A DNA stretch of 64,000 bases from Candidatus Aenigmatarchaeota archaeon (lineage in GTDB: Archaea > Aenigmatarchaeota > Aenigmatarchaeia > GW2011-AR5 > JACRAC01), in contig JACPJV010000006.1 of assembly GCA_016187395.1 (NCBI GenBank), positions 62,345-126,344 of the forward strand, in the 5' to 3' direction. Position numbers and translations under genes: made by a program. How positions within the stretch are numbered: the stretch's first letter is position 1; the number at the start of each line of letters is the position of its first letter. This document shows, one piece after another, positions 1-64,000 of the stretch. The notes under the pieces were generated by a model that worked only from the letters and a program-made list of their open reading frames with translations, did no database searches and had not been told where the DNA came from.

Positions 1-292
1 GGCAATCTCCCCCAGCCGCTATAATCTTCTCTTTCGCTTTTTGCGAAAAGGCAAAGGAGAAAACACGCACCGCTTTTGTAATCTCGCCGCTGCCTAGGAC
101 TTTCCAGGGCACGATGATGTTTGTACTTTCTTGGGCAGCGTGCTCCAAGGCGTGCAGGTTGACCTCCTCTTTTGCACGGCGCGGTTTCTGCAGTATTTTT
201 GCTATAGCTGCGTATTCCTTGACCTTGCTTTTCCTTAATTGCACTATGAGCTTCTTCAGCTCCGGGTTCGTAGGTCCTGTCGGATGGGGCAT
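1..292 (-). CDS. rpl18e: ribosomal protein L18e (partial; C-terminal end lies beyond window start)
   Basis: Reverse-strand translation from ATG at 292 gives MPHPTGPTNPELKKLIVQLRK...NIIVPWKVLGSGEITKAVRVFSFAFSQKAKEKIIAAGGDC, matching the archaeal L18e pattern (VLG.G.L...AF.FS..A..KI..AGG.C). Not in the supplied ORF track because it is truncated by the window edge. Confidence 0.7.
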   Translation of the reverse strand, partial: MPHPTGPTNPELKKLIVQLRKSKVKEYAAIAKILQKPRRAKEEVNLHALEHAAQESTNIIVPWKVLGSGEITKAVRVFSFAFSQKAKEKIIAAGGDC

Positions 293-337
293 GATATCAC
301 CGAATTACCTTTCAATTTCCTCAACAACTTATTAAAA

Positions 338-395
338 TGCCTTTTCTTCGCATTTATAGTGCTACAAGGAATAAATTATTTCCTTGTTTCACATT
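338..395. repeat. short palindromic repeat, copy A of 'tatagtgNtNcaaggaata...ttccttgtttcac' family
   Basis: tatagtgctacaaggaataaattatttccttgtttcac. Contains perfect hairpin caaggaata/tatttccttg. Related copies at 9476, 29364, 44921, 51511. Confidence 0.6.
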
Positions 396-795
396 ATTCT
401 ATTTCCAATGTGCCTTCCTTGAAGTTTATATGAAGATTGAAATTTTTCAGGAAAGACAGACCAAGCAATCCGTCCACATAACTTCTGGACGGCAGATCAT
501 GAACAATAGCTCTTATAGTCCTGGCTTCCTTATCAAGTACCCTTACTATTTCTAGATTCACAAGAGGGACTTTCTCAACACCGCTCGCCGTTACAGTTTC
601 AATTCTTTCCTTTGAAAGTTCCGGTTTTAATTCCAGAATTTCAGCCACTTCCCAAGGAATCATCACGTAAGTCGCTCCTGTGTCCAAGGCCATACGGATC
701 TTTTTACGGATACCTTTATTCCCAATGAATACATCCAAAACGATAACAGAAGAGTCTTTATCAAAAAGATATTTTGACATGAAAAGCCACCGCAT
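394..795 (-). CDS. retropepsin-like aspartic peptidase (clan AA)
   Basis: 133-aa ORF with ALDTGAT active-site motif and downstream G-rich flap-like segment typical of retroviral-type single-domain aspartyl proteases. Confidence 0.5.
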   Translation of the reverse strand: MRWLFMSKYLFDKDSSVIVLDVFIGNKGIRKKIRMALDTGATYVMIPWEVAEILELKPELSKERIETVTASGVEKVPLVNLEIVRVLDKEARTIRAIVHDLPSRSYVDGLLGLSFLKNFNLHINFKEGTLEIE

Positions 796-1024
796 ATCCC
801 TTTTTAGGAATCTCGCCTGTATAGAAATGGTATGTATATTTGGATCTCTCTTCTTTCATTGCTTTGTACGTTTCGTCCCTGTTCTTGCTGTGTGCAAGTA
901 CCTTAATTTCTACAGGCTCACCTTTTTCATTTTCCTTCAGAACTTCTGCCAGCACCCACTCGTCTTTGTACAGCTTTTTGACTTCTTCGGTTTTCATGAT
1001 ACCACAAAAAATCTTCTCCTGCAA
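761..1024 (-). CDS. hypothetical small protein (87 aa), overlaps 3' end of protease gene
   Basis: ORF only. Lys/Glu-rich, no recognised motif. Overlaps 394..795 by 35 nt on the same strand. Confidence 0.3.
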   Translation of the reverse strand: MQEKIFCGIMKTEEVKKLYKDEWVLAEVLKENEKGEPVEIKVLAHSKNRDETYKAMKEERSKYTYHFYTGEIPKKGYAVAFHVKISF

Positions 1025-1045
1025 CGTATTAAAAGTATTCTCCCG

Positions 1046-1507
1046 ATGAAAAGTATGGTCTTTTACAATCCGATGACAGCGGAAGTTGGCAGCAAGCCCA
1101 CGCTAGTTTATCCTAGCAAGAGTGCGGAGAAGGCATTTGACAGAAGAGACAGGGGATGCGTTGAGCGCCATCTTCAGGGGCTGGCCGACCTGCACAAAGG
1201 CCTGATAACTCCGGATACTGAATATCTATTGACAATAGCCTGGGAAAATTCTGGAGACAGGATGGTTGATTTGTGGATATATTCCAAAGTTGATAGCTAT
1301 GGCTTTGGCCCTCTTATAGACCAGAAAACTTTCAGGGAAAATGTAAGAGACAATGGCATAGGAGTGGCGTGCGGGAATTCTGTTGTTCTTCTCGGAAGGG
1401 AAGAGGAGCATAGGGTTGCCAGAGGTGACCTGAAAAAATATCTGCATGGCGAAAGACCTGAGCTTCCAGCGCGGTTAAGATTGAATGAGAATTTCTATTT
1501 AGAATAG
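1046..1507 (+). CDS. hypothetical protein (~153 aa)
   Basis: Internal ATG (MKSMVFYNPMTAEV...) of the 680..1507 frame. The upstream part of that frame overlaps two minus-strand genes and is rejected. Confidence 0.35.
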   Translation: MKSMVFYNPMTAEVGSKPTLVYPSKSAEKAFDRRDRGCVERHLQGLADLHKGLITPDTEYLLTIAWENSGDRMVDLWIYSKVDSYGFGPLIDQKTFRENVRDNGIGVACGNSVVLLGREEEHRVARGDLKKYLHGERPELPARLRLNENFYLE

Positions 1508-1555
1508 ATTGCTTTATAGCGGCTCTTTATAATCTTTCTTCGCAAACTATTCCTT

Positions 1556-1727
1556 GCAGGGGTGCCCGAGTCTGGAAAATTCACAGAAAAGGGGCAGGTG
1601 TTAAATGAAATTAACTGCCAAACTTAAGAATATCTTAAGTTTTGAGTTTGCTTTCATGCAAACTGTGATAATGAGATATCCTGTGGCTTAGTGCCTTCGA
1701 GGGTTCAAATCCCTTCCCCTGCACTCT
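1556..1727 (+). tRNA. intron-containing class-II tRNA, probably tRNA-Leu(UAA); ~72-nt intron after anticodon-loop position 37 and an over-long D-loop region (possible second small intron)
   Basis: 5' GCAGGGG-UG-CCCG-AGUCUGG... and 3' ...CCUGUGGCUUAGUGCCUUC-GAGGG-UUCAAAU-CCCUU-CCCCUGC-A form a perfect 7-bp acceptor stem, canonical T-arm (GTTCAAAT) and a Leu-like variable arm. The candidate anticodon loop is G-U-UAA-A + A flanking a ~72-nt insert. No CCA encoded. Confidence 0.55.
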
Positions 1728-1760
1728 TAAGATTTGTTCTGCTGATAGTTATCAGTTTAT

Positions 1761-2321
1761 ATGGCGAGTATTTTTTCAATTCGATTTATCAGGGACGCAG
1801 CGAGAGGCAGGAAAAGAATACTAGATGCTGGCTGCGGAAACGGGGTTCAGGCACTTTACCTGGCCAGACTCTATCCAGAAGCTTTGATTCATGGGTATGA
1901 CATTTCTCCCGAAGCAATTGAGAGGGCAAATAGGTATAAACAAAGCCGTGAAGTTCCTAACGCCTGTTTTTCAGTGTCCTCCCATGACAGTTTCGAGCCT
2001 CCCGACAAAATGGATATGATTTATGCAAGCGGCAGCCTTGTGGGAGAGCACGAGATACCTGGAACTGAAGAGCCTCTTTTAGAGGGAGAAGAAATTGTGA
2101 AACGGAGGCTTTCAAGGTTTAGAGAGATGCTTTCGCACGAAGGGATTTTGGCAATTTTGTGGTGCGCAGCTGACGATGCCAACAACAGGCTCAGAAAACT
2201 GGCCGAGGGTTGCGACTTGGCTTACAGAGATGCAAGGACAGGAGACGTGGTATCTTACAAAGAGGACAGCGGCAAAATTATATGCAGATATGCATTGGTT
2301 TTCTGGGCTCTGAATAAATAA
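1761..2321 (+). CDS. class I SAM-dependent methyltransferase
   Basis: Motif I ILDAGCGNG followed by acidic motif II (IHGYDIS). Confidence 0.7.
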   Translation: MASIFSIRFIRDAARGRKRILDAGCGNGVQALYLARLYPEALIHGYDISPEAIERANRYKQSREVPNACFSVSSHDSFEPPDKMDMIYASGSLVGEHEIPGTEEPLLEGEEIVKRRLSRFREMLSHEGILAILWCAADDANNRLRKLAEGCDLAYRDARTGDVVSYKEDSGKIICRYALVFWALNK

Positions 2322-2333
2322 TTATTGTCACCC

Positions 2334-2615
2334 TCACATCTCCCACTCCGGCTTTCTTGGCTTTCTGAGCTCCCTGCATTCCAGGAGGGCGTCGTAAGCG
2401 AAGGCAAGAGAAATGACAAGGCTCGGCATAAGGAGCAGGGTGCTGACCTGATTGACTGCCTCCTGCGGCACGGTAAGGCTCAATGCTGCCATGGAAATGG
2501 ATCCTGCGACAAGCAGGATTCCGAAGACGATGCGCTTGCCGTTGTATACGTAGCCAAGTCCCCAAACGAAGAAGTTGAGGATTGCAGCAATCAAAGGCCG
2601 CCTTTTGAATTTCAT
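2334..2615 (-). CDS. small membrane protein, TM2-domain-like
   Basis: Two hydrophobic helices. WGLGYVYNGK motif resembles the TM2/NINE small membrane protein family. Start taken at internal MKFKRR. Confidence 0.4.
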   Translation of the reverse strand: MKFKRRPLIAAILNFFVWGLGYVYNGKRIVFGILLVAGSISMAALSLTVPQEAVNQVSTLLLMPSLVISLAFAYDALLECRELRKPRKPEWEM

Positions 2616-2703
2616 GAAGGAATCTGGAGGGGAAATTTTAAATAAGAACAATCAGTATCTTGAATTTCGTCAGAGATTTATAGTTCTGAATCGTATATGT
2701 TAA

Positions 2704-3834
2704 ATGCCGCCTGCGCAGACCGATTCGCCGGAGCCTTATTTTGAAGAAAGGATGAGAGGATTCACGTTAGACGGTCGCGAGGTTAGGGATCGCTTTTACC
2801 CCAGCCGCATGTCTGCCTACGGCCTTGCGAAATCCCTCTGCGTTGGCTATGTGGAAAGAAGAGACATTTTTGAACAACGTCTTGCTGAAAGATTCTTTTC
2901 TTACATCGACGAGACGCTTAAGTTAAAAAGCCTTCAGGATAGGAAGCCGACAAAGGAGGAAAGAAAAAGGTACAAGGCATTTGCACAGGCATTCAAGGCG
3001 GTTTTTCAGGCTAATGTGGAGTCGCTTGCCCGCTCGGCTTTGAGGGACAACTATGTAGATGCAGAGTCATATTCAAGACCTGGCGTGTGTTATGAATTTA
3101 ATTTTGGTTATGTTACCGTGCCTCTTGCTGATAGTGAACGTCAGCTAAATTCCGCGATATTCAACAGGCGTGTGCAGAATATCATCAACAGGCTTGCAGA
3201 AAGCCCGGGGTTCAGGACTGTATGTGAAGATTTTATGCTGGTGCAGGAATTAAAGGACGACCCCGAACGCTTTGGAGAGCTTGAAAGGCTCTGCATTCCG
3301 GTTCTCCGGAGATTTGTTGCAACCCACCGCACCAGAGAGTTTGCTTCCAATGACCTGTATCAGGAAGGGTTGCTGGTTGTATGGAGGTCTGCGCAAAGCT
3401 ATGAGGGCAGGAACTTCGCCCGCTTCAGCACGATGGTAAAAGCAGGACTTCATAATAAGTTTTCTAATCTGATGGAGTATTCTATGGCTGACAAAAGAAG
3501 GATAAACCGCGTTGCCTTCAGAATCGGCTCAGGAAATCCTGACGATTCCTATATGGCGCAGAAATGCGACGAGGCTGCTTTCCGTGCCTGGGATATGGAA
3601 CAGAGAGAGCAAAGGGTAAACGGACATTTCGATCCCTTTGCAACCGCTCCATTATCGGATTTGTTCCATCTTCATCCTCGCGTAGAATATTTTGGCGGAG
3701 GGTCTGACTCGGAGTCAGATTGTGAGATTGAAGCGGTTTCCCTGGAGACGAATGAAGTAGTTACAGACGCAAATTTCCCTCATCTGAATGAATATCCGGT
3801 AAGCACGTGGGGAAAGAAGCTGGAGGCAGAATGA
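2704..3834 (+). CDS. hypothetical protein with sigma-70 region-2-like (ECF-like) segment
   Basis: Segment NDLYQEGLLVVWRSAQSYEGRNFARFSTMVKAGLHN matches the DLxQExFLxAWRxxxxFxGxSxFSTWLxxIARN pattern of sigma-70/ECF region 2. No recognisable region 4. Start uncertain. Confidence 0.45.
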   Translation: MPPAQTDSPEPYFEERMRGFTLDGREVRDRFYPSRMSAYGLAKSLCVGYVERRDIFEQRLAERFFSYIDETLKLKSLQDRKPTKEERKRYKAFAQAFKAVFQANVESLARSALRDNYVDAESYSRPGVCYEFNFGYVTVPLADSERQLNSAIFNRRVQNIINRLAESPGFRTVCEDFMLVQELKDDPERFGELERLCIPVLRRFVATHRTREFASNDLYQEGLLVVWRSAQSYEGRNFARFSTMVKAGLHNKFSNLMEYSMADKRRINRVAFRIGSGNPDDSYMAQKCDEAAFRAWDMEQREQRVNGHFDPFATAPLSDLFHLHPRVEYFGGGSDSESDCEIEAVSLETNEVVTDANFPHLNEYPVSTWGKKLEAE

Positions 3835-3885
3835 GCATAAGTCTTTGATACAAAGGTTTTAAATAATCTTCGGCTTCCTGTATTT

Positions 3886-4242
3886 TTGATGTCTATGTTA
3901 GCAAATGCCCAAAGATTTGAGCGCTTTTTGGCAAGAAGGGGAAGCTTCAGGGTACAATGCCCTCGACAAGAACGCGGACGTGTCTTCACAAGACGTAAGT
4001 ATGATGTGTTTTTGGATGGCGAGAAGATCGGCGTTTATACAGAGGTTGAAGGGAGATTTCTAAGCGGCGGGATGACATCCGAAGGCATAATTTCGCAGGT
4101 TTTTGAAGGGCGCGTACCGGGTTATGAATTTTCGACCCCTCAAATAGTTCTTGAATATTCACGGGATAAAGGTACGGGATTTCCTGCAGGAACAAGAACA
4201 TCTTCGCGGAAAGACGGGCATGCGTCAATACCATTTCCCTAA
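3886..4242 (+). CDS. hypothetical protein (118 aa)
   Basis: ORF only. Basic N-terminus. Confidence 0.3.
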   Translation: MMSMLANAQRFERFLARRGSFRVQCPRQERGRVFTRRKYDVFLDGEKIGVYTEVEGRFLSGGMTSEGIISQVFEGRVPGYEFSTPQIVLEYSRDKGTGFPAGTRTSSRKDGHASIPFP

Positions 4243-4857
4243 TCACAACTCCTTCCTGACTAATTTTGCGAATTCCTTTGCGCGCTCTTCTATGATATCT
4301 AAAGCGCGTATGAACACATCAGCCCCCGAAAGTCCTGTTGTTGACTCTATGTTGAATGTAAAACCACCGCCGCCTTTTGAATACCCTATTGTTGCTGCCT
4401 GATGCTTGGCGTGGTTTTTGCCTATTCCAAGCCTTGCAACTGCCACGAGATCGACATTTTGCCCTTCCAGAAGCTCTGCTATAGGTATTTTCATGTCATC
4501 CGGCTGCACGTGCTTGTCGTCGCTTTCCATGTCTCCGGAATAGACCGTGGAAGGGCCGTTCTTTTTCAGCCTCAGCTTTGCAGTGCAGTTGCTGCATCCC
4601 TTTCCTCCGCATTTGCACTCTTCTGAAAGCTGATAGCCGTTTGGCCATTTGAGCGGAATCATTGCAAGCCTGTGGGCCAGAATCTCGTCGACAAGCCCTG
4701 AATTGTTAACCGTGATATCGACGTAGTCGACAGCCATCACTGGAATTTCGCTGTAAGCTACGCGCCTTAGCGCATTCGCAAAGCCTGCGCTTATGTCCTT
4801 TACAGAAACCTTCAATATTTTTCCTTTATTCTTGACAACATTTACTTCCATGATCAT
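4243..4857 (-). CDS. rpoD: DNA-directed RNA polymerase subunit D (Rpo3), archaeal, with Fe-S cluster cysteines
   Basis: 204 aa. Rpb3/RpoA-insert fold signature (VDYVDITVNNSGLVDEILAHRLAMIPL). Cys cluster CKCGGKGCSNC typical of archaeal subunit D 4Fe-4S domain. Lies downstream of rps11 as in the archaeal operon. Confidence 0.85.
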   Translation of the reverse strand: MIMEVNVVKNKGKILKVSVKDISAGFANALRRVAYSEIPVMAVDYVDITVNNSGLVDEILAHRLAMIPLKWPNGYQLSEECKCGGKGCSNCTAKLRLKKNGPSTVYSGDMESDDKHVQPDDMKIPIAELLEGQNVDLVAVARLGIGKNHAKHQAATIGYSKGGGGFTFNIESTTGLSGADVFIRALDIIEERAKEFAKLVRKEL

Positions 4858-4937
4858 TACCTCAACCTCCTTTTTGCAGGATTATTATTAAAGGTTTCTG
4901 ATACCGCTCTTTTGATCTGCTGTTGTTTTGCCTTACT

Positions 4938-5327
4938 TTACACTCTTCTTCCTCTCCTGCCTCCCTTCTTTCTGCTGCTATCGTGTGAAATAGGGGTCGT
5001 CTCTTCTATCGAGATTATTTTAAAACCTGCTCGTGCAAGCGCCCTGACAGCGGGCTGTGCGCCCTGCCCGGGTATCCTGGACTTGTTATGGCCCGGAGCG
5101 CGTATCCTGATATGAAGGCCTGTTATTCCTGCGTTCTTTGCAGCGTCTGCCGCTTTTTGCGCGGCGCGCATTGCAACAAACGGCTTGCCTTTCATCATGT
5201 CGCGGTCTGTAACCATTCCCCCTGATATAATGCTTATCGTCTCGCAGCCTGTTATATCGGTTATATGTATTATTGTGTTATTAACAGACGAGTATATCCG
5301 CGCAACTCCGATCTTATCCTTCATCAT
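4938..5327 (-). CDS. rps11: 30S ribosomal protein S11 (uS11)
   Basis: 129 aa. [21 protein letters not shown]...[14 protein letters not shown] pattern. Confidence 0.9.
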
Positions 5328-5354
5328 CGTAACACACCTCGTTCACTTTCGATC

Positions 5355-5837
5355 TCACGATGCCTCCTTTTTAATTTCATATGCCCTGGAAGATTCCACG
5401 CTTCCTTCAAGCCCGGCAGGCACTATATAACCCGGCCATTCAACGACCTTTCCGCCCACTTTGACGTGGCCGTGCACGATCATTTGCCTTGCCTCTTTAA
5501 GGCTTTTCGCAACCCCTTTTTTATGGACAATTGTCTCCAGCCGGCGGGATAAAAGATCTTCAAGCTTAAGGCTGAGCACGTCCTCAGGATTGTTCACTGT
5601 TATTCCCATCTTCCTGAGCCTCTGCATCATCTCCTCTTTCAGCTTAGGGTTTGATTCTACCAAAAGATCGCGAGCCCTTTGCCTGAAGATTCTTACAACC
5701 GCTTCTGCCTTCCATATCTCCTTTTTTCTGCGAAGCCCGTATTTTTTCATCATGGATTTTTCATTCGTTATCCTATTCTTGTCATAAGGCTTCAGCGGCC
5801 TTGAATATTTCCTTCTATGCCTTCTTGGATGACCCAT
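5355..5837 (-). CDS. rps4: 30S ribosomal protein S4 (uS4)
   Basis: 160 aa. N-terminal GHPRRHRRKYSRP and S4 RNA-binding domain (RRLETIVHKKGVAKSLKEARQMIVHGHVKVGG). Confidence 0.85.
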   Translation of the reverse strand: MGHPRRHRRKYSRPLKPYDKNRITNEKSMMKKYGLRRKKEIWKAEAVVRIFRQRARDLLVESNPKLKEEMMQRLRKMGITVNNPEDVLSLKLEDLLSRRLETIVHKKGVAKSLKEARQMIVHGHVKVGGKVVEWPGYIVPAGLEGSVESSRAYEIKKEAS

Positions 5838-6124
5838 ATATCATTCACCATTGAACTGCCGCCCTCAGCTCGCCTCACTGCGGTCGAAGTGTAAATTTCT
5901 TCCTTGTTCGGCGGCTTCGCTTGGCGGATGACCCATACGAAACACACCTCACGTTTTGCCAATGCAAAATGATTTGCCAGAATGCAAACCGACGAACCTT
6001 CGGTTCGTCCATTCACTCGCAAATCCGTTCACTTTCAAACGTGCATACACTTTCGCCTTCTTGCATTTGCTTCTTTCAGATCCTCAGACTTCTTTCCTGC
6101 TTTATTTTTTCCCATGTTGCCCAG

Positions 6125-6685
6125 CTATTTTTTATCAGCAGGCTTTGGCGCAGGCTTGGCTTCGGCAGGCTTTGCTGCTGGCTGGGCGGCCTTCTTTACA
6201 ACGCCTACAGTGCGCCCGCCTCCTCCTGAGCGCGTCCTCTGCCCGCGCACAGGCAATCCCAGCTCGTGCCTTACTCCGCGGTATGCACGGATGCTTTTCA
6301 AAAAGTTAATATCGTTCATTTTCTGAAGCTTAAGCCTGTCTCCGTAAAAATGCATGTCTGCGCCTGTCTCAATGCTCTTGCGCCGGTTTAACATCCATCC
6401 CGGCAGTTGCGGATTTTGCAAAAAGGATTCTACGGCTTTGATCTCGTCCGGCGTAAGGTCGGATATTCTCTTGTTCGGATCAATGCCTGTTTTTGCGCAA
6501 AGTGCGCTTGAAAATGAATAGCCAATGCCCTTGATTCCCTTAAGGGCGTAGCGAACCCGCAGTGCGCTGTTGATATCTGTATTGGCAATTCTGAGATAAC
6601 TTCTCGTGTCCTTTTTCTCAATCTTCTTATGCTTCTGATCCTTTGCCTCATTTTTGTCAATCTCTGCCATCGCAACCAACCTCAC
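6125..6685 (-). CDS. rps13: 30S ribosomal protein S13 (uS13) with Lys/Ala/Pro-rich C-terminal tail
   Basis: LRIANTDINSALRVRYALKGIKGIGYSFSSALCAKTGIDPNKRISDLTPDE matches uS13. True start may be the internal MAEIDKNE (6670). Confidence 0.85.
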   Translation of the reverse strand: MRLVAMAEIDKNEAKDQKHKKIEKKDTRSYLRIANTDINSALRVRYALKGIKGIGYSFSSALCAKTGIDPNKRISDLTPDEIKAVESFLQNPQLPGWMLNRRKSIETGADMHFYGDRLKLQKMNDINFLKSIRAYRGVRHELGLPVRGQRTRSGGGGRTVGVVKKAAQPAAKPAEAKPAPKPADKK

Positions 6686-7197
6686 AATAACTTGAGAATA
6701 AAGGATTTAAATGTGGCGAAGTCATTAAGGCAAAGGATAAGGTTGTCGATTAGTTGTCGGTGAAAAGGCAGGATAAAGGTCGAATGAATTTGACTCCTTC
6801 CGTCCTTCAAGCCGTAGGTAAGACAAAAATCAGTAGAAATGGAATATGCCAAAAAAATAGCTTTCCTTTTCCATTTAATTTTTCCTGTAATCTCTATTTG
6901 CTATCTTCGGAAGCCTCCTCTTAAAGCCCACGGCTTTAGCCGTGGGATAAGATATGGAAGGCTTCCGAGATGCTTTGCTCCGAGAAACCCCCGACTTTAG
7001 GTGGGGGAGAATACAGAGCAAATCATCTCCTCGTCCACTTCAGTTTTTTTGCAGACGTGCCTCTGAGGGAAAAGGACTCGCATTTCCCGGAGCAGAACCA
7101 GAGCGGCTTTCCGTGCCCGCTGACGAAAAGCTTGCCTGTTCCCTGTTCTATGCTGGCTGAACAAAAGGAGCATTTTGGCATGGGTATCACGAGATGA

Positions 7198-7509
7198 ATG
7201 GATAGTAAGGCTTATAAAAATGCCGTGAAGATGAATTTCATGAAATCAATAAAGGAACTGAAGAATCCAGATATCATTGAGATAAATGGACAGAAGTTTC
7301 AGGTCGTTGAGAATACGAGTGTTCATTATGATACAAAGAAAAAAGAACTTGTCATGGCACTGTATCTTGTAAGGGAAGGAGAAAGGAAGATAACACCGAA
7401 ATACAGACTGGAATATTTTCATGACAGACCTGATGAAATCAGATTTTTCATTTTTGACGAGAATTCAAAGAACTGGAAGGAAGAGAAAATAGAATCTGTT
7501 AATTTCTGA
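7198..7509 (+). CDS. hypothetical protein (103 aa)
   Basis: ORF only. Lys/Glu-rich. Preceded by the conserved structured leader described in findings. Confidence 0.35.
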   Translation: MDSKAYKNAVKMNFMKSIKELKNPDIIEINGQKFQVVENTSVHYDTKKKELVMALYLVREGERKITPKYRLEYFHDRPDEIRFFIFDENSKNWKEEKIESVNF

Positions 7510-7516
7510 TCTTTGC

Positions 7517-7726
7517 TCATCTCCTTCCAAAACTGCCTGTGCTTTCCATCTCTGTCTCCCTGAGCATCAGGATATCGCCCAAACGCACAGGACCAATGAC
7601 ATTCCTGGTCAGTATCTTTCCTTCGTCCTTGCCCTGGCTAACCCTGCACTTAATGCGCGTAACGCCCTTTGCGCCCATTCTTCCTATAATATCAATGACT
7701 TCAGCCGGAGTTGCATCGTCTGGCAT
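7517..7726 (-). CDS. rps28e: 30S ribosomal protein S28e
   Basis: Internal start [59 protein letters not shown] matches S28e. Downstream of L7Ae as in the archaeal L7Ae-S28e-L24e operon. No L24e ORF was found. Confidence 0.8.
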
Positions 7727-7787
7727 AGAAACACACCTCACGATTTGCCGCATGCAAATCGTGCATTCATCCTGACACCTCAAAAAA

Positions 7788-8120
7788 CTAATTTCCTTTT
7801 TCGACAGCTGCCAACACTTCGTCGAGCTGCTTTTTGGCTTCTCCGGGCTTTGCGACTGCAATGGTTGAGCAGCCGACATCGATGCCGGCAGCACGGCCAA
7901 GCTCTGACTTCGTAGGCACCTTTACAAACGCGATCTTCTTTTCATTGCACAAAACCGGCAGATGCATCACAATCTCCGGCGGATCCACGTCATCTGCTGC
8001 GATCACAAGCTTTGCCTCGCCACGCTCTATCGACTTGGTAACTTCATTTACGCCGCGCCTTATCTTGCCCGTGTCTCTTGCTACCTCAACCACCTCCAGT
8101 ATGTCTTTGTCTTTCGTCAT
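7788..8120 (-). CDS. rpl7ae: 50S ribosomal protein L7Ae (K-turn binding)
   Basis: 110 aa. [25 protein letters not shown]...ELGRAAG matches the L7Ae/L30e family. Confidence 0.85.
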
Positions 8121-8181
8121 AGGTTCATCTCACTATTTCAGGGTTGCGAAGGTATTTAAATTTAGTTGCCATGCCTTATGC

Positions 8182-8367
8182 ATGAAACCAGGAAAAACAA
8201 AGTTCTGGAAGGTGAAATGCACGCAGTGCAGGAACGAGCAGGTAATATTCAGCAAGGCATCGATTCACGTGAAATGCCTTGTATGCGATTCTATCCTGGC
8301 GTACCCAAAGGGCGGCATTGCAGAATTAGCAAAGGGCAAGACAGAACTCCTGCAGGAGATGTCATAA
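8182..8367 (+). CDS. rps27e: 30S ribosomal protein S27e (C4 zinc finger)
   Basis: 61 aa. FWKVKCTQCRNEQVIF...HVKCLVCDSILAYPKGG matches S27e. Start at internal ATG 8182 of the 7834..8367 frame. Confidence 0.8.
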   Translation: MKPGKTKFWKVKCTQCRNEQVIFSKASIHVKCLVCDSILAYPKGGIAELAKGKTELLQEMS

Positions 8368-8597
8368 ATCCCTTTCTTTGGAAAGAAAGGTCTTTATTAA
8401 ACCCCAAAGAAATATTCGGAAGTATCTTCCGATGATTTGCTCCCTCTCGGAGAAGTTTGCAACCGCTGGAAGTAAGGGTGATTGATAAGTATTCTTCTTT
8501 TCATTAAACATCCATTGAGATTTTTCCTTTAATATTTTCCTTTGTTTTTCCCTCCTTTGTTTTTTATTTTAATACTCTTTTGCACCTATTTCTCGGT

Positions 8598-9347
8598 ATG
8601 CCGCATAAAAGAGGGGAGCCACGGATTGGGGAAATAGTGATATGCACTATAGGCAAGATCAACCCTAATTCTGCGTATTGCGAGCTGAAGGAATATGAAA
8701 AGAAGGAGGCGCTTATCCACATAAGCGAGGTCAGCAGCGGATGGATTCGGGATATAAGGCACTTCCTCAAAGAGGGGAAGGATGTTGCCGCTGTTGTCCT
8801 GAGGACGAGCCCTCTGGAGCTTTCTATAAAACGCGTGAACGTGAAGAAAAGGTCTGATAAAATAAAAGAATGGAATCTGGAAAAGCGCGCGGAAAAAATG
8901 CTTGCAAACATTGCAAAGGAGAAGGGAATTTCACTCGAGAAGGCTTACGAGGAAATAGGCTACAATCTTCAGGAGACTTTCGGCACTTTGTATGCTGCAT
9001 TCAAAGAGGCTGTGCAAAGGCCTGACAGGCTTAAAAGATACGCAGGGGACTGGTTCGAAGATATATGCAAAACTGCAAAAAAGGAGATAGGCGAAAAGCA
9101 GTATGAATTCAAGGCAGAACTTATCCTTCAATCATTAGATCCTGACGGGATTGCAAAGATAAAGGATGTCCTGCGCAAGGTTCAAAAGGAGGGATTTTCC
9201 GTCAAATACATAGCTGCCCCGAGATACATGGTCCTTATGAAATCCAAGGATCCCAAGAAAGCCAGGAAGGAAATGGAAGAGAAGCTGGCAAGGCTTTCAT
9301 CCAATGCCAACGGGTTGAAATTCAAATTTAATATTTTGAATCAATAA
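8598..9347 (+). CDS. eif2a: translation initiation factor 2 subunit alpha (aIF2-alpha)
   Basis: N-terminal S1 domain (PRIGEIVICTIGKINPNSAYCELKEY...ALIHISEVSSGWIRDIRHF). Canonical S27e-aIF2alpha-Nop10 gene order. Confidence 0.85.
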   Translation: MPHKRGEPRIGEIVICTIGKINPNSAYCELKEYEKKEALIHISEVSSGWIRDIRHFLKEGKDVAAVVLRTSPLELSIKRVNVKKRSDKIKEWNLEKRAEKMLANIAKEKGISLEKAYEEIGYNLQETFGTLYAAFKEAVQRPDRLKRYAGDWFEDICKTAKKEIGEKQYEFKAELILQSLDPDGIAKIKDVLRKVQKEGFSVKYIAAPRYMVLMKSKDPKKARKEMEEKLARLSSNANGLKFKFNILNQ

Positions 9348-9360
9348 TTAGGCTGGTTTT

Positions 9361-9474
9361 ATGATACTGCGTTATTGTTCCAAATGCAAGGATTACTGCA
9401 TATCATTCGTATGCCCGAGATGCGGATTAAGCACCCGCAGCGCGCATCCGACGAAGTTCAGGATGAAAGTTTGA
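9361..9474 (+). CDS. nop10: H/ACA ribonucleoprotein complex subunit Nop10
   Basis: 37-aa zinc-ribbon MILRYCSKCKDYCISFVCPRCGLSTRSAHPTKFRMKV. Typical position after aIF2-alpha. Below the ORF-track length cutoff. Confidence 0.75.
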   Translation: MILRYCSKCKDYCISFVCPRCGLSTRSAHPTKFRMKV

Positions 9475-9475
9475 T

Positions 9476-9626
9476 TATAGTGATGCAAGGAATACAAGAA
9501 TGAGCAAAGCTCATTCTGTACAGCAGGAACTTCGTTCCTGCTTGTAAATCAGGATATAATATTTCCTTGCTCACTATATGTGAACCAACAAGTATCATAT
9601 CGGGATTATTTTGTTGCTTCACTATA
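9476..9626. repeat. MITE-like palindromic repeat element, copy B (~150 nt)
   Basis: Bounded by tatagtgatgcaaggaata ... tccttgctcactata and gtgaaccaa...ttg.ttcactata inverted repeats. ~85% identical over ~85 nt to 51529-51609. Contains nested hairpins aatgagcaaagctcatt and caggaacttcgttcctg. Confidence 0.65.
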
Positions 9627-10130
9627 TTCCAGATTCAGAACCCAGCAGTTCAAGCTTTCATCAAATCTGAAGCCGCTTCTTTTTGCTGTCACATCATATC
9701 TCATTCTTAATCTTTCCTGTCTTTTGCCGCTATAATCATCCCAATATCTGTTGTCCTCTGCCTTCTGAACCCTTATCTGCTTGAAACTGTTTGCAGATGT
9801 CCAATCTACCGCAATTCTCAGAAGCATCCTTTCCCATCGAATTTGTTTGAGGTCTTCCATCTCTCCAAACGCTCCCTGTATCTGCCTTATGATAATATAA
9901 TCATTTTCTGCATCGAATGCAAGGAAGGCTATAGAACGGTTTCCATTCCTCTTCAGTACAAAGCCGTAGGGCGCATCCATATGCATAAATGTTGCGTGAC
10001 CGTTTGGTCCGTGAAACCTAAGGGAATACCTCGATGGATTCAGATCCCTGCTCCTTGAAAATTCCGCCAAATAACTTGCTGCCTCTGCAAAAGACCTTCC
10101 ATCAAAATCCGATAAAACTCTTGACAGCAC
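9606..10130 (-). CDS. hypothetical protein (174 aa)
   Basis: ORF only. Its 3' end abuts repeat copy B. Confidence 0.4.
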   Translation of the reverse strand: MLSRVLSDFDGRSFAEAASYLAEFSRSRDLNPSRYSLRFHGPNGHATFMHMDAPYGFVLKRNGNRSIAFLAFDAENDYIIIRQIQGAFGEMEDLKQIRWERMLLRIAVDWTSANSFKQIRVQKAEDNRYWDDYSGKRQERLRMRYDVTAKRSGFRFDESLNCWVLNLEYSEATK

Positions 10131-10182
10131 AATGAATCTTATTCAAAAAATCTTTAATAGTGCGCAAACAAAAGAATAATTA

Positions 10183-10950
10183 ATGAAAACCAACATCAAG
10201 GTTCTTGAAAAGGTAAAATTTAAAAACCCCATACTGGTTGAAGGGCTTCCTGGCATAGGCAATGTTGGAAGGGTTGCAGCAGGCTATATGATTTCGCAGC
10301 TGAAGATGAAAAAATTTGCAGAGCTGTACTCCCCTCACTTCCTTCCGCTTGTCATAATGCAGCCGAACGGCGTGGCTGTCTCGTTGAAAAACGAGTTCTA
10401 CTACGTGAAAAACAAGAAGAACGACATAATCGTCCTGACAGGCGACACGCAAAGCATATCTCCGGAAGGCCACTATGATGTCTGCGAGAATATCCTTGAC
10501 TTTTCGCAGTCGCTTGGCGTAAAAACCGTGATCGCCCTTGGCGGTTTTGCAGAAGGAAAACCGGTAAGCGATCCTAAAATCATCGGCGCAGTCAATGACA
10601 AAGCATTGCTGAAAAAATACAACAAGTACGACATAAAGTTTGCCAAAGACCAGATGGTCGGCACAATCATAGGAGCTTCCGGGCTTTTGCTGGGCCTCGG
10701 GGCTGCGAGAGGGATGGAGGGCATAGCGCTTCTCGGCCAGACCATGGGATTCCCGCTTGTTACAGATCCCAAGGCGGCTGACCGCATATTGCAGGTTATT
10801 TCAAGGATACTCAAGGTAACCATAGACCTTTCAAAGCTCGAGAATATAATATCAGAGATGGATGACCACCTGAAGAAAACGGACATTATCCACAGGCAGA
10901 CTTTGGATCAATTAACAAAACAGAAAGAGGACGTGAGATACATAGGTTGA
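10183..10950 (+). CDS. PAC2-family proteasome assembly chaperone (PbaA/PbaB-like)
   Basis: N-terminal LVEGLPGIGNVGRVA motif and length/architecture of archaeal PAC2 (ATP-grasp-like) proteins. Confidence 0.6.
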   Translation: MKTNIKVLEKVKFKNPILVEGLPGIGNVGRVAAGYMISQLKMKKFAELYSPHFLPLVIMQPNGVAVSLKNEFYYVKNKKNDIIVLTGDTQSISPEGHYDVCENILDFSQSLGVKTVIALGGFAEGKPVSDPKIIGAVNDKALLKKYNKYDIKFAKDQMVGTIIGASGLLLGLGAARGMEGIALLGQTMGFPLVTDPKAADRILQVISRILKVTIDLSKLENIISEMDDHLKKTDIIHRQTLDQLTKQKEDVRYIG

Positions 10951-11010
10951 AGATTTTTGCGCATTATCCTTCCCACCGACGGCTTTTATTCTTTCCTCTG
11001 AAGTTTATTT

Positions 11011-13146
11011 ATGGGATTGCCCGGGAACGCAAGAATGCATGGATCATTGCTGCGCAACGCCAGGTCTGCGCTTCTGGCCGGGACTGCGCTTCTGGCCGGG
11101 CATGCGCAGGGACAGGAAATCAAGCCTGTCTACGCGCTGAAACAACCAAAGGGCTGCATTTCACTGGAAAGGGAGCTGGGAAACTTTCCAAAAAGCCCTG
11201 CTACTCTGGAAGAGATGAATCTTGCATACAGGAGGCTGGAAAATTCTCATGCTGGCAGAGAAGTCAGGTACGAAGCCGGAGACGGAGAACTGGTGGTGAG
11301 AAGAAACGGAAATGGCGCATTCGACAACTGGGCAGTTATTGGAGATGACCAAAGAAGACTGCGGGGAGAGGCGAATTACTTTGAAGGCGGGAATGCAGTA
11401 AAATGCAGTTCGACGGGGGAAAGCTGCACTCCCATGGGATCGGAAAAATTTCCGCTAAGCGATAAAATTCCTTTAAACCAGCCTGCGGATTCTATTATAT
11501 TCGGCAGGCTTGCAGAGGAAATAGAGGGGTTTGCAGAAATAATGAAAACAGAAGGCGATGGACGTAGCTATGCAGAATTTTGGAAAGGAACGGCGGCTTA
11601 CAAAGGACGTGCTGCGGATGTGTTTGAATTCAAGGCAGGCTCGAGGTTTGATCCTGCCAGGGATTCTTTTTACTACGAGAGACTGGGACTGGAAACGCTT
11701 GACCAATGCGCATGGGTCTATCTGGACAGGGAAACCGGGGTTCCTCTTGTAATTTCTGCGCGCATTATGTCTTTCGGAACAGACACAAGGACTACTGGTG
11801 TAAGACCGTACAAGGAAGCACTGAATTCTGCTGAATCTTCCCGGCCTGCTGAAGGCGAAAAGAAAGAATGCATTCCTGACGGCACAATCGCCTGGCTTGA
11901 ATACCTGTCTCCTGAGCAGAGGTTTGGGGCAGGGGTAAGGGGATTCATAAAAGGGATAAAAGGGCTGTTCGACTGGGGCGATGAAAGCACCGGCGCTCCC
12001 ATGACGCGCGTTGAGGCGCCGGACGGAAGATCGTGGTCTTTTGAAGGTGTGGCGCCGCTTGGCTTCTCGCCTGACGGTTCCAATCTTTATGCAATCAGTG
12101 CCCGTTATGACGAGCGCAATCCCGGAGATAATAACCCGCAGCTGTTTCTTGCAGAGCTTGACAGGAATGCAGGCGTGAGGGAAATCCAGATGCCTGTGGA
12201 CTATGTGCTTGCCATAGGATATGGTCACCAAACTCATAACAGCCAGATTGGAAGAAATCTTGTTACAAGGTCAGGGTGCCTTGTGGTAAAGGCAGAGGAG
12301 GGTCACGGCAGGACAGACCTGCTTTCGTACAAGCATGACGAACCTGACGGCGAGGCGAAATGGAAAAGGCTTACCGAGCGCGGTATAGTTACAAACTTCT
12401 CTGTTGCAGAAAATTCAGATAAAGTATGCTACCTTCTCCAGGAAGAAAGGCAGAGGGTTTTCTGCGCAGACCTTGACGGGGAATGCAGGGCAAACTTCGC
12501 CAGCACGTATCGCCTGATCCTTCCTAAAGGCTATGAAATCAGTGAATATGCCAATATCACAATCTCTCCTGACGGAAGCATGGGTGCTATTACTGCATTC
12601 ACCACGCCTGTCAGTGGCGGTGAACTTATAGGCGATGAGGATATATTCACATTTTCTTTGCCTGACGACCCGCGCGTTTTTGTTCCGACACGTACAAGAA
12701 CCGAACCAGCAGGGCATCTTTTCGACCGCATTTCGACAGGCAGGATACCTCTAAGCATAAACGAGACTGGAAGAAGAGTTCTGGAAGAAGCAACGTACAA
12801 CCAGAATGCATGGCGCGGAAGGCCTATGCAAATGACGGATTCCGGGGAAATTATTTTTACTGACGACGGGCAGATATATGCTGCTGATGCCTTTCATGGC
12901 GACGCACCCCGTGCGGTCGCGCCATCGCCGGCAAAAATGCTCTCCTACCCGTTTGTTTCGGAAGAAGGCATATTTTTCCATTCCATTGACAAGCCTGTCG
13001 GCCTTGCAGTGAAAGCAATGGAAGAGGATTATTCCTTTGAATTTCCGGGGAGTATCAGGTACATCAGCGTTTCAGGCAACAGAGAAACAGAGGTCAGGAA
13101 GATACGCGGGATATCCCCTCTTTTCATCGTATTTGACGGAAAATGA
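11011..13146 (+). CDS. secreted/lipoprotein-like protein with PD40/TolB-like beta-propeller repeats (711 aa)
   Basis: Hydrophobic N-terminus (ALLAGTALLAGHAQG). Repeated SPDGS-type motifs (SPDGSNLYAIS, SPDGSMGAIT). Start uncertain (overlapping 10947..11348 frame rejected). Confidence 0.45.
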   Translation: MGLPGNARMHGSLLRNARSALLAGTALLAGHAQGQEIKPVYALKQPKGCISLERELGNFPKSPATLEEMNLAYRRLENSHAGREVRYEAGDGELVVRRNGNGAFDNWAVIGDDQRRLRGEANYFEGGNAVKCSSTGESCTPMGSEKFPLSDKIPLNQPADSIIFGRLAEEIEGFAEIMKTEGDGRSYAEFWKGTAAYKGRAADVFEFKAGSRFDPARDSFYYERLGLETLDQCAWVYLDRETGVPLVISARIMSFGTDTRTTGVRPYKEALNSAESSRPAEGEKKECIPDGTIAWLEYLSPEQRFGAGVRGFIKGIKGLFDWGDESTGAPMTRVEAPDGRSWSFEGVAPLGFSPDGSNLYAISARYDERNPGDNNPQLFLAELDRNAGVREIQMPVDYVLAIGYGHQTHNSQIGRNLVTRSGCLVVKAEEGHGRTDLLSYKHDEPDGEAKWKRLTERGIVTNFSVAENSDKVCYLLQEERQRVFCADLDGECRANFASTYRLILPKGYEISEYANITISPDGSMGAITAFTTPVSGGELIGDEDIFTFSLPDDPRVFVPTRTRTEPAGHLFDRISTGRIPLSINETGRRVLEEATYNQNAWRGRPMQMTDSGEIIFTDDGQIYAADAFHGDAPRAVAPSPAKMLSYPFVSEEGIFFHSIDKPVGLAVKAMEEDYSFEFPGSIRYISVSGNRETEVRKIRGISPLFIVFDGK

Positions 13147-13188
13147 TGCATGCAGCAGATTTATTTGACCGAGAATCTTCTTTAGTGC

Positions 13189-14160
13189 ATGGACGACTAT
13201 GGAAATCTGAGCGTTGTTTTTGCTGTTATTATGTCCGTGATAATTCTGATAATCGCGGTTCCTGTGTTCTTGCGCGCCTCAAGCGCCGGCCTGAATGAAA
13301 CGAGAACAGACGTGGAACTGCCTGAAGCAGGACTTATAGAAATGAAGGGCAGGGATTCAAAGGTTACTTACACTATGAACGAGAATAACATAAAATACAG
13401 GGTTGATGCTGACCTGCAATTAAAATCTGAAAGGAACGAGCAGATAATTTTTGTTATAAGATTCAAGGGAATGGAGATTGCAGCTCCGTGCATATCCGCG
13501 GGGGGCTTTGCGGAAATCCCGTGCAGCCTTCCTTCAGATGGATCTGCCCACGATTTTCGAATAACAGCGGACTTTGAAGGCTCCTATTCCAGCATTCCTC
13601 CGATAATCAATCTTTCTGCCTACTCATCTACAAGCGAATGGCCAAAGGCTGCAGGCACGCAGGGCGTCCTGAATTTCGAGCCAGAGGGGCAGCAGTTTAT
13701 CGTCGGCCACTATTCTGCGTTTGTGGTTGAGAGGGCTCTGGCTGAAATAGAGACCAGAGTCATTGACGTACCGACCGGCCTGGCGAAATACAAGGTCACG
13801 GTGAAGTGCGTGAATGACTTTTCCAAGATAATCAAGATGGATATAGGCGAAAAGCAGAGGGTGCCTTTTTACTGCAACGGAGAGATAAGCGTAGAAATAC
13901 CAGGGGAAAACAAGATAAGAATAGCGACGAGGAACGGAGACGAATGGCATGGAACAGGGGAGAAGATAGACGTATACGCATGGAGGGTTTTTGACGGATT
14001 TGACTGCGGAGGATTCACTGATGCATACTCACCGTTTTCAGTCTCAGCTGCGCTGAGGGATGAGCAGTGCCTGAATCACTTTATAGACACGGAGATCATC
14101 CAGTCTCCTTTAGGAGATGGGTATGACAGCAATCTGGATTTGCTTCCACTGGTGGGATAG
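13189..14160 (+). CDS. membrane-anchored secreted protein (N-terminal TM helix; 323 aa)
   Basis: N-terminal hydrophobic helix VVFAVIMSVIILIIAVPVFL, then Cys-containing extracytoplasmic region. No known domain recognised. Confidence 0.4.
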   Translation: MDDYGNLSVVFAVIMSVIILIIAVPVFLRASSAGLNETRTDVELPEAGLIEMKGRDSKVTYTMNENNIKYRVDADLQLKSERNEQIIFVIRFKGMEIAAPCISAGGFAEIPCSLPSDGSAHDFRITADFEGSYSSIPPIINLSAYSSTSEWPKAAGTQGVLNFEPEGQQFIVGHYSAFVVERALAEIETRVIDVPTGLAKYKVTVKCVNDFSKIIKMDIGEKQRVPFYCNGEISVEIPGENKIRIATRNGDEWHGTGEKIDVYAWRVFDGFDCGGFTDAYSPFSVSAALRDEQCLNHFIDTEIIQSPLGDGYDSNLDLLPLVG

Positions 14161-14721
14161 ATGCAGCTAAACATGGCTTATAGTGCTATATTGTTTGTTG
14201 TTCTGGCAGCGATAGCGTTTGTTATAATGAGCAACACCTCCGTTTTAGCCAAGGACAAGCCTGACATTTACGGCAGCGGCATAGCGACTGTGCACGCATC
14301 ATTCCTGGCTTCAGAGCTGCCTCAATGCAGCAAAACCCCAAGCGGAGCTCTTTACAGGCTTTCAATAACAGTTGATGCGACGATAGAAGACCCCGGGAAA
14401 AGATCCGGAGATATAGTAATGCTTGCAGAGTATCCGGAGCTTAACGAAATAAAAATCCAGCCTCTTGCCGATTCAGTCAGCATGAACGACGGATTTATGC
14501 AGGGAATATTTCGGATAAATCTTGGCGGAAGCAACACTCCTGAAGAAGGCAACAGGATAAACGTGGCGTTCTTTTTTAGCGAGCCCTGCACGTATACTGA
14601 TACAGGCGTTTCAACTGGAGGGGGTTTTCCAGCGATAAGCCTCGGCAACTTCATAAATACCTGTCGCGACTCGTTTTTGGGAATGCAAAGAATAGATTTG
14701 CCTGCTATCAGCTGCCCTTGA
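14161..14721 (+). CDS. membrane-anchored secreted protein (186 aa)
   Basis: N-terminal TM helix (AILFVVLAAIAFVIMS). Start codon abuts stop of previous gene. Confidence 0.4.
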   Translation: MQLNMAYSAILFVVLAAIAFVIMSNTSVLAKDKPDIYGSGIATVHASFLASELPQCSKTPSGALYRLSITVDATIEDPGKRSGDIVMLAEYPELNEIKIQPLADSVSMNDGFMQGIFRINLGGSNTPEEGNRINVAFFFSEPCTYTDTGVSTGGGFPAISLGNFINTCRDSFLGMQRIDLPAISCP

Positions 14722-14733
14722 CGGTGAATATCT

Positions 14734-14904
14734 ATGGGAATCAAAGAGATGGCTGCAGGAAGGCCTGCGGAAATAGCGCTGATAATACTGGTTTTGCTGA
14801 TAATCATAGTGATAGTTACGGGCCTGATAACTTCTCCGGGAGGCGCAACTGACATACGCGATTTTATCGTGTCGATAACCCGCGGTGCGACTAACTTTGG
14901 CTGA
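14734..14904 (+). CDS. small single-pass membrane protein (~56 aa)
   Basis: MGIKEMAAGRPAEIALIILVLLIIIVIVTGL... Below the ORF-track cutoff. Confidence 0.3.
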   Translation: MGIKEMAAGRPAEIALIILVLLIIIVIVTGLITSPGGATDIRDFIVSITRGATNFG

Positions 14905-15170
14905 ATGAAATGGAATTTATAGCTCTGTAGAAAACCTTGTCGAAATGATGATCACCTATACTCCCCGCCTACAATGCGAATCGAAGATTCGCATGTACAG
15001 TGAAGAGCGGAATTCTTCTCGTACAGAAGAAATCTTTGATTCCTTCCTGTAAAGGCAGAGTTTTTATGGGGAGGCTTCCGACGATAAGATAGAGGGAACA
15101 GAATATACTTTTCCATCAGAAAAAGAAAGTTTTCAGACAACATTACATTGAAGGCTTGATTCTTCTGGAA

Positions 15171-15314
15171 TCATCTGATTCCAGAAACGAATTCTTTGAA
15201 CCTGTCGATCACCGAATCTACTCCAGGAACTATCCCTCCAAGAAGCATGAGCGCTATTGCAAGAACTATGACGAATATGACAATTGCAACCAGTACCGAG
15301 GTTACCTGAACCAT
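15171..15314 (-). CDS. small single-pass membrane protein (~47 aa)
   Basis: Internal start MVQVTSVLVAIVIFVIVLAIALMLLGG. The longer 92-aa frame has an implausible N-terminus. Confidence 0.3.
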   Translation of the reverse strand: MVQVTSVLVAIVIFVIVLAIALMLLGGIVPGVDSVIDRFKEFVSGIR

Positions 15315-15677
15315 TGACAGTAGAATGGATTGCCGGATTAAAATGCTTTTTGCTGTTTCGGTTGGTTGTATTAACCTAAGGTATGAACAAATAGGAAGCC
15401 TCCTGCAAACTGGTGAGGCTTGGAAGATGAATGGACGGTTGCTTCGCAACCGTCAATCTGCATCCCGGCTGTTTCAACCCCCGAAATTACCTTCTGGCAA
15501 GGAAACAGCCAAGAGGCAACCGGACTGATGAGCAATCGTATAAATTCACTCATCAGTCATTCTGCATCGTGAGGCGGCATTTACAAAATGCCTCCCTACT
15601 TTTTGATTCAATGAAATCATACGCTAAGTTAACAGAACCCTAACACCAAGATCGAAGGCTTATTGTTTCATCTCGCG

Positions 15678-16082
15678 TCAGCATTCACAGGAGCCGTAGG
15701 TTTCTCTTGTTGCAGGATGCTCCCTGACTTTTCTGCAGAAGTCAAGCCAGTTATCTATCACTGGCCTGAATGATTGCAAGTAATCGCAGGCATTGCCGCG
15801 AACTACGCAGCCGCCGCCGCAGTTTTCCAGGCATACCAGGTACGCGCCTTCCTCAACGCCATAAAGATTCTCGCAGGCATTAAGCCATGAAGGATATTCC
15901 CTTGCAAGGTTTATACTTGCACGATCCGGATTGCTGCATATGGCTGCGCAGCCGCTCCGGAATTCCTTCTCAAGAGTGGCGCGGTCGAAGAAAGACAGGC
16001 CGCTGAGAAGGAAATAGGTCAAGACCGCTATCACCAGCGCTGCCATTACAATTATGACCACTCCTTTTATTGCCAATGCCAT
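15678..16082 (-). CDS. Cys-rich secreted protein with archaeal class-III (type IV pilin-like) signal-peptide candidate
   Basis: Internal start MALAIKG|VVIIVMAALVIAVLTYFLL: K-G followed by ~20 hydrophobic residues fits the prepilin-peptidase pattern. Mature part has 11 Cys. Immediately downstream of the giant gene. Confidence 0.4.
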   Translation of the reverse strand: MALAIKGVVIIVMAALVIAVLTYFLLSGLSFFDRATLEKEFRSGCAAICSNPDRASINLAREYPSWLNACENLYGVEEGAYLVCLENCGGGCVVRGNACDYLQSFRPVIDNWLDFCRKVREHPATRETYGSCEC

Positions 16083-16120
16083 CGAAACACACCTCCCGAT
16101 TCGCTGCATCCACTTGCACG

Positions 16121-19100
16121 CTAGCTTCTCTTATATTCAATCCACAGCCTTATTTTTTCGCGGTTGATTAATATTACTATCACCACGATGATCACTATTG
16201 CAATCACTGCTGCTAATGCCCATGGAAACTCTCCCTGCGCAGCTCCTCCTGCGCCCTGATCTCCTGCCAGCCCTATCCTGGTGCCGTATACGCGGAGCTC
16301 AAATATCTTCACTATGCTCCTGTCTGCACGCTCTGCCTCATCTATGTTTATGCGCACCCATCTTGCGGTTGCAGGCCCGAAGTATGTGACGTTCCAGTCA
16401 CGCTCGTATTGAGCATTATCTACGTCAGCGACCTCGAGGTATGTGCTGTCGTCTTTGCTGACCTCTATTGAAAAGGACCTGGGCCTGTCTATCTGGGAGT
16501 ATATTCCTATACCATTCACAGACATTTCCTGCGACAGGTCAACCTTTATCCATGCCGGAAGGGGAGATTCCCAGAACGTGGAAGGGTCGCTGTCTATCGC
16601 AAGCGTAGGCCCAAAGCCTGCTGCAGATGACTTGGCAAAGGCATTTGCTATTGAAAGCGAAAGACCTGCAGGCTCATAAAAATCTTGGGCTCCGCCGCAT
16701 ATGATTGTTCCCGTCTCTGAGCATATCAGAGGCTCGCTGTACGTGCTTCCGTAAACGCCTATTGAAATAGATTTTGGATCTGAATCTGAAAAGTCTGCCT
16801 GATATGACATGCTTTCTGCATAGAGCCTTTGAGACTGCACGCCGCTTACAGATATTACAGTATAATTTCCTCCTGTCCTGACTGCCTGGACGCTTGCAAC
16901 ATACTTCTGTTTCACAGGATCAAATACGCACGTGGATTTTTCTATGGTTATGCCGCATCCTTCCTGTGAAGGCGTGCATGCAGGCATCGTGTTTTCCCTG
17001 CAGCATACTGTTCCTGCAGTGCACGTGCCTTCTCTCTGCTCTCTGTCCAGGCACAGCTGTACATTGTCCGTGCATGACGGCAGGCATGTATATGCGCAGC
17101 CGCCTCCTGGGGGTGTAACGACAAGCTGCTGCACAGCGCTGGTGGATGAGGAGCCTGCGCTATCCCGGGCAGACACGTACCATGTATACGATCCCGGGTT
17201 CTTGCCAACCGCAGCTGTGCAGGAATATCCTGCTCCGTCACGCGACATTGTACACAGCTTTTCACTGCATATTGAGTCAAGGCACGCTTCTGCGCGGGTT
17301 ATGTTGTCTGATTCCGCATCCCTAAGCTCTGCGTAGAATTTCACGCTGCCTCCCTGCTGAACAGAAGAAGGCTCTGCCCTTGCGTTTGCTATCGCAGGTG
17401 CCAGGTTTCCCTGCCCTTCTGTGATTATTAAAATGCTCTGCTTCTGTTCGCTCTGGTTGTTTATAACTGTAAGCGTCGTGAGCGAGGTTCTCTTTGGCAG
17501 GGATATCTTTGCAACAAGGGAATTTCCTGTCTGGATTGATGCCTGAATCTGCCCTGCACCGCACTGCTTTGTTGAAGATCCTGCCTGCAAGGTTGCAGAT
17601 GCGTTGCTTGTGCAGGATATTGAATATGAATCTGAGAAGCCTGTGTTTGTTATTGTAATCTCATGATCGACTGGCGCTGACACGGTTTTCTGCTCTGATG
17701 ATGGCTGCAACAGAAAGTCGTAGTTGTTTACAGCAACAAAAACAGATCCCAGGAATGTGCTGGTGGTTCCTGCTTTTGCTATGACACATAGCCAGTAGCT
17801 CTTGTCAGCAAAGCTGGCGGTGTTCCAGGCTGCTGTGTAGGTTTTTTTGTCTCCGGATCCTTCAGCCTGCATGGAGAACAGAGGTGCGCCTGCGCACTGC
17901 CGGGAGTTTGCAGAAACAGAGAAGTCAATTTCATCAAAGGTTCCGCGTATGACTGCTTCCACCGAGGCTGTGCCTGAAAGAACTGCCCCTTCCCGGGGCG
18001 ACACTATGCTGGTTTCAGGCGCTGTTACTGTGAAGCTCATTCCTACATTCTTTGATGAAAACTCAGGAGCCTGTTCGCATTCCTGCTCAGAGATTGCCGA
18101 GGCAAGGTCGCCGTGAACCGTGCATGAATTGATTGTCCACGTCCCTGCGCTGTCGAGGAATATTGGTATTTCTACTGGTGTTTCACCTGATCTGAACAGT
18201 GTGCAGGAGGATTTTGGCTCGACCATTGTCCCATCACTTCGCGCAACCTCGCATGAAGCGAAACCGCGGTAATCCTCTCCAAACGAATTTGCCACAGACA
18301 TGGATATCTTTGCTGTTTCACCGACGAATGTACCGGGCGGTACTATGCCCAATATCTCCAGCCCTGGAATGCCTATGCAGCTTGTCGCGATGCGCGCCTG
18401 TATCCTTTCTTCTAACGACTCAGTGTCTTCAAGCAGACTTTCAATTGAGCTCTTTGACGGATTCAGCAAGGCTGCGTCCAGCAATTGCAAATGATCTTCG
18501 CGCCATGCGCAGGCTTCCTTCAGTATGTCCGCGCACACGCGCTCGCCTTCGCTGATCCTTCTTGCGACAACAGACGGGCAGTTTTGCACAATAGAGCTCC
18601 AGCGGCTTGCTGCAGATGCCAGCCTTTCTAAGTTATAGAACGGGCACGCGAAGCTGTAATTTACAGATCTATACGACTGTATATTTGTTCCTGTTACGTC
18701 CTCGCCTCTTATGTAGAAATATATATCATCTTCTACGTCTGTCGGGCACGCGACTTCATTATTATAATTGTCCCCGAACACTCCCCTTCCTGTCGGATCT
18801 AATTCAGCAGCACAATCCTTCAAAGTTCCTGAAATGCCTGTTCTCGTTATGCCGCACTGCGACGCAAGGCACTGCTCGGGGGTTGCGCCGCGCCTGCACG
18901 CCCTTACCTCCTGGCCAAAAAGCGTCTGCTCCAGTGCAATATCAACAGACATTTCTGTGGTATTGTCCTTTGGCTGCATGCATGTATAATAGTCAAAACC
19001 GGCGCCGCTTCCAAAGACCGGGCATTTGAATATGCCTGCGTTAAAGCTGCAGTCTGCTGCGCAGCTCTGGCTAGTCTCGCCACGCTCAGGCTCGCACACG

Positions 19101-22100
19101 TAATTGCCGCACCCTTTCACTGGTATGGTTATTTCTGCAACGCCCCGGACTCCTCCGCCAAGCTCTGCTACTACAAACACCTTATGATCGCCGTCAACTG
19201 CAGTGCGCGACGGCGTTATGAAGAGCTCCATCTGCAAAGATTCCTGCGGCCCGAACTCTGCATTTATCTCCTGCAGAAAGTCGTTGCCGAATACAAACTC
19301 AGCTTCCCATCCGTCAGGAACATCAAATTCGACGTTCACGGGGCTTTGTGCCGCGAACTCCGGCGGATTTTCATTCTTCACGGTTATATCAAAGGCGACA
19401 GGCACACGCGGCCTTGCAGGAAGCGAATACCCTTCTGCAAGCTGCCAGCTAACAGAAGGGCGCAGGCTCTGGCTTATCACGTAGGATGAGCAGGCTTGCC
19501 CGCTTATTCCTGTGGTTTTTGCTGTAACGCACCAGTTTATTGAATCGCTTATCTGCGCGCCTGGCGGGGACGCAACTTCTACTTTGAACGACTGGCTGTC
19601 TCCTGAGGCTCCCTTTCTCTGCAACGATACTTCACTGGTATCTGCAGATATGCTCCATCCTGCAGGAATTTCTGACAGGCTTATATCCAATGTCAATGCC
19701 GTGTCTGCCAGGTTGTCTATGCGCACGTCATATTCTGCAGCTTCGCCTGCAGGGGCAAGCATGCGGCCGGGCACGATGGTTATGAGAGGAGCTCCTGGCT
19801 GGTATGCGTAGACCAGAGCTTCATAGTCTGATATCTGCGACAGCGATGAGGAATAAATAGCTCCGGATTCCGACCAGTATATGCGATTTGAATAAACTGC
19901 AATTGAGCTGATATGAGGCCTTCCTATTGCGATTGGAACATCTCCATTACTGCCGCCAGAAAGCGGGTCTGCCGGAGTGCCGTCGCCCGCTATCTTCACG
20001 ATTTTTCCCTTGCCTGTGCCTCCGTTAACTGCTGCGTAAATATCATCGCCAGCCACAAACACGTCATTTATTCCAGCCTTGTTTTTGTATAGAATTTCCT
20101 CAGAGCCGCCGTCTTTGGGGATGCGCTTTACTGAATCGTCCTCGGTATAATATACGAAACGGCTGTCCAGCGCAAGGCCTTTTGCTGACGCACTTGCAAA
20201 CAGGCAATTTGCACCCGCACAGTTCTGTGCGTTGGCATTCAAAACAACGCGCTTTATCTTTCCTCCGTCCAGCCAATATGCATTCTGGTTATCAACTGCC
20301 ACGTGGGTTGCATTGCCGATTCCTCTTGCCATGTCAGAGGGCGTGAATGCATTTTTTGCAGTCTTGCTTATTGCCCCGGCTGCTGCGAAGTATATATTAC
20401 CTGAATCAAGAGCTATGCCGCCCGGCAAGCTGCCTATTGAATAGTCTATCCCTGTTGCTCCGCCAGTGCTTACAGAGCGGAGCCTTCCTTCAGTTGTTGT
20501 GTAATATATGAAATTGTTCTGATCTGTTGCGATGAACAGCGCGTCTGCGGCTATCTCGCTGCTTACAGGTTCAGGCAGCGATTCTGATATCATCGCATAG
20601 CCTGTGTACGTGCCTATGGAGCCGCCTGTCGGGAATACGTTCATGATAAGCTCTTGCTGACCCTTGCTCAGGTCTACGGCGCCAACAGGCTCGCCTGCAG
20701 GCGTTTCAAAGTCAGACGTCCACCCTGAGCCAGGGGCTTCGCCTTGCAGCGCAAATAAATATGGCGCGCAGCCTTGCGGCACAGAGCTGTTTACAACAAG
20801 CGGGTATCCCCATTCGCGGAGCGAGGACTGACTGGCCGATGAAATCTTTGCGCGTATGTCTACGTCCGCATTATTCAGTGACTGGTGGTTCGTCTGCTTC
20901 ACTGTGGAGAATCCCTTGTTGTTAGTTATCCTCACAGATATAGGCCCTGGAGACGAGGACTGCATTGGAACCGCGACGGTGCTGTCAGGATTGACGACCA
21001 CGCTGGCAGCAGGCTCTATGGAAGCGCCTTCTCCTGATATTGCAACGAATCCTGCGCCTGCCTGCGGAGAAAGAACTTCAAGCAGGTATTCAGTAGAGCT
21101 GCTCTGGATTGCAGGCTCTGTGATTGTCAATGCAAACTCAGCTGGCACGCCTTCCGGTGAGCATACCGCGCTTTGGCTAGTAATTGCAGGAGGAGGCCTG
21201 TCCTGCGCTGAAATAACCTCAAGCCCGGGAGAGCTTACTTCAGAGGCAGGCTTTGCCAGGACAAGGTAATTGCCTGGCATTGGCACGACAAACCTGTGCG
21301 TGAACACTCCCTCTGCTCCTGTGAAGTTTGCCTGAATCGTGGAATTCTCAACTACTGTGCCGTTCTGGTCAATGACAATAATGTCAACGTCAGCAGTCTC
21401 AGGCACGATCGCGCCTTCAATTGTGTGGTATTCTGAAGGCAGGGGAAGCACGTGATCTAATTTGCCGACAAGCACCTGCCTTGTGCGGTCGTGCACGCCC
21501 AGAGAGCCGACAGTGTCAAGCTGCTCGCATTTGCCTTCAAAACCTGCGCCAAGCCCGGGCTGCCTGACTGACGAGCGCCGATATATGCTTTCGCCGCGCG
21601 TCAGCAGTTCGCGCATCTGGAAGAAGAACTGGGTCTGGTAGGAGCGCGCAAGCATCTCGTAAGGCCTTGCCCGCGTATCGCGAGTGCCGTAAACAGGCTG
21701 AGGCGGCAGCGGAGAGCCGGCAGGATAGCGCGTGCCGAACTGCAGCTCTGCTTTGTTCTGTAGCAGAGGGTCGAATGTCGCGGGCGTGTCTACAGACGGG
21801 TCGTATGCTAAAGGTTCGTCGGAGAATGAAACTTCAGAAGGCGCTGCAGAAATTGCGTAGAATACCGCAGCAGCTGTTCCTATTGCTATAAGTTCTCCAC
21901 TGCTGTCGTACGCAAACAGAGCTGCTTCTGCAGTTTCAGGGACGAATCCTGGCGGAGAAGTTCCTGAACATGTATTGCTCGTTTCATCTCCAAACAGTTC
22001 TTGAAAACATGCCTCTACTACGGTTTCGTCCTGCACCATTATGGCCTGGTATGAATAACTATCTACGCCAGTCACAGGCAGCCATTCTGCACGTATGGAG

Positions 22101-25100
22101 ACCGTTTCTTCACTTGTTCTGATATCGCGAAAAGCGCTAAGCCTTGTTATTTCTATTTTGCCTAAAGTTTCTTCGCCTAATATTGTCTTCGGAATTCCAT
22201 ACGGCATTGGGTCTACGCTAAAACTTGCCGCAGGCTCGCTCTGTCCGTCCGGAATGATATCTACCATGATCATCGTTGGATTTGATGTCTCGCCTGTTTC
22301 GATTACAGCAGTATTCTCTTCATCAGACATGTATATCGTTTCCGAATACCACTGATACCCCCCGGGATCGTTATAGTATACAACTGCGCTTGCTCCGCCT
22401 GGCTGGCCCCAGTAGAGATTTCTTATGATTATCCTGTCGCTGCCTTCCTCTGTGAATTCAACGCTTCCTAAAACTGAATTATACTTCCTATGAGCTTTTC
22501 CTGTATCCATTCCCAGCCTTGTTGTGGCTAATCTCTCATTTCCGCGCAGCGCGGTTATTTCTATGAGAAGCCTCTCAGGATCGCCGAGCGGAAGCTCCTC
22601 CAGAATTAACTGACCCTGTATCCATCTTTCATTCACGATCTGCGTATAATCCCGATGAATCCCTTTCGGTGTGCTCGTGCTCCATGAAAGATAGTGAACC
22701 TCGTAGCTGTCTGCCTGAGGGTGCGCTCCCCATTTGAAATCCAAATCATACCATTTTCCTGTTAGATCTCTGATAGTAATTCCTTTTTCATAGGTAATCT
22801 TGGTGATTTCAACATTTGGCCACTGCAATCCAGGAGGTGCTGGTTTGGCTGGCGGTACAGGTGGTGACGCAAGGCATGACTTCCACGCATCCCAGTAAGA
22901 CATTATGCCAGGAACGTATTCGCGGGTTTCTGCAGGAGCATCAGCACCTGTCCAGTCACATCCTCCGGAATTGTATCCTGCCAGGGAATTCCGAACGCTG
23001 CCTTCGCAGGCTTCCTTGCCGCTGACAGCTCCGCTAATCAGGGCATCAAAATATCTTACGCCGCATTTTATGTTATCTGCCGGTTCTCCCGGAAAAACGC
23101 CAATATCCTTGCAATACGTATCCCATGTAAGAGATATGGCCGGGTCATTGACTATCTGCATCAGGCCGTGTGCGTTTTTCGGGCTAATTGCATACGGGTT
23201 CCAGCTGCTTTCCCAGCTTATGATGGCTGCTATCAATGCTTTCTGTTCTGTCTCGTTTGTCACAACTTCTTTTAGATTATTCGCATTTTTCAATGCCTCT
23301 TCAATTGCTGTCTCGTAATTATTATAATCACCCCTCTGTTTTGTGCATACCTGCGAAGCAGGAACCCTACTGACTGGCGTGCCGCTGACCTGCGTAAGCT
23401 CCAATTCTGCTGCCCTGCACGTGCGTGTATCCGCTCCTTTGCCTGTAAGGAACGTGTCCATTTCGCCTGCAATCTGCTTTACTTTCTGGTTGTCCAGCGC
23501 TTCAGCAGCTGCGTTGCACTGGTCTACTTTGCCTGACAATGCTCTCCAGTCAGCCCTGTCCTTAAGCCGGTTTATGCATGAATTGAACTGGGTGCATTTT
23601 ATCTTCAGCTCGCTTATTGCGACGCTTTTGAGGTCCCTGGTGCAGTAATACGGATCTGTCAAGGGCTTTGTTGTGCTTACATGGTTTAGGTCGTCGCAGG
23701 AGATGCGGCATTCTCCTTTCACTTCATTTTCTTCTACCTTAAGGCATAACCGCGTATTGTGATCTCTCTGAAAGTCAGGGCTCAGGCATACTTCACACGT
23801 AAGCGTTCCTTCCTGCTCCAGATCTGCAAAAACCTTGTTTTTCTCTATTCCAGTCTGCGTTTCTACCTTAATCCTTTCTCTAACAACAGCAGTGTCTGAT
23901 ATTATCTTTGCGATCTCGCAGCGCTCCCTGTCTCCTCCTGTCACGACTTTCTCTGCCTTGCCTTTGCCTTCTACTGTCTGTCCTTCTCTAGGTGATTGAT
24001 CCAAAGGCACGCATTCCCTGACAACCCTTCCGTCGCTTTTCCAGACCACGTGCGTGCCCCTTGCTTCGACGCATTTCAGGCAATCGCTGCCGAGCTTTGC
24101 AAATTCAGCAGCACTCCACTGCTTTGACAACTCAGACTGGCTTAATCCGCATGAGTTGGCAGAAGAATATTGCTCTGTCGTGATCTCGACCTCGCCGGCA
24201 CTGCATGAATCTGATGACAAGACGCATCTTCCCAGGCCTGTTTTTGGAATGTTTCCACCGCCTGGCAGAGGAACGTAGACGCCGCTGACTCCGGATATCT
24301 GGCCGTTCAATTCCTTGATCGGCGTTGCGCACCACTTGCCCGGAACGATCGGGAATGTAGATGAACACTGCTCTCTGGACGTGACTGATGATTTTCCTTG
24401 CGGGCATATCGGATCTGTCCTTACTGTCTGACCATTTTCAATATACTCACATTTTTTATTGAGAATTGATCCGTCATCGTCTCTGTCGCATATCGGAGTT
24501 GTTACTCTCCTGTCTGTATTATCCACACACGCTATTCCGAACTTATCGACGCTGCTTAGGCACGATGCCAAGGCTCTTGCATTATCCGGGCTTCTTGTCA
24601 GGCATTCGTCGCATGTCTGGGATTGCGACGCTATGGCGCGCTGCGCTGCAGTCCTTCTTTGCGCAGCTTCGTCCTGGATCTGCTCGACCATGCCTGCCAT
24701 TGTGTCCATGAATGACCAGAAGCCTGCGTTTGCCCAGTAAATGTCAAACTTAGACGGCTTCTGGCACGATTCTGCCGCAAGGCTGTAATCTGCAAGGTCG
24801 TAAAGCTGAGTGCTGTGAGCCATTGGCAGGGAGTCGAAGGTCCACCACGTGAATATAATGAACCTGATCTTGCAGAACTGGAAATTGATTCCAAAGAATT
24901 CCTTGATAGGAGTGTTGGCTGTGCAATATTGGGTAGGCACGAGGTCTTTCTGCTCTTGCTGGATCTCTCCTACCGCTACTTTTTTATCCAATTCAAGGTT
25001 ATGGTTTCGCTGCGCGTCTTCTATGGCCTGTATGTAGAGGAAACCGAAAACGCCCTGGAACAGCCTTTGCATGGCTCCGCCGCCACCGAATGCTTCTGTG

Positions 25101-27037
25101 AGCCATCCGTGCACAGAAGATGCGAGAATCGTGGCAAATAATTCATTCTGGTTTATAGATGCAGGGACGTACATATCAACAGTAGGTGGTGCCGGCACAA
25201 CTCCCAGCTTGTCCCTGGACCAGTTGTTCACGCTGTCCAGCGCTTTTGAAAAGCCTTCCAGCATCGTGCCTGATGCAGGCAGCAGCGCCCACGTAGGCTT
25301 GTTGCTGCAGTCATTTCCGATGCAGGGCTCGCACGTGCCGTCTATCTGGTATATGCATAAAGGCTTTGTGCCGCCGCTGCTTTTGAATGTGCGCCTGCTG
25401 ATCGCGCCCTTGACTTCAATTTCCTCGCCTGCGAATGTTGCTGTTGGGGTTACGTTGAAATCTGCTATGAGCATCGTATCAGGAAACGGGTCTATTTCCC
25501 TTAGAACAGGCGAGCCTGTGTAATTGAATTCCAGCCGCAGGACGCGCGCATTCACAGGCACAGACGAGAAATCAAAATATTGCACAAACTCCTTTTGCCC
25601 TGTGCCAAGCTTCTTGTTTACTTCGAATGTCTTGAGTCCTGCGGTAATCTTTGTCAGCGTGATATTATCATTCCTATCCCATGTTTCTAATGAAAGGCCG
25701 AAATGCGGATAATCCTGATCAAATTCTATTGTGCAAAATGCCTGCTTTGCTTTGGCAGACGTTGCGTTAGGCTGCTGATCTGCTTCCTGACCAGATGCCT
25801 CTCTTCCTGGCGGAGCTGTTCCTGGCTGGCCTGTGCCAGGGTTTGGTATAAGGGAGGGTGTTGCAAACTGCGGTAGTGGTGCAGATTCATCGGACGGTGC
25901 AAACTGGAAATAGGAATCCCTGTCCAGGTCAACCAAATGCCACGGGTTCTGGAATGAAATTCCCTGCTGCCTGGAGCGCGGCTCTGCAGGCGGCGCACAC
26001 TGTATGCTCCTGATGCTGATGGGTTTCGGCCCTTCTGTTGGCGGGGAGAATTGCGGCGGCTCGGGCAACAAAGGCTGCTCGCATCTCAGCGTGTCAGGCA
26101 TTGTATAGAATCTGGATAATGTATCATAGGACTGCAGGGATGGCTGGGGTATATATCCCGGCGTGCCCGGATAAAGAGGAGGGTAACTGCTTCCCAACGT
26201 CTGCTGCAAAACCCCGAATATGCGAAGCTGGCTCGGGTAGGGAACAATCCTGTACTCTATCGGAAGCGTGAAATCATTTTGTTCAATTACACTTTTTGGT
26301 ATGAATACGTTTGCTGAAAAAGGGCCTTCGCCGAACGCGGTTGTGCCGCTCACAGAGCCTGGCTGGCCAAATCCCGCGCTGCCAAGCCCGAAGCCGCTGA
26401 GACCTGACTGGGCCGCGCCCAGCTGTCCTGATCCCCTTACATTAACCTGCAATGCCTGCCCTCCGAACCACAGGCCGCGCACTGTTGCAATGTAATAATT
26501 CTGCCCTCCGACCGGCCTGCATTCTTTTTCCACAGGAAGGATGAAGAATAGTCCGAGATCGCGTATGTCATTCCATATGTCGTCTTCAAATTTGTAGCAA
26601 GCGCAAACCAGGGAGGATGTTCCGCACGCCACCTCTGGAAACGGCTCGGCATCTGTGACATACCCTCCGCTGCTGACCTGGTTCGCAGGCGTGCACGTCC
26701 CTCCTCCCTGCGGATAAACGTTTTTCTTGCAGAAGGAGTTGCACGCCAGGTCGCGGCTTATCTCGCAGTAACAGAAAGGCTTTTCCCTTGCGCACAGGGT
26801 AGCATCAGGGTGAAGCTGCTTTGCACCCACGTAATCCCTGGCATCGCTGCAGGAGCCGCCAACACCATAGAGCTGCTGGCAGCCTGTGCCGCACTTTTCG
26901 TCTCCAGGCGGCTGGGCGGCTGGCTGGGCGTATATTGGGGTGCCTAGAAGGAAAAATGCTAATATGACTAACAGCAGCGCTTTTGCAAAACGCATAGTAT
27001 TATTAGAAACCGGGTATAAAAATAGGTTTTCAGACAA
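16121..27037 (-). CDS. giant cell-surface protein (3,638 aa) with SLT lytic-transglycosylase domain, YWTD-like beta-propeller, CARDB/Ig-like repeats, discoidin (F5/8 type C) domain and C-terminal TM anchor
   Basis: Uninterrupted 10.9-kb ORF. N-terminal signal peptide (MRFAKALLLVILAFFLLGTPIYA). Cys-rich N-terminal modules. SLT signature ES-x-WNPYAIS-x5-GLMQ near aa 1275-1295 (nt ~22870-23290). Repeated YWTD/NHL-like blades ending RIYWSE (aa ~2165-2400). FGPTLAIDSDPSTFWESP discoidin domain (aa ~3460-3586). C-terminal hydrophobic helix then basic tail REKIRLWIEYKRS. Confidence 0.85.
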   Translation of the reverse strand: MSENLFLYPVSNNTMRFAKALLLVILAFFLLGTPIYAQPAAQPPGDEKCGTGCQQLYGVGGSCSDARDYVGAKQLHPDATLCAREKPFCYCEISRDLACNSFCKKNVYPQGGGTCTPANQVSSGGYVTDAEPFPEVACGTSSLVCACYKFEDDIWNDIRDLGLFFILPVEKECRPVGGQNYYIATVRGLWFGGQALQVNVRGSGQLGAAQSGLSGFGLGSAGFGQPGSVSGTTAFGEGPFSANVFIPKSVIEQNDFTLPIEYRIVPYPSQLRIFGVLQQTLGSSYPPLYPGTPGYIPQPSLQSYDTLSRFYTMPDTLRCEQPLLPEPPQFSPPTEGPKPISIRSIQCAPPAEPRSRQQGISFQNPWHLVDLDRDSYFQFAPSDESAPLPQFATPSLIPNPGTGQPGTAPPGREASGQEADQQPNATSAKAKQAFCTIEFDQDYPHFGLSLETWDRNDNITLTKITAGLKTFEVNKKLGTGQKEFVQYFDFSSVPVNARVLRLEFNYTGSPVLREIDPFPDTMLIADFNVTPTATFAGEEIEVKGAISRRTFKSSGGTKPLCIYQIDGTCEPCIGNDCSNKPTWALLPASGTMLEGFSKALDSVNNWSRDKLGVVPAPPTVDMYVPASINQNELFATILASSVHGWLTEAFGGGGAMQRLFQGVFGFLYIQAIEDAQRNHNLELDKKVAVGEIQQEQKDLVPTQYCTANTPIKEFFGINFQFCKIRFIIFTWWTFDSLPMAHSTQLYDLADYSLAAESCQKPSKFDIYWANAGFWSFMDTMAGMVEQIQDEAAQRRTAAQRAIASQSQTCDECLTRSPDNARALASCLSSVDKFGIACVDNTDRRVTTPICDRDDDGSILNKKCEYIENGQTVRTDPICPQGKSSVTSREQCSSTFPIVPGKWCATPIKELNGQISGVSGVYVPLPGGGNIPKTGLGRCVLSSDSCSAGEVEITTEQYSSANSCGLSQSELSKQWSAAEFAKLGSDCLKCVEARGTHVVWKSDGRVVRECVPLDQSPREGQTVEGKGKAEKVVTGGDRERCEIAKIISDTAVVRERIKVETQTGIEKNKVFADLEQEGTLTCEVCLSPDFQRDHNTRLCLKVEENEVKGECRISCDDLNHVSTTKPLTDPYYCTRDLKSVAISELKIKCTQFNSCINRLKDRADWRALSGKVDQCNAAAEALDNQKVKQIAGEMDTFLTGKGADTRTCRAAELELTQVSGTPVSRVPASQVCTKQRGDYNNYETAIEEALKNANNLKEVVTNETEQKALIAAIISWESSWNPYAISPKNAHGLMQIVNDPAISLTWDTYCKDIGVFPGEPADNIKCGVRYFDALISGAVSGKEACEGSVRNSLAGYNSGGCDWTGADAPAETREYVPGIMSYWDAWKSCLASPPVPPAKPAPPGLQWPNVEITKITYEKGITIRDLTGKWYDLDFKWGAHPQADSYEVHYLSWSTSTPKGIHRDYTQIVNERWIQGQLILEELPLGDPERLLIEITALRGNERLATTRLGMDTGKAHRKYNSVLGSVEFTEEGSDRIIIRNLYWGQPGGASAVVYYNDPGGYQWYSETIYMSDEENTAVIETGETSNPTMIMVDIIPDGQSEPAASFSVDPMPYGIPKTILGEETLGKIEITRLSAFRDIRTSEETVSIRAEWLPVTGVDSYSYQAIMVQDETVVEACFQELFGDETSNTCSGTSPPGFVPETAEAALFAYDSSGELIAIGTAAAVFYAISAAPSEVSFSDEPLAYDPSVDTPATFDPLLQNKAELQFGTRYPAGSPLPPQPVYGTRDTRARPYEMLARSYQTQFFFQMRELLTRGESIYRRSSVRQPGLGAGFEGKCEQLDTVGSLGVHDRTRQVLVGKLDHVLPLPSEYHTIEGAIVPETADVDIIVIDQNGTVVENSTIQANFTGAEGVFTHRFVVPMPGNYLVLAKPASEVSSPGLEVISAQDRPPPAITSQSAVCSPEGVPAEFALTITEPAIQSSSTEYLLEVLSPQAGAGFVAISGEGASIEPAASVVVNPDSTVAVPMQSSSPGPISVRITNNKGFSTVKQTNHQSLNNADVDIRAKISSASQSSLREWGYPLVVNSSVPQGCAPYLFALQGEAPGSGWTSDFETPAGEPVGAVDLSKGQQELIMNVFPTGGSIGTYTGYAMISESLPEPVSSEIAADALFIATDQNNFIYYTTTEGRLRSVSTGGATGIDYSIGSLPGGIALDSGNIYFAAAGAISKTAKNAFTPSDMARGIGNATHVAVDNQNAYWLDGGKIKRVVLNANAQNCAGANCLFASASAKGLALDSRFVYYTEDDSVKRIPKDGGSEEILYKNKAGINDVFVAGDDIYAAVNGGTGKGKIVKIAGDGTPADPLSGGSNGDVPIAIGRPHISSIAVYSNRIYWSESGAIYSSSLSQISDYEALVYAYQPGAPLITIVPGRMLAPAGEAAEYDVRIDNLADTALTLDISLSEIPAGWSISADTSEVSLQRKGASGDSQSFKVEVASPPGAQISDSINWCVTAKTTGISGQACSSYVISQSLRPSVSWQLAEGYSLPARPRVPVAFDITVKNENPPEFAAQSPVNVEFDVPDGWEAEFVFGNDFLQEINAEFGPQESLQMELFITPSRTAVDGDHKVFVVAELGGGVRGVAEITIPVKGCGNYVCEPERGETSQSCAADCSFNAGIFKCPVFGSGAGFDYYTCMQPKDNTTEMSVDIALEQTLFGQEVRACRRGATPEQCLASQCGITRTGISGTLKDCAAELDPTGRGVFGDNYNNEVACPTDVEDDIYFYIRGEDVTGTNIQSYRSVNYSFACPFYNLERLASAASRWSSIVQNCPSVVARRISEGERVCADILKEACAWREDHLQLLDAALLNPSKSSIESLLEDTESLEERIQARIATSCIGIPGLEILGIVPPGTFVGETAKISMSVANSFGEDYRGFASCEVARSDGTMVEPKSSCTLFRSGETPVEIPIFLDSAGTWTINSCTVHGDLASAISEQECEQAPEFSSKNVGMSFTVTAPETSIVSPREGAVLSGTASVEAVIRGTFDEIDFSVSANSRQCAGAPLFSMQAEGSGDKKTYTAAWNTASFADKSYWLCVIAKAGTTSTFLGSVFVAVNNYDFLLQPSSEQKTVSAPVDHEITITNTGFSDSYSISCTSNASATLQAGSSTKQCGAGQIQASIQTGNSLVAKISLPKRTSLTTLTVINNQSEQKQSILIITEGQGNLAPAIANARAEPSSVQQGGSVKFYAELRDAESDNITRAEACLDSICSEKLCTMSRDGAGYSCTAAVGKNPGSYTWYVSARDSAGSSSTSAVQQLVVTPPGGGCAYTCLPSCTDNVQLCLDREQREGTCTAGTVCCRENTMPACTPSQEGCGITIEKSTCVFDPVKQKYVASVQAVRTGGNYTVISVSGVQSQRLYAESMSYQADFSDSDPKSISIGVYGSTYSEPLICSETGTIICGGAQDFYEPAGLSLSIANAFAKSSAAGFGPTLAIDSDPSTFWESPLPAWIKVDLSQEMSVNGIGIYSQIDRPRSFSIEVSKDDSTYLEVADVDNAQYERDWNVTYFGPATARWVRINIDEAERADRSIVKIFELRVYGTRIGLAGDQGAGGAAQGEFPWALAAVIAIVIIVVIVILINREKIRLWIEYKRS

Positions 27038-27105
27038 TCTTCTTTTCAGACCACCGTGGGCTCAAAGATAGAATTTTTCAGTCTGGATTACTGATTTGGT
27101 TCACA

Positions 27106-28041
27106 TTATCTGGCGTCATGGAGTCTTGCTTGCGATGTTGAATCATCAGAATAGCTGTCCCATATTTCACGGTATGGGTTGTATAGAATGCTGAACTTGT
27201 GCGGAAGCTCTCCGCCACATGGATTTGAGGTTCTTTCACTGTATGGGATTTGCGGCATGACAAACCAGCATTCATTGCTTAAAGCTTCTATTTCTTCAAG
27301 TTTCAGATAGTCTTCGGCAGAAAATACCCCTCTGCCGGGGTCGAAGACCTTGTCCTTGTATCTCACAATTCCATGATTATAAGCAGGGACATCTGGTTCG
27401 CCCACCGCTACTCTAACTCTCACACCACAAAAAAGCGGGACTGGGAAATATTTCCTAAAATTTTCCCGCCTTTTTTCCATAGGATCGCTCATGGAAGAAT
27501 ATTCTACTTCCATGGCGCTTGGAAACGGATAGACATACGCAAAAGTTCCCTCGGGGTAAAATTTAAGTCCATCATACCCAAGCATATCCAGGCATACCTG
27601 GCCGCAGATCCCTCTATTTCCCTGGGAGCGATGTTGAATATGAAAATTCCTGGCTGCTGCCATCTCTAGCTGGAGTTCAGCATGCTCCACAGCTTCCTTT
27701 ACCTCTTTTGAGGTAAGTGCTTCGTAAAGATTCCCTTCGGATAATGCTTCTGGAAAAAGTCTTTCTCTATGAATGAGTGCACTGGAGAATTCATCTATCA
27801 CTATATCAGCACATTCAAAATGCTGCCTGGCTTCGGCAACTTCAGGCACGCTATCCGCGGTTTCCATTGCAGGGAGCGCAGGCGGCGGTGTTCTATTCCT
27901 GCGCCAGCCGCTATAAATCTCGCTGGCAAATCCTGCCGTCCATAGCGCTGCTACTACTGCCGCTGCGCCCAGAAGAATCCTTCTTCCACGGAACCTTTCA
28001 GGCTCTATTCTTTCAACGTGCATAAAATTATGAAGCCGCAA
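27106..28041 (-). CDS. type-II membrane-anchored protein (311 aa), hypothetical
   Basis: N-terminal TM helix (ILLGAAAVVAALWTAGFAS), then soluble domain. Sits between the pilin-like genes and the giant gene. Confidence 0.4.
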   Translation of the reverse strand: MRLHNFMHVERIEPERFRGRRILLGAAAVVAALWTAGFASEIYSGWRRNRTPPPALPAMETADSVPEVAEARQHFECADIVIDEFSSALIHRERLFPEALSEGNLYEALTSKEVKEAVEHAELQLEMAAARNFHIQHRSQGNRGICGQVCLDMLGYDGLKFYPEGTFAYVYPFPSAMEVEYSSMSDPMEKRRENFRKYFPVPLFCGVRVRVAVGEPDVPAYNHGIVRYKDKVFDPGRGVFSAEDYLKLEEIEALSNECWFVMPQIPYSERTSNPCGGELPHKFSILYNPYREIWDSYSDDSTSQARLHDAR

Positions 28042-28057
28042 AGGATAAAAAGATCAA

Positions 28058-28216
28058 TCACCCCCAGATGTTGGTCAGCCAGTCAAAATTGGCGCCTGAG
28101 AATCCTCCCGGATTTATTATGCCTGAACTGTAGAGAAAGTAAACCATCAGTATGACAAGCACGAATATTAACACTGCAAGAAGCCAGTCAAATTCAAGAA
28201 TGCTTCCCTTTGCCAT
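28058..28216 (-). CDS. small membrane protein, pilin-like candidate (~52 aa)
   Basis: MAKGSILEFDWLLAVLIFVLVILMVYFLYSS: short charged N-terminus with K-G, then a hydrophobic helix. Below the ORF cutoff. Confidence 0.3.
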   Translation of the reverse strand: MAKGSILEFDWLLAVLIFVLVILMVYFLYSSGIINPGGFSGANFDWLTNIWG

Positions 28217-28224
28217 TTTAGCAC

Positions 28225-28344
28225 CTATACAATCAAGCCAGGAACGCTTTGCTTTGCGCTTATGACAAGCGATATCCCTATGACTATAAATATCGCTATT
28301 ATGAAAAGCAGCAAGATTATCAGAAATCCCGTGGCGCCTTTCAT
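28225..28344 (-). CDS. small pilin-like protein with class-III signal-peptide candidate (~39 aa)
   Basis: MKGATGFLIILLLFIIAIFIVIGISLVISAKQSVPGLIV: K-G-A-T then a hydrophobic stretch, matching the [KR][GA][ALIFQMVED][ILMVTAS] prepilin pattern. Confidence 0.35.
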   Translation of the reverse strand: MKGATGFLIILLLFIIAIFIVIGISLVISAKQSVPGLIV

Positions 28345-28438
28345 GATATTACTTAGATGCGTTTGTTATAAATGATTTTAGTGAGGCTCAAGGCATTGTT
28401 CCTTGCGTGCTGTAAAGGAATGACGAATCATCGTGCGG

Positions 28439-28834
28439 TCACAACATCTCTTTTATTTCCTCCCTGCTCAGGAGGTTGCGGTGCTTCTGGTCGTCCCAGA
28501 ACTTGCGGACCGCAAAATAGAAGTATTCGTAGAGTGCAGGAATGTCCTTTGCGAGAATTACCACGCCCCTGTCCATGATTTCCGCGCGGATGTAGAGCGG
28601 CAGGTTTTCAAAAATACGCACATCGTACTTTCCGCCAAGCCTCTGCCACACCCTGCTCAGGAGCGCATTCCTGTCTTTGCACTCCGGCGCAACTATCGTG
28701 ACATCTATGTCGCTTCTGGGAGTCGCCTCTCCTGTTGCGTGCGAGCCGAAAAGCATCACTGCCATGATTTCCCTATCCTTTTCCAGAAACGCGAAATCCT
28801 TCTTCAGGATACTCACAATCTTTTTTTCAGCCAT
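28439..28834 (-). CDS. minimal nucleotidyltransferase (MNT, MntA-like antitoxin)
   Basis: GSHATGEATPRSDIDV (GS...D.D) nucleotidyltransferase motif. Overlaps the HEPN gene by 22 nt. Confidence 0.7.
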   Translation of the reverse strand: MAEKKIVSILKKDFAFLEKDREIMAVMLFGSHATGEATPRSDIDVTIVAPECKDRNALLSRVWQRLGGKYDVRIFENLPLYIRAEIMDRGVVILAKDIPALYEYFYFAVRKFWDDQKHRNLLSREEIKEML

Positions 28835-29244
28835 GACTTCACCTCTTTTTCGAACGATTTGAACTCCGGTGAGATTTTTTTGATGGAGCTGAAAGCAGTT
28901 TCCTCGTCAACTGTATTGTACCTGTGAATGAGCACATTCCTCAGGCCATTGGAATCCCTCAGTATGGCCGCTGTTTTTCCTCCTGCAATATTCTTCTCCT
29001 TAAGAAATGTTATGTTGCTGTAGTCGTCCTTTGGAAACGCGCCTTCATCTTTTACAATCATGGCGCAGATGTCTATAGCAGCTTCTGAAAGCTCCTGGAA
29101 TGCCTTGAATATTGCCAGCCGCGTCTTCTCGTTAGCCTCGTCCTTTAGCCATTCTGAAATCTCTGAATACCTCTTTTCCATAAGCTCCAGTTTCTCTTTG
29201 TACCTCGTTGCCCTTGCAGCATCCATGCTATCAATAGTAGCCAT
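28813..29244 (-). CDS. HEPN-domain protein (HepT-like toxin; DUF86)
   Basis: R-x4-H-R-Y motif (RNVLIHRY) near C-terminus. Paired with the MNT gene. Confidence 0.65.
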   Translation of the reverse strand: MATIDSMDAARATRYKEKLELMEKRYSEISEWLKDEANEKTRLAIFKAFQELSEAAIDICAMIVKDEGAFPKDDYSNITFLKEKNIAGGKTAAILRDSNGLRNVLIHRYNTVDEETAFSSIKKISPEFKSFEKEVKSWLKKRL

Positions 29245-29363
29245 GCTTTTTAATATACTAAGGTGGCACTCTATAACAATTCTTTTCAGGCTCTAATTAC
29301 AGGAGGAACTTCGTTCCTCCTTGTATGGGAAAGCACAAATATCATGTTCCGTTTTATTTGTGG

Positions 29364-29410
29364 TTTCACTATATAGTGCTGCAAGGAATAATCATTTTCT
29401 TGTTTCACTC
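29364..29410. repeat. short palindromic repeat, copy C of the 'cactatatagtgctgcaaggaata...ttcttgtttcac' family
   Basis: tttcactatatagtgctgcaaggaataatcattttcttgtttcac immediately 3' of the TadC-like gene. Preceded at 29299-29321 by hairpin caggaggaacttcgttcctcc. Confidence 0.55.
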
Positions 29411-31428
29411 TAGACGTTGAACTGGGTGAGGGGACCGAAGATCAGCAGCGATATCACGGATATGGCTGCGTAGACTATGGGCGATACAAAGAACATGCCT
29501 GAGAGGATTTCAGAACGCCTTATCGGATCTTCGCCTACCTCTACTCCTGAGAGAAGATATCCGTACAAGAACAAGGACTGCGCCACGAAAATAGATACTA
29601 CGACAATAAACTGGAACGGCGTAATGACCAGCTCGCCGAATGCAAAAGAGCCTCCTACAGGCAGCGATGCAAAGCCTGATATCGCGCTTTGCTGGAGCTG
29701 CAGCTGGCCAAGTATTCTTATTATGACGATGGCCATGGTTGCTATAACGCCTGATATAAGAGGCGTGAGGACATATGCCTGAAACTTTATAGAGTTTGTA
29801 ACGCCATGCATTGACCTTTGCACGTATTCCTGCGTATTATGAAGGTCTTTCAAATAGCGCGATATGGACAGCATTGCCGTTCCTGCGTTTGCAGGGCCTT
29901 TTTTGGCTGCCTCTGTTATAGCCTTCATCACAGATTCGATAAGCGTGGATGGGTAGAATCTTATCGCGCCCTGCTCTTTGTCGAAGAATGCCTGCTCAAA
30001 CGTCATCGAGAATTTCTGCATGTTCTGTGCTGCGCGAAGGAACAATTCCCTTATCTTGAGCCCCTCCATCCTTTGTATAGACTCTATCATGGCTTTTTCT
30101 ATAGGCACTCCCGACCTGATTCGCGTGCCCAGCTGGAACAAAGCCTCCTTGAACTCATCTTCTATGGATCTTATGTCTTCCCGCAGCTTCGAACGGCCGC
30201 GGCTTATCAGGAGAAAATAGGTTCCCGGCGCAAGCGTTATTGCCAGCGTGAACAAGAGCGCTGAAAGAACAGAGAAACTGAGGACTGATGTCCCGCCAGC
30301 TTCGACAAAGCCGGCGGTTTCGCTTTCCTGGCATACAATTTTTCCAGCCTGCTCTGTGCACGCAAGGCCTGCACTATAAAGAAATAACGCAAGTGCTGCA
30401 AGAATTATCCCGACCAGAAAAGCCACGGCTGCTGCAGATACAAGCCTTTTGCCCATGTAGAATTTTCCGGGAGGCGGCAGCCTGGGGTGCCTGCTGACAT
30501 CTATCTTGCTGAATGTCACGGGCCTTTTTTCCAGGATGCTTGCCATGAGGAAGAAAAGCATTATCGGCAGGAGTATGTCGTACATCACAAGAAGGGGGAC
30601 AGGCCCTACGGAAAGGAATATTGATATCACAGGAAAAAGAACGAGCCCCATCACAGGCAATATGAGGCCCATTGCGTTCACAGCCATCAGCGGCATGCGC
30701 AGGTTTGATATGTAATTCTGGGATGTCTCCTTGTTTCCGCTAAGGACTATCCTGACAGCCTCGTCCAGCAATGAGTGGAATCTTGCCCCGCTCTGCCTGG
30801 TTGAATTTATGATAAGGCCCACGGCCTCCCCGAACTCCCTGTTCCCTTTCCATTTTTCAGAGTAATCCAGCAGCGCATCCTCAACGCTGAGATAATTTCC
30901 AACACGCACATCCCACAGGAGTTTTGCAAGCTCTACCTGCATTCCGGCTGTTGTGTTTCTCGCTGCAAATTCTACAGCACCTTCCAGGCTTGGCGTGTTT
31001 CGCATGTAGATTACCATGTACAGGATTGCGGAAATCATGTCTGCTCCCACTGTCATTTCGTACCTCTTCTTGAGCCTCCTGGGCGCTGTATAGAAATAAT
31101 AAGCAGCTGCAATGCCTGCCAGCGATATGGACGTTACAAAAAGGATGTCCAGCGCCATTCCAGCAAAGGCTGCAATTATGTAGATTATCACGGGCACAAA
31201 GGAAAGGATTGCAGTAAGTGCTGTGAGAGACGCAACGTCCCTGGGCTTTATGTTAAGATGGGCGAATTCTATCGCTCCCTCCAACCGCTTGTTTTTTGTA
31301 TCTATTTTGAGAAAACTTCCCGCCCTTCTTGCAAGCCTTTCATAAAACGTGTCTTCCCTTATCTTAACAGGGCTGCGAAACTCCCTGTAAGACTCTGAAA
31401 TTATATCCTGCTCCGGCACCGGAATCAA
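29410..31428 (-). CDS. type IV pilus/archaellum-family membrane platform protein (TadC/FlaJ/GspF-like)
   Basis: 672-aa polytopic protein with two GspF-like cytoplasmic helical domains, each followed by TM segments. Directly downstream of the secretion ATPase. Confidence 0.65.
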   Translation of the reverse strand: MIPVPEQDIISESYREFRSPVKIREDTFYERLARRAGSFLKIDTKNKRLEGAIEFAHLNIKPRDVASLTALTAILSFVPVIIYIIAAFAGMALDILFVTSISLAGIAAAYYFYTAPRRLKKRYEMTVGADMISAILYMVIYMRNTPSLEGAVEFAARNTTAGMQVELAKLLWDVRVGNYLSVEDALLDYSEKWKGNREFGEAVGLIINSTRQSGARFHSLLDEAVRIVLSGNKETSQNYISNLRMPLMAVNAMGLILPVMGLVLFPVISIFLSVGPVPLLVMYDILLPIMLFFLMASILEKRPVTFSKIDVSRHPRLPPPGKFYMGKRLVSAAAVAFLVGIILAALALFLYSAGLACTEQAGKIVCQESETAGFVEAGGTSVLSFSVLSALLFTLAITLAPGTYFLLISRGRSKLREDIRSIEDEFKEALFQLGTRIRSGVPIEKAMIESIQRMEGLKIRELFLRAAQNMQKFSMTFEQAFFDKEQGAIRFYPSTLIESVMKAITEAAKKGPANAGTAMLSISRYLKDLHNTQEYVQRSMHGVTNSIKFQAYVLTPLISGVIATMAIVIIRILGQLQLQQSAISGFASLPVGGSFAFGELVITPFQFIVVVSIFVAQSLFLYGYLLSGVEVGEDPIRRSEILSGMFFVSPIVYAAISVISLLIFGPLTQFNV

Positions 31429-31501
31429 CCTTAATAATAATTGATTTTGGGGGTATATAGATTGTCTGGCAGAAATATACTATTCGAATTTCCATCCTCT
31501 C

Positions 31502-34500
31502 TTATACCCTAATCATATAATCCTTCAGCCAGACACTCCACCTCTTGTATATCTCTGGGCTGTCCAAAGTTCCGGATTCCCTCAGAACTTCATCCATTGC
31601 AGTATGAAAGGCGGAATTGCTTTTCACCATTGATTCTGCCTCGATCAGCTCAGGCTTGCGCTTTCCTTCCTCAGCAAGCGTATGCAAGATGCGGGAACGT
31701 AAATTCACGTTGTCCCAGACTGCTTCCCAGTTCAGGCTCCACTCCTTGACTCTTGATGCAATATTGTTCAGCACTTCGGATTCTCCTGTCAGCAGGGTCT
31801 GCGTGGGTTTTAGCTTGTCTTCAGCTGCATTGTACTGCATCAGAGGCACGAATCCATTCTCCTGCAGAGGATCCTTTTGCCAGTGCTTCCGGACTTCGGT
31901 TATCTCGACGATCCTCCGGAACGTTCTCAGGCCATCCGGAGACCGCAGGGTGTTTGCGATTATCACTATGTCCGTTGCCTTGAACGAGGTGGGAGGAACG
32001 CCCAGATCATTAACAACGCGGTCAAAGACGCCGTATGCAGACTCGCCGTGTATGGTTCCTGCCACCACGTTTGCCAGAGCTCCTATCCTCATTGCCTCAT
32101 ATAACGCAAGCGCCTCGCGGCTGCGGACCTCACCTACTATCAGGGCTGAATCTCCCAGACGCAGCGCTGTGCGCAATGCCTCTTCTGCAGGCAGCTCTGT
32201 TTCTATGCGCGTTATAACCGATCGAGACTTCAATCTTTCAACGTTGAATCCTATATCGCGAAGAGAGTTGACAGGCAGCTCTAGAGTGTCTTCCACCGTA
32301 ATCACCCTCACGTTGGGCATTATCTGCACCATGCAGCTGCCCAGGAAGGATGTATTATGCGCTATTATGCCGTTTGCCACAAAATTCGGGCTGCCCTCCA
32401 CTTCGATATCATAGACAAACTCCTCTTCGGGTTTAATGTGCTCTATCTTTGCTATCTTGTCCCAGAATATATCAGAATCCGCAAGCTGCTTTATCATTTT
32501 TATGTTCCTTTCGGCCTCGCTGATTTCTCTGCATATTATTTCCAGTCCTTTGCATATGCCCTCCACAATCTTCAGCCGTGGCCGTCTGTATCTGCCTCTT
32601 GCTATTCCGGAAATAGTTCCTACGCTTATTCCTGATGCCTCTCCCATGCGCTTATGCGATATTAATTGCACGGCATGCCTGAGTGAGTTGAGCATTTTTG
32701 TTTCGTCGGAAATTTCTGCTCTCATACCGAAATATCCGAGAATTTTTCCCGATGTTTCGGGTCGCGGATCCGGACATCCTTTCTTGTATTTTTTGAATAT
32801 TCGTGCGCTTATCCCTGCTCTTCCGGCAGCTTCTGCAAGATTTGCGGGCAAAGGATTGTCTTTAACAAGATTTGCGAGCATCCTGGTTTTGCGCGCATAC
32901 TCGGTTAAATCATAATGCAAACTATAAATCAGGCTTAAATTATGCAGCCTTCTTTCCGCAAGAGATACGAATTTTCCCAGCTTTTTTCTTCCAAAAGAAC
33001 AAGTTTCGTTGCAATATACCCAAAACTCCCCGTGGGTTTCTATCTCCAGTGCCTTTATTGTTTTCTTCACAACAGCGCCTACGCCGGGCACTGTATCCAC
33101 GTTTGTGTAATGTCCCTTTCTGATTTTCCCGATTTTGGACTGCAATATAGCATGCTTTCTCGGGTGCAAAAATCCTATTTCCCGCGCGAAAATGTCAATG
33201 TTTTCGCCTGTAATCATGATTCTATGATATTCCTTTCCCTTCACAATCTTAGGTTTCAGAAAGCTTATTATTCCGAATTTTAGAAGCATAAGCTGCATTT
33301 TCTGTGCAACATCGCGGCTTGCTGTAGCGAATTCTATGCCCCTGTCTCCTACGCTACCGTCGCAATCGAAATATGCGCGTATGAATCTGCTTGTATTTTC
33401 TTTGCTCATTCCCAGCGTCCATGATGGCAATACGAAGTTTTCTGACTTCTTTCCGATGGGGAAGCCAAAAACCGATCTGAAAACCTTTGCCAAAGCATTC
33501 GACCGTATGACAACCATAGGCGAACGCTTTTTCGGGAAATTTGTACTTGGATCATGCCCGAAACATTTTTTCATCAGTAATCCAGCCCTGTTTCTCATTT
33601 CTTCCACGGTATTGAAGAATGCCACTTCTGCCATATCCACATGGCCATCACCTGCCAGATAACCAAGGAGCTCTGCGAGTTCGGGGGTAATCTTCTTAGG
33701 CACTTTGACTGCAAAGCCGGCTGTCTTGCTTTTTATCCACAATTCTTCCGGAGAAGCTTTCAGCAGGCTTAGAGGCACTGCCTTTGCTTTCTCATCCATT
33801 TTGACATAAATGCCTTCTTCGTGCTGCAAGGGCGCTAAATCGAAATTCTCAAAACTGTTGGCGTGGGGGAGCATCCTCGCAGCGGCTATGCAGCTTCCTT
33901 CGCAAAGCATTTCGGCTCTGATTTCCTTTATTCCGTTATCAACAGTAAAATAGATGTGTTCCGGGGTTGTTGTTATTGTCCTTCCAGAAGCTGTTTTTAT
34001 CCTAATAAGTTTTTTCGGCGCTCTTCTCTTATATAATGCCTTTACCTTATGCTTTTTCATTCTCATATCCTCTCCAAGAGAAGTTACGTGCAAATCATCT
34101 GGAGTGCAAAGAAAACCATCCTCGGTGTTGATTGCCTTTTCCTTTATTTGGTATTCTACTATATCCTTAATCTTAACAAGCTCGCCGTTTCCCATAGAGA
34201 TTATGCTGTTTCCCTCTACACACTTTCCGCTGCTGCGCGTACCTGCCACGAGGATGGTCCGTGCGCCGTCAATCAGAAACCATATAAGCCCTGCGCTGAA
34301 GGCATCAAGCATCTTTGTATTTATGAAAAGGGGCAGTGTCCAGGGTTTTTGCCTGAACCGCCTAAGTGCGAAGGCAATGCCGTCCGGCGACAGCGGCCTT
34401 GTTATCGCAGCTACTCTGGCGCGACCTCCCTTCACTTCTATTTCTGTATCCAGGACAGGGTTTGCCTCGTCCAGCGGCCTTCCGCTCTGTATCCTGAAAC

Positions 34501-35641
34501 GCGTTGCCCATGCCTCTGCATCACTGGCGCTCGGATAAATGTTTGTTATACAGTCTCCAAATTCTGCGTGACGGATGAATACAGGAATTGCACCGACAGG
34601 GGAGTTTATGAGGATGTCCTGGATATTTTCATCTGCCAGCAATATTTCTATTATGCCCATTCCTGCTGTGTACCTTGCAAGTATGTTAGCAAGCCTCTGC
34701 ATCCCCTGCTCATCAATATCCTTGTTCTCGGTCTGGGATATGTCCCTGATAAGATCCACGGCAAGGTTGAACATGTTTTTGCGGAAAAGATCGGGCTCTG
34801 CTAATTCTGCTTCAGACGGCTCGTGCGCCCCTATGTACCTTCTGGCTCTTTCCAGAATTTCATATTCCTCGTAATTCATATTGAACTCTCCTGCTGACAG
34901 GTGATAGAATCTCTCCACCTTTCCTGCGATGCGAAATATTGAAATTATGGCGTCGCCGACCCTGTAGCGGTCGATGAGCTCTGCGTTTTCCGGAAAGCTT
35001 GTCTCCAGCCTCGTATACATGAAAGTAGGCCTCGTTGAGGGTCGGAACAGCTTTCTATAGATCGTCCTTCCCCTTATTTTCAGCTCCCTTGCGCGCTTTA
35101 TCATTGCGGTTTCCTCGAACATCTTTCGAAGGGGCATGAGGACTTTCAGCAAATAGTGAGTAAAACAGACGCGACATGCGTTCTTGTCGCCACCCTTTGT
35201 TTCCTCTATATCTTCGCCTTCTTTCAGCTTTTTGATTTTATGCTTTATCATCCTCGTTTCTCTTACAACTGTGAGGTATGCAGAAACAGGGTCGTATTTT
35301 ATGTTTTCTATTGCTGCCCTGATCTTTGCAAAGGCGTTGGGAAGATAATCCTCGCAATACGAGCCTTTCAGTATGTTTTTCAGCGAGATGAAATTCTGCT
35401 TTCTTATTTCCTCTATCAGGCCGGCTATTTCGAAGAGCATCCTGCACTCTTCATCGCTATACGTGTATTCGCGTGCCTCTGCGACAACGGTTATCCTCGG
35501 CTCTGCCTTTATTTCCAGGATTTTACTTATGAGAGCGCCCATGCTGGGAGCGTAATCCTCGAAGCTTTGCCCGTACGGCACGTTGATTACAAGCCTTTTC
35601 GAATAAGGATCGTAGTCTATGCTGAATCTGCCCAATGCCAT
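31502..35641 (-). CDS. FlaI/VirB11/TadA-family secretion ATPase interrupted by a LAGLIDADG intein in the Walker A loop
   Basis: N-extein ends ...ILVAGTRSSGK and C-extein starts TSFLGSCMVQIMP..., reconstituting the P-loop GTRSSGKT. Intervening 624 aa begin with Cys and end ...VANGIIAHN, with two LAGLIDADG motifs (LLGYLAGDGHV; FIRAYFDCDGSV). Confidence 0.8.
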   Translation of the reverse strand: MALGRFSIDYDPYSKRLVINVPYGQSFEDYAPSMGALISKILEIKAEPRITVVAEAREYTYSDEECRMLFEIAGLIEEIRKQNFISLKNILKGSYCEDYLPNAFAKIRAAIENIKYDPVSAYLTVVRETRMIKHKIKKLKEGEDIEETKGGDKNACRVCFTHYLLKVLMPLRKMFEETAMIKRARELKIRGRTIYRKLFRPSTRPTFMYTRLETSFPENAELIDRYRVGDAIISIFRIAGKVERFYHLSAGEFNMNYEEYEILERARRYIGAHEPSEAELAEPDLFRKNMFNLAVDLIRDISQTENKDIDEQGMQRLANILARYTAGMGIIEILLADENIQDILINSPVGAIPVFIRHAEFGDCITNIYPSASDAEAWATRFRIQSGRPLDEANPVLDTEIEVKGGRARVAAITRPLSPDGIAFALRRFRQKPWTLPLFINTKMLDAFSAGLIWFLIDGARTILVAGTRSSGKCVEGNSIISMGNGELVKIKDIVEYQIKEKAINTEDGFLCTPDDLHVTSLGEDMRMKKHKVKALYKRRAPKKLIRIKTASGRTITTTPEHIYFTVDNGIKEIRAEMLCEGSCIAAARMLPHANSFENFDLAPLQHEEGIYVKMDEKAKAVPLSLLKASPEELWIKSKTAGFAVKVPKKITPELAELLGYLAGDGHVDMAEVAFFNTVEEMRNRAGLLMKKCFGHDPSTNFPKKRSPMVVIRSNALAKVFRSVFGFPIGKKSENFVLPSWTLGMSKENTSRFIRAYFDCDGSVGDRGIEFATASRDVAQKMQLMLLKFGIISFLKPKIVKGKEYHRIMITGENIDIFAREIGFLHPRKHAILQSKIGKIRKGHYTNVDTVPGVGAVVKKTIKALEIETHGEFWVYCNETCSFGRKKLGKFVSLAERRLHNLSLIYSLHYDLTEYARKTRMLANLVKDNPLPANLAEAAGRAGISARIFKKYKKGCPDPRPETSGKILGYFGMRAEISDETKMLNSLRHAVQLISHKRMGEASGISVGTISGIARGRYRRPRLKIVEGICKGLEIICREISEAERNIKMIKQLADSDIFWDKIAKIEHIKPEEEFVYDIEVEGSPNFVANGIIAHNTSFLGSCMVQIMPNVRVITVEDTLELPVNSLRDIGFNVERLKSRSVITRIETELPAEEALRTALRLGDSALIVGEVRSREALALYEAMRIGALANVVAGTIHGESAYGVFDRVVNDLGVPPTSFKATDIVIIANTLRSPDGLRTFRRIVEITEVRKHWQKDPLQENGFVPLMQYNAAEDKLKPTQTLLTGESEVLNNIASRVKEWSLNWEAVWDNVNLRSRILHTLAEEGKRKPELIEAESMVKSNSAFHTAMDEVLRESGTLDSPEIYKRWSVWLKDYMIRV
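32354..34225 (-). other. intein (624 aa) with LAGLIDADG homing-endonuclease domain, inserted in the ATPase P-loop
   Basis: Codon boundaries checked on the nucleotide sequence: Cys codon tgt at 34223-34225 (minus strand), terminal Asn codon at 32354-32356, followed by Thr (+1 nucleophile). Confidence 0.75.
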
Positions 35642-35712
35642 AATTTAATTATGCAAAGGCGGTATAAAATTGTTTTAAAACGACTTTTATGATCCTAATC
35701 TATAGTTTTTAC

Positions 35713-36438
35713 ATGGTTCTGAAACGCACGGCAGTTATAACAGGCGGCAGCGAAGGGATAGGACTTGCCACAGCCTTTGCATTCATGCAAGAGGGTTGCA
35801 GAGTAGCTATATGCGCCAGAAATCAGAAGAGGTTACGAGCTGCAAAGGAACGGCTTGCAAGAACCGGTGATGTTCTTGCGGTAAGGTGCGATGTCGGGAA
35901 AAGCGGTGAAGTGAAAAAATTTATTTCTACAGTAAAGGAAAACTTTGGCAAAATAGACTTTTTAATCAACAATGCTGGCGTGCTGCTTGTAAAGGAATTT
36001 GCGAGAACAAGCGAGGAAGAATGGAACTCTGTCTTAGACACTAACCTTAACGGGATTTTCCTCGTGACAAAGCATGCGCTTCCGATTATGCAGAAGAACG
36101 GGGTTATTGTCAATGTATCATCAGGCGCCGGGAAGCGCGGCTTTGCGCATCTGACAGCTTACTGCGCGTCAAAGTTTGCAGTCATAGGACTCACAGAATC
36201 CCTTGCAGATGAATTAAAAGACAGGATAAAGGTTTATGCCGTATGCCCGGGAGGCGTTAATACAAAGATGTATCACTCTGCCTGGCCTGGAACGAATCCG
36301 CATAGCCTTTTGCAGCCTGAACATATAGCGGCAAAAATTCTGCAATTGTGCCTGAAGCAAAAAGCCAGAAGCGGATCAGCTATTGAGATTTACAATATTC
36401 GCGATGCCGTGGAGTACGTGAAAGAACGCTGGCTGTAG
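35713..36438 (+). CDS. SDR-family oxidoreductase (3-oxoacyl-ACP reductase-like)
   Basis: TGGSEGIG Rossmann motif, NNAG, and catalytic S...YxxxK (YCASK). Confidence 0.8.
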   Translation: MVLKRTAVITGGSEGIGLATAFAFMQEGCRVAICARNQKRLRAAKERLARTGDVLAVRCDVGKSGEVKKFISTVKENFGKIDFLINNAGVLLVKEFARTSEEEWNSVLDTNLNGIFLVTKHALPIMQKNGVIVNVSSGAGKRGFAHLTAYCASKFAVIGLTESLADELKDRIKVYAVCPGGVNTKMYHSAWPGTNPHSLLQPEHIAAKILQLCLKQKARSGSAIEIYNIRDAVEYVKERWL

Positions 36439-36478
36439 CGTGAATCTGTATTTATATTAATGCCCCAAGATTTTACTC

Positions 36479-37072
36479 ATGATGCCCAAAGAGAATGACC
36501 CTAATGCTGTCAGGGAAGCTGTGCTTTGCCTGAAAAGAGGCGGCGTTGTGATTTATCCCACTGAAACAGCGTACGGCATGGGCGTGGATGCAACCAATGC
36601 GAGAGCAAGAAGAAAAATCTACAGAATAAAAAGGCGTTTTGCATGGAAGAAACTTTCGCTGATAGTTGCAAGCAACGCAATGGCGTCCCGATACATACGC
36701 CTGGACAGCGCGGCCAAGAAGCTGATGAGAAGTTTCATGCCAGGCCCTCTCACAATAATTTGCGATGCGAAGCGCTCCGGCAATATTGGAAAGGATGTGG
36801 CTTTTCGCATACCGCGCCAGAAATTCGCCCTGCGCATGGTTCGCGCGTTTGGAAAACCCGTGACCGCAACAAGCGCTAACCTGTCTGGAAAAAGCCCTGT
36901 ATATGAAATGAATAAAATAAAGCGCATTTTCCTGAACAAGGCTGACCTCATCGTGGATGGGGGTAATTTGCCCCGCAGGGCTGTCTCCACAATCTATGAC
37001 GTACGCAGGGGCAGGATCTTGCGAAAGGGGCCTATAAGCAGGAAGGACATAGCTAGGGCGCTGGAAAGGTGA
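36479..37072 (+). CDS. tsaC: L-threonylcarbamoyladenylate synthase (YrdC/TsaC/Sua5 family)
   Basis: VIYPTETAYGMGVDATN and SANLSGK motifs of the YrdC fold. Confidence 0.75.
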   Translation: MMPKENDPNAVREAVLCLKRGGVVIYPTETAYGMGVDATNARARRKIYRIKRRFAWKKLSLIVASNAMASRYIRLDSAAKKLMRSFMPGPLTIICDAKRSGNIGKDVAFRIPRQKFALRMVRAFGKPVTATSANLSGKSPVYEMNKIKRIFLNKADLIVDGGNLPRRAVSTIYDVRRGRILRKGPISRKDIARALER

Positions 37073-37097
37073 AAATTCAAAGGAAAAACAGAAAAAC

Positions 37098-37832
37098 TTA
37101 TTTCTTCTGCGTCAGAGCGAGAATCCCGCCGATAATACCGAGGATGCTTCCTATCACTAAGCCGCCGCCTCCAAGGAGCCCTACGATGGAGAAGACAAGC
37201 ACTATTATACCGCCTGTCCTCATGTCTCCCTTGTTCATCTTCCAGGCGCCGAACAGCACAAGCAAGGCAAATATTATGACAACTGCTGACAGCGCTCCGA
37301 GAAGACCTGTGACTGCCCCTGCTCCGGGCACTGCTGAAGCCAGCGTTGCCCCGATTGCCAGCGTGGCAAGCCCCTGCACCAAAATTAGCAGGCCCCCTAT
37401 CAGCGACAGGATAAATGGTGCGTTTGCCATTGAATCACTCCGATTATTTGGGTTGCCGGATTTATATAGCAATTCTGATGTGCTGTAATTCCCGTGCCTT
37501 GCTATTTTTATGACCTTTATCTTGTGCTTCTTTGCATAACCAACGCAGTCTTCCGGCAAAATCTGATCATATCCTAATGCGATAATCTGCGGCTTCTCTT
37601 CCTTTACTGTGGCAACAAAGCTGTCCGGCTTGCCAATAATCACTTTATCCGCTATATGCAGCTCTTCCACGGCTTTTTTCCTGTCTCCCTGCGGGCGCGC
37701 GTAGGGCTTCTTGTTGTGGCTGTCGTTTGCAATCACAACAACCAATTCGCCAAGTTTCTTTGCCTCCCTGAGGAAAAACAAATGTCCTTTGTGAATCAAA
37801 TTAAACTTTCCGCCGCAGAGGACTTTGATCAT
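37098..37832 (-). CDS. cytidylyltransferase-fold nucleotidyltransferase (RibL/FAD-synthetase-like) fused in-frame to a Gly-rich polytopic membrane domain
   Basis: N-terminal CGGKFNLIHKGHL (HxGH) nucleotidyltransferase motif over ~135 aa. From MANAPFILSLIGGLL onward, ~110 aa of glycine-zipper TM helices with no intervening stop. These may be two genes (second start 37427). Confidence 0.5.
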   Translation of the reverse strand: MIKVLCGGKFNLIHKGHLFFLREAKKLGELVVVIANDSHNKKPYARPQGDRKKAVEELHIADKVIIGKPDSFVATVKEEKPQIIALGYDQILPEDCVGYAKKHKIKVIKIARHGNYSTSELLYKSGNPNNRSDSMANAPFILSLIGGLLILVQGLATLAIGATLASAVPGAGAVTGLLGALSAVVIIFALLVLFGAWKMNKGDMRTGGIIVLVFSIVGLLGGGGLVIGSILGIIGGILALTQKK

Positions 37833-37862
37833 AAACTACAATTGAAAGAAGCGATTAAAAGC

Positions 37863-38048
37863 CTATTTTCTTACCACCATGTTTATTATTGTGCCGCATT
37901 TCTTGCATACAACCATTTCATGGTACAGCAACCCCGTTGATACCAATTCCAAGTCTGTTCCTTTCAGCATTTTCTTGCATGAAGGACATTTCCCCACTTC
38001 TTTATCTTTAAAGCTAAGCCCGAGCAATCCTTTGGACATATGAGTCAT
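37863..38048 (-). CDS. zinc-ribbon small protein
   Basis: CPSC...CKKCG four-Cys arrangement in 61 aa. Confidence 0.35.
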   Translation of the reverse strand: MTHMSKGLLGLSFKDKEVGKCPSCKKMLKGTDLELVSTGLLYHEMVVCKKCGTIINMVVRK

Positions 38049-38078
38049 CTATTAATGGCCTATGGGAGTTTTTATTTG

Positions 38079-38474
38079 TCACTGTTCAGGCGGCCTGAAA
38101 AGCCTCTCAGGCACAGGCTCCTCAAAGCACGTGACATTCTCAAAGGAATTCCCGAGGGCGCCTTCCCGGATGGATCCTCCTATTATCGGTGGTATAGTCG
38201 TGACTTTCTGCGAGTTGTTAAACCAAACATAGGCGCTGTCGTCCTTTGTTATTATTGAGTACGATGTTGACTCCTGCGAGGCTATCTCAGTTCTTATGTT
38301 TTCATCTGCTATGTAATAATTCACAATGACATTGCCTTCAGTCTTCTCGCAGTGCAGGCTTAGTCCTGACTCAAACGCGTCGCGCATTGTTTCGAATTTC
38401 AATGGCGCAACCTGGCCTATGCAACCTGATGCCAATATGGCGATAATAATTGCGGCAGCAATCGATGATTTCAT
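38079..38474 (-). CDS. secreted lipoprotein-like protein (131 aa)
   Basis: Signal peptide MKSSIAAAIIIAILASGC with lipobox-like Cys. Confidence 0.4.
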   Translation of the reverse strand: MKSSIAAAIIIAILASGCIGQVAPLKFETMRDAFESGLSLHCEKTEGNVIVNYYIADENIRTEIASQESTSYSIITKDDSAYVWFNNSQKVTTIPPIIGGSIREGALGNSFENVTCFEEPVPERLFRPPEQ

Positions 38475-38503
38475 AGAATGGTAGAATACCGAGAATATTT
38501 AAA

Positions 38504-40165
38504 TTATCTGTGGGTGAAGACTGCTGTCACTTTTGATTTTGATATTCTTTCCAGCCTGCAGAATCCAAAGCGTTCGAACTGTATAACTTCATTTTTCTTT
38601 GCAAGCTTTGCTATGCCAGGCTCCCCAAAGCCGCTTAGCGTCCCTTCTGGCATTATCACGTTCACTTTTATATTATCCCCTGCAGGCACCCAGTGGATTC
38701 TCTGGATGCTCTTGTTCTCTGTTCCGGTGACCTTTGCTCTCTCTTCAAGAACAACATTGCAGAATCCCATTAACCTCACTTCGCTGCCCGAGAACCTTTC
38801 AAGATCGCCTTTTTCAACAAAAATTTTGCCCTCTGCCTTGATTTTCCTGAAGCCCATGTCTACCTCCGGATGCAGCCTTAGCTTTGCTTCCCTTACAGGC
38901 ACTTTGTCGAGAGTTATTTTTGCAGGATTTTCGATGAAAAAGAAACGCTTTGCCTCAGCATCTATAATCTTGCGGTTGTAGGCAGCAAGATTCTCAAAAG
39001 CAACAGCGCTGTCCGATGACGTTGCTCCGATGCTTACTATAAGCCGCCGCAGAGCGTCGGGCTGAAAGCCGCGTCTTCGCAGCGACTGCAATGTTGCCAA
39101 GCGCGGGTCATCCCACCCTGCAAAATTTTTCTGCAGTATGCCCTCTCTGATAAGGGACTTGCTCATGACCATGCCCTGCAATGAAAGACGACCCAGGATC
39201 TTTACGTGGGGGTAATGCCATCCAAAGGCCTTGTAGAGATAGCGCTGCTTCGCTTCGTTGGTCGCATGCTCCTGGCCGCGGATTATATGCGTTATGCCAA
39301 GCAGATGATCATCTATAGCAGAAGCGAAATTGAACAAAGGCCATATCTTTGCTTTTGAGAAAGGATGCGCCGGCTTGTCCACGATGCGAAAAGCAGGCCA
39401 ATCCCGCACAGCAGGGTTCTTGTCCTGCATGTCTGTTTTTACGCGTAAAACAGCCTTGCCCTCTTTGTAAGAGCCTTTTTTCATCTTGTTCCAACGTTCT
39501 GCATTGCTTTTCTTTGCCAAATCCCTGCACCCGCACGCCTCTCCTTCGTCCCTCTTTTTTTTCCAGCTTTCTCCGCTGCACGTGCATACATACGCCGCTC
39601 CAATCTTCACAGCCTCATCCGCGTATTTTTCATAAATCTTCAGCCGCTTCGATGCTATGAACTCTCTTTGAATTATTATTCCGAGCCACTTCAGGTCTTC
39701 CCTAATCCATTTGTAGAATCTCTTTTCAGGCACCTTTACCTTCGGGTCTGTGTCGTCGAAACGCAGGATTAATTTCCCGCCATAGCGCTTGGCATATTCG
39801 TCGCTTATGATTGCGGGGCGTGCGTTGCCCAGATGCAATGCTCCGTCCGGGTTAGGGGCAAAGCGCAGGATTACCTTTTTCCTTTCAGCGCTTGGCAGCG
39901 ATGGCAGCCCCTCCTTCTCTTTTTTTTCAGGCACAAGGGGCTCCTCAAGCTTTTCAAGAAGCTTTTTCTGTTCCTCCACGCTGAGGGCATTCACTTCATC
40001 AACAACCTCGTCCACGACGCCGCGCGCCTCCTGAACTTTTTTTCGCAGCTCTGGCTCTGCTGCAAGCATCTTGCCTAAAACGCTGTCAGCGCGCGCCTCG
40101 CCGCCGTGATGGACGGCGTTCTGGAGGGCGTATCTTTTGGCAAGGGTCTGCAGATCTTTTGGCAT
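38504..40165 (-). CDS. gltX: glutamyl-tRNA synthetase, archaeal type
   Basis: HLGNARPA (HIGH-class motif) and VMSKSL (KMSKS) motifs. 553 aa. Confidence 0.9.
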   Translation of the reverse strand: MPKDLQTLAKRYALQNAVHHGGEARADSVLGKMLAAEPELRKKVQEARGVVDEVVDEVNALSVEEQKKLLEKLEEPLVPEKKEKEGLPSLPSAERKKVILRFAPNPDGALHLGNARPAIISDEYAKRYGGKLILRFDDTDPKVKVPEKRFYKWIREDLKWLGIIIQREFIASKRLKIYEKYADEAVKIGAAYVCTCSGESWKKKRDEGEACGCRDLAKKSNAERWNKMKKGSYKEGKAVLRVKTDMQDKNPAVRDWPAFRIVDKPAHPFSKAKIWPLFNFASAIDDHLLGITHIIRGQEHATNEAKQRYLYKAFGWHYPHVKILGRLSLQGMVMSKSLIREGILQKNFAGWDDPRLATLQSLRRRGFQPDALRRLIVSIGATSSDSAVAFENLAAYNRKIIDAEAKRFFFIENPAKITLDKVPVREAKLRLHPEVDMGFRKIKAEGKIFVEKGDLERFSGSEVRLMGFCNVVLEERAKVTGTENKSIQRIHWVPAGDNIKVNVIMPEGTLSGFGEPGIAKLAKKNEVIQFERFGFCRLERISKSKVTAVFTHR

Positions 40166-40239
40166 AAGTTATCCTTGGGATTGGAAGATTAAAATGGCTA
40201 TTTATTTGTTTGGTTCGTATATGGATATAGGATGATAGC

Positions 40240-40392
40240 ATGAAAAGTAAAAACGGGTTCAAAGATGAAGAAGAATTCAAAAAGGCGACGGGTATGACGC
40301 CAGTAGAGTTTGCTAGATTTATCAGGGAAAAGTCTATCAAGGATGTAGAAGCTGAGATTAAGCGGTTAAAGCGAAGAAAGAAATTTTATTAG
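40240..40392 (+). CDS. hypothetical small basic protein (50 aa), convergent with and overlapping the PIN gene
   Basis: MKSKNGFKDEEEFKKATGMTPVEFARFIREKSIKDVEAEIKRLKRRKKFY. Below the ORF cutoff. Possible RHH/antitoxin-like but on the opposite strand. Confidence 0.25.
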   Translation: MKSKNGFKDEEEFKKATGMTPVEFARFIREKSIKDVEAEIKRLKRRKKFY

Positions 40393-40860
40393 CACTGCTT
40401 TTTCTTTGATGAATCCAGGGGTTCTTAATTTATGTTTCTCATTAATTTCTTTGTAGATCCTTACGATATATTCATTTGCCATGGTCTTTCTGTTGAATGT
40501 CCCGATAGCTGAAAGAGCAGCTGCCGATGAGCCAGCTACTATTCGGAAATCGTCAATCATTTTCTTTGCCCTCTTCTTTCCAAACTGCCTTCCAACTGCG
40601 TCGAAGTATTCTGTTGTCAATGACGATACAAATGGGGTCAGACCTATTTTTCCTCCTGCAGAAAGGTTATAGAGTTCCTTCAGCCTTTCAGCATCTTCCT
40701 TCTTGCCGATTCTCCTGAGATGAAATGCAGCACTGTCAATTTCTTTTTCAATTACCAAGGAAGACATCATGACAGCCTTCTTCGCAGCCTCTCTAATTTC
40801 ATCTTCAAGCTCTTTGTCTGCAATGGCATTTATGTAAACAGAAGTGTCTATTAGTATCAT
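40366..40860 (-). CDS. PIN-domain protein (VapC-like)
   Basis: N-terminal MILIDTSVYINAI with conserved Asp. 164 aa. Confidence 0.5.
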   Translation of the reverse strand: MILIDTSVYINAIADKELEDEIREAAKKAVMMSSLVIEKEIDSAAFHLRRIGKKEDAERLKELYNLSAGGKIGLTPFVSSLTTEYFDAVGRQFGKKRAKKMIDDFRIVAGSSAAALSAIGTFNRKTMANEYIVRIYKEINEKHKLRTPGFIKEKAVLIKFLSSL

Positions 40861-41020
40861 GGAATTATTCTTGGAATGAGGGGATTAAAATGACTATCGT
40901 GCAAACAGATGTGTCCTTCAATTGGTTGGACTGAGATGATACAAAATTGGAAAAGAATAGATGCCTTCTTCCTTTACTTCCGGACATGCAAATTTTAATC
41001 TTACGGTGCCAATTCATATC

Positions 41021-41827
41021 ATGCCTGTAAACGCAACAATCGAATATTTCAAGGCAGAAGAGAGGTACCTGAACGCCAGAACAATTGAGGAAAGGATATC
41101 AGCACTAGAAGAGATGATACGTCTTCTGCCGAAGCACAAAGGCACGTCCAATGTGCTAGCACAGCTAAATGCAAGGATGTCGAAGCTGAAAAAAGAGGCT
41201 GTTAAAAAGAGAAAAAAAGGCGGCCGTGCTGCAGGCGTGCAGAAGGAGGGAGAGGCGCAGGTGTGCCTTATCGGAAAAACAATGACAGGTAAATCTTTGA
41301 TTCTAAGAAAGATAACGAACGCAAAACCAGAATTAGCTACGCATCCGTACACAACTACAAAGCCTGAGGTCGGAATGATGAACTGGTTTGGAGTCCAGAT
41401 ACAGATAGTCGAGCTGCCTTCAACAATGGAGCACAGGTTTCTTTCCATCGCAAAAACAGCGGAATTAATTTTGATCGTTGCCAGCGATGAAGAGGGAGAA
41501 GAGGATATCAGGAAAATTTTGAAGGATAATTTCATTCGCACAAAGACTGTTACGGCAAATCCCGGCGAGGATGAGGATAAAATAAAAGAAAAATTGTGGT
41601 CCGCACTTGACATGATTCTCGTTTATACAAAGAAGACCAACACTCCGATGGCACTGCAGAAAGGAAGCACTGTACGCGATTTCTGCAGTCGCATACACAA
41701 GGATTTCCTGAGAAACTTCCGGTTTGCAATCGTTCTGCGGAATGTCGGGAGCAGAAAACGGAGAATAAAAGCCGGGCTTCATTACAAACTTCAAGAAGGT
41801 GATGCGGTGGAAGTTTATGCAAAATAG
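41021..41827 (+). CDS. DRG/Obg-family GTP-binding protein with C-terminal TGS domain
   Basis: G1 motif VCLIGKTMTGKS. C-terminal TVRDFCSRIHKDFLRNFRFAIV...GDAVEV resembles the DRG TGS domain. N-terminal helical segment. Confidence 0.6.
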   Translation: MPVNATIEYFKAEERYLNARTIEERISALEEMIRLLPKHKGTSNVLAQLNARMSKLKKEAVKKRKKGGRAAGVQKEGEAQVCLIGKTMTGKSLILRKITNAKPELATHPYTTTKPEVGMMNWFGVQIQIVELPSTMEHRFLSIAKTAELILIVASDEEGEEDIRKILKDNFIRTKTVTANPGEDEDKIKEKLWSALDMILVYTKKTNTPMALQKGSTVRDFCSRIHKDFLRNFRFAIVLRNVGSRKRRIKAGLHYKLQEGDAVEVYAK

Positions 41828-41848
41828 AAGACAGGGTGTAATATGTAA

Positions 41849-42454
41849 ATGATGGCGCAAAAATTTTACTACAAGGGTCTTGTTTTGAACATACCTGAAG
41901 GCGTATACGCTCCTTCAGAGGACTCGCTTCTTTTTGCAGAGACATTGGAAAATATGCAGCTAAAAGGCATTAAGGTGTTGGAAATTGGAACAGGCTCTGG
42001 ATTTCTTGCAATCTTGGCTGCGAGAAAAAATGCGAAGGTAGATGCATGCGATATCAACCCTATAGCTGTGAAAGCTGCAAGAAAGAATGCGGAAGCAAAC
42101 GGAGCTGTATTTCGTGCATTTGTTTCAGACCTTTTCAAGAACGTGAAAGGACGATATGAGATTATAATATTCAATCCGCCCTACCTTCCTGAAGATGAGG
42201 AAGATGAAATTGCCGGCAGAAGCATGCAATATTCTGGCGGCAGGCACGGAAATAAAATCATAAAGAAATTTCTGGATGGCGCGAAAAGGCACCTGAATAA
42301 GGATGGAAGAATATTGATCGTTATTTCATCCTTGACAAAGCACGTTGGAATGAAAAAATATGGATTTGAAACCAGGGTTATTGGAAAAAGGAAAATGTGG
42401 TTCGAGGAGCTGCTTTTGATGGAATTGACTATAAAAAGAAATATGCCGATTTAA
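41849..42454 (+). CDS. HemK-related N5-glutamine methyltransferase (Mtq2-like)
   Basis: VLEIGTGSGFLAI SAM motif and NPPY motif (IIFNPPYLP). Confidence 0.7.
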   Translation: MMAQKFYYKGLVLNIPEGVYAPSEDSLLFAETLENMQLKGIKVLEIGTGSGFLAILAARKNAKVDACDINPIAVKAARKNAEANGAVFRAFVSDLFKNVKGRYEIIIFNPPYLPEDEEDEIAGRSMQYSGGRHGNKIIKKFLDGAKRHLNKDGRILIVISSLTKHVGMKKYGFETRVIGKRKMWFEELLLMELTIKRNMPI

Positions 42455-42457
42455 TTC

Positions 42458-42757
42458 ATGGTTGATCTTCCGATAGATATAACAGGACTGTTCCCTGCCG
42501 GCGTTGGCATAGCACCGGTCGCACTTATCATAGGATTCATAGCGTTCATACTTGTTTTCAAGACAATACTCGGCTTTCTGAAGAATATACTTATCGTGGC
42601 TGTTGCATCTGCTGCATTTCCTTTTGTTCTTGTTTACATCGGGTACTCGATGCCAATAACCTTCTCTTCAATAACAGGATTTGTGATCCTCGGCATTTTG
42701 TTGTACGCAGCGCTTTCGGTTTTTAAATTTGCAGCGCGCATTGCAGGTAAAAAATAG
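42458..42757 (+). CDS. small polytopic membrane protein (99 aa)
   Basis: Three predicted TM helices. ORF only. Confidence 0.4.
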   Translation: MVDLPIDITGLFPAGVGIAPVALIIGFIAFILVFKTILGFLKNILIVAVASAAFPFVLVYIGYSMPITFSSITGFVILGILLYAALSVFKFAARIAGKK

Positions 42758-42769
42758 TTTTAAATAGCG

Positions 42770-43957
42770 ATGATTTTTATTATTGAAAGATGGTTTTTTA
42801 TGTTCGTAGCATTGCAGCAGGATGTTTTTGGAGCTATAATCTGGATGGTAGTGCTCTTCGGATTCTTCATAATGTACCCGCGACTGATGCTCTCGCAGGC
42901 GATATGGCAACTGGAGCAGTCTGCCCGAAAATTAGAGGCTATGTCCGACAGGGCGAACGTACTGGCCACGAAGAAAAGCGGAAACAGAAATGCAAAGAAG
43001 GACATAGACAGATTCACTGAGTTTTTCGTGATAGAGCCGAGCTCCCTGGATCCTTTTGGCATCGTGAGAAAGATAGACCAGCTCATAAGGCAGACAGAAA
43101 ACAGGTTCCATGAATTTACTGACTCTATAGCAAAAGGGAAAAGCTGGCAGGAAAAGCGCGAGCTTGATTATGCCCTGCGCGCTGCGATAGGCCTGAAGCA
43201 GCTTGCAAAGATCGTGAGGCATTTCGTGGAGATGAGCAAGAAGTTCAAGAACTGGCAGCTTGCACTGCTGATACGCATGCAGATGCCTCTGATTGAAAAG
43301 ATTGCAGAAGGCGAATTCAAGGGTGCACAGGCTTTCATGAATGGCTGGCCTGTAGGCGATTCCATAGGGCCTCTTATCGCTGTTTCGTTCCTTAAAAAAT
43401 CAAAGCCGATTGCAGAGGATGTCGTTGCCGGAGAAGAGACTATAGAAGGGAGAAGATGCGTGATCTTGAAGGCATCGGGTCCTGTACCATCCCTTGGAAG
43501 GATAGATGAAGCTATTGAGCGGATTTTCAAAAAGCACAAGATCGCGCATGTTGTGACCATAGACGCAGCGCAGAAGCTCGAAGGCGAAAAAAGCGGCTCT
43601 GTTGCAGAAGGCGTTGGCTTTGCAATGGGAGGCATAGGACAGAGGGAGATAATAGAAAACACACTTCTGCCGAAGAAGATGCCCATAGATTCTATCGCCA
43701 TAAAGGTTGGGATGGAAGAAGCCATAATGCCGATGCTGATGGGCATTTATAATGCGGTTCAAGAGGGACAGGAGGCCGTGAAGCGCTCTGTTCGCCGTGT
43801 GCCTAAAGGAAAGAAGATTCTTGTCATAGGCGTTGGCAACTCTTGCGGCATACCGAACGACAATAAAAACCTCGATAGCGTGAAAAAGATAGTGCAGAAA
43901 TTAAATGCAAAGATGATCAAAGAGGAAAAAGAATCCAAGAAAGGAGGCTGGTTCTAG
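42770..43957 (+). CDS. membrane-associated protein, possibly DUF1512 family
   Basis: N-terminal TM helices then ~330-aa soluble region. Family assignment from memory of archaeal DUF1512 architecture; weak. Confidence 0.35.
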   Translation: MIFIIERWFFMFVALQQDVFGAIIWMVVLFGFFIMYPRLMLSQAIWQLEQSARKLEAMSDRANVLATKKSGNRNAKKDIDRFTEFFVIEPSSLDPFGIVRKIDQLIRQTENRFHEFTDSIAKGKSWQEKRELDYALRAAIGLKQLAKIVRHFVEMSKKFKNWQLALLIRMQMPLIEKIAEGEFKGAQAFMNGWPVGDSIGPLIAVSFLKKSKPIAEDVVAGEETIEGRRCVILKASGPVPSLGRIDEAIERIFKKHKIAHVVTIDAAQKLEGEKSGSVAEGVGFAMGGIGQREIIENTLLPKKMPIDSIAIKVGMEEAIMPMLMGIYNAVQEGQEAVKRSVRRVPKGKKILVIGVGNSCGIPNDNKNLDSVKKIVQKLNAKMIKEEKESKKGGWF

Positions 43958-43974
43958 ATTTAATTTATTCAGTT

Positions 43975-44170
43975 CTATAGAAATCCTTGCCGAAATTATT
44001 AGGAAGCCACCTTCGAAATCTTAGCGTGGCTTGGAAGGCGAATGGACGTTAGTGAATGGACGGTGGATGAATGGACATTCCTGCAGGAATGTCAGTTTGT
44101 GTTCGCTGCAGAAAGTGTCGTTTGCCTCCGCTGCAGGAACGTCAGTTTGTAGCTCGAAGCTGCCGGGCTA
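43975..44170. repeat. intergenic direct repeats (gaatggac x3; ctgcaggaaYgtcagtttgt x2)
   Basis: cgaatggacgttagtgaatggacggtggatgaatggac and two copies of ctgcaggaa[t/c]gtcagtttgt within 120 nt. Confidence 0.6.
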
Positions 44171-44200
44171 ATGAAGCAACATTCCCCTAACCGGGCATTT

Positions 44201-44822
44201 CTACAAAGCCAAAATAACATCATGGATTTTCAAGATGTCATAGGCCAGCATGGACAAGTCTGCGAAGAAGGCGTGGTATTCCATTTCTCCCTGCATACCC
44301 GCTTCTGGCAGCTGCCTCTGCCTGTCCAGCAACCTCTCCAGCTCCTTCAGGAACGTATGTTCCGGAATGTATGCTTCCTTCATCTGCACGGCCGTTGCCA
44401 TCGGCTTTTGGCCTAAAAACATAGTTAGGGTCTCCATCATCAAAGGTTACATACGGTTCGCCAAGCCGTATCGGCTTGTCTCCTTGTCCACGGCGAACTA
44501 CAAGAAGCTGTTGAACCTCGTATATACGAACCATTCCGTCTCCTAAAGGAAACTCCCCAATGTCTCTGGAACTCTGTTCAAATCTTTCTATTTCATGGCC
44601 TTCATATCCGTCTTCTACGTCCCCGAAGCATGTGATGTAATAATCGCCATCAGGCGCTTCTATATGTATAACCTCTTCAAGAAAACGTCCATACTTCAGC
44701 TCGTCAAGTATCCCAACCAGTCTTCCCCCGGAAATTCTCAGAGGAACTACCCTGGGTAAGCCTCCAAATACCGCATCAGGAATTCCGCGAACCCTGTGTA
44801 TGCTAGGTTTAACTAGTCTCAT
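44201..44822 (-). pseudogene. hypothetical protein gene split by a +/-1 frameshift at a T5 run (~44415)
   Basis: The 194-aa frame turns into Gly/Ala/Arg low-complexity after ...DPNYVFRPK. The overlapping 80-aa frame continues as a plausible C-terminus (...KEAYIPEHTFLKELERLL...). The switch is at gttttt (44415-44419). Confidence 0.4.
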
Positions 44823-44987
44823 TTTAATTACCTGCTTCTTGTAACTCGCGGCACGTTAAGTACTTTTTGTTAATCCAGCAACTATTTTGCAGATTTTCGT
44901 TTGTAGGTTACTGAGTAGGTTATAGTGATGCAAGGAGAACAAACCTAGATAGTAAAATTATATACCGCCCCAAACCTTCTATTTACC

Positions 44988-45686
44988 ATGGCTGAAGTTT
45001 TTGTGCCATTGGCAATATCGCTTTTATTAGGAATAATAAGCCTTTTCAGCGACAGGCTTGTGAATAGATTCGAGAAATATCATGAAGAGCTGATGAGCCT
45101 CTCTGCAGGCATATTGATTACAATAATACTCATGGCTTTCATCGGCGTCATAGCCGGCGGAGCAGACATCTTTGGCAGCATCGTCTATCTCTATCTTGCC
45201 ATGGGGTTTGTGATATTCCACACAGCAGAAAAATACGTTTACAAGCACGTGCCAAGCAGCATGATGAAGCACATAAGGAAAGAATTGAATCAAATGCACC
45301 TGTTCGGCTTTGCCGTGGATCACATCATCATGGGGATGTTCCTTGTAATGTTGTGGTTCCTGCATTCCTTAACAGTTCTGTATATTCTGGTCGTGCCGTT
45401 TATAATCCACGTGGTCGCATCTGCCCACCCAATAAGGCATCTGGGAATGAAGCTGCATGAGTTATGGACTAACATTACGCTTGCGCTGTCAATACCGTTT
45501 GGATCGCTTGTTGCGCTGTTCCTTTTGGGGCATCAGGAGGCGTTGTACAGTGTTTTTGCTCTGATAACAGGCACGCTTCTTTACATAGTTGTGAGGGACG
45601 TAACGCCTAAATACAGAAAAGGGAACATCTACTGGTTCTTGATTGGTTTTCTCATAACTGCAGCAGTTCAGGTTATTCTGGTTTAA
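44988..45686 (+). CDS. ZIP-family (ZupT-like) metal-ion transporter candidate
   Basis: 8 predicted TM helices with conserved His/Glu in helices (HTAEKY, GFAVDHIIMG, HVVASAHP). Confidence 0.45.
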   Translation: MAEVFVPLAISLLLGIISLFSDRLVNRFEKYHEELMSLSAGILITIILMAFIGVIAGGADIFGSIVYLYLAMGFVIFHTAEKYVYKHVPSSMMKHIRKELNQMHLFGFAVDHIIMGMFLVMLWFLHSLTVLYILVVPFIIHVVASAHPIRHLGMKLHELWTNITLALSIPFGSLVALFLLGHQEALYSVFALITGTLLYIVVRDVTPKYRKGNIYWFLIGFLITAAVQVILV

Positions 45687-46059
45687 GGCTGGTAAGCAGA
45701 ACTACATAGGTTTTCATCAGAATAAATTCAAAAAGTTTATAGAAAAGAATACTTCGTCTGGCTCCAGAGAGTGCATATCTAGCCCTTGCTCGACAGCTTG
45801 TGCTTTTTCACAAAGGTCCAGATCCTCTTTGTCATTTCGCTAGGCGCGATAGGATGGCTGCCGAAAATTTCCTCAGCTGTCTCGGTTCGTCCCTTGAAGC
45901 TTATCTGATATCCACCAAATGCTTTCTTTGCCATGCGAAAACTTGCAAAGAAGCGTATAAAAAGGCTTCAGGGGATCGTGAATTATGAGCTTTCAGTAGG
46001 CACAAGATACAGAATCCAAGTCCCATTAGGTATTTAAATTCTAGGCTTCTAAAACTGAA

Positions 46060-46191
46060 TATGGGAATGATTACCATATCAAAAGAGGAGTATGAACATC
46101 TAAAGAAAATCGAAGAATTAGACAGAGAGCTCTTGGAGGACATAGCCCACGGAATAAAGGACATTCTTTCTGGTAAAGTAAAAGAAGTTTA
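46060..46191 (+). CDS. small helical protein (43 aa), antitoxin-like
   Basis: MGMITISKEEYEHLKKIEELDRELLEDIAHGIKDILSGKVKEV. Convergent with the RelE-like gene. Below the cutoff. Confidence 0.25.
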
Positions 46192-46521
46192 AAGTTCCCT
46201 TAGAATTTTATCTATTTCCTCTTTGTAAACTTTTAGATTCGAAACAATAAAATCTATGTCCCGCTGCTGTGCTTTCTTGTCCGTTATGGTGACTAGGAAT
46301 ACAACAAAATGCTCCTCGTAAACCAAGAACAAAAGCCTGCGTCCATCAAATTTCTTCTCCCTGAAAAATCTATAGCCCAAGGGCTTCCCGCTGAAAGGCT
46401 CACTCTTGAGGTGCTGCTCAAATTTCTCGATTCTCGCAATTTCTGATTTGTCAAGTTTCCGGAGTTTCCTGTCGTACCATTCAGAGCGAAAAACACGACA
46501 ATCCATAATACTTTCATTCAT
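46189..46521 (-). CDS. RelE/ParE-superfamily toxin-like protein
   Basis: 110 aa. ...GYRFFREKKFDGRRLLFLVYEEHFVVFLVTITDKKAQQ resembles the RelE/ParE fold C-terminal pattern. Confidence 0.4.
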   Translation of the reverse strand: MNESIMDCRVFRSEWYDRKLRKLDKSEIARIEKFEQHLKSEPFSGKPLGYRFFREKKFDGRRLLFLVYEEHFVVFLVTITDKKAQQRDIDFIVSNLKVYKEEIDKILREL

Positions 46522-46558
46522 AAGCGTCTTTTAATTCATCTTTTCCTGCCTGACTCCA

Positions 46559-46777
46559 TCAACCCCTGGCAGTCAGGAAGTCCTTGATTATAAGTATTAC
46601 AGCCACCAGCAGAAGCAGCCATCCCAGCATCGTGGTTACGTCATTCCTTATGCCGAATATCAGCGACAGCGAAACAATGACTACAGCAGCGTTGAACGCG
46701 AACCATTGTATCATACCATTTTCCAGAGCAATCCAGCGGATTAAAAGCTCCCCTTCAACCTTATCCATGCTTTTCAA
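46559..46777 (-). CDS. small two-helix membrane protein (72 aa)
   Basis: Hydrophobic segments. Overlaps start of the glycosylase gene by ~10 nt. Confidence 0.3.
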   Translation of the reverse strand: MKSMDKVEGELLIRWIALENGMIQWFAFNAAVVIVSLSLIFGIRNDVTTMLGWLLLLVAVILIIKDFLTARG

Positions 46778-47519
46778 TATTTACCGCTCCTTGCTTTCAC
46801 ATTTCGGCCCCCAGAACTGGTGGCCAGCGGAAGGAGGCTTTCAGCCAAGGGAATGGGAAATCTGCATAGGCGCTATTCTCACCCAGAACACGAACTGGAA
46901 GAACGTTGAGAAGGCATTGGCAAACCTGAAAGAGGCAAAGGCATTGTCTCCAGAAGGCATAGCACAAATGAATGTTGCGAAAATTGCGAAGCTCATACGG
47001 CCAAGTGGATATTTCCGGCAGAAAGCCAAGCGTCTTAAAGAATTTGCAAAATTTGTGCTTTCTTTCCCCGGCTTTAATGAATTTTTAGATAGTATAACTC
47101 GTGAGCAACTTCTACAAGCCAATGGCATAGGCAGGGAAACAGCAGACAGCATTTTACTTTATGCTTGCAACCGCCCTGTATTTGTCATAGATGCGTACAC
47201 AAGAAGAATTTTATCCAGAATAGGAATGATAGACGAAAGCCTGGATTACGACGACATCCGCCTTTATCTTGAATATCAGCTAGGCTCTGCTGACGATGCG
47301 AGAAGGTTTTCAGCGCTTAAGGAAAAGGAAATTGTGCAATTATACAACGAATTCCACGCCCTGCTTGTCGCGCTTGGAAAAAACATCTGCACAAAGAGCG
47401 AGCCTGCTTGCGGCGAATGCCCTATCAGCGATCACTGCAGGCATGGCGCAAAGGCTTTGGGCAAGCCCGCTCCTTCCTTTGACAGCCGCGGCTCGCTGGC
47501 GGTTCTGGGAGGGCATTGA
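46767..47519 (+). CDS. nth: HhH-GPD DNA glycosylase (endonuclease III-like) with C-terminal 4Fe-4S cluster
   Basis: Helix-hairpin-helix LQANGIGRETADSILLYA with catalytic Asp (VIDAYTRRIL), and C-x6-C-x2-C-x5-C (CTKSEPACGECPISDHC). Confidence 0.7.
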   Translation: MLFNIYRSLLSHFGPQNWWPAEGGFQPREWEICIGAILTQNTNWKNVEKALANLKEAKALSPEGIAQMNVAKIAKLIRPSGYFRQKAKRLKEFAKFVLSFPGFNEFLDSITREQLLQANGIGRETADSILLYACNRPVFVIDAYTRRILSRIGMIDESLDYDDIRLYLEYQLGSADDARRFSALKEKEIVQLYNEFHALLVALGKNICTKSEPACGECPISDHCRHGAKALGKPAPSFDSRGSLAVLGGH

Positions 47520-47733
47520 AGAAGCAGAAATCAACAAATCAAAGAAAAATGAGGAAAGCAAAGGATGCAACGTTCAATTCTCCGCTCTATGGTATTACCA
47601 TATCATACCAACATTTTCCATACTAATCTCGTCTATACTGAACTGCTTTTGTATATTATCCAATTAGGAAATAATATGATGCCTATTTAAGGATGCGTGT
47701 AATGTTATTTCCCATCTTATGGGGTAATTAGAT

Positions 47734-48189
47734 ATGACAGAAAAGAAAAAGTTGAAGGAAAGAATAGCAGAGGAAATGTTGGAAGACTACGGCGGCGCCT
47801 TGGAGCGGAACTTTGAACTGGCACAGAAAGTCATGCGGCTCACCCGCGACGGGAGGGTCCATATAACCATTGACAAATCGAAGCTTACGGGCAAGGAGCT
47901 AATCCAGCTCTACCTCATCGGAAAACTGTACGCCAAGGAAGGCGGCATAGTGGAAAGCGCCGCCGTTTCCAACAAGGAGCTGATGGAGGAGCTTGGGATT
48001 GTGCAGGGCTCTGTATTACCATGGACAAAGGAGCTTCGCGATGCTGGCAGGATAAAACCTACAGCAAGCGGCGTCCACGAAATACATCTCCATGTGGTCG
48101 AGGGCTTCCTGAAGAGCATCCTTTCAAAACTGAAGAGCATCCTTTCAAAACTTGGGGGTAGTGATCATGTCACAGACAGTCGAGGATAG
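47734..48189 (+). CDS. hypothetical protein (151 aa) with internal exact 21-nt tandem duplication
   Basis: LKSILSKLKSILSKL encoded by ctgaagagcatcctttcaaaa x2 (48108-48149). wHTH-like middle region. Confidence 0.4.
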   Translation: MTEKKKLKERIAEEMLEDYGGALERNFELAQKVMRLTRDGRVHITIDKSKLTGKELIQLYLIGKLYAKEGGIVESAAVSNKELMEELGIVQGSVLPWTKELRDAGRIKPTASGVHEIHLHVVEGFLKSILSKLKSILSKLGGSDHVTDSRG

Positions 48190-48571
48190 ACTCAATCATT
48201 TAGAAGAGCGTGTACAGAAGCTTGAGGCTATGCTTCAGCAAAAGCCCCCTGTTGGGGCTGCAGTCGAGAGGAAACTTTCTCTGACTGAGTTTCTGAGATC
48301 CAAGAATCCCAAGAACCATGTGGAGACGATAGTTTGCATGAGTTATTATCTGGAAAAGTTTCGAAACAAGGCTGCATTCACACGCAAGGATATTGACGCA
48401 TGCTACTCCGAAGCCCGTCAGACGAAGCCAAAGAATATATCGGACCTGATAGGCAAAGCAGCGCAGCGGGGGCTTGTAATGATGGCCGATGATGCGCCAT
48501 CCGGAGTTGCAAAAGCGTGGGTTCTGACTACCAGCGGCCTTGATTTCGTCGAAGGTCTGAAGGCAACATAA
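48167..48571 (+). CDS. hypothetical coiled-coil/wHTH-like protein (~134 aa)
   Basis: N-terminal heptad region (RLNHLEERVQKLEAMLQQ). Start at MSQTV. Confidence 0.4.
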   Translation: MSQTVEDRLNHLEERVQKLEAMLQQKPPVGAAVERKLSLTEFLRSKNPKNHVETIVCMSYYLEKFRNKAAFTRKDIDACYSEARQTKPKNISDLIGKAAQRGLVMMADDAPSGVAKAWVLTTSGLDFVEGLKAT

Positions 48572-48585
48572 CAAAAGGTGTTGAT

Positions 48586-49386
48586 ATGGAACTTTCAATT
48601 GAGATCGTTAAAGCTCTGCACGAAAGTGGCTTAGACAGACAGACCGTCGAGAACATGCTATCACACTATAGGAAGATGCGATGGGAATACGCGATGGCGG
48701 ACCACGAAGCCGTCGGGATGCATGCAGGTAAATTCTGCGAAAATGCATCCAACCTAGTACTTTCAATACTTACTGGCCAAATGGAAGAAAGGCCACAGTT
48801 GGGCAATGTTCTAACCAAAATAGACAAGGCGCAACCCAATACTCAGGTCGATGATATGATACGAGTAACAATACCGAGGATGCTTCGTGCCGTGTACGAG
48901 CTACGAAGCAAACGTGGAACTGTTCATGTCAATCTCAGAATGAAAGTCAATGAAATTGATTCCAAGCTAACCCTCGATATCTGCAGCTGGATTCTAGCCG
49001 AGTTCCTGAGAGTTTACCACTCCTCTGATATGGACATAGCCTGGAAGCTTATTGATAGAGTGTCCAAAGTTCAGCTTCCATTCATAGATGAATATAGAGG
49101 AAAGAAGCTGATAATGAACGCCAAATTATCTGTTCCAGAAGAGGTCCTGCTTCACCTCATAAATGCGGGCGTCGAGGTACCGGTTGATGAACTTATCAAA
49201 TGGATACCCAATGCCGATAGGAACCACGTCCTAACGGTTCTTCGACAGCTACACGACAAGCGATTGGTTCACTACGATGAAGGATTTGCAAAGATAACGC
49301 CTCTTGGTGCTACAGAGGCCGGTAGACTGATTTCGGAACTCCAGCCCACCCCTACTGATCTTAAAGAACTGAACTCAAATAAATAA
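48586..49386 (+). CDS. hypothetical protein (266 aa) with C-terminal winged-helix-like region
   Basis: ...NHVLTVLRQLHDKRLVHYDEGFAKITPLGATEAGRL. No catalytic motif recognised. Confidence 0.4.
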   Translation: MELSIEIVKALHESGLDRQTVENMLSHYRKMRWEYAMADHEAVGMHAGKFCENASNLVLSILTGQMEERPQLGNVLTKIDKAQPNTQVDDMIRVTIPRMLRAVYELRSKRGTVHVNLRMKVNEIDSKLTLDICSWILAEFLRVYHSSDMDIAWKLIDRVSKVQLPFIDEYRGKKLIMNAKLSVPEEVLLHLINAGVEVPVDELIKWIPNADRNHVLTVLRQLHDKRLVHYDEGFAKITPLGATEAGRLISELQPTPTDLKELNSNK

Positions 49387-49400
49387 TTCGAGGTATTCAC

Positions 49401-49637
49401 ATGTCCCGCCTTCCAACCGTTTCCGGCAAAGAGATGATAAAATTTCTCTGCAATAAAAGAGGATTTCGCCTTGACAGGCAGAGAGGCAGCCATGCTATTG
49501 TGAAGGGCATGATTGGAGGGAAGGAAGTAGCCATACCAGTTCCGCTATACGATGAAATTTCCATTGGCGTGAGGAAAGATATTATTGCATGTGCAGGGAT
49601 GAGTGAGGAAGAATTTATCAGAGAATTCAGGCGATAG
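49401..49637 (+). CDS. hicA: HicA-family toxin (mRNA interferase)
   Basis: KEMIKFLCNKRGFRLDRQRGSHAIV matches the HicA/YcfA pattern (..GW.....GSHH). Confidence 0.7.
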   Translation: MSRLPTVSGKEMIKFLCNKRGFRLDRQRGSHAIVKGMIGGKEVAIPVPLYDEISIGVRKDIIACAGMSEEEFIREFRR

Positions 49638-49854
49638 TTTTCTTGCGCGCTTCTACATCAATCCAGCCATAGTGGAGATCTTTCACTTCCTCGACATTCT
49701 CATTCGTCGCCTCCAGATAAAGCTCCACAGCCTCTTCAAGCATTTTTACCGCTTCCTCTTCTGTCTTGCCCTGCGTAGTAACAGGCAATGTAAGGCATCT
49801 GATGGTAAACCACCTGCCTTCCCTTACAATTGCATAGGGAATTTTTGCTTTCAT
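49627..49854 (-). CDS. hicB: HicB-family antitoxin (UPF0150 N-terminal domain)
   Basis: MKAKIPYAIVREGRWFTIRCLTLPVTTQGKTEEEAVKMLEEAVELYLE matches the HicB N-domain. Internal start used because the longer 102-aa frame reads through the tRNA-Lys 3' end. Confidence 0.7.
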   Translation of the reverse strand: MKAKIPYAIVREGRWFTIRCLTLPVTTQGKTEEEAVKMLEEAVELYLEATNENVEEVKDLHYGWIDVEARKKTIA

Positions 49855-49888
49855 AATAATCGTTGTTTTAGCAAAATATATAAGCTTA

Positions 49889-50035
49889 GTGGGCCTGACG
49901 GGATTTGAACCCGCAACATCTTGCTTAAGAGGCAAGCGCTCTATTCCCTCCGTTCCCTTCCATCCCTTTCTTTGGGGTTCTCCAAGACCTTTCTTTCGGG
50001 AAAGAAAGGGATTGGACCAGGTTGAGCTACAGGCC
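49889..50035 (-). tRNA. tRNA-Lys(CUU) with a ~73-nt intron in the D-loop (non-canonical position ~20/21)
   Basis: Minus-strand read GGGCCUG-UA-GCUC-AACCUGGU[intron]A-GAGC-G-CUUGC-CUCUUAA-GCAAG-AUGUU-GCGGG-UUCAAAU-CCCGU-CAGGCCC-A. All four stems pair (one G-U in T-stem), U33 present, anticodon CUU. Intron contains hairpin CCUUUCUUUCCCGAAAGAAAGG. No CCA encoded. Confidence 0.8.
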
Positions 50036-50104
50036 CTTGGATGGAGAATAGGGAATTAGAAGATATTAAAATCATAGAGGTGATTTTCTATTCAGTGTGA
50101 TTTC

Positions 50105-50824
50105 ATGAAGCTGAAAGAAGAATTGATGAATTTTGAATACAGAGAAATAATACTGCCTTTGCAGGAAATTTTCCCCCAAATCAATATAGAAAAAATAAAG
50201 AGGCAATTTTTACCTCTTAAATATTACAACCCTTACAAAACTATTTTTGCAGTTGCATGCGAACTATGGAACGGTGGATATCAATCTATATTTACAAGTT
50301 CTGGTTTTTACGATACTAAGTTTGAGGTATTTTCAGGCCACTGTCACCAGTGCACCCCGGCATTAGGATTGGTTCTTAAGGCGCTTGGATTTGAAAGAGT
50401 CTCTTACCTAGAATGTTTCCGTGTCAGAGAACATTTTCCAAAAACAGGAATAATAGAGCAGGTACCGCCAACAGAGGAACCCAACCAAGAAGTGCGTGAA
50501 GAGTTCTGCAGCATAGGCCGCATTCCTTATTGCTGTCTTGAGGTTGTTATAGACGGCCAGCCACACTATCTGACAGGCAAGCACTTTAAGTCACAAAGCA
50601 GCGGAGCAATTGCCCTGCTTACACCGGTATGCTATAGGGATTTTGTTGGAGTGTTCAGACATCAGGACGATCCGAGTAAAAGCGGCATTTACCTAAAACC
50701 GATAGTCCCAGAAAACAATCCAGATGAAATAGATTTTTCTAGGCGCATCGTGTGGATGAAACAGACTGCAAAAGACCCTGCGCCGGAATATTTTGCAACA
50801 TTCCTGCGCATGCATCTTCAATGA
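50105..50824 (+). CDS. hypothetical protein, possible transglutaminase-like cysteine peptidase core
   Basis: FSGHCHQCTPALGLVLKALGFERVSY resembles the G.C....A.....L[RK]A.G[IF] motif of transglutaminase-like domains. Weak. Confidence 0.3.
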   Translation: MKLKEELMNFEYREIILPLQEIFPQINIEKIKRQFLPLKYYNPYKTIFAVACELWNGGYQSIFTSSGFYDTKFEVFSGHCHQCTPALGLVLKALGFERVSYLECFRVREHFPKTGIIEQVPPTEEPNQEVREEFCSIGRIPYCCLEVVIDGQPHYLTGKHFKSQSSGAIALLTPVCYRDFVGVFRHQDDPSKSGIYLKPIVPENNPDEIDFSRRIVWMKQTAKDPAPEYFATFLRMHLQ

Positions 50825-51492
50825 TTTCTCCTGAAATGGTGCATGTATTTGTGCCTGAATGCGTAGAGAACATAAGCAACGCATATGATGATGCTTACAG
50901 CTATGATATTTTCCAAAATATTCAGTTGGGTTGCAAAGCTGGTGTAAGTTGAACCTAAACTCCATCCCATAAATGCCAGGATAAACGTCCTTGGTATAGA
51001 GCCTATTAGCGTAGAAAGAGCATACTTCCACTTGTTGAGCCTGAGAACGCCTGACGTAAGCGAGACCAGTGCTATGGGGAAAAACGGTATTGCCCTTAGT
51101 ACTGTTATTGTTATCCAGGTTTTTCTCGTGTCCTTGAACCTTTTCTCTGTTTTCTCCACATCCTTCCAGCCAAATCCAAGGAATTTTTCAAATCTGGTTA
51201 CAGTCGCCTTGCCGCCGTAATACCCGATAAAGTAGACGAAGAACGACCCTATGGTTGAAGCTATCGAGGCAGGTATCACGATGAGAAAAAATATCTGAGT
51301 CAGAGCCTCGCCGATGCTTATGCCGGCGGGGATCAGGATGAAGCTGGCTCCCATTATCACAAGCGGAGAAGGTATGGGAACAAACACCTCTTCTATAATG
51401 ACTGCAACAAACACGCTCAAAGGGCCGTAAGTCTGGACTAATAAAAATATCCATTGCATTATACCTTCGAAGTATTCCAGAACCATTAGCAT
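50818..51492 (-). CDS. DedA/VTT-domain membrane protein
   Basis: GYYGGKATV...FGW... and RAIPFFPIALVSLTSG motifs of the DedA family. 5-6 TM helices. Confidence 0.7.
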   Translation of the reverse strand: MLMVLEYFEGIMQWIFLLVQTYGPLSVFVAVIIEEVFVPIPSPLVIMGASFILIPAGISIGEALTQIFFLIVIPASIASTIGSFFVYFIGYYGGKATVTRFEKFLGFGWKDVEKTEKRFKDTRKTWITITVLRAIPFFPIALVSLTSGVLRLNKWKYALSTLIGSIPRTFILAFMGWSLGSTYTSFATQLNILENIIAVSIIICVAYVLYAFRHKYMHHFRRNH

Positions 51493-51510
51493 AATTGAAA
51501 AAGCAAGTTA

Positions 51511-51609
51511 TATAGTCATGCAAGGAATAAATCAGGATATAATACTTCCTTGCTGACTATATGTGAACCAAATAGTATCATATCCTGATTATTTATTTGG
51601 TTCACTATA
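51511..51609. repeat. MITE-like palindromic repeat element, copy E (~100 nt)
   Basis: tatagtcatgcaaggaata...ttccttgctgactatatgtgaaccaaatagtatcatatcctgattatttatttggttcactata. Homologous to 9548-9626. Lies immediately 3' of gene 51626..52444. Confidence 0.65.
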
Positions 51610-51625
51610 AGTACATATGACGATG

Positions 51626-52444
51626 CTAAGAAGCGCCTTCATCGTTTCTTGCTATAGGATGATACCGTGCATCGCGCTTCTTCATCTTTTCTGTGGCAAT
51701 TCTGAAGAAATCCCCGTATGCCATTATGGGATCATTAAACTCGCCAAGCAAAAACATTGCGTTCACAATGCAGTTTCCAAGGGCAACCAAAACTCTATAT
51801 TGTGGAAAACTCATGAATTCTCTTTCAGAATAATCAAATTTCAGATGATCGTCGATTGCATCAAGTTCTTCTTCAATGTTATGATCTGTCCTCGTAAGAA
51901 GCAGGAACCTTCTTGCATGCGTCCTGGTAGGATCGTGTCCCTTCGTTTTTTCTCTATGCGTCTGGTTAATAGCTTCTATTTCCCTCAGCCATGTTGCAAA
52001 AAGTTTCTTCTGGTCATGTGATCTTGATGGGTCATGGATAAATACAGGCCGGGTCCTGTATTCAAGGGACCTGTAATAGATGCTAAGAAGCATTATTTCG
52101 AGGGGTATACGACCGTCAAAGATATCCGAGTCATCCTCTACAAATTGCGGGCACATAATAAGCGCCATATTTGCAAAATCCCCTATTTCAGTGATGGCTT
52201 CTTCCGCGTAACGCTGAAGATGTTCTCTCCTTATTACGCGGAAATACCTGTTCAGAGCTCTTTTGGCTTCTAAATATTCTGATGCCATCTTGTCTTTAAG
52301 CTCGTTTGCTGTATACCTATCTCTCGCTCTCACTCCCTGATCATAAGCAGTTCTCTCCCATTCAGAAAACAGCGGATAAAGCCTGTCTACAGCAGGATCA
52401 TCAAGTATCCTGAGAACTCTTCTTCTTAGCTGTCGCTGTTCCAT
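51626..52444 (-). CDS. hypothetical protein (272 aa)
   Basis: ORF only. Helical, Arg/Glu-rich. Confidence 0.4.
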   Translation of the reverse strand: MEQRQLRRRVLRILDDPAVDRLYPLFSEWERTAYDQGVRARDRYTANELKDKMASEYLEAKRALNRYFRVIRREHLQRYAEEAITEIGDFANMALIMCPQFVEDDSDIFDGRIPLEIMLLSIYYRSLEYRTRPVFIHDPSRSHDQKKLFATWLREIEAINQTHREKTKGHDPTRTHARRFLLLTRTDHNIEEELDAIDDHLKFDYSEREFMSFPQYRVLVALGNCIVNAMFLLGEFNDPIMAYGDFFRIATEKMKKRDARYHPIARNDEGAS

Positions 52445-52477
52445 TATCCATCTTTCAGAAGAAAATTATTAAACCCT

Positions 52478-52810
52478 TTGAATGCTCTTGCTCCAAGAAA
52501 GGCATTTAAGTGCAGCAAGCATAAACTGGTTATGATAGAAGAAATAGTAAAGAACCCTGAAATCAGCGGAGGCCGCGCCATAATAAAAGACACGAGAATC
52601 TGCGTCATGGATGTGGTTGAAGCGCATTATGTTTTAGGTTACGCTCCAGAAAAGATAGCTAAAGAATTTGGCACAGGCGTTTCCAAAGTTTTTTCAGCTC
52701 TGGCTTATTACCATGAACACCGAGAGGAGATAGAGAAGGACATAAGAGAGAACAAGAAGATTCTGCTAGAGAAACTTCATTCAAGCAAACTTCTAGAAAT
52801 AACAAGGTAG
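52478..52810 (+). CDS. DUF433-family protein (antitoxin-like partner of DUF5615)
   Basis: ISGGRAIIKDTRICVMDVVE matches the DUF433 core. Confidence 0.55.
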   Translation: MNALAPRKAFKCSKHKLVMIEEIVKNPEISGGRAIIKDTRICVMDVVEAHYVLGYAPEKIAKEFGTGVSKVFSALAYYHEHREEIEKDIRENKKILLEKLHSSKLLEITR

Positions 52811-52815
52811 ATATA

Positions 52816-53142
52816 GTGAAAACAAAATTCCTTGCCGATGAGCATATCTTTCTTTCATCTGTTGAGCATCTCAAAGTTCTCGGAGTCGACATCAGATCCG
52901 TTCAGGAGGCAGACCTGAGGGCCAAGAGTGACAGGGAAGTTCTGCAGGCAGCCGCTAGTGATGGCAGGGTCCTCGTGACCAACGATTCCGATTTTCTCAA
53001 TATAGCTGAGGAAATACAACATGCAGGAATAATTTTCCTGACGCGTCCAATGAACACAGGCGAGTTAATCAGAGAAATTCATAAGATTTCACTTATCTAC
53101 TCAGCCGAAGATCTGAAGAATGGAATTATCTATATGTCTTAA
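52816..53142 (+). CDS. DUF5615-family PIN-like (Mut7-C-like) nuclease candidate
   Basis: FLADEHIF...VLVTNDSDF pattern. Immediately downstream of the DUF433 gene (classic pairing). Confidence 0.55.
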   Translation: MKTKFLADEHIFLSSVEHLKVLGVDIRSVQEADLRAKSDREVLQAAASDGRVLVTNDSDFLNIAEEIQHAGIIFLTRPMNTGELIREIHKISLIYSAEDLKNGIIYMS

Positions 53143-54370
53143 CAAGAATCTGTTTCATCAGCCTGCTTTCTTTCCGGTAGCGCCACATCGGTAGCTGTAG
53201 CCTGTTTTCCAGGTAATTTAATGCGCTCTGCACATCCGCGAATTCTTTCGGCCGTGATTCCAAAGCGCGCCTCGCGCTCTCCCTCACCAGCCAGACGCCT
53301 GTAGGCACGTAGCCGGAATAACTCTCCCTGAACACAATCGCACCCGCCTGCCTCTGCATCTGCTGCAATTTTTCAGCCACAGCGAGGCGGCACGCATAGT
53401 AGCAGCCGCCTATCTGCGCGTAGTTCTTTCGGCCTTCATGCTTTTCATAATCAGAAAATAACATCTGTTCGTTGCCAAAAATGCCCAAAAACGCCTCAAG
53501 AAATTCATACTGCCATGTGGCAGGCGTGAGAAGAATTGCAAAATAGTTCTTGAAGCCGTAGAATTCATATAATTGGAATGCATCCAGAACGCTATTTTGT
53601 TTTATTTCCGCAATTAATCTTTTGCCAATCGTATCATCCACTGCCGTAATCGACCATCTGGTCGGCACAAGCCTGCGGCGCTTCGCCGTGCCAAATGCGC
53701 CCGTGCTGAACGCCTTCTGGATTGTACTAATCATCAAGCCTTTTTCATACAAATTGGTAACAGCATCCGCAGCCTTCAGATCCGTGTCGTAATGCATTTT
53801 TCCCAATTGCACATCCATTTTAGCATTTGTGAAATCCACTTCCTTTATCGGAGCGCTAGGCCCGAAAGGCTGCATTTCTTCATTGAAAAAAGTGCCGCGA
53901 GGTTTTTTTGTGAAAGATGCCTGCATTTCCACTGAGTTTTTCGCTAGCGCGACTTCACGCATCTGTTCCACAAAGGAATCCTGTACATCTGTGATTTCAG
54001 CAACATGCATGCCGCGAACCAGTTGCATGCGGAATGATATTACATCAGCAACGCTGCTGGCATTTTGCAGCCATGCCTCAGGAGTATCCATAGCAGCAGT
54101 ATCCCCGTGAATAGGCGGCAGCAATGGGCCTAAAAAAACCTTTGGATAACCGAACCTGCCTACAAAAATGGAAGGAGGCGAGGCGCCTTCTATATGCTCT
54201 CCAAACTCCTGTTTCGCATAGAATTTCGGCGTGAGCCTTTCCAGATAGCGCGCCTTGCCGCGGAACATGGCCATACCCCAGAAGAAAGTGCTTTCTAAGA
54301 ATAAATAGAATTCGCTCATAGAAAATAGAGCATCAGAAAATAGTATTGCAATTCTTGCTTTCAAGTACAA
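53126..54370 (-). CDS. Nre-family (DUF650/DUF651) DNA-repair-associated protein candidate
   Basis: Architecture and PSIFVGRFGYPKVFLGPL motif recalled from archaeal NreA. Start uncertain. Confidence 0.4.
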   Translation of the reverse strand: MYLKARIAILFSDALFSMSEFYLFLESTFFWGMAMFRGKARYLERLTPKFYAKQEFGEHIEGASPPSIFVGRFGYPKVFLGPLLPPIHGDTAAMDTPEAWLQNASSVADVISFRMQLVRGMHVAEITDVQDSFVEQMREVALAKNSVEMQASFTKKPRGTFFNEEMQPFGPSAPIKEVDFTNAKMDVQLGKMHYDTDLKAADAVTNLYEKGLMISTIQKAFSTGAFGTAKRRRLVPTRWSITAVDDTIGKRLIAEIKQNSVLDAFQLYEFYGFKNYFAILLTPATWQYEFLEAFLGIFGNEQMLFSDYEKHEGRKNYAQIGGCYYACRLAVAEKLQQMQRQAGAIVFRESYSGYVPTGVWLVRESARRALESRPKEFADVQSALNYLENRLQLPMWRYRKESRLMKQILVKTYR

Positions 54371-54518
54371 AGATGAAATGCAATTACTTTTTCAGTTTCT
54401 CCTTGACGAAGTCATCCCACTTTCTAACTCTGCCTTCCTTTATGGCTTTTTCACTTTCCTTTATCTGTTCCATGAGATCCTTATCGCTAAGAACCTCTAT
54501 ATATAAATTTACTTCGAG

Positions 54519-55016
54519 CTATGCAAATATCATTCTGCCGCTTTCTAAGTCATAGTCAAACGGCGTGCGTGTTTCAAGGAAAAGAAAATTTAGATGCACA
54601 AAACCGCTTATGTGCACATTACCATCTTCCAGAAATCGCAGGAAATTCTGGGCTTCAACATCAGTCATAGGTATCTGCACAGTCCTTTCTATCCTCTGGC
54701 TAGGTTCCAATGAAAGGCTTTTGATGAGCGTAGATCCCGTCGAATTTGTGAAGGTAAGAACAACGTCAAAATTTTGTACCGTGATCCTTCTCTCTGTTGG
54801 ATTCTGGGCAGAGTATTCCACAGAGATAAAAACCTCATCCTCTCCGCTGTTTGATAGCCTCCATTTTCCAAAGCCGAACTCAGCAGAAGCAAAGTCGCTT
54901 TTCTGCGAATTATATTGGTTGTATCCGTAGATAATTCCTGCAACCAATATGATTACAATAAAAGCAACAAGTGCCTTGTCGAAGCTTTTCATAAACATGC
55001 CTCTTGCAGAAATCAT
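54519..55016 (-). CDS. membrane-anchored hypothetical protein (165 aa)
   Basis: N-terminal TM helix, then beta-rich region. 4-nt overlap (ATGA) with the upstream L37e gene. Confidence 0.4.
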
Positions 55017-55246
55017 ATCTTCTTTGCGTGGACAGTTTTCACCTTCTTATGACCAGGAGTCAAGAACTTTCTTTTACTTCTGTTAACAGGCTTCCATTTC
55101 CATGCGTGTTTATACATGCGCGCGCTTTTGCCAAAGCCGCACGCGCTGCACTTCTTGTGCTGGATATGGTAAGAATGCCTTCCGCACCTCCGGCAGCGTA
55201 TATGGCTTATTTTATTATGCCTTCCGAAGCTTGGGGTGCCTTTCAT
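55013..55246 (-). CDS. rpl37e: 50S ribosomal protein L37e (C4 zinc ribbon) with C-terminal extension
   Basis: [38 protein letters not shown] matches L37e (GT.SFGKR.NKTH..CRRCG...YH.QK..C..CG). Confidence 0.75.
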
Positions 55247-55590
55247 GAAAATCACCTTCAGACTCTAAGATTTCATATTCAAAGGTTTTTATAGGCGGAA
55301 GCCTCCACATAAAACCTCCGCTTTTAATGCAAACCAACTTAATAAACGGCATATGATATGTTGGTTTGCAGTATGCTGAACAACTAAACCATATGGCGAT
55401 TATTTAGTTGTTCAAGCATAAGCGGAGGATACAAGGAGGAACAACGTTCCTCCTGTACAGCAGGAGCTATGCTCCTGCTTGTATGCTACAGAAGGCTTCC
55501 GACATGCTTTGCAAGCATGAATCGAAGATTCATGCTGCACCGCAAGAGCTTCGCTCTTGCTTGTGCTCAAAGAAACCCACGCCTTTAGGC

Positions 55591-56463
55591 ATGGGAGTAT
55601 ACGGAGCAAATCATATGGATATGCAAAAGGAAGGCGCAACAGAAGCGCATCGCGAAAGAAGCGCGAAAACAGCAGCTGCTTCAAAGGCTTATAACATTTA
55701 TAAACTTTTCGGTGATAACAATTTAGTGACAGTTATGACAACAGCTACTTTGCCTGAACTGACCGGGAATCTTGTCGTGCCAGCTGCCGCAGGCAGCTAT
55801 CCTGCATTGGGCGCAGCCTACAGGCACGAAGGTTCTTCCATCGATTACTCACCATGGCTTGTAAGAACAGGCAAAAACTATTATGGCTCCAAAGCAGAAA
55901 TCCCGGAAGGCATAAGGATGTCCACGGCAGCTGAAGAGCTTGCTCTGCAGCTTGCCCTGGAGAAAGCAGGCAACGACCCAAGAAATGCAGAAGTTTTCAA
56001 CGACCTTTTCGCCAGAAATGAAGAGAAATATTACGCATGGCAATGGACAGAAACAGGGCTCCGCGTGCCAAAGGGCCGCAAGCCTGATGCTTATGAAACT
56101 GATGCGCAGGGCAGAAAATACTGGCAGCGAATATTGCTTATTGGCGACCAGGAAATAGGCGACTTCCCTGTTCCAGAAGGCAATGGAATGGTAATTGTCG
56201 AATGGGACGAGGTTTCCGGACTGCCCAGAGTAACAGAGCAAATAGCTTATCCTCACGAGCCATACACAACACATTTCTGGTTTAATCCTAATCCTGATAA
56301 AGACAAATTATCAGGTCACTACGACGTTGCCATCGGGCGCAGGGGCGCCTGGCCTCACGGTGTGGACGCCAGGTGCCTGAGCGTCGATGCGTCCTACGGG
56401 CGCTGGGATGCGGATTCCGACGGCGGGCTTCCGCCCTGTTCGGGGGTCGCTTCCGCAGATTGA
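55591..56463 (+). CDS. DGR target protein (variable C-terminus; CLec-like VR ending ...GRW.A.SDGG)
   Basis: The last ~40 codons contain the variable repeat (56326-56435). Start uncertain (ATG at 55591 or 55615/55621). The longer frame from 55408 is rejected because it spans an intergenic hairpin array. Confidence 0.6.
   Translation: MGVYGANHMDMQKEGATEAHRERSAKTAAASKAYNIYKLFGDNNLVTVMTTATLPELTGNLVVPAAAGSYPALGAAYRHEGSSIDYSPWLVRTGKNYYGSKAEIPEGIRMSTAAEELALQLALEKAGNDPRNAEVFNDLFARNEEKYYAWQWTETGLRVPKGRKPDAYETDAQGRKYWQRILLIGDQEIGDFPVPEGNGMVIVEWDEVSGLPRVTEQIAYPHEPYTTHFWFNPNPDKDKLSGHYDVAIGRRGAWPHGVDARCLSVDASYGRWDADSDGGLPPCSGVASAD
56326..56435 (+). repeat. DGR variable repeat (VR) followed by GC hairpin (IMH-like)
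   Basis: Aligns to the TR with 12/12 cleanly alignable substitutions at TR adenines. Immediately followed by GGCGG-gctt-CCGCC hairpin absent from the TR. Confidence 0.75.
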
Positions 56464-56846
56464 GAAAGAGCTTGCAAGAATAAATCCAAAGGAAGTTGAG
56501 GAAGCGCTCCTGCAAAGAATGAGAAAGGATTTCAGAGAAACGCCTTTTCCGGAATTTCTGGCGAAGTATAAATTATAAATACTGAAGTTTGTTCTAATTT
56601 ATTGTCTTGGCCAACGCCGGTTGCATATCAAAAGATTGGCGCCAAAAAAGCCTGTCCCAAAGCACCAGTCGCATGTGCATCGGCGACCCCGAACTACATG
56701 CCTGTTCGTAGATGAAGCTGTGTTTTGGCATAGCTTATGACATGAAATACAGCAGCGATAGCTGGTAAAGGCAGAAGTTGATTTTGCCTCGAACGCTAAA
56801 GCTGCAGTGGGGCAGGCATTTGCTGCCTTTGGCGGGCAGGCTACAA

Positions 56847-57042
56847 GTTGCCATCGGGCGCAGGAGCAACTGGCATCACGGTGAGGATAGCAATTGGGTT
56901 TCAATTGCCAGCATATACGCCAGGTGCCTGAACGTCAATCTGCTGAAGGTTCTCGATTTTCAGCAGAGCGCAGATGCGAACTACGGGCGCTGGAATGCGA
57001 AATCGTTTCAAAACGACGCAAATTCCAACGACGGCTTCCGCC
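56847..57042 (+). repeat. DGR template repeat (TR), adenine-rich (many AAC/AAT codons in frame)
   Basis: gttgccatcgggcgcaggAgcAActggcAtcacggtgAgga...cgccaggtgcctgaAcgtcAat...gcgAActacgggcgctggAatgcgAaAtc... Contains three in-frame blocks (30, 36, ~18 nt) absent from the VR. Confidence 0.75.
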
Positions 57043-57069
57043 AATAGTTCTGGCTGGCCAAGACTCATA

Positions 57070-58131
57070 ATGAAATCTTACAGCAATCTGTATGGTCAGC
57101 TATGCTCTATGGAGAATCTGAAGCTGGCGTACAAAAAGGCGCGGAAAAGCAAAGTCTCCAGGTGGTATGTTAAGGAATTTGAAACGGATTTAAGCCGGAA
57201 TCTGTTGCAGTTGCAAAAAGAATTGCAGGAGATGAGCTATGAGCCAAGACCGCTAACACAATTTGTAATCAAAGACCCGAAAACGCGGATAATCTCCGCC
57301 TCCAATTTCCGCGACAGAGTTGTTCATCACGCTTTATGCAACATTATAGAACCAATTTTCGATAAAATATTCATATACGATTCTTATGCCAACAGAAAAG
57401 GCAAAGGCACGCACGCAGCGTTGAAGAGATTTGATTGTTTCAGGCGAAAGGTTTCTCAGAATGGCAGATTATTGCCAAACGCCAGAGACAACAACCAAGT
57501 TTTTGGTTATGCATTGAAGGCAGACGTAAAGCACTATTTCGATTCAGTGGACCACGAGGTAATGATGCAGATAATAAGAAGGAAAATCAAGGATGAGAGC
57601 GTCCTCTGGCTGATAAGGAAAATTCTGGATAATCACAATTGCAAAACACCGGGCAAAGGCATGCCCATAGGCAATTTGACAAGCCAGTTCTTTGCAAACG
57701 TGTATCTGAATGAACTGGATTATTTTGTAAAGCATCATCTCAATGCCAAATACTATGTTCGTTACGTTGACGATTTTGTCATACTGGATGCCCCAAAGCA
57801 GCGCCTTGAATTCTATAATGCACAAATAAAGGAATTCCTAAAATCAATAAAGCTTGAACTTCACCCGGAAAAATCCAAGGTTATGCCGCTGCATGCCGGA
57901 GTCAAGCTCCTTGGATTCAGGGTTTTCTACAGATACAAACTGCCAAAGAAAAGCAATCTGAGAAGAATAACGAACAGAATAAACGGTTTTATTGATTTGT
58001 ACAGAGAGGGCATTATGGACAAGGCAGAAATTCTTGAACGAGTGGAGGGATGGAATGCCTATGCGATTCATGCAAATACCTATAAGCTAAGAAAGCAGAT
58101 GATGAAAAATTTACGAAAATCTTTGCGATAG
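57070..58131 (+). CDS. DGR-type reverse transcriptase
   Basis: RT motifs: RVVHHALCNIIEPIF, YALKADVKHYFDSVDH (motif A), YVRYVDDFVIL (YxDD), and the DGR-specific IGNLTSQ motif (MPIGNLTSQFFANVYLN). Confidence 0.85.
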   Translation: MKSYSNLYGQLCSMENLKLAYKKARKSKVSRWYVKEFETDLSRNLLQLQKELQEMSYEPRPLTQFVIKDPKTRIISASNFRDRVVHHALCNIIEPIFDKIFIYDSYANRKGKGTHAALKRFDCFRRKVSQNGRLLPNARDNNQVFGYALKADVKHYFDSVDHEVMMQIIRRKIKDESVLWLIRKILDNHNCKTPGKGMPIGNLTSQFFANVYLNELDYFVKHHLNAKYYVRYVDDFVILDAPKQRLEFYNAQIKEFLKSIKLELHPEKSKVMPLHAGVKLLGFRVFYRYKLPKKSNLRRITNRINGFIDLYREGIMDKAEILERVEGWNAYAIHANTYKLRKQMMKNLRKSLR

Positions 58132-58189
58132 TTCTCGTCATCTCATTTTCTTACTCTCCCTTCTCGCCCTTTCTCTGGCGAGAATGCAA

Positions 58190-58468
58190 CTACGCAAGGC
58201 GCTTTTCAATATATTCATCTATTTCCTTTTTCTTGCGCGAGTTGAGGGAAAGCTCAAGCCCGTAGTGCGTAGGCTTCGTAATTACCCATTCGAGTCTGGA
58301 AAGCTCGCTTATCACGTCTTTGAGCACAGACGTGTCGCGTTCATGAGGAGGCAAGCCGCCAACCAGATGGTTGATATTCATGTGTTTATGAGTCCAGCAC
58401 GCGCGGTCATACATTCTTTTTAAGACAGGAAGCTTCATTTTCTCATGCAGGCTTGCCATGCAGACCAA
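58190..58468 (-). CDS. hypothetical protein (92 aa)
   Basis: ORF only. Confidence 0.3.
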   Translation of the reverse strand: MVCMASLHEKMKLPVLKRMYDRACWTHKHMNINHLVGGLPPHERDTSVLKDVISELSRLEWVITKPTHYGLELSLNSRKKKEIDEYIEKRLA

Positions 58469-58528
58469 CTACAAATATATAACTACAAATCGTTAATTCA
58501 AATTAATGAATTGTAGTCTTTAAATAGT

Positions 58529-58891
58529 TTGCATGACAATGGAAAAATGATAGGCATGAAAGACAGCATCTTTGTGAACTATTTTGGCGACAGCCCCCTT
58601 GTGCGTATCCTGAACTTCCTTATCATAAGCAAGGATTTCGACTATTCCATGACTGACATAGCCAAAGGAGCGGGAGTTGGTTGGACCTCTTTCACGCGTG
58701 CATGGAAAATACTCGAGAAGAAAAACGCAATCGTGCAGACTCGTACAATAGGGCGTGCAAAATTGTACAAATTAAACACGGCTGACCCTACCGTGCAAAA
58801 GCTTGTAAAATTGCACTGGGAGATTATAAAGTCCGAGACAGACAAGATTTTTGGGAAGAAGCTTCCGGTAATGGTGCCGGGTAGGGTGTAG
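58529..58891 (+). CDS. winged helix-turn-helix transcriptional regulator candidate
   Basis: SPLVRILNFLI...DYSMTDIAKGAGVGWTSFTRAWKILEKKNAIVQTRTIGRAKLYKLN resembles an archaeal wHTH DNA-binding domain. Confidence 0.45.
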   Translation: MHDNGKMIGMKDSIFVNYFGDSPLVRILNFLIISKDFDYSMTDIAKGAGVGWTSFTRAWKILEKKNAIVQTRTIGRAKLYKLNTADPTVQKLVKLHWEIIKSETDKIFGKKLPVMVPGRV

Positions 58892-59005
58892 AAAAAATTG
58901 GTTCGGAAATTTCACTCCCCCTTCTCAGGCGAGACGTAAGAATGTTATCCCCCGCGCATGAGCAGCATGCCTAATTTAATTGTTTAAAAAGCCAACGAGA
59001 AGTTC

Positions 59006-59449
59006 TCATCTTTTCCCGAAAGGGTCCACGGCATGTATCCACGGGACTTTGATGTCCTTTACGTTTTCCGTGTATAGATTCAGAACGCCATTTTGCTTCA
59101 TCGTCGCAGCCAGAAGCGAATCCCAGTAAGGCATGTTGTATTCATCTGAGATTCTTGCCGCCTCAACAACCGTCTTATGGCTGAAGTCTATCTTCACCCA
59201 TCCGGAAAAATCGACAATGTCGCTAATGAAGTTCAGGGCTTCTTTTTTGGTCAGAAGTTTTTTTGTCGTGGTCACTGAAAAGAACTCTGAGAGATTCTGT
59301 GATGATACAGCAAATATTTCATCACGGGAAAAGCACCTGTCAATGAGCCTCTTTGCTATTGCATGCTTTACGGAGTCTGCAGCGTCGTGGTAGTAAACCA
59401 CAATATTTGTGTCAATTAGAAATAGCTCACCCTCTGTCATAGAGTTCAT
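59006..59449 (-). CDS. vapC: PIN-domain toxin (VapC)
   Basis: LFLIDTNIVVYY N-terminal PIN signature. 147 aa. Confidence 0.65.
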   Translation of the reverse strand: MNSMTEGELFLIDTNIVVYYHDAADSVKHAIAKRLIDRCFSRDEIFAVSSQNLSEFFSVTTTKKLLTKKEALNFISDIVDFSGWVKIDFSHKTVVEAARISDEYNMPYWDSLLAATMKQNGVLNLYTENVKDIKVPWIHAVDPFGKR

Positions 59450-59669
59450 CCCTTTTGAACTTCCAGTTTTTCGGCAGTTTGTACAGGCCTTTTTCGCTTA
59501 GTTTCATCTGTCTTTCTGCTATCTCCTTCTGCTTCTTCTCTTCAGCCCATTTTTCCATGGCCTCTGTGATAGCTCTGCCTAAATCGCCCTTCCTTCCGCC
59601 CTGCTCTTTGACAATTTCCCTGAATTCCTTTTCCACCCTGTCTTCCACTGTTATGGTTATAGTACCCAT
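59427..59669 (-). CDS. vapB: VapB-like antitoxin
   Basis: MGTITITVEDRVEKEFREIV... small DNA-binding-like N-terminus. Overlaps the vapC start by 23 nt. Confidence 0.5.
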   Translation of the reverse strand: MGTITITVEDRVEKEFREIVKEQGGRKGDLGRAITEAMEKWAEEKKQKEIAERQMKLSEKGLYKLPKNWKFKRDELYDRG

Positions 59670-59766
59670 ACGAATCACAGATATACGTAGAAAATGAAAA
59701 TATTTAAAGGTTTCTAAGATGTAAGTTTTTTGGAGAGTTCGCTAACTTTACAGCTCGCAAATGTTT

Positions 59767-60000
59767 TTATCCTTTCTCCCCCTTTTCAGGCGAGACGTAG
59801 AGGATATTGTCCCCGCGAACAAGCAGAGTGCCCAGCTTTATCGTGGATCCGTCTTCATTTGTCTGTTCTGCGCTTTCAAGCCACATATTCAGATGCAGGT
59901 CCAGTGCCTGGAGGATTCCTGATATCTCGGCCCCTTTCTTCAGCTTTATGAGCACCCTCCTTCCCTTCGCGTTGTTCAGAACGTCTATTGGTCTCTCCAT
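59767..60000 (-). CDS. archaeal Sm-like protein (SmAP/LSm)
   Basis: Sm1/Sm2 motifs: VLIKLKKGAEISGILQALDLHLNMWL and KLGTLLVRGDNILYVS. Confidence 0.75.
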   Translation of the reverse strand: MERPIDVLNNAKGRRVLIKLKKGAEISGILQALDLHLNMWLESAEQTNEDGSTIKLGTLLVRGDNILYVSPEKGEKG

Positions 60001-60340
60001 TCAAACCACAAACAAAAATTTCTTATTGCTCTGATGCATATGCATGCTTAAATAAGTTTATGCATACGTGGCTATGTGCCAAAACTAACCTTTCTATATT
60101 TTACAAAACATTAAGGCGGAAAATCGAAGCCTTCTGCTTGTTTGTCGAACCTTGATATGGCTAACAAACGCATTTGATATCGTTTCTAAATAGGAATGAG
60201 TTTTTACATAATCTGCTACTGGATATATCTTTCGAAGTATAGGGTTCTGTCAACTTAGCGCATGATTTCATTGAATCAAGAAGCAGGGAAGCATTTTGTA
60301 GAGGCTTCTATCTATCATACCCTAAGTAAACGCATTCGTC

Positions 60341-60847
60341 CTACTTCATTTTCTTGTAAGCCAGTCCTATTATCGCTACAACCACGATCACTGCGATTAT
60401 ACCAATCAGGGAATCAGCGCTTAATCCCGGCGCAATCCCGCTCAAAAACGGCTGGAAATACTGCCAGCTGGCGTATGCGGCTATGAGAAGAACAGCCAGC
60501 GCAACCATCGCAGGCCATACATCAGTTGTTTGTCCTTCCTTCTTCTTTCCGGGCGAGAATATCTTGTAGATGAACACAACAAAGAACAGTAGGATAAGCA
60601 CTATCGTTACTATCGGCAGCGCCGTCTGCAAAAACGAAAGAAACGGAGAATAACTTGCTGATATCAAGCCGATTACTAATGCGATTAGCGCAAGGATGCG
60701 GCGGTCCGCTTTTTCAACTGCATTCCCCTGTTTATCCTTTTTTACAAACATCCCTGAATAAGAAAGCAGCGCAAAAACCACGGCAAACACGAGCAGAAAC
60801 GCCGACAAGAAAAGCGTCTCTCCGGCAAAAGCAGCATGAAACGGCAT
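60341..60847 (-). CDS. polytopic membrane protein (168 aa), hypothetical
   Basis: 4-5 predicted TM helices. Confidence 0.4.
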   Translation of the reverse strand: MPFHAAFAGETLFLSAFLLVFAVVFALLSYSGMFVKKDKQGNAVEKADRRILALIALVIGLISASYSPFLSFLQTALPIVTIVLILLFFVVFIYKIFSPGKKKEGQTTDVWPAMVALAVLLIAAYASWQYFQPFLSGIAPGLSADSLIGIIAVIVVVAIIGLAYKKMK

Positions 60848-60889
60848 TCAACACACCTCATTCGCTATATCGTCTTGCATATCGTACAC

Positions 60890-61504
60890 CTACATGAATC
60901 TCCTGGCATTGAGAAGCCTTTTCCTCTCACCTTTCAATTCAATCAGCAGTTTTCTAAGCGTATCTGCTTCGTCCTTGCTGCCTGCAGCTCGTGCGCTGAT
61001 CAAATCAGCCTCTGTTTCCCTGATCTCCTCATTTAGTTCCTTCATCCTTCTGTTCGATTCCACATCCAGCCTCGCCTCCAGTCCTGTAGGTATAGGATGC
61101 TCGCCCCTTCTATGCCTATGGCTTAGCTGCAGGGGAAATCCCTGGGCCCTTTCCTGTCTTGGCGCACCGCCTTCACCGCGCCTGAAGTGGCTTGGAATGA
61201 AGTAGAGCAGTCCCAGGACGATTATCAGGAAGAGGAAGTAAGGCCCTGCGAACAGTGCAAAGGCAGCGAACCAGCTGTTTATGACCATGTAGAGGAATAT
61301 TGCCAGGCCAAAGAGCAGCCTTAGCCAGGGCGCGCCGTGCAAGGGCATGCGACCGAGCAGTTGGTAGATGAAGAAAATTATGAATACCATGGGTATGAAG
61401 AAAAACTGCACCACGTCCTGCACAGGGTTGCCTGTGAAGGGCGAGCCCGGGTATTGCTGTATCTGCAGCACTTCCCTGAACAGGATGTACAGGAAATCAG
61501 CCAT
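60890..61504 (-). CDS. membrane protein with C-terminal coiled-coil (204 aa), hypothetical
   Basis: Three TM helices, then a charged heptad-like C-terminus. Confidence 0.4.
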   Translation of the reverse strand: MADFLYILFREVLQIQQYPGSPFTGNPVQDVVQFFFIPMVFIIFFIYQLLGRMPLHGAPWLRLLFGLAIFLYMVINSWFAAFALFAGPYFLFLIIVLGLLYFIPSHFRRGEGGAPRQERAQGFPLQLSHRHRRGEHPIPTGLEARLDVESNRRMKELNEEIRETEADLISARAAGSKDEADTLRKLLIELKGERKRLLNARRFM

Positions 61505-61642
61505 GACTATGCATTGCCTAGGACAATAAAAAGAATATGGATAGTGAACTGATCAAAAAAGCCCCAATAGAAACCTTTAAATACTTGTCGCCTTATCAAT
61601 AAGGTTGGCATTAAAAAGTCACTATTATATAGTAATCAAGAA

Positions 61643-62443
61643 ATGGTGAGAAAAATGGACAAAAAGAACAATGGACCAAAAAGGAGAGAGCCTATAGACG
61701 TCTACCTGGCAGAGCTTGAGGTACATATAGGGGTAAGAGGGCTCGATGAAGACCCGACGTTCGATTCAAGCTGGAGACGTGTCAAAGAGGAAATAGAATC
61801 ATTAAAAGCAAGGGCATTGGGAGACGGTCTTCTGGGATTCGGGCCGCGCAGGGTTTTGGACGCAGACCTTGCAAGGGAAATACCCAGAGCAGTAAGAACA
61901 GGAAGCCCCCTGGCACTAGGTTTCGTAGACGTAGACAAATTTGGAGATTTTAACAACAGATACGGTCACGAAGTAGGCGATCAAGTATTGATAGCAGTGG
62001 GCATGGCAATCAGAAATTCCACACGACCAGAAGACTACCTCTTCAGGCCTGGAGGCGACGAATTGGCATACCTTCTGCCAAGGGCTGACCTGAAAGGAGC
62101 AGAAGTAGTGGCACGAAGAATAAAGGATCATATGGAAGATTATCCGGTGAAGGTTGGAGACAAGAGAATTCCAATTACTCTAAGCCAGGGCGTGACTTAT
62201 TGGGATCCGAAAATACTCCGCACATCCGTATATCCTGGTGAACTTACCCCGGAAATTGTTGAAGGGGTTTCTTCCAGAATCCTCACGCAGGCTGATTTAG
62301 CCGCGTATGCATGCAAGGAAAACGGAAGAGACGGAATATACGCCTGGATAGGCGGAGAGCCTCCAAGGAACAAGGAACTTTTTGATGCCTTGATGAGGGA
62401 AAGACCGGATTTAATGCAAAGCTTCCTCAGGAGGGTTGTATGA
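61643..62443 (+). CDS. GGDEF-domain (diguanylate-cyclase-like) protein with GGDEL variant motif
   Basis: LALGFVDVDKFGDFNNRYGHEVGDQVLIAVGMAI...RPGGDELAYLL follows the GGDEF-domain pattern (D.D.FK.INDTYGH..GD.VL......RYGG[DE]EF). Confidence 0.5.
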   Translation: MVRKMDKKNNGPKRREPIDVYLAELEVHIGVRGLDEDPTFDSSWRRVKEEIESLKARALGDGLLGFGPRRVLDADLAREIPRAVRTGSPLALGFVDVDKFGDFNNRYGHEVGDQVLIAVGMAIRNSTRPEDYLFRPGGDELAYLLPRADLKGAEVVARRIKDHMEDYPVKVGDKRIPITLSQGVTYWDPKILRTSVYPGELTPEIVEGVSSRILTQADLAAYACKENGRDGIYAWIGGEPPRNKELFDALMRERPDLMQSFLRRVV

Positions 62444-62459
62444 AGATTTTAAATAGATT

Positions 62460-62885
62460 TTGGAGTTTGAATTGTATGGGTGTGGTGATATGACTGATGC
62501 AGATAGGGCAGAAGACGCAAGAAAATACGCTGAAAGAGCGTCCGCAGTACTAGAAGAGGATGTTATAGCACATCCATTATATTCTGGAAGGTTTCCTGGG
62601 GAAACAGTGGTAATCAGGGGGTATGAGAGTCTTGATGAAGTTCCCCACGAAGTTGTGTTACAAAAACCGTACGTTATTGCTGATCTGCCAGTTCCTCCAG
62701 GCGAAGTATATGCAGGAACAGCATATACGTACAGGCAGATAGTTGATCTTCTGCTTGACAGACTGGATGAAGAACGGGAATCTATACCGCCAGAGGAAAA
62801 AGTACTGAGAATGAAAGTTTCGGTGATCAAAGCAAAAGAACCCGGAGAAAAGGAAAACCCTGCAGTAGCTGGTGTAAGGGATTAA
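62460..62885 (+). CDS. hypothetical acidic protein (141 aa)
   Basis: ORF only. Confidence 0.3.
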   Translation: MEFELYGCGDMTDADRAEDARKYAERASAVLEEDVIAHPLYSGRFPGETVVIRGYESLDEVPHEVVLQKPYVIADLPVPPGEVYAGTAYTYRQIVDLLLDRLDEERESIPPEEKVLRMKVSVIKAKEPGEKENPAVAGVRD

Positions 62886-62930
62886 TTCATCCCAACACAT
62901 TCCCGCAACCCGCTCTGCGCCATAAGGCTT

Positions 62931-63350
62931 TCATCCAGGCACGCGGAATTTTTCCAAGCTTATGCGCTTTATGCCTCTCACATTGCCAAAATCCGGATCT
63001 TCGGTAAGGATTTCATGGATTCCATGGTTGCGCATCGTTGCCATGTGTATCGAATCCCTTGGCTTCATCTTTTCGTGGCGCATTATTTCCAGCGCATCCA
63101 GAAATATCCCGCGCGTGGCGTTGTAGATTTCAAGGTCAGGAAGAAGAAAGAAACTTTGCGTGGCTATCAGTGCGGATTCCATGCCTATTTGTTTGCGGAG
63201 TTCCCATACAACCTCATCGAAGGTCAGAACAGAGGATGCAGCCTGCAGCTTGCCGCTCTGTACAGCCTGGATCACTTCCCGTGCCCTTTCGCCCTTGGCT
63301 GTGCCTGCACCTGCAGCATATATGAAAACATTCGCATCCAGATAAATCAT
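62931..63350 (-). CDS. vapC: PIN-domain toxin (VapC)
   Basis: Internal start MIYLDANVFIYAAG. Conserved Asp residues. Confidence 0.6.
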   Translation of the reverse strand: MIYLDANVFIYAAGAGTAKGERAREVIQAVQSGKLQAASSVLTFDEVVWELRKQIGMESALIATQSFFLLPDLEIYNATRGIFLDALEIMRHEKMKPRDSIHMATMRNHGIHEILTEDPDFGNVRGIKRISLEKFRVPG

Positions 63351-63426
63351 GACACACCTCATTGCCGCCGAAGGCAGTGAATCGCTATGACCCGCCACCT
63401 CATCAGCTGCTTCGCCTGTTGGCGGT

Positions 63427-63687
63427 TCATCGCACTCCGATTCCTGCCCTTTTTAGTCTTTCCCTGATTTCCTCCTCGTAGGATTCGTCAGGCCTGAGAA
63501 CAAAAGGTTTTTTCGGAAGTTTTCGGAGTATGCCAACTACGTCCACACGCGGCTTTGCAATGACCAGTTTTCCTTCTTCCTCGCGGAAAACCACGCTCGA
63601 CCCTGAATTTATATTGTATTCGTTTCTGAAGACCTTTGGTATCACAACCTGGCCCTTGATGCCCACCTTTGTCCTGATTTCAACCAT
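63427..63687 (-). CDS. vapB: AbrB/MazE/SpoVT-family antitoxin (VapB)
   Basis: GIKGQVVIPKVFR swapped-hairpin motif. Upstream partner of the PIN gene. Confidence 0.6.
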   Translation of the reverse strand: MVEIRTKVGIKGQVVIPKVFRNEYNINSGSSVVFREEEGKLVIAKPRVDVVGILRKLPKKPFVLRPDESYEEEIRERLKRAGIGVR

Positions 63688-63872
63688 CGTTCACACACCT
63701 CACGGTTGCTTGCAGCGGAGGCGAAATGCACGTTGCCGCAGCAACGTGCCATTCACTCGCCGTGCATACGCTTTCATACCTGAGTTATACCAAGTAATAC
63801 TCATGTATCCTTAAATGCTTTTCGGCTAGAATGCAAACTGACGCTCCTGCAGGAGCGTCCATTCTCGCATAC

Positions 63873-64000
63873 TCACCCCATCACGTTCTTCACAATCTCC
63901 TCAGCATCGAATTCCTTCAGGTCTTCGTAGTTTTGTCCAACGCCCAAAAAAAGCACAGGCTTCTTTATCGTGAATGCCGCGCTTATGGCAGCACCGCCTT
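63873..64000 (-). CDS. SRP-family GTPase (FtsY/SRP54) C-terminal fragment; gene continues beyond window end
   Basis: Reverse-strand read ...AFTIKKPVLFLGVGQNYEDLKEFDAEEIVKNVMG* matches the conserved C-terminus of FtsY/SRP54 (P[IV].FIG.GE...DL..FD.E.FV). Confidence 0.5.
   Translation of the reverse strand, partial: GGAAISAAFTIKKPVLFLGVGQNYEDLKEFDAEEIVKNVMG

Follow-up and report, generated by a model that had tools for sequence, protein, structure and literature searches.

The Walker A motif of a DPANN-type ATPase of the T2SS/type IV pilus (T4P) family, encoded on the minus strand of a contig from a Candidatus Aenigmatarchaeota archaeon, is interrupted between its Lys and Thr residues by what is, with little doubt, a canonical class-1 intein with a nested two-motif LAGLIDADG endonuclease and a probable HTH accessory domain. 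Our analysis establishes the boundaries, catalytic residues and fold of this element as well as its lack in homologues and the patchy occurrence of the allele, and the intein is probably competent for splicing and homing. No second intein was found within the window, i.e. the whole 64,000-nt stretch of DNA analysed here.

The interrupted ATPase gene

The precursor gene (positions 31502..35641; all features described here lie on the minus strand) stays open over 4.1 kb and, according to the ORF list, encodes 1379 aa plus a stop. Its N-extein of 473 aa (34223..35641) is colinear with intein-free homologues and ends in ILVAGTRSSGK, i.e. it includes Walker A through the Lys, while the 283-aa C-extein (31505..32353) starts with Thr+1 (TSFLGS). 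Between them lies the intein (32354..34222), which runs from Cys1 to His622-Asn623 and is defined by the junction codons, by Pfam and NCBIfam models and by the match of its AF2 model to PDB structures. At the N-terminal junction, GGA AAG (Lys, 34225-34223) is followed by TGT (Cys1, 34222-34220), and at the C-terminal junction CAT AAT (Asn623, 32356-32354) is followed by ACA (Thr+1, 32353-32351). The interrupted motif thus reads GTRSSGK/C…AHN/TSFLGS (slashes mark insertion points here and below), just as quoted in the initial annotation, and excision in silico rebuilds GTRSSGKTSFLGS and leaves a spliced extein of 756 aa. The junction codons and the contiguous P-loop after removal confirm that the insertion sits exactly in the P-loop (Walker A) of a secretion-type ATPase. 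Because the Cys1 codon starts at 34222 and the Asn623 codon ends at 32354, the length is 623 aa and not the 624 aa at 32354-34225 given initially, a range that took in the extein Lys codon.

The host protein scores 56 bits against Pfam T2SSE (cut-off 24.9), and the expected motifs can all be identified by alignment: Walker A across the splice junction and, within the C-extein, ITVEDTLEL (Asp box), LIVGEVRS (Walker B-type motif) and AGTIHGES (His-box region). It is not FlaI proper (116 bits with the NCBIfam equivalog NF058587 vs a cut-off of 550); with 756 aa it is longer, a paralogue specific to DPANN. Among the best 120 extein homologues, 115 are about 740 aa long, and the spliced extein shares up to 60% identity over 99% of its length with such ATPases from DPANN MAGs. 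The nearest relatives of the host protein thus come from DPANN (Aenigmarchaeota, Woesearchaeota and others) and not from methanogens, in which the initial annotation had placed the known inteins of this site class. Intein-free homologues show an unbroken GTRSSGKTSFLG, and in three of them that were aligned the sequence runs without a break as GTR(S/G)SGK(T/S)SFLG; the alignment of the exteins, which the initial annotation had named as a check, thus finds the segment absent and the P-loop contiguous.

Directly downstream and on the same strand lies a gene for a polytopic membrane protein of 672 aa (29410..31428), a candidate TadC/FlaJ-type platform protein. Its match to Pfam T2SSF is weak (17.9 bits, under the cut-off of 25.2), and we tentatively regard it as a probable partner of the ATPase. 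A 3638-aa surface protein also adjoins the ATPase gene.

Splicing, endonuclease and accessory domains

Intein and LAGLIDADG profiles score far above chance level. Searched with the host protein, Pfam Intein_splicing was found at 1.3e-25, and the NCBIfam models TIGR01445 (intein_Nterm, 62.9 bits) and TIGR01443 (intein_Cterm, 35.3 bits) clearly exceeded their cut-offs of 24.5 and 15.6, respectively, so that comparison with intein HMMs supports the original call. Residues 1-125 (33848..34222; TIGR01445), the N-terminal HINT half, are beta-rich in the AF2 model, with a pLDDT >90, and include block A Cys1 and block B GRTITTTPEHIYFT (33944-33985), which holds the TxxH motif as T86-P-E-H89. The C-terminal part (residues 585-623, 32354..32470; TIGR01443) comprises block F, FVYDIEVEG...NFVANG with D605, and block G, IIAHN. 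Cys1, the block B TxxH, D605 of block F, H622-N623 and Thr+1 together are the marks of a class-1 intein, and in nine related inteins C1, T86, H89, W587, V603, Y604, D605, H622 and N623 are invariant. The AF2 model of the whole intein (pLDDT 86.6, pTM 0.81; low confidence at residues 140-160) found TliVMA (7qss, E 1.5e-24), PI-TkoII, PhoVMA, PI-PfuI and PI-SceI, all of them inteins with an endonuclease, as its top PDB matches, and Foldseek superposed it on mini-inteins with an rmsd of 1.1-2.4 Å across about 120 columns, i.e. it has the HINT fold.

The nested endonuclease domain (residues ~171-375, 33098..33712; Pfam LAGLIDADG_3, 2.9e-20) contains both LAGLIDADG blocks reported initially: LLGYLAGDG at residues 185-193 (33644-33670) and, within (IRA)YFDCDG(S) at residues 281-290, IRAYFDCDG (33356-33382). 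Each retains its acidic residue (D192 and D288), and G191, D192, G193 and K259 are invariant in the nine related inteins. Residues 171-340 align to the endonuclease of the TliVMA intein (E 7e-23), and Foldseek comparison with I-DmoI and I-Tsp061I gave a target-normalised TM of about 0.7; two helices with acidic ends within an alpha-beta-beta-alpha-beta-beta-alpha fold identify a two-motif monomeric LAGLIDADG enzyme.

The endonuclease is followed by an all-helical accessory domain of about 209 aa (residues 376-584, 32471..33097), which precedes the C-terminal HINT part and accounts for the extra length of the intein. About 100 of its residues have no counterpart in an alignment with the approximately 500-aa Asp-box inteins of close relatives, and across related inteins the accessory segment varies from 61 to 317 aa. 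Modelled alone, it reached a pLDDT of 87.2, and its net charge is +13. It appears to hold at least one XRE/Cro-C1-type HTH (residues 521-561, 32540..32662), for which the HTH_3 profile (cut-off 23) gave 24.9 and 23.4 bits with the accessory domain or just this unit as query, and 19.6-21.3 bits with the whole protein or whole intein; HTH_3 was also found in six of eight related accessory domains (best 1.3e-14). Foldseek with the accessory domain alone returned local matches to C.Esp1396I, C.Kpn2I and HipB with probabilities of 0.94-0.98, all at E >0.1 and none at E < 0.1. A putative second HTH-like unit (residues 458-500, 32723..32851) is suggested by helices 462-469, 473-480 and 488-497 of the AF2 model and aligns to GIS/GVN-containing units of relatives, and the domain probably comprises more than one such unit. 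Since this middle unit had no Pfam match when scanned alone and a local alignment of residues 445-502 with 505-566 gave no sign of internal duplication (z = -0.2 against shuffles), we claim one HTH and not a proven tandem array.

Related inteins and the state of the element

The closest counterparts of the element are P-loop inteins of other ATPases and GTPases, which provided the best matches among 1.84 billion representative proteins. They comprise the same allele in DPANN ATPases of the AGTRSSGK type, the inteins of FlaI/VirB11-like ATPases (GGTxSGK/C...HN/T.LLN) and those of MCM, SRP54/FtsY and SMC/Rad50-type proteins. All share the Walker A position (GK followed by T or S), the class-1 chemistry with Cys1 ... 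HN and Thr/Ser+1, and the nested LAGLIDADG endonuclease, but identity is only 25-36% over the full length, and they differ in the number of accessory helical/HTH units and in total length (483-711 aa). The P-loop is known as a hot spot for inteins, and a 2015 count gave 21 inteins in archaeal VirB11/COG0630 ATPases (PMC4760082). Literature searches for inteins in combination with FlaI or with secretion ATPases returned nothing specific.

TliVMA and PhoVMA (7QSS, 7QSU, 7QST), PI-TkoII (2CW7) and PI-PfuI (1DQ3), the best PDB matches by both sequence and structure (14-27% identity), likewise combine HINT, a LAGLIDADG endonuclease and an accessory domain before the C-terminal HINT part, although their hosts and sites differ (V-ATPase A subunit, DNA polymerase and RNR). 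The accessory domains of TliVMA and PI-TkoII are also HTH-like and affect DNA cleavage (PMC8966425). In comparison with these, the domain of the P-loop intein is far longer and has long connecting helices.

The initial annotation had referred the insertion to the KlbA site class, which does not fit. KlbA inteins belong to class 2, with Ala1 and a Cys+1 that attacks the N-terminal junction directly (PMC2807308). The Mja KlbA intein (PDB 2JMZ/2JNQ) is a 168-aa mini-intein whose host is likewise an archaeal ATPase of the T2SS/VirB11 family, but it is inserted next to the His box, MNTGHDG/A.../(C), as also seen in the 2JMZ construct, which starts MNTGHDG/ALAYDE. The intein described here lies far upstream, and its Cys1/Thr+1 as well as the uninterrupted His-box region rule out the KlbA type. 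Examples of KlbA-site inteins from DPANN archaea (Micrarchaeia) also possess a LAGLIDADG endonuclease and an HTH_3 accessory domain. A further allele, at the Asp box (...IITxED/SVTGD...AHN/TLELP), occurs in the same ATPase family and the same DPANN lineages and shares the LAGLIDADG endonuclease and Thr+1, but lies 24 residues further downstream than the P-loop allele, starts with Ser1 and is about 500 aa long without the long accessory domain. It occurs commonly among close relatives and is more frequent than the P-loop allele (about 22 vs 9 loci among the best 80 GTDB loci). The T2SS/T4P ATPase family has at least three independent intein sites, one in the P-loop, one in the Asp box and the KlbA site at the His box.

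A pattern scan of GTDB found the P-loop site occupied in the genomes of at least nine species, which belong to four to five DPANN groups, and the search of 1.84 billion representatives found it occupied in eight clusters. The occupants range from a 188-aa mini-intein (L004) through one of 326 aa whose endonuclease has decayed (L005) to full forms of up to 711 aa, and many empty sites exist alongside them; such a mixture is what a homing cycle would be expected to produce. Given this range, 623 aa is ordinary for the allele, even though the intein was at first called large. Same-allele inteins are 29-33% identical and their exteins 36-56%. The closest intein found is 42% identical in the endonuclease region and about 32% identical at full length, and the search of representative proteins returned no close relative and thus no sign of recent mobility. 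The exact 1379-aa sequence is absent from the gene-position collection. A chimera of 36 N-extein and 125 intein residues, used as query in a word-index search for same-site alleles, yielded 24 candidates and zero matches. The GC3 of the intein (0.45) is lower than that of the exteins (0.55-0.59), which is consistent with a foreign origin but could partly reflect its Lys-rich composition (10% Lys).

It is unlikely that we are looking at a decaying insertion, i.e. one that is dead for splicing, leaving the gene effectively a pseudogene, or that has kept splicing without homing. Within the accessory domain, the first helical unit seems truncated, with an 11-column gap at helix 2 of the relatives' HTH; together with the low model confidence at residues 140-160 and the lack of a near intein relative, this would fit decay. 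Nevertheless, the reading frame is uninterrupted, all known splicing residues, both acidic residues of the endonuclease and the conserved Lys259 are intact, as are the Asp box, Walker B and His box of the extein, and those forms at this site that have clearly decayed (e.g. L005 and L004) bear little resemblance to it.

Less likely still is a domesticated or conditional intein, in which splicing gated by redox, temperature or partner binding would act as a post-translational switch for pilus or attachment assembly, or in which the excised, HTH-bearing intein would act as a DNA-binding regulator. The P-loop is split before splicing, so that ATPase activity hinges on it, the Cys nucleophile is accompanied by several further Cys residues, the apparent XRE-type HTH is a fold typical of transcription regulators, and conditional splicing is documented for further P-loop and ATPase inteins, such as those of RadA and DnaB (PMC4513877, PMC6195587). 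On the other hand, the closest relatives of the host protein are entirely without a P-loop intein, and the allele is sporadic, with decayed and mini forms, which argues for a selfish element over a conserved regulator; moreover, HTH accessory domains are already accounted for as DNA-contact modules of endonucleases (PMC8966425). The combined proposal, that splicing licenses a DPANN pilus/attachment ATPase while the released intein regulates by DNA binding, appears highly improbable. Finally, the idea of a native domain inserted in the ATPase without splicing is rejected on sequence evidence and has virtually no likelihood, given the block A Cys and terminal HN, whose lack the initial annotation would have counted against an intein, the block B TxxH, block F Asp and Thr+1, the HINT and LAGLIDADG fold, homologues that have a contiguous P-loop without the segment, and the established role of the P-loop, from which a 623-aa insert at the Walker A Lys/Thr would be expected to split the nucleotide-binding loop.

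Proposed splicing and homing, and their meaning

For the apparently intact class-1 intein, we infer splicing, endonuclease activity and homing, the splicing steps by analogy with characterized class-1 inteins. Translation would yield a single 1379-aa precursor chain, in which Cys1 would undergo an N-S acyl shift and the resulting thioester would be attacked by Thr+1, i.e. the P-loop Thr itself. Cyclization of Asn623, assisted by His622, and an O-N shift would then release a 756-aa ATPase, its GTRSSGKT loop restored, and a free 623-aa intein. As initially proposed, the pilus ATPase depends on protein splicing, since its P-loop cannot be intact beforehand. The free intein would be expected to cut intein-less alleles at the highly conserved P-loop sequence, with the HTH accessory domain contributing additional DNA contacts, after which repair would copy the intein into the cut allele. 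The reconstructed empty site reads GGTACGCGCAGCAGCGGAAAG/ACATCCTTCCTGGGCAGCTGC; the candidate homing target is expected to be ...GGTACGCGCAGCAGCGGAAAG/ACATCCTTCCTGGGC..., and a candidate synthetic cleavage target can be written as ...AGCAGCGGAAAG/ACATCCTTCCTG....

The P-loop intein is an ordinary addition to the known kinds of intein and leaves the current understanding of inteins unchanged. Its importance is modest: clean and apparently intact, it relies on the catalytic Thr of the P-loop as +1 nucleophile, and its host protein is non-replicative, namely a DPANN surface-filament motor ATPase. Both the 188-aa mini-intein at the same site and the Cys1/Thr+1 intein may be of interest to protein engineers. 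If the switch or regulator reading were true, the variable XRE-type HTH arrays (0 to about 4) of DPANN P-loop inteins would represent an undescribed route to retargeting or to gaining a host function. Regardless, the full, decayed, mini and empty states of a single site constitute a natural series for the homing cycle and for the evolution of accessory domains.

Boundaries and identity of the intein

The precursor (1379 aa) is encoded by an ORF on the minus strand (31502..35641), and the junctions of the intein interrupting its P-loop could be located at the nucleotide level, i.e. ...GGA AAG↓TGT GTA... on the N-terminal side (Lys 34225-34223, Cys1 34222-34220) and ...CAT AAT↓ACA TCC... on the C-terminal side (Asn623 32356-32354, Thr+1 32353-32351). 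Since these junctions put Lys outside and Cys1 at 34222-34220, the intein comprises 623 aa (32354-34222, minus strand) instead of the 624 aa initially annotated at 32354-34225. The boundary at 32354 was correct, while that at 34225 took in one extein codon, as minus-strand translation of the range gives K followed by CVEGNS...IIAHN. Removal of the intein leaves a 756-aa protein reading ...ILVAGTRSSGKTSFLGSCMVQ....

The initial annotation of a LAGLIDADG intein in the Walker A loop of a secretion ATPase is borne out by the junctions, by profile matches and by intein-free homologues. The precursor matched Pfam Intein_splicing (1.3e-25), LAGLIDADG_3 (2.9e-20) and T2SSE (3.1e-15), all past curated cut-offs, and in NCBIfam intein_Nterm scored 62.9 bits against a cut-off of 24.5 and intein_Cterm 35.3 bits against 15.6. 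When the intein was aligned with eight relatives, the residues found invariant included, for splicing, C1, the block B pair T86 and H89, D605 of block F, and H622 and N623, and, in the endonuclease, G191-D192-G193 (first LAGLIDADG motif) and K259; D288 is kept in the second motif, IRAYFDCDG. With C1, H622 and N623 in place, the segment differs from a native insertion devoid of the block A Cys or the terminal HN.

An AlphaFold2 model built on the alignment of related inteins (mean pLDDT 86.6, pTM 0.81) found endonuclease-containing inteins as its top PDB matches, i.e. TliVMA (7qss, best, 1.5e-24), PI-TkoII (2cw7), PhoVMA (7qst), PI-PfuI (1dq3) and PI-SceI. Mini-inteins superposed on its HINT part at an rmsd of 1-2.4 Å, and I-DmoI-type endonucleases matched the middle domain. 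Taken together, the intein is genuine and probably active, with splicing predicted, and represents a further example of an already known kind of element. No second intein was found with a profile from related inteins across the whole window.

Accessory domain and intein length

The extra length of the intein lies at residues ~376-584, between the endonuclease and block F, a position corresponding to the ‘accessory domain’ of Beyer et al. (PMC8966425), where TliVMA and PI-TkoII carry HTH-like folds (PMC8966425). This domain has a net charge of +13 and was predicted with good confidence to be all-helical (pLDDT 87.2 when modelled alone). Scanned alone, it matched HTH_3 at residues 521-561 (24.9 bits, Pfam gathering score 23), as did six of the eight related accessory domains (best 1.3e-14), and Foldseek returned only local XRE-type matches (C.Esp1396I, C.Kpn2I and HipB) with high probability and non-significant E-values. 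The model and the alignment to relatives suggest another HTH-like unit (residues 458-500), for which neither a profile match nor significant similarity to the unit at 521-561 was found; the unit nearest the endonuclease appears truncated.

Relatives contain none to about four HTH-like units and therefore range from 483 to 711 aa, so that a length of 623 aa is nothing out of the ordinary for this allele. With same-site inteins spanning 188-711 aa, the intein cannot be regarded as unusually large, as had been proposed.

The host ATPase and its surroundings

The spliced extein has thousands of homologues, the best 120 being 51-60 % identical where identity was given and mostly ~740 aa long, with named sources nearly all from Aenigmarchaeota or other DPANN MAGs. 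Since the host passes Pfam T2SSE yet scores only 116 bits against the FlaI equivalog model (cut-off 550), FlaI itself is ruled out, and the profile matches identify a DPANN-type paralogue of pilus/secretion ATPases whose N-terminal region is long.

On the same strand lie a polytopic membrane protein (672 aa) with a weak T2SSF (TadC/FlaJ-like) match and a 311-aa ORF. Inserted between these two are the overlapping genes of a HepT/MNT toxin-antitoxin pair (28439-29244, minus strand; HepT-like RNase, PF01934, 2e-22; MNT-type nucleotidyltransferase, Polbeta, 5e-14). Downstream of the ATPase/TadC-like pair, a giant ORF (16121-27037, minus strand) encodes a 3638-aa surface protein with SLT lytic-transglycosylase, F5/8 type C (discoidin) and NPCBM-associated domains, an N-terminal signal-like segment and a C-terminal membrane anchor, plausibly a host-attachment or cell-wall-attacking protein of an episymbiotic DPANN archaeon.

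Elsewhere, an archaeal Nre-family protein (53126-54370, minus strand; Nre_N 9e-83, Nre_C 1e-34) and a class I Glu/Gln-tRNA synthetase (38504-40165) mark the window as archaeal. A tRNA matched by Rfam at 49890-49957 (minus strand; 33 bits against a gathering score of 29) could be an archaeal tRNA that is atypical, degenerate or interrupted by an intron; ARAGORN found no tRNA in the whole window. A probable diversity-generating retroelement occupies the plus strand (56326-56366, 56679-56849, 56847-56887, 56974-58131), with an Rfam RT-16 RNA match (67 bits) just upstream of the reverse-transcriptase ORF (56974-58131; RVT_1 7e-22). A 41-nt repeat connects the 3′ end of ORF 55408..56463 with the spacer preceding the reverse-transcriptase ORF. 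Its two copies differ at five positions, each of them an adenine in the RT-proximal copy, as is characteristic of template/variable repeat pairs; the repeat is short, the alignment ending at ~41 nt.

Insertion sites, distribution and proposed mechanism

When the precursor was aligned with homologues with and without inteins, the intein-free proteins showed an uninterrupted P-loop, GTR(S/G)SGK(T/S)SFLG. Five of the 120 closest homologues (P0003, P0038, P0104, P0113 and P0119) instead carry a ~500-aa intein beginning with Ser1 at the Asp box, 24 residues downstream (...IITxED↓SV(T)GD...AHN↓TLELP). A third site was found in Micrarchaeia FlaI-like proteins (TAMNTGHDG↓ALSGD...VVSN↓CFGTIHA). Because the Mja KlbA construct 2JMZ begins MNTGHDG↓ALAYDE and aligns to this intein (3.9e-22), the third site is, by sequence, the KlbA site. 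KlbA inteins are class-2 inteins with Ala1 and Cys+1 (PMC2807308), whereas the present intein is of class 1 and sits in the P-loop; hence the previously assumed KlbA site class does not apply. Counting the KlbA site, the family has at least three insertion points.

When 1.84 billion representatives were searched with the intein (full HMMER search), 5850 matches were obtained, and junctions were extracted from the 150 listed. None of these exceeded about 40 % identity, and most of the junctions matched were P-loop insertions (G-x4-G-K↓C...HN↓T/S), located in MCM, SRP54/FtsY-like and SMC/Rad50-like proteins and in many FlaI/VirB11-like ATPases (GGTxSGK↓C...HN↓T.LLN). In the literature the P-loop is known as a site repeatedly occupied by inteins, and 21 inteins in archaeal VirB11/COG0630 ATPases were counted in 2015 (PMC4760082). 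Eight of the 150 (P0129, P0134, P0136, P0141, P0143, P0147, P0156 and P0249) share both ATPase family and site, with the consensus (A/V)G(T/S)R(S/G)(S/A)GK↓C...AHN↓TS(F/L)L(G/Q)(S/A).

A GTDB pattern scan (one genome per species) yielded at least 586 loci encoding relatives. Among the best 80, nine carry the same-site intein (Nanohalarchaeota, 1; Nanoarchaeota, 1; Woesearchaeota, 3; Parvarchaeota, 1; Micrarchaeota, 3), while the Asp-box allele is commoner (~22; L007, L008, L010, L012, L013, L015, L019-L021, L023, L024, L027, L029, L031-L034, L037-L039, L062 and L075) and the remainder are empty. Same-site forms comprise a 188-aa mini-intein (L004), a 326-aa intein with endonuclease remnants (L005) and full forms of 529-711 aa. 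The natural mini-intein (Woesearchaeota MAG CAZNIQ010000005.1, match from 3001) occupies the identical site (Cys1...AHN↓T) with a short helical linker in place of the endonuclease and, as a compact Thr+1 mini-intein, might interest protein engineers.

Compared with the window protein, same-allele exteins are 36-56 % identical and inteins only 29-33 %; GC3 is 0.45 in the intein vs 0.55-0.59 in the exteins, and intein GC is also below that of neighbouring genes. Together with the sporadic distribution, in which empty sites coexist with full, decaying and mini forms, this is the pattern usual for homing elements.

While boundaries, catalytic residues, fold and comparative distribution were obtained here, the reaction order is taken from the established class-1 pathway: an N-S shift at Cys1 would come first, followed by transesterification by Thr+1, i.e. 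the host's Mg-coordinating P-loop Thr, cyclisation of Asn623 assisted by His622, and an O-N shift yielding intact GTRSSGKT. It is plausible that the LAGLIDADG domain, helped by the HTH accessory domain, mediates homing at the conserved GTRSSGK↓TSFLG-coding sequence. With its Walker A loop interrupted, the precursor should rely on splicing for ATPase function.

Follow-up and report, generated by a model that had tools for sequence, protein, structure and literature searches.

Short hairpin motifs of four classes recur in different combinations among the intergenic regions of a 64-kb stretch of archaeal DNA (the whole stretch analysed, hereafter the window). Several of them come together at 55293-55614, ahead of the target gene of a diversity-generating retroelement (DGR). 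A preliminary description saw there a mosaic that included an RNA leader under selection. The question raised by this locus is what kind of genetic object such a mosaic represents. The region is very probably a non-autonomous element of the IS200/IS605 family with IS608-like ends, a PATE, in the genome of a Candidatus Aenigmarchaeota (DPANN) archaeon. This assignment draws together subterminal palindromes on the same strand, the lack of terminal inverted repeats and target duplications, tetranucleotides with guides, hairpins linked to transposase genes, and short length.

Host and recurrent motifs

The window is archaeal: it encodes ribosomal protein S13, eIF2-alpha and Nre, and its L7Ae protein is 100% identical to a protein from a Candidatus Aenigmarchaeota MAG. 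A phage origin of the window was rejected on the basis of these chromosomal markers and the L7Ae identity. A search of the DGR neighbourhood against a phage database returned nothing beyond a weak reverse-transcriptase match, and a PHROGs search was uninformative. With three transposase queries, tblastn detected no tnpA or tnpB in the 64-kb window or in the three contigs that carry related elements (L046, L048 and L052), and no Y1 gene or RAYT gene was seen in the window.

The four motif classes were all recovered within 1-3 bases of the places first reported for them, and they exceed chance expectation, except that the 13-mer GAATCGAAGATTC taken alone is not above chance when two mismatches are allowed. 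Exact copies of this 13-mer stand at 14978 and 55519, flanked by arms that differ and yet are complementary, as had been described. The pattern AARCCCNCGNCTTTAGNNNNGGGANNANA matches exactly three sites (6927-6946 and the two right-end hairpins discussed below) against none in 100 shuffles. GAAGGCTTCCGA is found at 6957 and 55491, with one-mismatch copies at 15070 and at 6907 (the latter on the minus strand); the fifth match, at 8939 inside the eIF2-alpha gene, is taken as chance (five matches in total against 0.34 expected).

Anatomy of the element ahead of the DGR target

The whole region is occupied by a plus-strand element of 322 nt (55293-55614), the long form of the family, here called copy 2. 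It is directly preceded by TTAT (55289-55292), and its last four bases are TCAT (55611-55614). The left-end terminus CGGAAGCCT (55296-55304) forms the 5' strand of a 9-bp helix, P1, whose partner AGGCTTCCG (55493-55501) lies inside the GAAGGCTTCCGA motif. The left guide AAAA (55311-55314) stands 5' of the left hairpin, IPL, whose arms CCTCCGC (55315-55321) and GCGGAGG (55422-55428) are perfectly paired. The IPL loop holds an insert of 100 nt (55322-55421) with two further hairpins (inverted repeats I3 and I4), and in the DNA fold the IPL stem closes around it. A likeness of this insert to hairpins at 9581-9626 and 51564-51609 was noticed by eye and was set aside, as BLAST gave no support.

A double TACA hairpin (55430-55483), found by pattern search, consists of one unit on the minus strand (55430-55457) and one on the plus strand (55456-55483); the same doublet occupies the same element position in L052. 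Two more hairpins, found as inverted repeats at 55510-55539 (which holds GAATCGAAGATTC) and 55537-55566, are inserted in the 5' strand of a second helix, P3. A related hairpin, AGCATGAAT...ATTCATGCT, lies at the equivalent place in L048 copy b. The right end (55564-55614), identified by its homology to copy 1 (repeat D4) and by covariation, is the former leader. It comprises, in order, the P3 5' remnant TGCTC, the guide GAAA (55572-55575), the right hairpin IPR (55576-55595), AGTATACG and the P3 3' strand GAGCAAATCAT (55604-55614). Folded as single-stranded DNA, copy 2 reaches -87.8 kcal/mol (z = -14.5).

The homology on which the leader had been based was upheld, with 82% identity over 51 nt between 6976-7026 and 55564-55614. 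The left ends of the same two copies also match (55296-55326 with 6908-6938, repeat D20), and both ends of copy 2 are found again in L046, L048 and L052. The two supposed leaders are thus the right ends of two copies of one sharply bounded element that also share a left end, and the proposal of a selected RNA leader did not hold.

Copies in the window and elsewhere

Copy 1 is a compact form of 122 nt on the plus strand (6905-7026; nhmmer E = 2.4e-33), directly preceded by CTAT (6901-6904). Repeat and fold analysis place its P1 at 6908-6916 with 6959-6967. On the same strand follow the guide AAAG (6923-6926), the left hairpin (6927-6946), P3 (6970-6980 with 7016-7026), and, within P3, the guide GAAA (6984-6987) and the right hairpin (6988-7007). 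All four helices are reproduced in its DNA fold (-34.2 kcal/mol, z = -7.5). Copy 3, on the minus strand (14945-15084), is degenerate at its right end, and its nhmmer match covers 15080-14956 (E = 0.0035). In the minus-strand reading its left end CGGAAGCCTCCCCATAAAA starts at 15081, with TTAT at 15088-15085, and its right end is ...GGGAGTATAGGTGATCATCAT; the copy also holds the TACA unit 14970-14997 with GAATCGAAGATTC.

The family comprises nine copies: besides the three of the window, L046 has two, L048 three and L052 one; five of those beyond the window come from metagenomes and one from a relative. They range from 122 to 337 nt, too short for a transposase, and contain only spurious ORFs that run across the hairpins. 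TTAT forms the left flank in seven of the nine, the others having CTAT (copy 1) and TGAT (L048 copy c), and the copies with TTAT carry the left guide AAAA. All nine end in TCAT, and the guide GAAA is present in the eight intact copies. The nine right flanks are all unlike (CTCC, ATGG, TTCG, TATC, GTTC, AGTG, CAGC, TTTT and AGAA) and reveal no duplication, and the two termini, CGGAAGCC... and ...GCAAATCAT, have no inverted-repeat relationship. In eight copies the left and right hairpins lie in direct orientation on the same strand. Copies stand in either orientation and in contexts without relation to one another, with as many as three in 7.5 kb. The right hairpin of copy 1 is where Logan contig L001 breaks off, as expected of a multi-copy repeat. 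By their sequences, copy 1 (CTAT with AAAG) and L048 copy c (TGAT) depart from the guide rule set out below and may be dead.

Conservation of the stems

The changes between the two leader hairpins had been presented as paired and stem-preserving. Within that pair of sequences the claim fares unevenly, with one double change, one gained pair and one broken pair, whereas the covariation across eight copies is strong. In the eight-copy alignment (A1), both partners have changed in 13 of 27 stem pairs, and the proportion of paired cells is 95.8%. Sliding the partner by 1-3 columns lowers the paired cells to 36-48%, and none of 500 shuffles reaches the observed covariation and pairing. The hairpins are therefore conserved as structures while their sequences change, as first suggested. 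Long inserts in A1 were removed by hand and TTTA was substituted, so that the innermost left-hairpin pair in the rows of copy 2 and L048 copy b is a placeholder. MAFFT misaligned P1 in two rows, for which reason this helix, itself invariant, was excluded from the formal count.

The left hairpin has eight different, perfectly paired stems among the eight copies. The right hairpin occurs in six variants, P3 shows compensatory variants, and P1 is an invariant 9-bp helix in all eight. Imperfect right-end hairpins are confined, within the whole family, to the two of the window. Covariation of this kind is consistent with a transposase TnpA that recognises single-stranded DNA hairpins by their structure. 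Covariation alone does not separate an RNA hairpin from one of single-stranded DNA, and it is the context that favours DNA.

Comparison with IS608 and with known PATEs

The hairpin pattern was found at 44 loci, frequently at the ends of contigs, in a very wide range of Bacteria and Archaea; about two loci would be expected by chance, by our own estimate assuming equal base frequencies. In L020 the hairpin is closely followed by a Y1_Tnp gene (Pfam E = 7.7e-39) and then by a TnpB gene (Cas12f1-like TNB domain, 1.9e-23). By tblastn, eight further loci (L033, L025, L018, L004, L027, L013, L026 and L015) have tnpA or tnpB on the strand of the hairpin and no more than about 0.8 kb away from it.

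IS608 of Helicobacter pylori is a 'peel and paste' element of the IS200/IS605 family with a Y1 TnpA, and, like the present elements, it carries a subterminal imperfect palindrome at each end, both on one strand. With a slash for the element boundary, its left end reads TTAC/CAAACTAACGCCTTAAAG-CCCCTAGC-TTTTA-GCTATGGGG-ATACAAGGCGAAACGCCTT and its right end GAAT-CCCCTAGC-TTTA-GCTATGGGG-AGTATGTCAA/ (PMC5934647 supplement). The corresponding left end of copy 1 is CTAT/CTTCGGAAGCCTCCTCTTAAAG-CCCACGGC-TTTA-GCCGTGGG-ATAAG, and the right end of copy 2 is GAAA-CCCACGCC-TTTA-GGCATGGG-AGTATACGGAGCAAATCAT/. In both systems the 5' arms are C-rich and the loops are TTTA, and the foot of each hairpin has a 4-nt guide on its 5' side (AAAG and GAAT in IS608; AAAA or AAAG and GAAA here). 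Both also have a tetranucleotide 5' of the left end (TTAC in IS608, TTAT here) and a terminal tetranucleotide on the right (TCAA in IS608, TCAT here). They also share the flank strings CTTAAAG-CCC, GGG-ATAC-AAGG... and GGG-AGTAT, and neither has inverted terminal repeats or target duplication. A second left-end hairpin is likewise common to both, the first TACA hairpin of copy 2 and L052 aligning with that of IS608 (left-end sequence ...GGGGATACAAGGCGAAACGCCTT; PMC5934647 supplement). In IS608 the left cleavage site CL (TTAC) goes with the guide GL (AAAG), and the right site CR (TCAA) with GR (GAAT). Carried over position by position, this scheme would pair TTAT with AAAA and TCAT with GAAA.

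Several features set the present elements apart from IS608. They lack internal tnpA and tnpB and measure 122-337 nt against about 1.8 kb. A distance of 19 nt, instead of 10, separates the hairpin foot from their right end, and their left boundary lies about 22 nt (or 19 nt) from the foot of the left hairpin. Both termini are sequestered by P1 (9 bp) and P3 (11 bp), which are longer than anything documented for IS608, and the elements reside in a DPANN archaeon.

Haloarchaea such as Haloquadratum walsbyi are known to carry PATEs, with small repeats lodged in the near-terminal palindromes (PMC3119063), and PATE-like elements occur in Geobacillus stearothermophilus (PMC10055086). Like them, the family described here has no room for a transposase gene, lacks inverted terminal repeats and target duplication, carries near-terminal palindromes of the IS605-transposon type, is heterogeneous with core deletions, and often has small mobile repeats inserted in these palindromes (PMC3119063, PMC10055086). 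It differs in its Aenigmarchaeota lineage and its sequences, and in left-hairpin stems that are different in every copy and still perfectly paired. Its nested modules are 28-nt hairpins and 52-66-nt hairpin pairs, whereas those of haloarchaeal PATEs are SMR-A repeats of about 110 bp. Archaeal IS200-like elements reached through homologues of a Micrarchaeota TnpA have the same layout (left TTAT with AAAA) and different termini; none of the elements fetched (L004, L055, L057-L061) is an autonomous partner that begins with CGGAAGCC... and ends with ...GCAAATCAT.

TACA hairpins

The TACA unit is a sequence of 28 nt made up of TACA, an 8-bp stem with a 3-nt loop, a bulged T and TGTA. Six units were observed in the window against 0.02 in 100 dinucleotide shuffles: 9519-9546, 29298-29325 and 55456-55483 on the plus strand, and 9493-9520, 14970-14997 and 55430-55457 on the minus strand. 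The doublet at 9493-9546 lies outside any PATE as a clean 52-nt insert, inside one of two copies of a 114-nt repeat with terminal inverted repeats; when 9465-9630 is aligned to 51500-51613, the only gap is one of 52 nt and the rest is about 90% identical. The single hairpin at 29298-29325 occupies the spacer between two minus-strand ORFs (28813-29244 and 29410-31428), and the first unit of copy 2 follows ATAC directly 3' of the left hairpin. The double hairpin had no match in a scan of viral contigs. Judged by position and sequence, the TACA hairpins appear to be partly the IS608-type second left-end hairpin and partly separate 52-nt inserts.

Proposed mechanism

On the model of IS608, both hairpins would be bound in single-stranded DNA by a Y1 HUH transposase (TnpA) whose gene lies elsewhere. 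The hairpins are enclosed by lower helices, P1 pairing CGGAAGCCT with AGGCTTCCG and P3 pairing ATGCTTTGCTC with GAGCAAATCAT. Guide base pairing would locate the cleavage sites at the TTAT just outside the left end and at the TCAT formed by the last four bases, and the top strand would be excised as a circle and re-inserted 3' of a TTAT. The analysis shows the anatomy, the copies with their boundaries and covariation, the resemblance to IS608 ends and the link of the hairpin to tnpA and tnpB in other genomes, whereas movement by an enzyme supplied in trans, the precise points of cleavage and any present-day activity are inferred. The stems would drift in sequence and yet stay paired because TnpA reads the shape of the hairpin, and this drift is what the preliminary description took for compensatory changes; the large hairpin-loop inserts of several copies may prevent its binding. 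The mosaic has two sources, namely long and short variants of one PATE family produced by deletion or insertion, and small hairpin modules lodged in hairpin loops and between helices. The predicted empty-site junctions are ...GCTAT/CTCCTCGTCC... for copy 1 and ...GGTTTTTAT/ATGGATATGC... for copy 2; exact look-ups of the L24e protein gave no record, and no exact empty site was recovered from a near-identical strain. An additional role at the RNA level is possible, given the long P1 and P3 helices.

Gene neighbourhood and alternative explanations

A two-tier system, which would make the family more than transposon ends in decay, is unlikely. The TACA hairpins and 52-nt doublets would be a class of their own of very small mobile hairpins that target the single-stranded loops of IS200/IS605 ends, like haloarchaeal SMR-A, and the right-end module with its flank might also serve the host as a guide-like or structural RNA. 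This idea was prompted by the invariant P1 that sequesters the left terminus, by the ever-different paired left stems and by the modules that recur in loops. Host uses under it would include supply of the L24e stop codon, an intercistronic structure in a ribosomal-protein operon and proximity to the promoter of the DGR target.

Co-option of the PATE, which would add to its transposon origin, is rather improbable. The right-end module (P3 and the right hairpin), transcribed with its flank, would act as an omega-like guide RNA for a TnpB-type nuclease encoded elsewhere, or else the element would serve its host as a promoter, a terminator or a structure between cistrons. Omega RNAs that work with TnpB in trans are often encoded by PATEs (PMC10055086). 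TnpB genes follow the hairpin in L020, L013 and L026, and in the present family P1 does not vary and compensatory changes accompany the conservation of P3. Copy 1 lies within a string of ribosomal-protein genes, antisense to L24e (7023-7190, minus strand), whose stop codon it overlaps from the opposite strand and provides; removal of 6905-7026 in silico yields ...AGA TAG, which leaves the same end of the L24e protein and restores an in-frame stop. Against a guide RNA stands the size of the compact form, 122 nt, with a right-end module of about 60 nt. A TnpB guide-RNA scaffold would be expected to be longer than that. No TnpB was found by tblastn in the window or the related contigs, the closest archaeal autonomous elements found carry tnpA only, and Rfam gave no match to transposon-associated RNA families in the window or in the two regions that contain the former leaders.

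A structured cis-regulatory leader or non-coding RNA that controls the downstream gene (the DGR target, or gene 7198) is very unlikely. The structure-preserving covariation and the very low folding energies speak for it, as does a GGAG in the right end of copy 2, 8 nt before the start annotated by NCBI for the DGR target (ATG 55615, P0121). The overlap of the leader with that gene, at 55606/55615, disappears once homologues are considered: six of them begin at the residue aligned with M41 (ATG 55735), and the 40 extra N-terminal codons are not conserved. Copy 2 therefore ends 120 nt upstream of the conserved start, beyond a TATA-like box. Nor is 6978-7026 a leader 170 nt upstream of gene 7198, since the DNA between copy 1 and that gene codes for L24e on the minus strand. 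Copy 3, on the minus strand, has as its neighbours a short plus-strand ORF that was not called (approximately 14750-14905, read by eye) and a minus-strand ORF (15171-15449); it is placed about 40 nt downstream of the former and about 90 nt from the 3' end of the latter.

Rfam 15 offers no relevant match for a leader. Only RT-16 (56679-56849) and one tRNA pass in the whole window. The best matches in 55200-55700 at permissive E-values have E = 0.6-8, far under threshold, and in 6680-7200 Acido-Lenti-1 and SNORA52 (E = 0.017-0.08) are likewise far below it, the former with 21 bits against a gathering score of 37. In a relative (L053/L054) the orthologous L24e-S13 spacer, 229 nt long and not alignable, is without the element. 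The leader is rejected in favour of the PATE because of the sharp boundaries of the copies, their occurrence in either orientation, in disparate contexts and as many as three to 7.5 kb, their absence from this orthologous site, the homology of their sequence to IS608-like transposon ends, and the link of the hairpin to transposase genes.

Palindromes of the REP/REPIN type, moved by a domesticated RAYT, would concern mainly the TACA hairpins and their inverted doublets, and they are scarcely credible as an explanation. REP, BIME and REPIN sequences are short extragenic imperfect palindromes with a conserved foot, sometimes arranged as inverted doublets, and their hairpins are recognised by a Y1 HUH enzyme related to TnpA. 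The TACA units are comparable: they are imperfect palindromes of 28 nt in intergenic DNA, with a bulged T and a foot that is conserved, and they occur singly or as head-to-head doublets; the doublet behaves as one 52-nt insertion/deletion unit, and one distant TnpA homologue is labelled RayT by its source (P0307). The main element, however, is two-ended, its distinct left and right ends in direct orientation and its fixed 5' target tetranucleotide TTAT forming the layout of IS200/IS605. The arms of the TACA doublet are not mutually complementary and form no REPIN-like long hairpin, the GTAG head and, in the window, a RAYT gene are missing, and the alignment of the first TACA hairpin of copy 2 and L052 with the second left-end hairpin of IS608 also tells against REPs. 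An archaeal H/ACA or C/D sRNA, suggested by the layout of lower stem, internal loop and upper stem, by the weak SNORA52 match and by the string ATGATGA at 14946, was rejected for want of a K-turn or consistent boxes: neither upper stem has a tandem G.A motif, the triplet after P1 is ACA, AGA or TGA according to the copy, nothing follows P3, where homology ends at TCAT, and ATGATGA turns out to be the opposite-strand reading of the right end of copy 3.

Significance

The 'leader' beside the DGR target is a transposon end, and to treat it in models as a riboswitch-like or DGR-related RNA would be a mistake. The annotation is corrected in two places, with L24e at 7023-7190 on the minus strand and a likely start of the DGR target at 55735. 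Repeats of this sort break the assemblies of these genomes, as seen in L001, which ends inside an element. The family also provides a natural example of structure-based hairpin recognition, the left stem of every copy being different and perfectly paired. The element itself is of an ordinary, known kind in a little-studied lineage, and an IS608-like PATE family is thereby documented in Aenigmarchaeota, DPANN archaea whose mobile elements have been little described.

Anatomy of the element family

The intergenic repeats that the preliminary description took for a selected RNA leader are, in all likelihood, a non-autonomous IS200/IS605 (IS608-like) element, that is, a palindrome-associated transposable element (PATE), with nested hairpin modules. 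The window holds copy 1 (6905-7026, plus strand), copy 2 (55293-55614, plus strand) and a degenerate copy 3 (14945-15084, minus strand). The right ends of copies 1 and 2 (6976-7026 and 55564-55614), which had been proposed as the leaders, are indeed homologous (82% identity across 51 nt). The left end is also common to the two copies, with 6908-6938 matching 55296-55326. Five more copies were found on two contigs (L046 and L048) by a metagenome scan with the right-end tail, and a relative with an 82% identical L7Ae (L052) carries one.

The left boundary is TTAT in seven of nine copies, followed by three variable bases, CGGAAGCCT, a joiner with AAAA or AAAG at its 3' end, the left hairpin and AT(G/A)A. 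The middle consists of AGGCTTCCG, two bases, ATGCTTTGCTC and then, further on, GAAA; the right end comprises the right hairpin, AGTATACG and GAGCAAATCAT, where homology ends. The recurrent motif GAAGGCTTCCGA (5 matches, reverse complement included, against 0.34 expected) is the 3' strand of P1, the lower helix around the left hairpin, and its partner is the left terminus CGGAAGCCT. Right flanks are different in every copy, and duplication is absent. Contig L001 breaks within the copy 1 right hairpin, as repeats behave in assemblies.

Relationship to IS608

In IS608, TnpA binds two subterminal hairpins in single-stranded DNA, recognizing their shape and not their sequence, and the cleavage sites are base-paired to 4-nt guides that lie 5' of the hairpin feet (TTAC with AAAG on the left, TCAA with GAAT on the right). 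The published oligonucleotides for its left end, TTAC/...CTTAAAG-CCCCTAGC-TTTTA-GCTATGGGG-ATACAAGGCGAAACGCCTT, and right end, GAAT-CCCCTAGC-TTTA-GCTATGGGG-AGTATGTCAA/ (PMC5934647 supplement; the slash marks the boundary), directly resemble the left end of copy 1, ...CTTAAAG-CCCACGGC-TTTA-GCCGTGGG-ATAAG, and the right end of copy 2, GAAA-CCCACGCC-TTTA-GGCATGGG-AGTATACG...TCAT/. Under a position-wise scheme that fits both IS608 pairs, TTAT would pair with AAAA and TCAT with GAAA.

A scan of one genome per prokaryotic species recovered the hairpin pattern at 44 loci, many of them at the ends of contigs, in unrelated bacterial and archaeal phyla; by our estimate about 2 were expected by chance. 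In these loci a covarying lower stem encloses the hairpin, and TTAC often lies 17-19 nt upstream. At one locus (L020), a Y1_Tnp (IS200-like) gene (E = 7.7e-39) lies immediately 3' of the hairpin and is followed by a TnpB gene. At eight further loci, one of them in a Micrarchaeota genome, tblastn showed tnpA or tnpB adjoining the hairpin; the same method found no transposase genes in the window or related contigs.

Structure and covariation

Every hairpin motif listed in the preliminary description was found in the window. A third hairpin, at 6927-6946, is related to the two proposed leaders and has AARCCCNCGNCTTTAGNNNNGGGANNANA in common with them, a sequence with no matches in shuffles. Six copies of the gtacag...cttgta motif, distributed over both strands, compare with 0.02 in shuffles; the motif forms a 28-nt unit (TACA, 8-bp stem, 3-nt loop, 8-bp stem, bulged T, TGTA). 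The earlier argument from paired, stem-preserving changes reached the right structure on thin evidence, since the two window hairpins compared alone show only one true double change, together with one gained and one broken pair.

No two of the eight copies compared share a left-hairpin stem, and each of these stems is perfectly paired; the right hairpin comes in six variants, and P1 is invariant. P3, the lower helix around the right hairpin, has compensatory variants (ACGTG with CACGT; GCTTC with GAAGC). The core alignment excludes P1 and the inserts, the latter removed manually. In it, both sides changed in 13 of 27 pairs and 95.8% of cells were paired, compared with 36-48% once the partner was shifted by 1-3 columns; the observed values were reached in 0 of 500 shuffles. 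Folded as single-stranded DNA, copy 1 reproduces exactly these helices (z = -7.5) and copy 2 a nested version of them (z = -14.5). Such covariation does not discriminate DNA from RNA, but it fits the known reading of hairpin shape by TnpA.

Sites of the copies and neighbouring genes

Copy 1 had been viewed as a leader upstream of gene 7198, but a minus-strand L24e gene (7023-7190; compare L24e in the relative L053) fills the stretch between them. The TGA stop codon of L24e is read from the complement of 7023-7025, within the terminal TCAT of the element. In-silico removal of 6905-7026 joins ...AG to ATAG, giving AGA TAG and leaving the L24e protein end unchanged, as expected for insertion 3' of CTAT. 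In the relatives L053/L054 the element is missing from the L24e-S13 spacer, which is 229 nt long; exact look-ups of the L24e protein recovered no exact empty site.

Gene 7198 itself is a 103-aa ORF (7198-7509, plus strand) located between S28e and L24e, on the strand opposite to theirs; these two genes adjoin each other in L053. The ORF has no Pfam or PHROG matches, and gene calls on a Logan contig include it; it resembles an insertion that interrupts the run of ribosomal-protein genes. In the S13-S4 spacer (5830-5945, minus strand), the S4 start (ATGGGTCATCC) is present a second time, some 100 nt upstream of the genuine start. Each of the two has a context of its own, and the arrangement resembles a partial duplication at the beginning of the gene.

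Copy 2 had been placed at the start of the target gene of a diversity-generating retroelement (DGR). Because six homologues begin at the residue aligned to M41 of the annotated ORF, the conserved start is, by protein alignment, ATG 55735, which lies 120 nt past the element end and has a TTTATAAA box about 30 nt upstream. The annotated ORF (282 aa, NCBI HYW25_01115) is thus probably 40 codons too long, the excess being 55615-55734.

The DGR adjoining this region comprises a reverse transcriptase (56974-58131), an Rfam RT-16 RNA (56679-56849) and variable/template repeat pairs. A phage database search found no phage relative for its neighbourhood. Judged by its genes, the window is a DPANN archaeal chromosome rather than a phage, because it encodes archaeal ribosomal protein S13, eIF2-alpha, Nre, S28e and L7Ae, the last 100% identical to a protein on a 127-kb contig of a 'Candidatus Aenigmarchaeota archaeon' MAG. 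A single 3638-aa ORF (16121-27037, minus strand) encodes a giant protein; giant proteins are typical of DPANN genomes.

Nested modules and other repeats

Compact forms of the family measure 122-123 nt and long forms 322 nt (copy 2), 337 nt (L048 copy b) and 224 nt (L052), the difference being extra hairpins at three sites: the left hairpin loop, the right hairpin loop and within the P3 5' strand. IS608 has a 'second left-end hairpin', and its position is taken in copy 2 and L052 by the first TACA hairpin, which comes after an ATAC immediately 3' of the left hairpin. GAATCGAAGATTC tops two TACA-type units, belonging to copies 2 and 3 respectively. The double TACA hairpin is not confined to PATEs: of the two copies of a 114-nt repeat, one contains it as a clean insertion of 52 nt. 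Haloarchaeal PATEs have the same habit of nested repeats, small mobile repeats inserting into near-terminal palindromes by an unknown mechanism (PMC3119063).

The 114-nt repeat (51510-51609 and 9475-9626; partial copies at 354-376, 29371-29393 and 44920-44942) has terminal inverted repeats TATAGTGAWGC...GCWTCACTATA, a long hairpin (TATAGTSATGCAAGGAATA / TATTTCCTTGCTSACTATA) and a second hairpin (GTGAACCAA...TTGGTTCAC). This repeat is probably a further miniature transposable element, or possibly a promoter module rich in TATA boxes. A small zinc-ribbon ORF (MILRYCSKCKDYCISFVCPRCGLSTRSAHPTKFRMKV; 9362-9475, plus strand), directly 3' of eIF2-alpha and below the ORF-size cut-off used, is probably Nop10; the double TACA hairpin begins 17 nt past its stop codon.

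Another hairpin family has variable but paired 8-10-bp stems and a 5' flank (G/A)NTGAATG, at 7739-7763, 5991-6009, 16077-16112, 63728-63749 and 63840-63859 (minus strand) and at 15434-15454 and 44074-44093 (plus strand). In the ribosomal-protein copies, for example directly upstream of S28e, ..GAGGTGTGTTTC(N)ATG (Shine-Dalgarno and start) follows, and the 3' arm abuts the Shine-Dalgarno sequence; these hairpins may represent a common translational leader or else a further repeat. A 50-nt stretch (49967-50016), 82% identical to L046 3617-3667, includes hairpin CCTTTCTTTCGGGAAAGAAAGG just upstream of a tRNA gene (49890-49957, minus strand), and a similar hairpin lies at 8371-8390.

Significance

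Loci L057-L061 (those of protein P0264) and L055/L056 are archaeal IS200-like elements with tnpA only, in at least two different genomic contexts. Their ends are sharp, TTAT/TGATGCTAGTCTGTGAAAA-hairpin-ATGAAACAGAC on the left and AAAA-CCTACCCC-TTTA-GGGGTAGG-TTATTTATA/ on the right; the layout is like that of the PATE family (left-end TTAT and AAAA), although the termini are different, and they are good candidates for biochemistry on the TTAT/AAAA rule. For the window itself, the value of the finding lies mainly in a local annotation correction and in a clear case of structure-preserving drift in transposon-end hairpins of a DPANN archaeon.

Follow-up and report, generated by a model that had tools for sequence, protein, structure and literature searches.

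Positions 55591-58131 of the window, the 64-kb stretch of DNA analysed here, hold a genuine diversity-generating retroelement (DGR) of a DPANN (Aenigmarchaeota) archaeon. Its template repeat (TR) carries three short structured inserts that are missing from the variable repeat (VR) of the target gene. Judged from the arrangement of helices and bulges around these inserts, the template RNA is probably spliced by the tRNA-splicing endonuclease and ligase of the host ahead of reverse transcription. In the searchable literature we found no description of TR-template splicing of this kind.

Reverse transcriptase and target gene

The protein-coding parts of the element and the boundaries of the VR are as follows.

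55591..56463, + strand: DGR target (variable protein) gene as assembled, frame 1; the NCBI call starts at 55615
56326..56435, + strand: VR, 110 nt, at the 3' end of ORF 55591-56463, colinear with the spliced TR apart from one extra G
56425..56427, + strand: GGG run, one G more than in the TR (GG), which shifts the reading frame within the VR
56436..56578, + strand: conserved C-terminal tail of the target protein, frame 2, part of ORF 56387-56578
57043..57047, + strand: TR-specific AATAG (stop codon in the TR frame), the IMH*/IMH-like boundary at which TR and VR diverge
57070..58131, + strand: DGR reverse transcriptase (RT), 353 aa, with IGNLTSQ and YVDD motifs in the translation

DGRs are already known from the Aenigmarchaeota lineage. 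The RT ORF matches Pfam RVT_1 (E 5.7e-22), and its best PDB match is 8ub7_A, the BPP-1 bRT (E 4.6e-49), while group II and retron RTs score about 1e-20 to 2e-20. IGNLTSQ is a case of the [I/L/V]GxxxSQ DGR motif, which replaces the QGxxxSP of group II. NCBIfam has no DGR RT model, and the top match of the RT there is a group II RT below threshold. A Candidatus Aenigmarchaeota MAG encodes a protein of 100% identity, NCBI HYW25_01125. The DGR reading is thus supported by a BPP-1-like RT, by TR/VR differences confined to adenines and by the origin of the window in a MAG of a DGR-bearing lineage. An earlier note on this DNA had proposed a DGR with a YVDD box and an IGNLTSQ motif in its RT, and both proposals held: each core DGR element is present and passed its tests, both motifs are found in the translation with the RVT_1 match, and BPP-1 bRT is the nearest solved structure. 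A DGR that is active, or was so until recently, is the best explanation of the locus and probably the right one.

The locus has no Avd gene, and between target and RT there is no ORF except the TR frame. Neither flanking ORF (58190-58468 and 58529-58891) matches a Pfam or NCBIfam model. One relative (L168) does encode a bAvd ORF (PF22296). A hairpin cluster at 55300-55590 gives Rfam matches at chance level only.

The target protein family has a C-type-lectin fold with the VR at the C-terminus. With the extra G, frame 2 (ORF 56387-56578) is the one that encodes the GFR motif and the final ~47 codons. Deletion of one G from the run at 56425-56427 restores ...DGGFRPVRGSLPQIEKELARINPKEV...KYKL*, as in relatives, and the homologous C-terminal tail is in frame in L161 and P0122. 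Either the assembled target gene carries a frameshift, or the additional base comes from a mistake in assembly. The hairpin GGCGG-gctt-CCGCC, taken earlier for an IMH-like element following the VR, did not stand up. It lies within the VR at 56422-56435, arises from an A-to-G change together with the extra G, is not present in the VRs of relatives and is an accident of one VR allele. No conserved hairpin was identified downstream of the VR. After ...TTCCGCC the TR reads AATAG and the VR reads CTGTT; CCAATAG is conserved in the TRs of relatives, and their VRs read CC(C/T)GTTC at that place.

The template RNA and its three inserts

The elements of the template RNA follow one another upstream of the RT gene.

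56604..56613, + strand: long-range closing helix, 5' strand (GTCTTGGCCA), complementary to 57055-57064, enclosing RT-16 and TR
56679..56849, + strand: RT-16 RNA (Rfam RF03019), a structured domain ending exactly at the TR start
56847..57042, + strand: TR as DNA-encoded, 196 nt, four exons (109 nt) and three inserts
56847-56886, 56917-56937, 56974-57001 and 57023-57042, + strand: TR exons, 109 nt in total
56887..56916, + strand: TR insert or predicted BHB intron 1, 30 nt, not in the VR; X GTGA at 56881-84, 5' bulge GGA, hairpin 56888-56910, X' GCAT at 56911-14, 3' bulge ATA
56938..56973, + strand: TR insert or predicted BHB intron 2, 36 nt, not in the VR; X ACGT at 56932-35, 5' bulge CAA, hairpin 56939-56967, X' GCGC at 56968-71, 3' bulge AGA
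57002..57022, + strand: TR insert or predicted BHB intron 3, 21 nt, not in the VR; outer helix GGAA 56992-95 / TTCC 57023-26, X TGCG at 56996-99, 5' bulge AAA, hairpin 57003-16, X' CGCA at 57017-20, 3' bulge AA(T)
57055..57064, + strand: long-range closing helix, 3' strand (TGGCCAAGAC), 5 nt upstream of the RT start codon

The RT-16 covariance model scores 67 bits (gathering score 50) and is covered in full (1-158). It exceeds the gathering score in 16 of the 18 relatives searched, and the match ends a few nucleotides from the TR start in 15 of the 18; the exception among the 16 is L007. The closing helix shows compensatory changes, to GTCTTGACC/GGTCAAGAC in L081 and L082 and to GTCCTGACC/GGTCAGGAC in L086, and a G-U wobble pair in L087. 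Upstream of it, a search for a conserved archaeal TATA box gave nothing consistent in relatives; the window has TATAAATTATAAATA at 56569-56583. RT-16 was described without an assigned function, and only RT-10 was tied to DGRs (Weinberg et al. 2017, PMC5737381). The orphan family gains a context here: in these lineages it makes up the 5' domain of the RNA that serves the DGR as template.

Three TR-only inserts (30, 36 and 21 nt) account for the difference in length between the TR, at 196 nt, and the VR, at 110 nt. As encoded in DNA the two repeats are thus neither equally long nor colinear, while the predicted spliced TR is 109 nt against the 110 nt of the VR. Once the three inserts and the one extra VR G are removed, as the A-only result presupposes, 13 of 24 TR adenines and 0 of 85 other bases are changed in the VR, and the hypergeometric probability that all VR changes hit TR adenines is 1e-10. 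All 24 exon adenines occupy codon position 1 or 2. Codon position 3 is occupied by 6 of 26 adenines in the introns of the window, against 0 of 24 in the exons. The earlier note had reported a repeat pair of about 110 nt with 12 substitutions, all at TR adenines. Its positions (56326-56435 and 56847-57042) and the A-only pattern in clean blocks are correct, but the lengths are unequal (110 and 196 nt), the count is 13, and 87 nt of TR-only sequence had been left unexplained. No further copy of the repeat, whether a second VR or a second TR, is found in the 64-kb window.

We took the BHB definition and the cut position from PMC4090602 and PMC7714728. If both strands are cut behind the second nucleotide of the bulge, the inserts come out at exactly 30, 36 and 21 nt and the joined product runs colinear with the VR. 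The central helix H, formed by X with X', has 3/4 pairs at the permitted register in intron 1, and the hairpin of this intron shows two-sided changes in 5/9 pairs across relatives. Intron 2 has 3/4 pairs in the central helix and 4/4 closing pairs in the hairpin; the local fold pairs CGU with GCG, and 7/9 hairpin pairs covary. Intron 3 has 4/4 pairs in the central helix and covariation in 5/5 hairpin pairs. Its minimum-energy fold is exactly helix-bulge-helix-bulge-helix (z = -3.0), with a 3' bulge of only 2 nt. The intron-internal helix h' is found in all inserts with many compensatory changes. Only intron 3 shows a clear exon-exon helix h (GGAA/UUCC), so the motifs in the window would belong to the relaxed (HBh') type. 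Some ambiguity attaches to the junction registers, since the junctions lie in A-rich sequence mutagenised by the RT.

Removal of the inserts at the RNA level, and EndA and RtcB as its agents, are what we infer from this geometry. A single RNA unit, closed by the long-range helix, would begin at about 56604, take in RT-16 and the TR, and stop shortly ahead of the start codon of the RT. The DNA-encoded TR would carry three mini-introns with the geometry of archaeal tRNA-splicing endonuclease substrates, in which an intron hairpin adjoins a 4-bp helix with two ~3-nt bulges. EndA would cleave in the bulges and RtcB would ligate the exons to a mature template of 109 nt. The RT would copy this template with adenine-specific misincorporation, and the cDNA would replace the 3' end of the C-type-lectin-fold gene and diversify 17 adenine-containing codons. 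Possibly the inserts are of advantage by breaking TR-VR homology in the DNA, or by making the TR DNA a poor homing target.

Neither EndA nor RtcB is among the 28 window ORFs scanned. Both are, to our knowledge, universal in Archaea, and they are presumed in the source genome for this reason. A tRNA-Lys gene in the window has an insert of ~63-70 nt in the D-arm (boundaries approximate). DPANN EndA enzymes have been linked to a broad substrate range (PMC5829648). When a td group I intron was engineered into the TR of BPP-1, it was spliced out and the resulting RNA then served as template (PMC5703328).

Inserts in related loci and alternative explanations

The BHB-like layout recurs in more than 20 related DPANN DGR loci. 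Relatives with RTs 60-75% identical have TR-only inserts at equivalent sites but of different lengths (30/39/24, 30/39/21, 30/30/21, 30/30/24, 21/22, 20/21 and 17/31/33), and the bAvd-encoding locus L168 likewise carries TR inserts. Insert counts were taken only from clean flanks, as loose gapped alignments over-extend in distant loci. Removal of the predicted introns gives gapless TR/VR alignments with mismatches almost only at A in about 20 loci, including loci with two or three VRs, and the spliced TR is exactly 109 nt in 4/4 lineages compared. The TRs show 6-11 lineage-specific non-A differences, all of which are mirrored by the VR of the same lineage. Because each VR tracks its own TR at every such site, the aligned repeats indicate that homing occurred while the TR inserts were in place.

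In a 10-sequence alignment the insert pairing is found in 87.6% of cells, against 30-46% with the partners slid. Two-sided changes occur in 22 of 39 insert pairs, and none of 500 shuffles comes up to the values of the real alignment. Of 28 clean inserts, 26 conform to the layout X(4)-bulge(3)-hairpin-X'(4)-bulge at the VR-allowed register, 19 of them perfectly; in disallowed (shifted) registers the BHB layout fits in 0 of 352. There are eight distinct central helices (UGCG/CGCA, ACGU/GCGC, AUGA/UCAU, GACG/CGUC, AUGC/GCAU, CAGG/CCUG, CUCG/CGAG and UUCG/CGAA). Since many of the fitted inserts are homologous, the independent cases are nearer 8 than 26. A de novo scan for BHB geometry was rejected as evidence: it gives about one match per 30 nt, and equally many in shuffled, reverse-complement, VR and RT-coding controls. 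The scan being unspecific, the fit statistics are conditional on the observed deletions.

Some TR alleles are themselves precisely without introns. L164 lacks introns 1 and 2 and L166 lacks intron 2, and the intron-less alleles, which occur in L164, L166 and L014, have the very sequence predicted for ligated exons. The TR of L170 looks overwritten by spliced, mutagenised cDNA. We also considered the inserts as optional coding segments. In the closest clade 18 of 18 inserts are multiples of 3, but this is no general rule, as L001, L002, L087, L003, L007, L128 and L152 have inserts of 17, 20, 22, 26, 28, 31 and 38 nt. The many lengths that are not multiples of 3 (17, 20, 22, 23, 26, 28, 31 and 38 nt), together with the adenines at codon position 3 in the window, indicate that the inserts are not coding.

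The main rival to splicing is that the template stays unspliced and the RT jumps from the 3' to the 5' side of each structured insert during cDNA synthesis. RNA structure can induce specific reverse-transcriptase deletions (PMC5737552). Each insert forms a stable hairpin between short A-rich repeats (for example GCGAAAT...GCAAAT), and one VR of L170 keeps a 21-nt insert resembling intron 1, so that exclusion is not absolute. A jump at the helix base would, however, lose the 4-nt exon segment X too, and the VR always keeps X. Each junction follows the second nucleotide of a bulge, and the two bulges flank a 4-bp helix at its opposite ends, one on each strand; this is the signature of EndA and has no obvious meaning for a polymerase. 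Realignment on direct repeats predicts a deletion of 20 nt at insert 3, where 21 nt are observed. The VRs of about 20 loci all exclude the inserts precisely, whereas skipping caused by structure tends to be partial, and the only three bacterial relatives with a detectable TR/VR pair (L070, L075 and L080) have no such inserts. We regard skipping by the RT as unlikely.

A change at the DNA level, by insertions into the TR or loss of segments from the VR, would mean that the element is dead or that the real template is another, intron-less TR. TR and VR lengths differ in ~7% of DGRs (PMC5758913), the MAG is incomplete and a second TR could lie outside the window, and the VR frameshift could mean decay. 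But these known differences are ascribed to slippage in AAC repeats and not to structured inserts of 17-51 nt, and the 64 kb at hand hold no second copy. The three insert sites are common to lineages whose RTs are only 70-75% identical, the agreement of each VR with its own TR at all lineage-specific non-A sites places homing after the inserts were present, and covarying hairpins and central helices are unlike random insertions. Three independent precise deletions per homing event are implausible as well, and the chance of a DNA-level origin is slim. Slimmer still is the chance that the inserts reach the cDNA and are lost at integration, by looping out of the cDNA-VR heteroduplex followed by repair or by homing that replaces short patches between them. 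Self-complementary inserts could extrude from a heteroduplex, and how DGRs home is not well understood (PMC12875486). Yet TR-only sequence of BPP-1 does reach the VR, both as an 18-nt segment (PMC12875486) and as a 36-nt ligated exon tag (PMC5703328), and loss at integration leaves unexplained the 4-bp helix with its two bulges and covariation, and the intron-less TR alleles at the exact predicted junctions. On balance it is likely that the template RNAs of a whole group of DPANN DGRs are host tRNA-splicing substrates, with one to three BHB introns of canonical geometry that EndA would cut and RtcB would join.

Consequences and comparison with known systems

If splicing is confirmed, the inserts would rank as the first introns of natural origin in a DGR template and as BHB substrates of a new class, and a retroelement template would join the very short list of such substrates beyond tRNA and rRNA. 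The DNA template of the retroelement would differ from its working RNA template, and the archaeal tRNA-splicing endonuclease and ligase would be linked to a domesticated retroelement, two systems not known to interact. The visible traces to be expected are intron-less TR alleles, an overwritten TR and an intron-retaining VR (both in L170). The locus would also be a natural counterpart to the engineered-intron experiment that proved the RNA intermediate in DGR homing. DGR finders that need colinear TR and VR (for example a BLAST hit of >=50 bp) break, shorten or miss such pairs, so DGR activity and targets in DPANN are probably under-counted; a step that splices the TR first mends the alignments. 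Further questions are whether the inserts protect the TR from self-homing or TR-VR recombination, whether splicing gates diversification, and whether occasional intron retention is a source of length variation in the variable protein.

With BPP-1 and the DGRs of DPANN and CPR (Nanoarchaeota AAA011-G17, Paul et al. 2015, PMC4372165; our relative L005/L052 is a contig of this published genome), the element has in common a DGR-type RT, a TR directly upstream of the RT, a VR in the 3'-terminal part of a gene for a C-type-lectin fold, TR/VR differences confined to adenines (which in the TR occupy codon positions 1 and 2), and divergence of TR and VR at the 3' end (IMH/IMH*-like). It differs in a TR 87 nt longer than the VR with three structured inserts, in having no Avd gene and no conserved GC hairpin downstream of the VR, and in a gap of only ~25 nt from TR to RT start codon. 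The structured RNA is RT-16 5' of the TR, while the BPP-1 spacer lies 3' of the TR. To the Rfam description of RT-16 the window adds a DGR TR abutting it, with RT-16 part of a larger unit that a covarying long-range helix closes.

Archaeal BHB introns, processed by EndA and RtcB, are found in tRNA, rRNA and a few mRNAs. The TR inserts share with them the 4-bp helix with two ~3-nt bulges on opposite strands, the intron-internal hairpin (h'), junctions compatible with a cut after the second bulge nucleotide, a short length (17-51 nt) with several introns per RNA, presence/absence polymorphism among close relatives and a restriction to archaeal hosts. In contrast, the host RNA here is a retroelement template, most TR inserts have a weak outer exon-exon helix or none (relaxed HBh'), their bulges are strongly A-rich and their excision is a prediction. 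As with the td group I intron placed in the BPP-1 TR (PMC5703328), a TR intron would leave the RNA and the ligated exons alone would reach cDNA and VR. The td intron there is artificial, self-splicing and bacterial, whereas the DPANN inserts are natural, conserved, archaeal and presumably protein-dependent. Unequal TR and VR lengths are shared with the ~7% of DGRs of Wu et al. 2018 (PMC5758913), but those indels are small, lie beside AAC repeats and are ascribed to RT slippage, while the DPANN inserts are 17-51 nt long, structured, conserved and always on the TR side.

The retroelement core and its unequal repeats

The core of the diversity-generating retroelement (DGR) comprises the following features.

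55591-56463: ORF of the target gene
56326-56435: variable repeat (VR), 110 nt, at the 3' end of the target ORF
56847-57042: template repeat (TR), 196 nt, immediately upstream of the reverse transcriptase
57070-58131, plus strand: ORF of the reverse transcriptase (RT), 353 aa, Pfam RVT_1, E 5.7e-22

The YVDD box and the DGR-diagnostic motif that an earlier note had read in the RT are both present in its translation (...RYVDDFVIL... and ...GMPIGNLTSQFFANVY...). The nearest solved structure by far is 8ub7_A (E 4.6e-49), with the sequence of the brt gene product of Bordetella phage BPP-1, while retron-type and group II RT structures reach only about 1e-20. NCBIfam, against which the RT was also searched, holds no DGR model. 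The RT is 100% identical to HYW25_01125 of a Candidatus Aenigmarchaeota MAG, and its relatives number thousands, mainly in DPANN archaea. A Pfam/NCBIfam profile search of the ORFs finds no Avd gene at the window locus; PF22296 (bAvd) is matched at 2667-3056 of the related locus L168. Some other RTs of the clade (P0037 and P0084) match it as well, there apparently as a fusion with the RT.

The setting is an archaeal chromosome, with genes for L37e, S27e, eIF2-alpha, Nre and PAC2. The window also encodes a protein of 266 aa that contains a GGDEF diguanylate-cyclase domain (61643-62443, plus strand, E 3.7e-28), here in an archaeal genome, and two very large minus-strand ORFs, 16121-26995 (3624 aa, with a signal-peptide-like N-terminus) and 31502-35641 (1379 aa). 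Four or five densely packed hairpins and a direct repeat at 82-nt spacing occupy 55300-55590, in the gap from the L37e gene to the target start; no Rfam family scores above chance level there.

55325-55373, 55377-55414 and 55426-55487: inverted repeats
55447-55482 / 55529-55564: direct repeat

The pairing of the two repeats stands as it was first read. The claim that substitutions fall on template adenines also holds for every mismatch, but the alignable blocks contain 13 of them and not 12. The difference in length between the copies had been passed over. Three inserts lengthen the TR by 30, 36 and 21 nt, and all of them contain a perfect or near-perfect hairpin; the VR has one extra G.

That G lies in the run GGG at 56425-56427 (GG in the TR) and shifts the conserved ...GFRPVRGS... 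tail to frame 2, ending at 56578; deletion of one G from the run restores a relative-like protein. Error-prone homing could have produced a true indel here, either inactivating or transient; alternatively, this hypervariable region may be misassembled. The hairpin GGCGG-gctt-CCGCC, proposed to follow the VR as an IMH-like element, instead sits within it at 56422-56435, where an A-to-G change and the extra G create it, and is missing in relatives. The target family consists of about 107 unnamed proteins, nearly all from Aenigmarchaeota and several per genome, with no Pfam domain. A C-type-lectin ending, suggested from sequence, is supported by the AlphaFold model of the target homolog P0122 (64 sequences, pLDDT 91), though a Foldseek search gives no significant match. 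Several Aenigmarchaeota MAGs carry two or three target paralogs on separate contigs (e.g. HY516_00200, HY516_01710, HY516_04660), so these DGRs may have remote targets.

Inserts with bulge-helix-bulge geometry

We fetched 170 related loci for comparison. Most DPANN relatives have an ordinary TR of 80-95 nt, colinear with the VR. In the closest clade, whose RTs are 70-75% identical, the same three sites bear inserts that are confined to the TR and differ in sequence and length, and more distant lineages with different target families likewise carry one to three.

Inserts in the TRs of related loci (nt)
Closest clade
L167: 30/39/24
L161, L169: 30/39/21
L162: 30/30/21
L081: 30/30/24
L164: third insert alone, 27
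L166: inserts 1 and 3 only
More distant lineages
L001: 17/31/33
L002: 20/21
L087: 21/22
L003: 38
L107: 27
L007: 26
L012: 24, missing from its 3/3 VRs
L152: 31, missing from 2/2 VRs
L128: 28
L005 (contig of the published Nanoarchaeota AAA011-G17 genome), L105: 18
L091: 23
L168: 30/30/51

Ten sequences of the close clade were aligned. In the three hairpins and the short helices beside them, 87.6% of alignment cells pair; sliding the partners by 1-3 columns reduces this to 30-46%. At 22 of 39 pairs both sides change, and none of 500 shuffles reached any of the observed measures.

Each insert has the same layout: a 4-nt exon segment X, three unpaired nucleotides (mostly A), the hairpin, a 4-nt segment X' complementary to X, two or three unpaired nucleotides and the following exon. 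The bulge-helix-bulge (BHB) motif of archaeal introns has two 3-nt bulges with the splice sites around a 4-bp helix; in pre-tRNA this helix includes anticodon nucleotides 34 and 35 and the intron begins after position 37, which places cleavage after the second bulge nucleotide (PMC4090602, PMC7714728). We threaded this fixed geometry onto all TR-only inserts that are cleanly flanked and 15 nt or longer (n=28), requiring at least 3/4 central-helix pairs and at least three closing hairpin pairs at a register allowed by the VR. It fits 26 of the 28 inserts, perfectly in 19, and none of 352 disallowed registers. The central helices are of eight kinds (UGCG/CGCA, ACGU/GCGC, AUGA/UCAU, GACG/CGUC, AUGC/GCAU, CAGG/CCUG, CUCG/CGAG and UUCG/CGAA). 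A naive genome-style scan for the geometry is unspecific and was rejected as evidence, so the BHB argument holds only given the observed deletions. The window TR has three predicted introns.

56887-56916: predicted BHB intron 1, 3/4 central pairs, outer helix not clear
56938-56973: predicted BHB intron 2, 3/4 central pairs, outer helix not clear
57002-57022: predicted BHB intron 3, minimum-energy fold exactly outer helix, bulge, 4-bp helix, bulge, hairpin

The central helices of introns 1, 2 and 3 read GUGA/GCAU, ACGU/GCGC and UGCG/CGCA. Introns 1 and 2 are of the relaxed BHB type, which DPANN and TACK enzymes reportedly accept (PMC5829648).

Predicted exons and the RNA unit

Without the predicted introns the window TR is 109 nt long and colinear with the VR apart from the extra G. 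Changes affect 13 of its 24 A positions and 0 of its 85 others (P = 1e-10). All its adenines occupy codon positions 1 or 2. Of the 26 adenines in the inserts, 6 are at position 3, and the inserts are poorer in GC (37-50%, against 62%). The same removal in about 20 loci yields gapless TR/VR alignments with mismatches almost only at A. The spliced length is exactly 109 nt in the window, L167, L161 and L081, whose unspliced lengths are unequal. Any two of these four TRs differ at 6-11 non-A positions, which are lineage-specific and all matched in the own VR. Homing therefore postdates the lineage split, with the shared inserts already present, and this rules out a late arrival of the inserts in an already dead element. 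There are also TR alleles that lack introns and are identical to the predicted ligated exons: the TR of L164 is without introns 1 and 2, that of L166 is without intron 2, and that of L014 reads ...AACTCGAA joined directly to TTCCTCGC... at a site that bears an intron in L012, L005, L105, L128 and L152.

The TR is part of a larger predicted RNA unit.

56679-56849: Rfam RT-16 (RF03019), 67 bits (gathering score 50), ending at the TR start
56604-56613 / 57055-57064: 10-nt helix surrounding RT-16 and the TR, ending 5 nt upstream of the RT start codon

RT-16 is matched in 16 of 18 relatives, and in 15 of these it stops no more than a few nucleotides from where the TR begins; the paper that defines it gives no function (PMC5737381). 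The closing helix shows compensatory changes, GTCTTGACC/GGTCAAGAC in L081 and L082 and GTCCTGACC/GGTCAGGAC in L086, with a G-U wobble in L087.

Probable template splicing and its alternatives

The geometry and covariation of the inserts, the exact colinearity of the shortened TR with the VR and the alleles without introns together make it probable that the template RNA is spliced. The unit of RT-16 and TR would be transcribed, and the tRNA-splicing endonuclease EndA and the RNA ligase RtcB would remove the three BHB introns from it. The RT would then copy the mature 109-nt template with adenine-specific errors, and the cDNA would replace the VR, varying the lectin-fold protein at 17 codons that contain adenine. 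Mutagenic reverse transcription and VR replacement are the steps of the established DGR model. When an intron is engineered into the BPP-1 TR, it is spliced out and the resulting RNA serves as template, so the splicing step is feasible (PMC5703328). TR-only sequence that is not spliced reaches the VR in BPP-1 (PMC12875486), so some process must remove the inserts in the window DGR. The host may be equipped for it, as the window holds an interrupted tRNA gene.

50036-49890, minus strand: tRNA-Lys(CUU) gene, D-arm interrupted by about 63-70 nt

Here an exact 5' part GGGCCTGTAGCTCAACCTGGTC is followed by the gap and then by ...TAGAGCGCTTGCCTCTTAAGCAAG..., the T-arm and the acceptor 3' strand. Rfam matches the 3' portion alone (33 bits), and ARAGORN detects no tRNA at this locus. 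The D-arm insert looks like a non-canonical intron, which would imply host splicing of unusual BHB substrates.

The inserts could instead be removed without splicing. Skipping of the hairpins by the RT itself is unlikely. It would not account for junctions in two bulges, one at each end of a 4-bp helix that covaries, nor for the constant retention of the exon strand of this helix.

One relative, L170, is an exception. Of 64 target homologs, 60 have a VR segment of 37-40 aa; in P0148 of L170, seven additional residues are present at the intron-1 site. The L170 VR (4096-4226) contains a hairpin insert of 21 nt, a homolog of intron 1 in the TRs of L002 and L087. No insert interrupts the L170 TR (4687-4796), which reads G or C opposite an A of the VR at six sites. 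The simplest reading for this one locus is that the VR once received a copy of an unspliced template and that the TR was later overwritten by spliced, mutagenised cDNA. As judged from this locus, the VR insert does show that the RT is able to read through such a hairpin. 

Among the other alternatives, DNA-level accidents, or a different intron-less TR elsewhere, are very improbable; a sensitive blastn search and a search with each TR adenine as wildcard find no further TR or VR copy in the 64-kb window. Loss of the inserts at integration we likewise consider very improbable.

For template splicing, we found nothing relevant in the searchable literature that links BHB motifs or the splicing endonuclease to DGRs; this literature did not cover the main CPR/DPANN DGR survey of Paul et al. 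2017, where an earlier mention is possible. DGRs of DPANN archaea have already been described (PMC4372165, PMC5758913), and as a DGR the window element belongs to a known kind. About 7% of DGRs have TR and VR of different length; those differences are small indels beside AAC repeats and are ascribed to slippage, whereas the inserts described here are structured.
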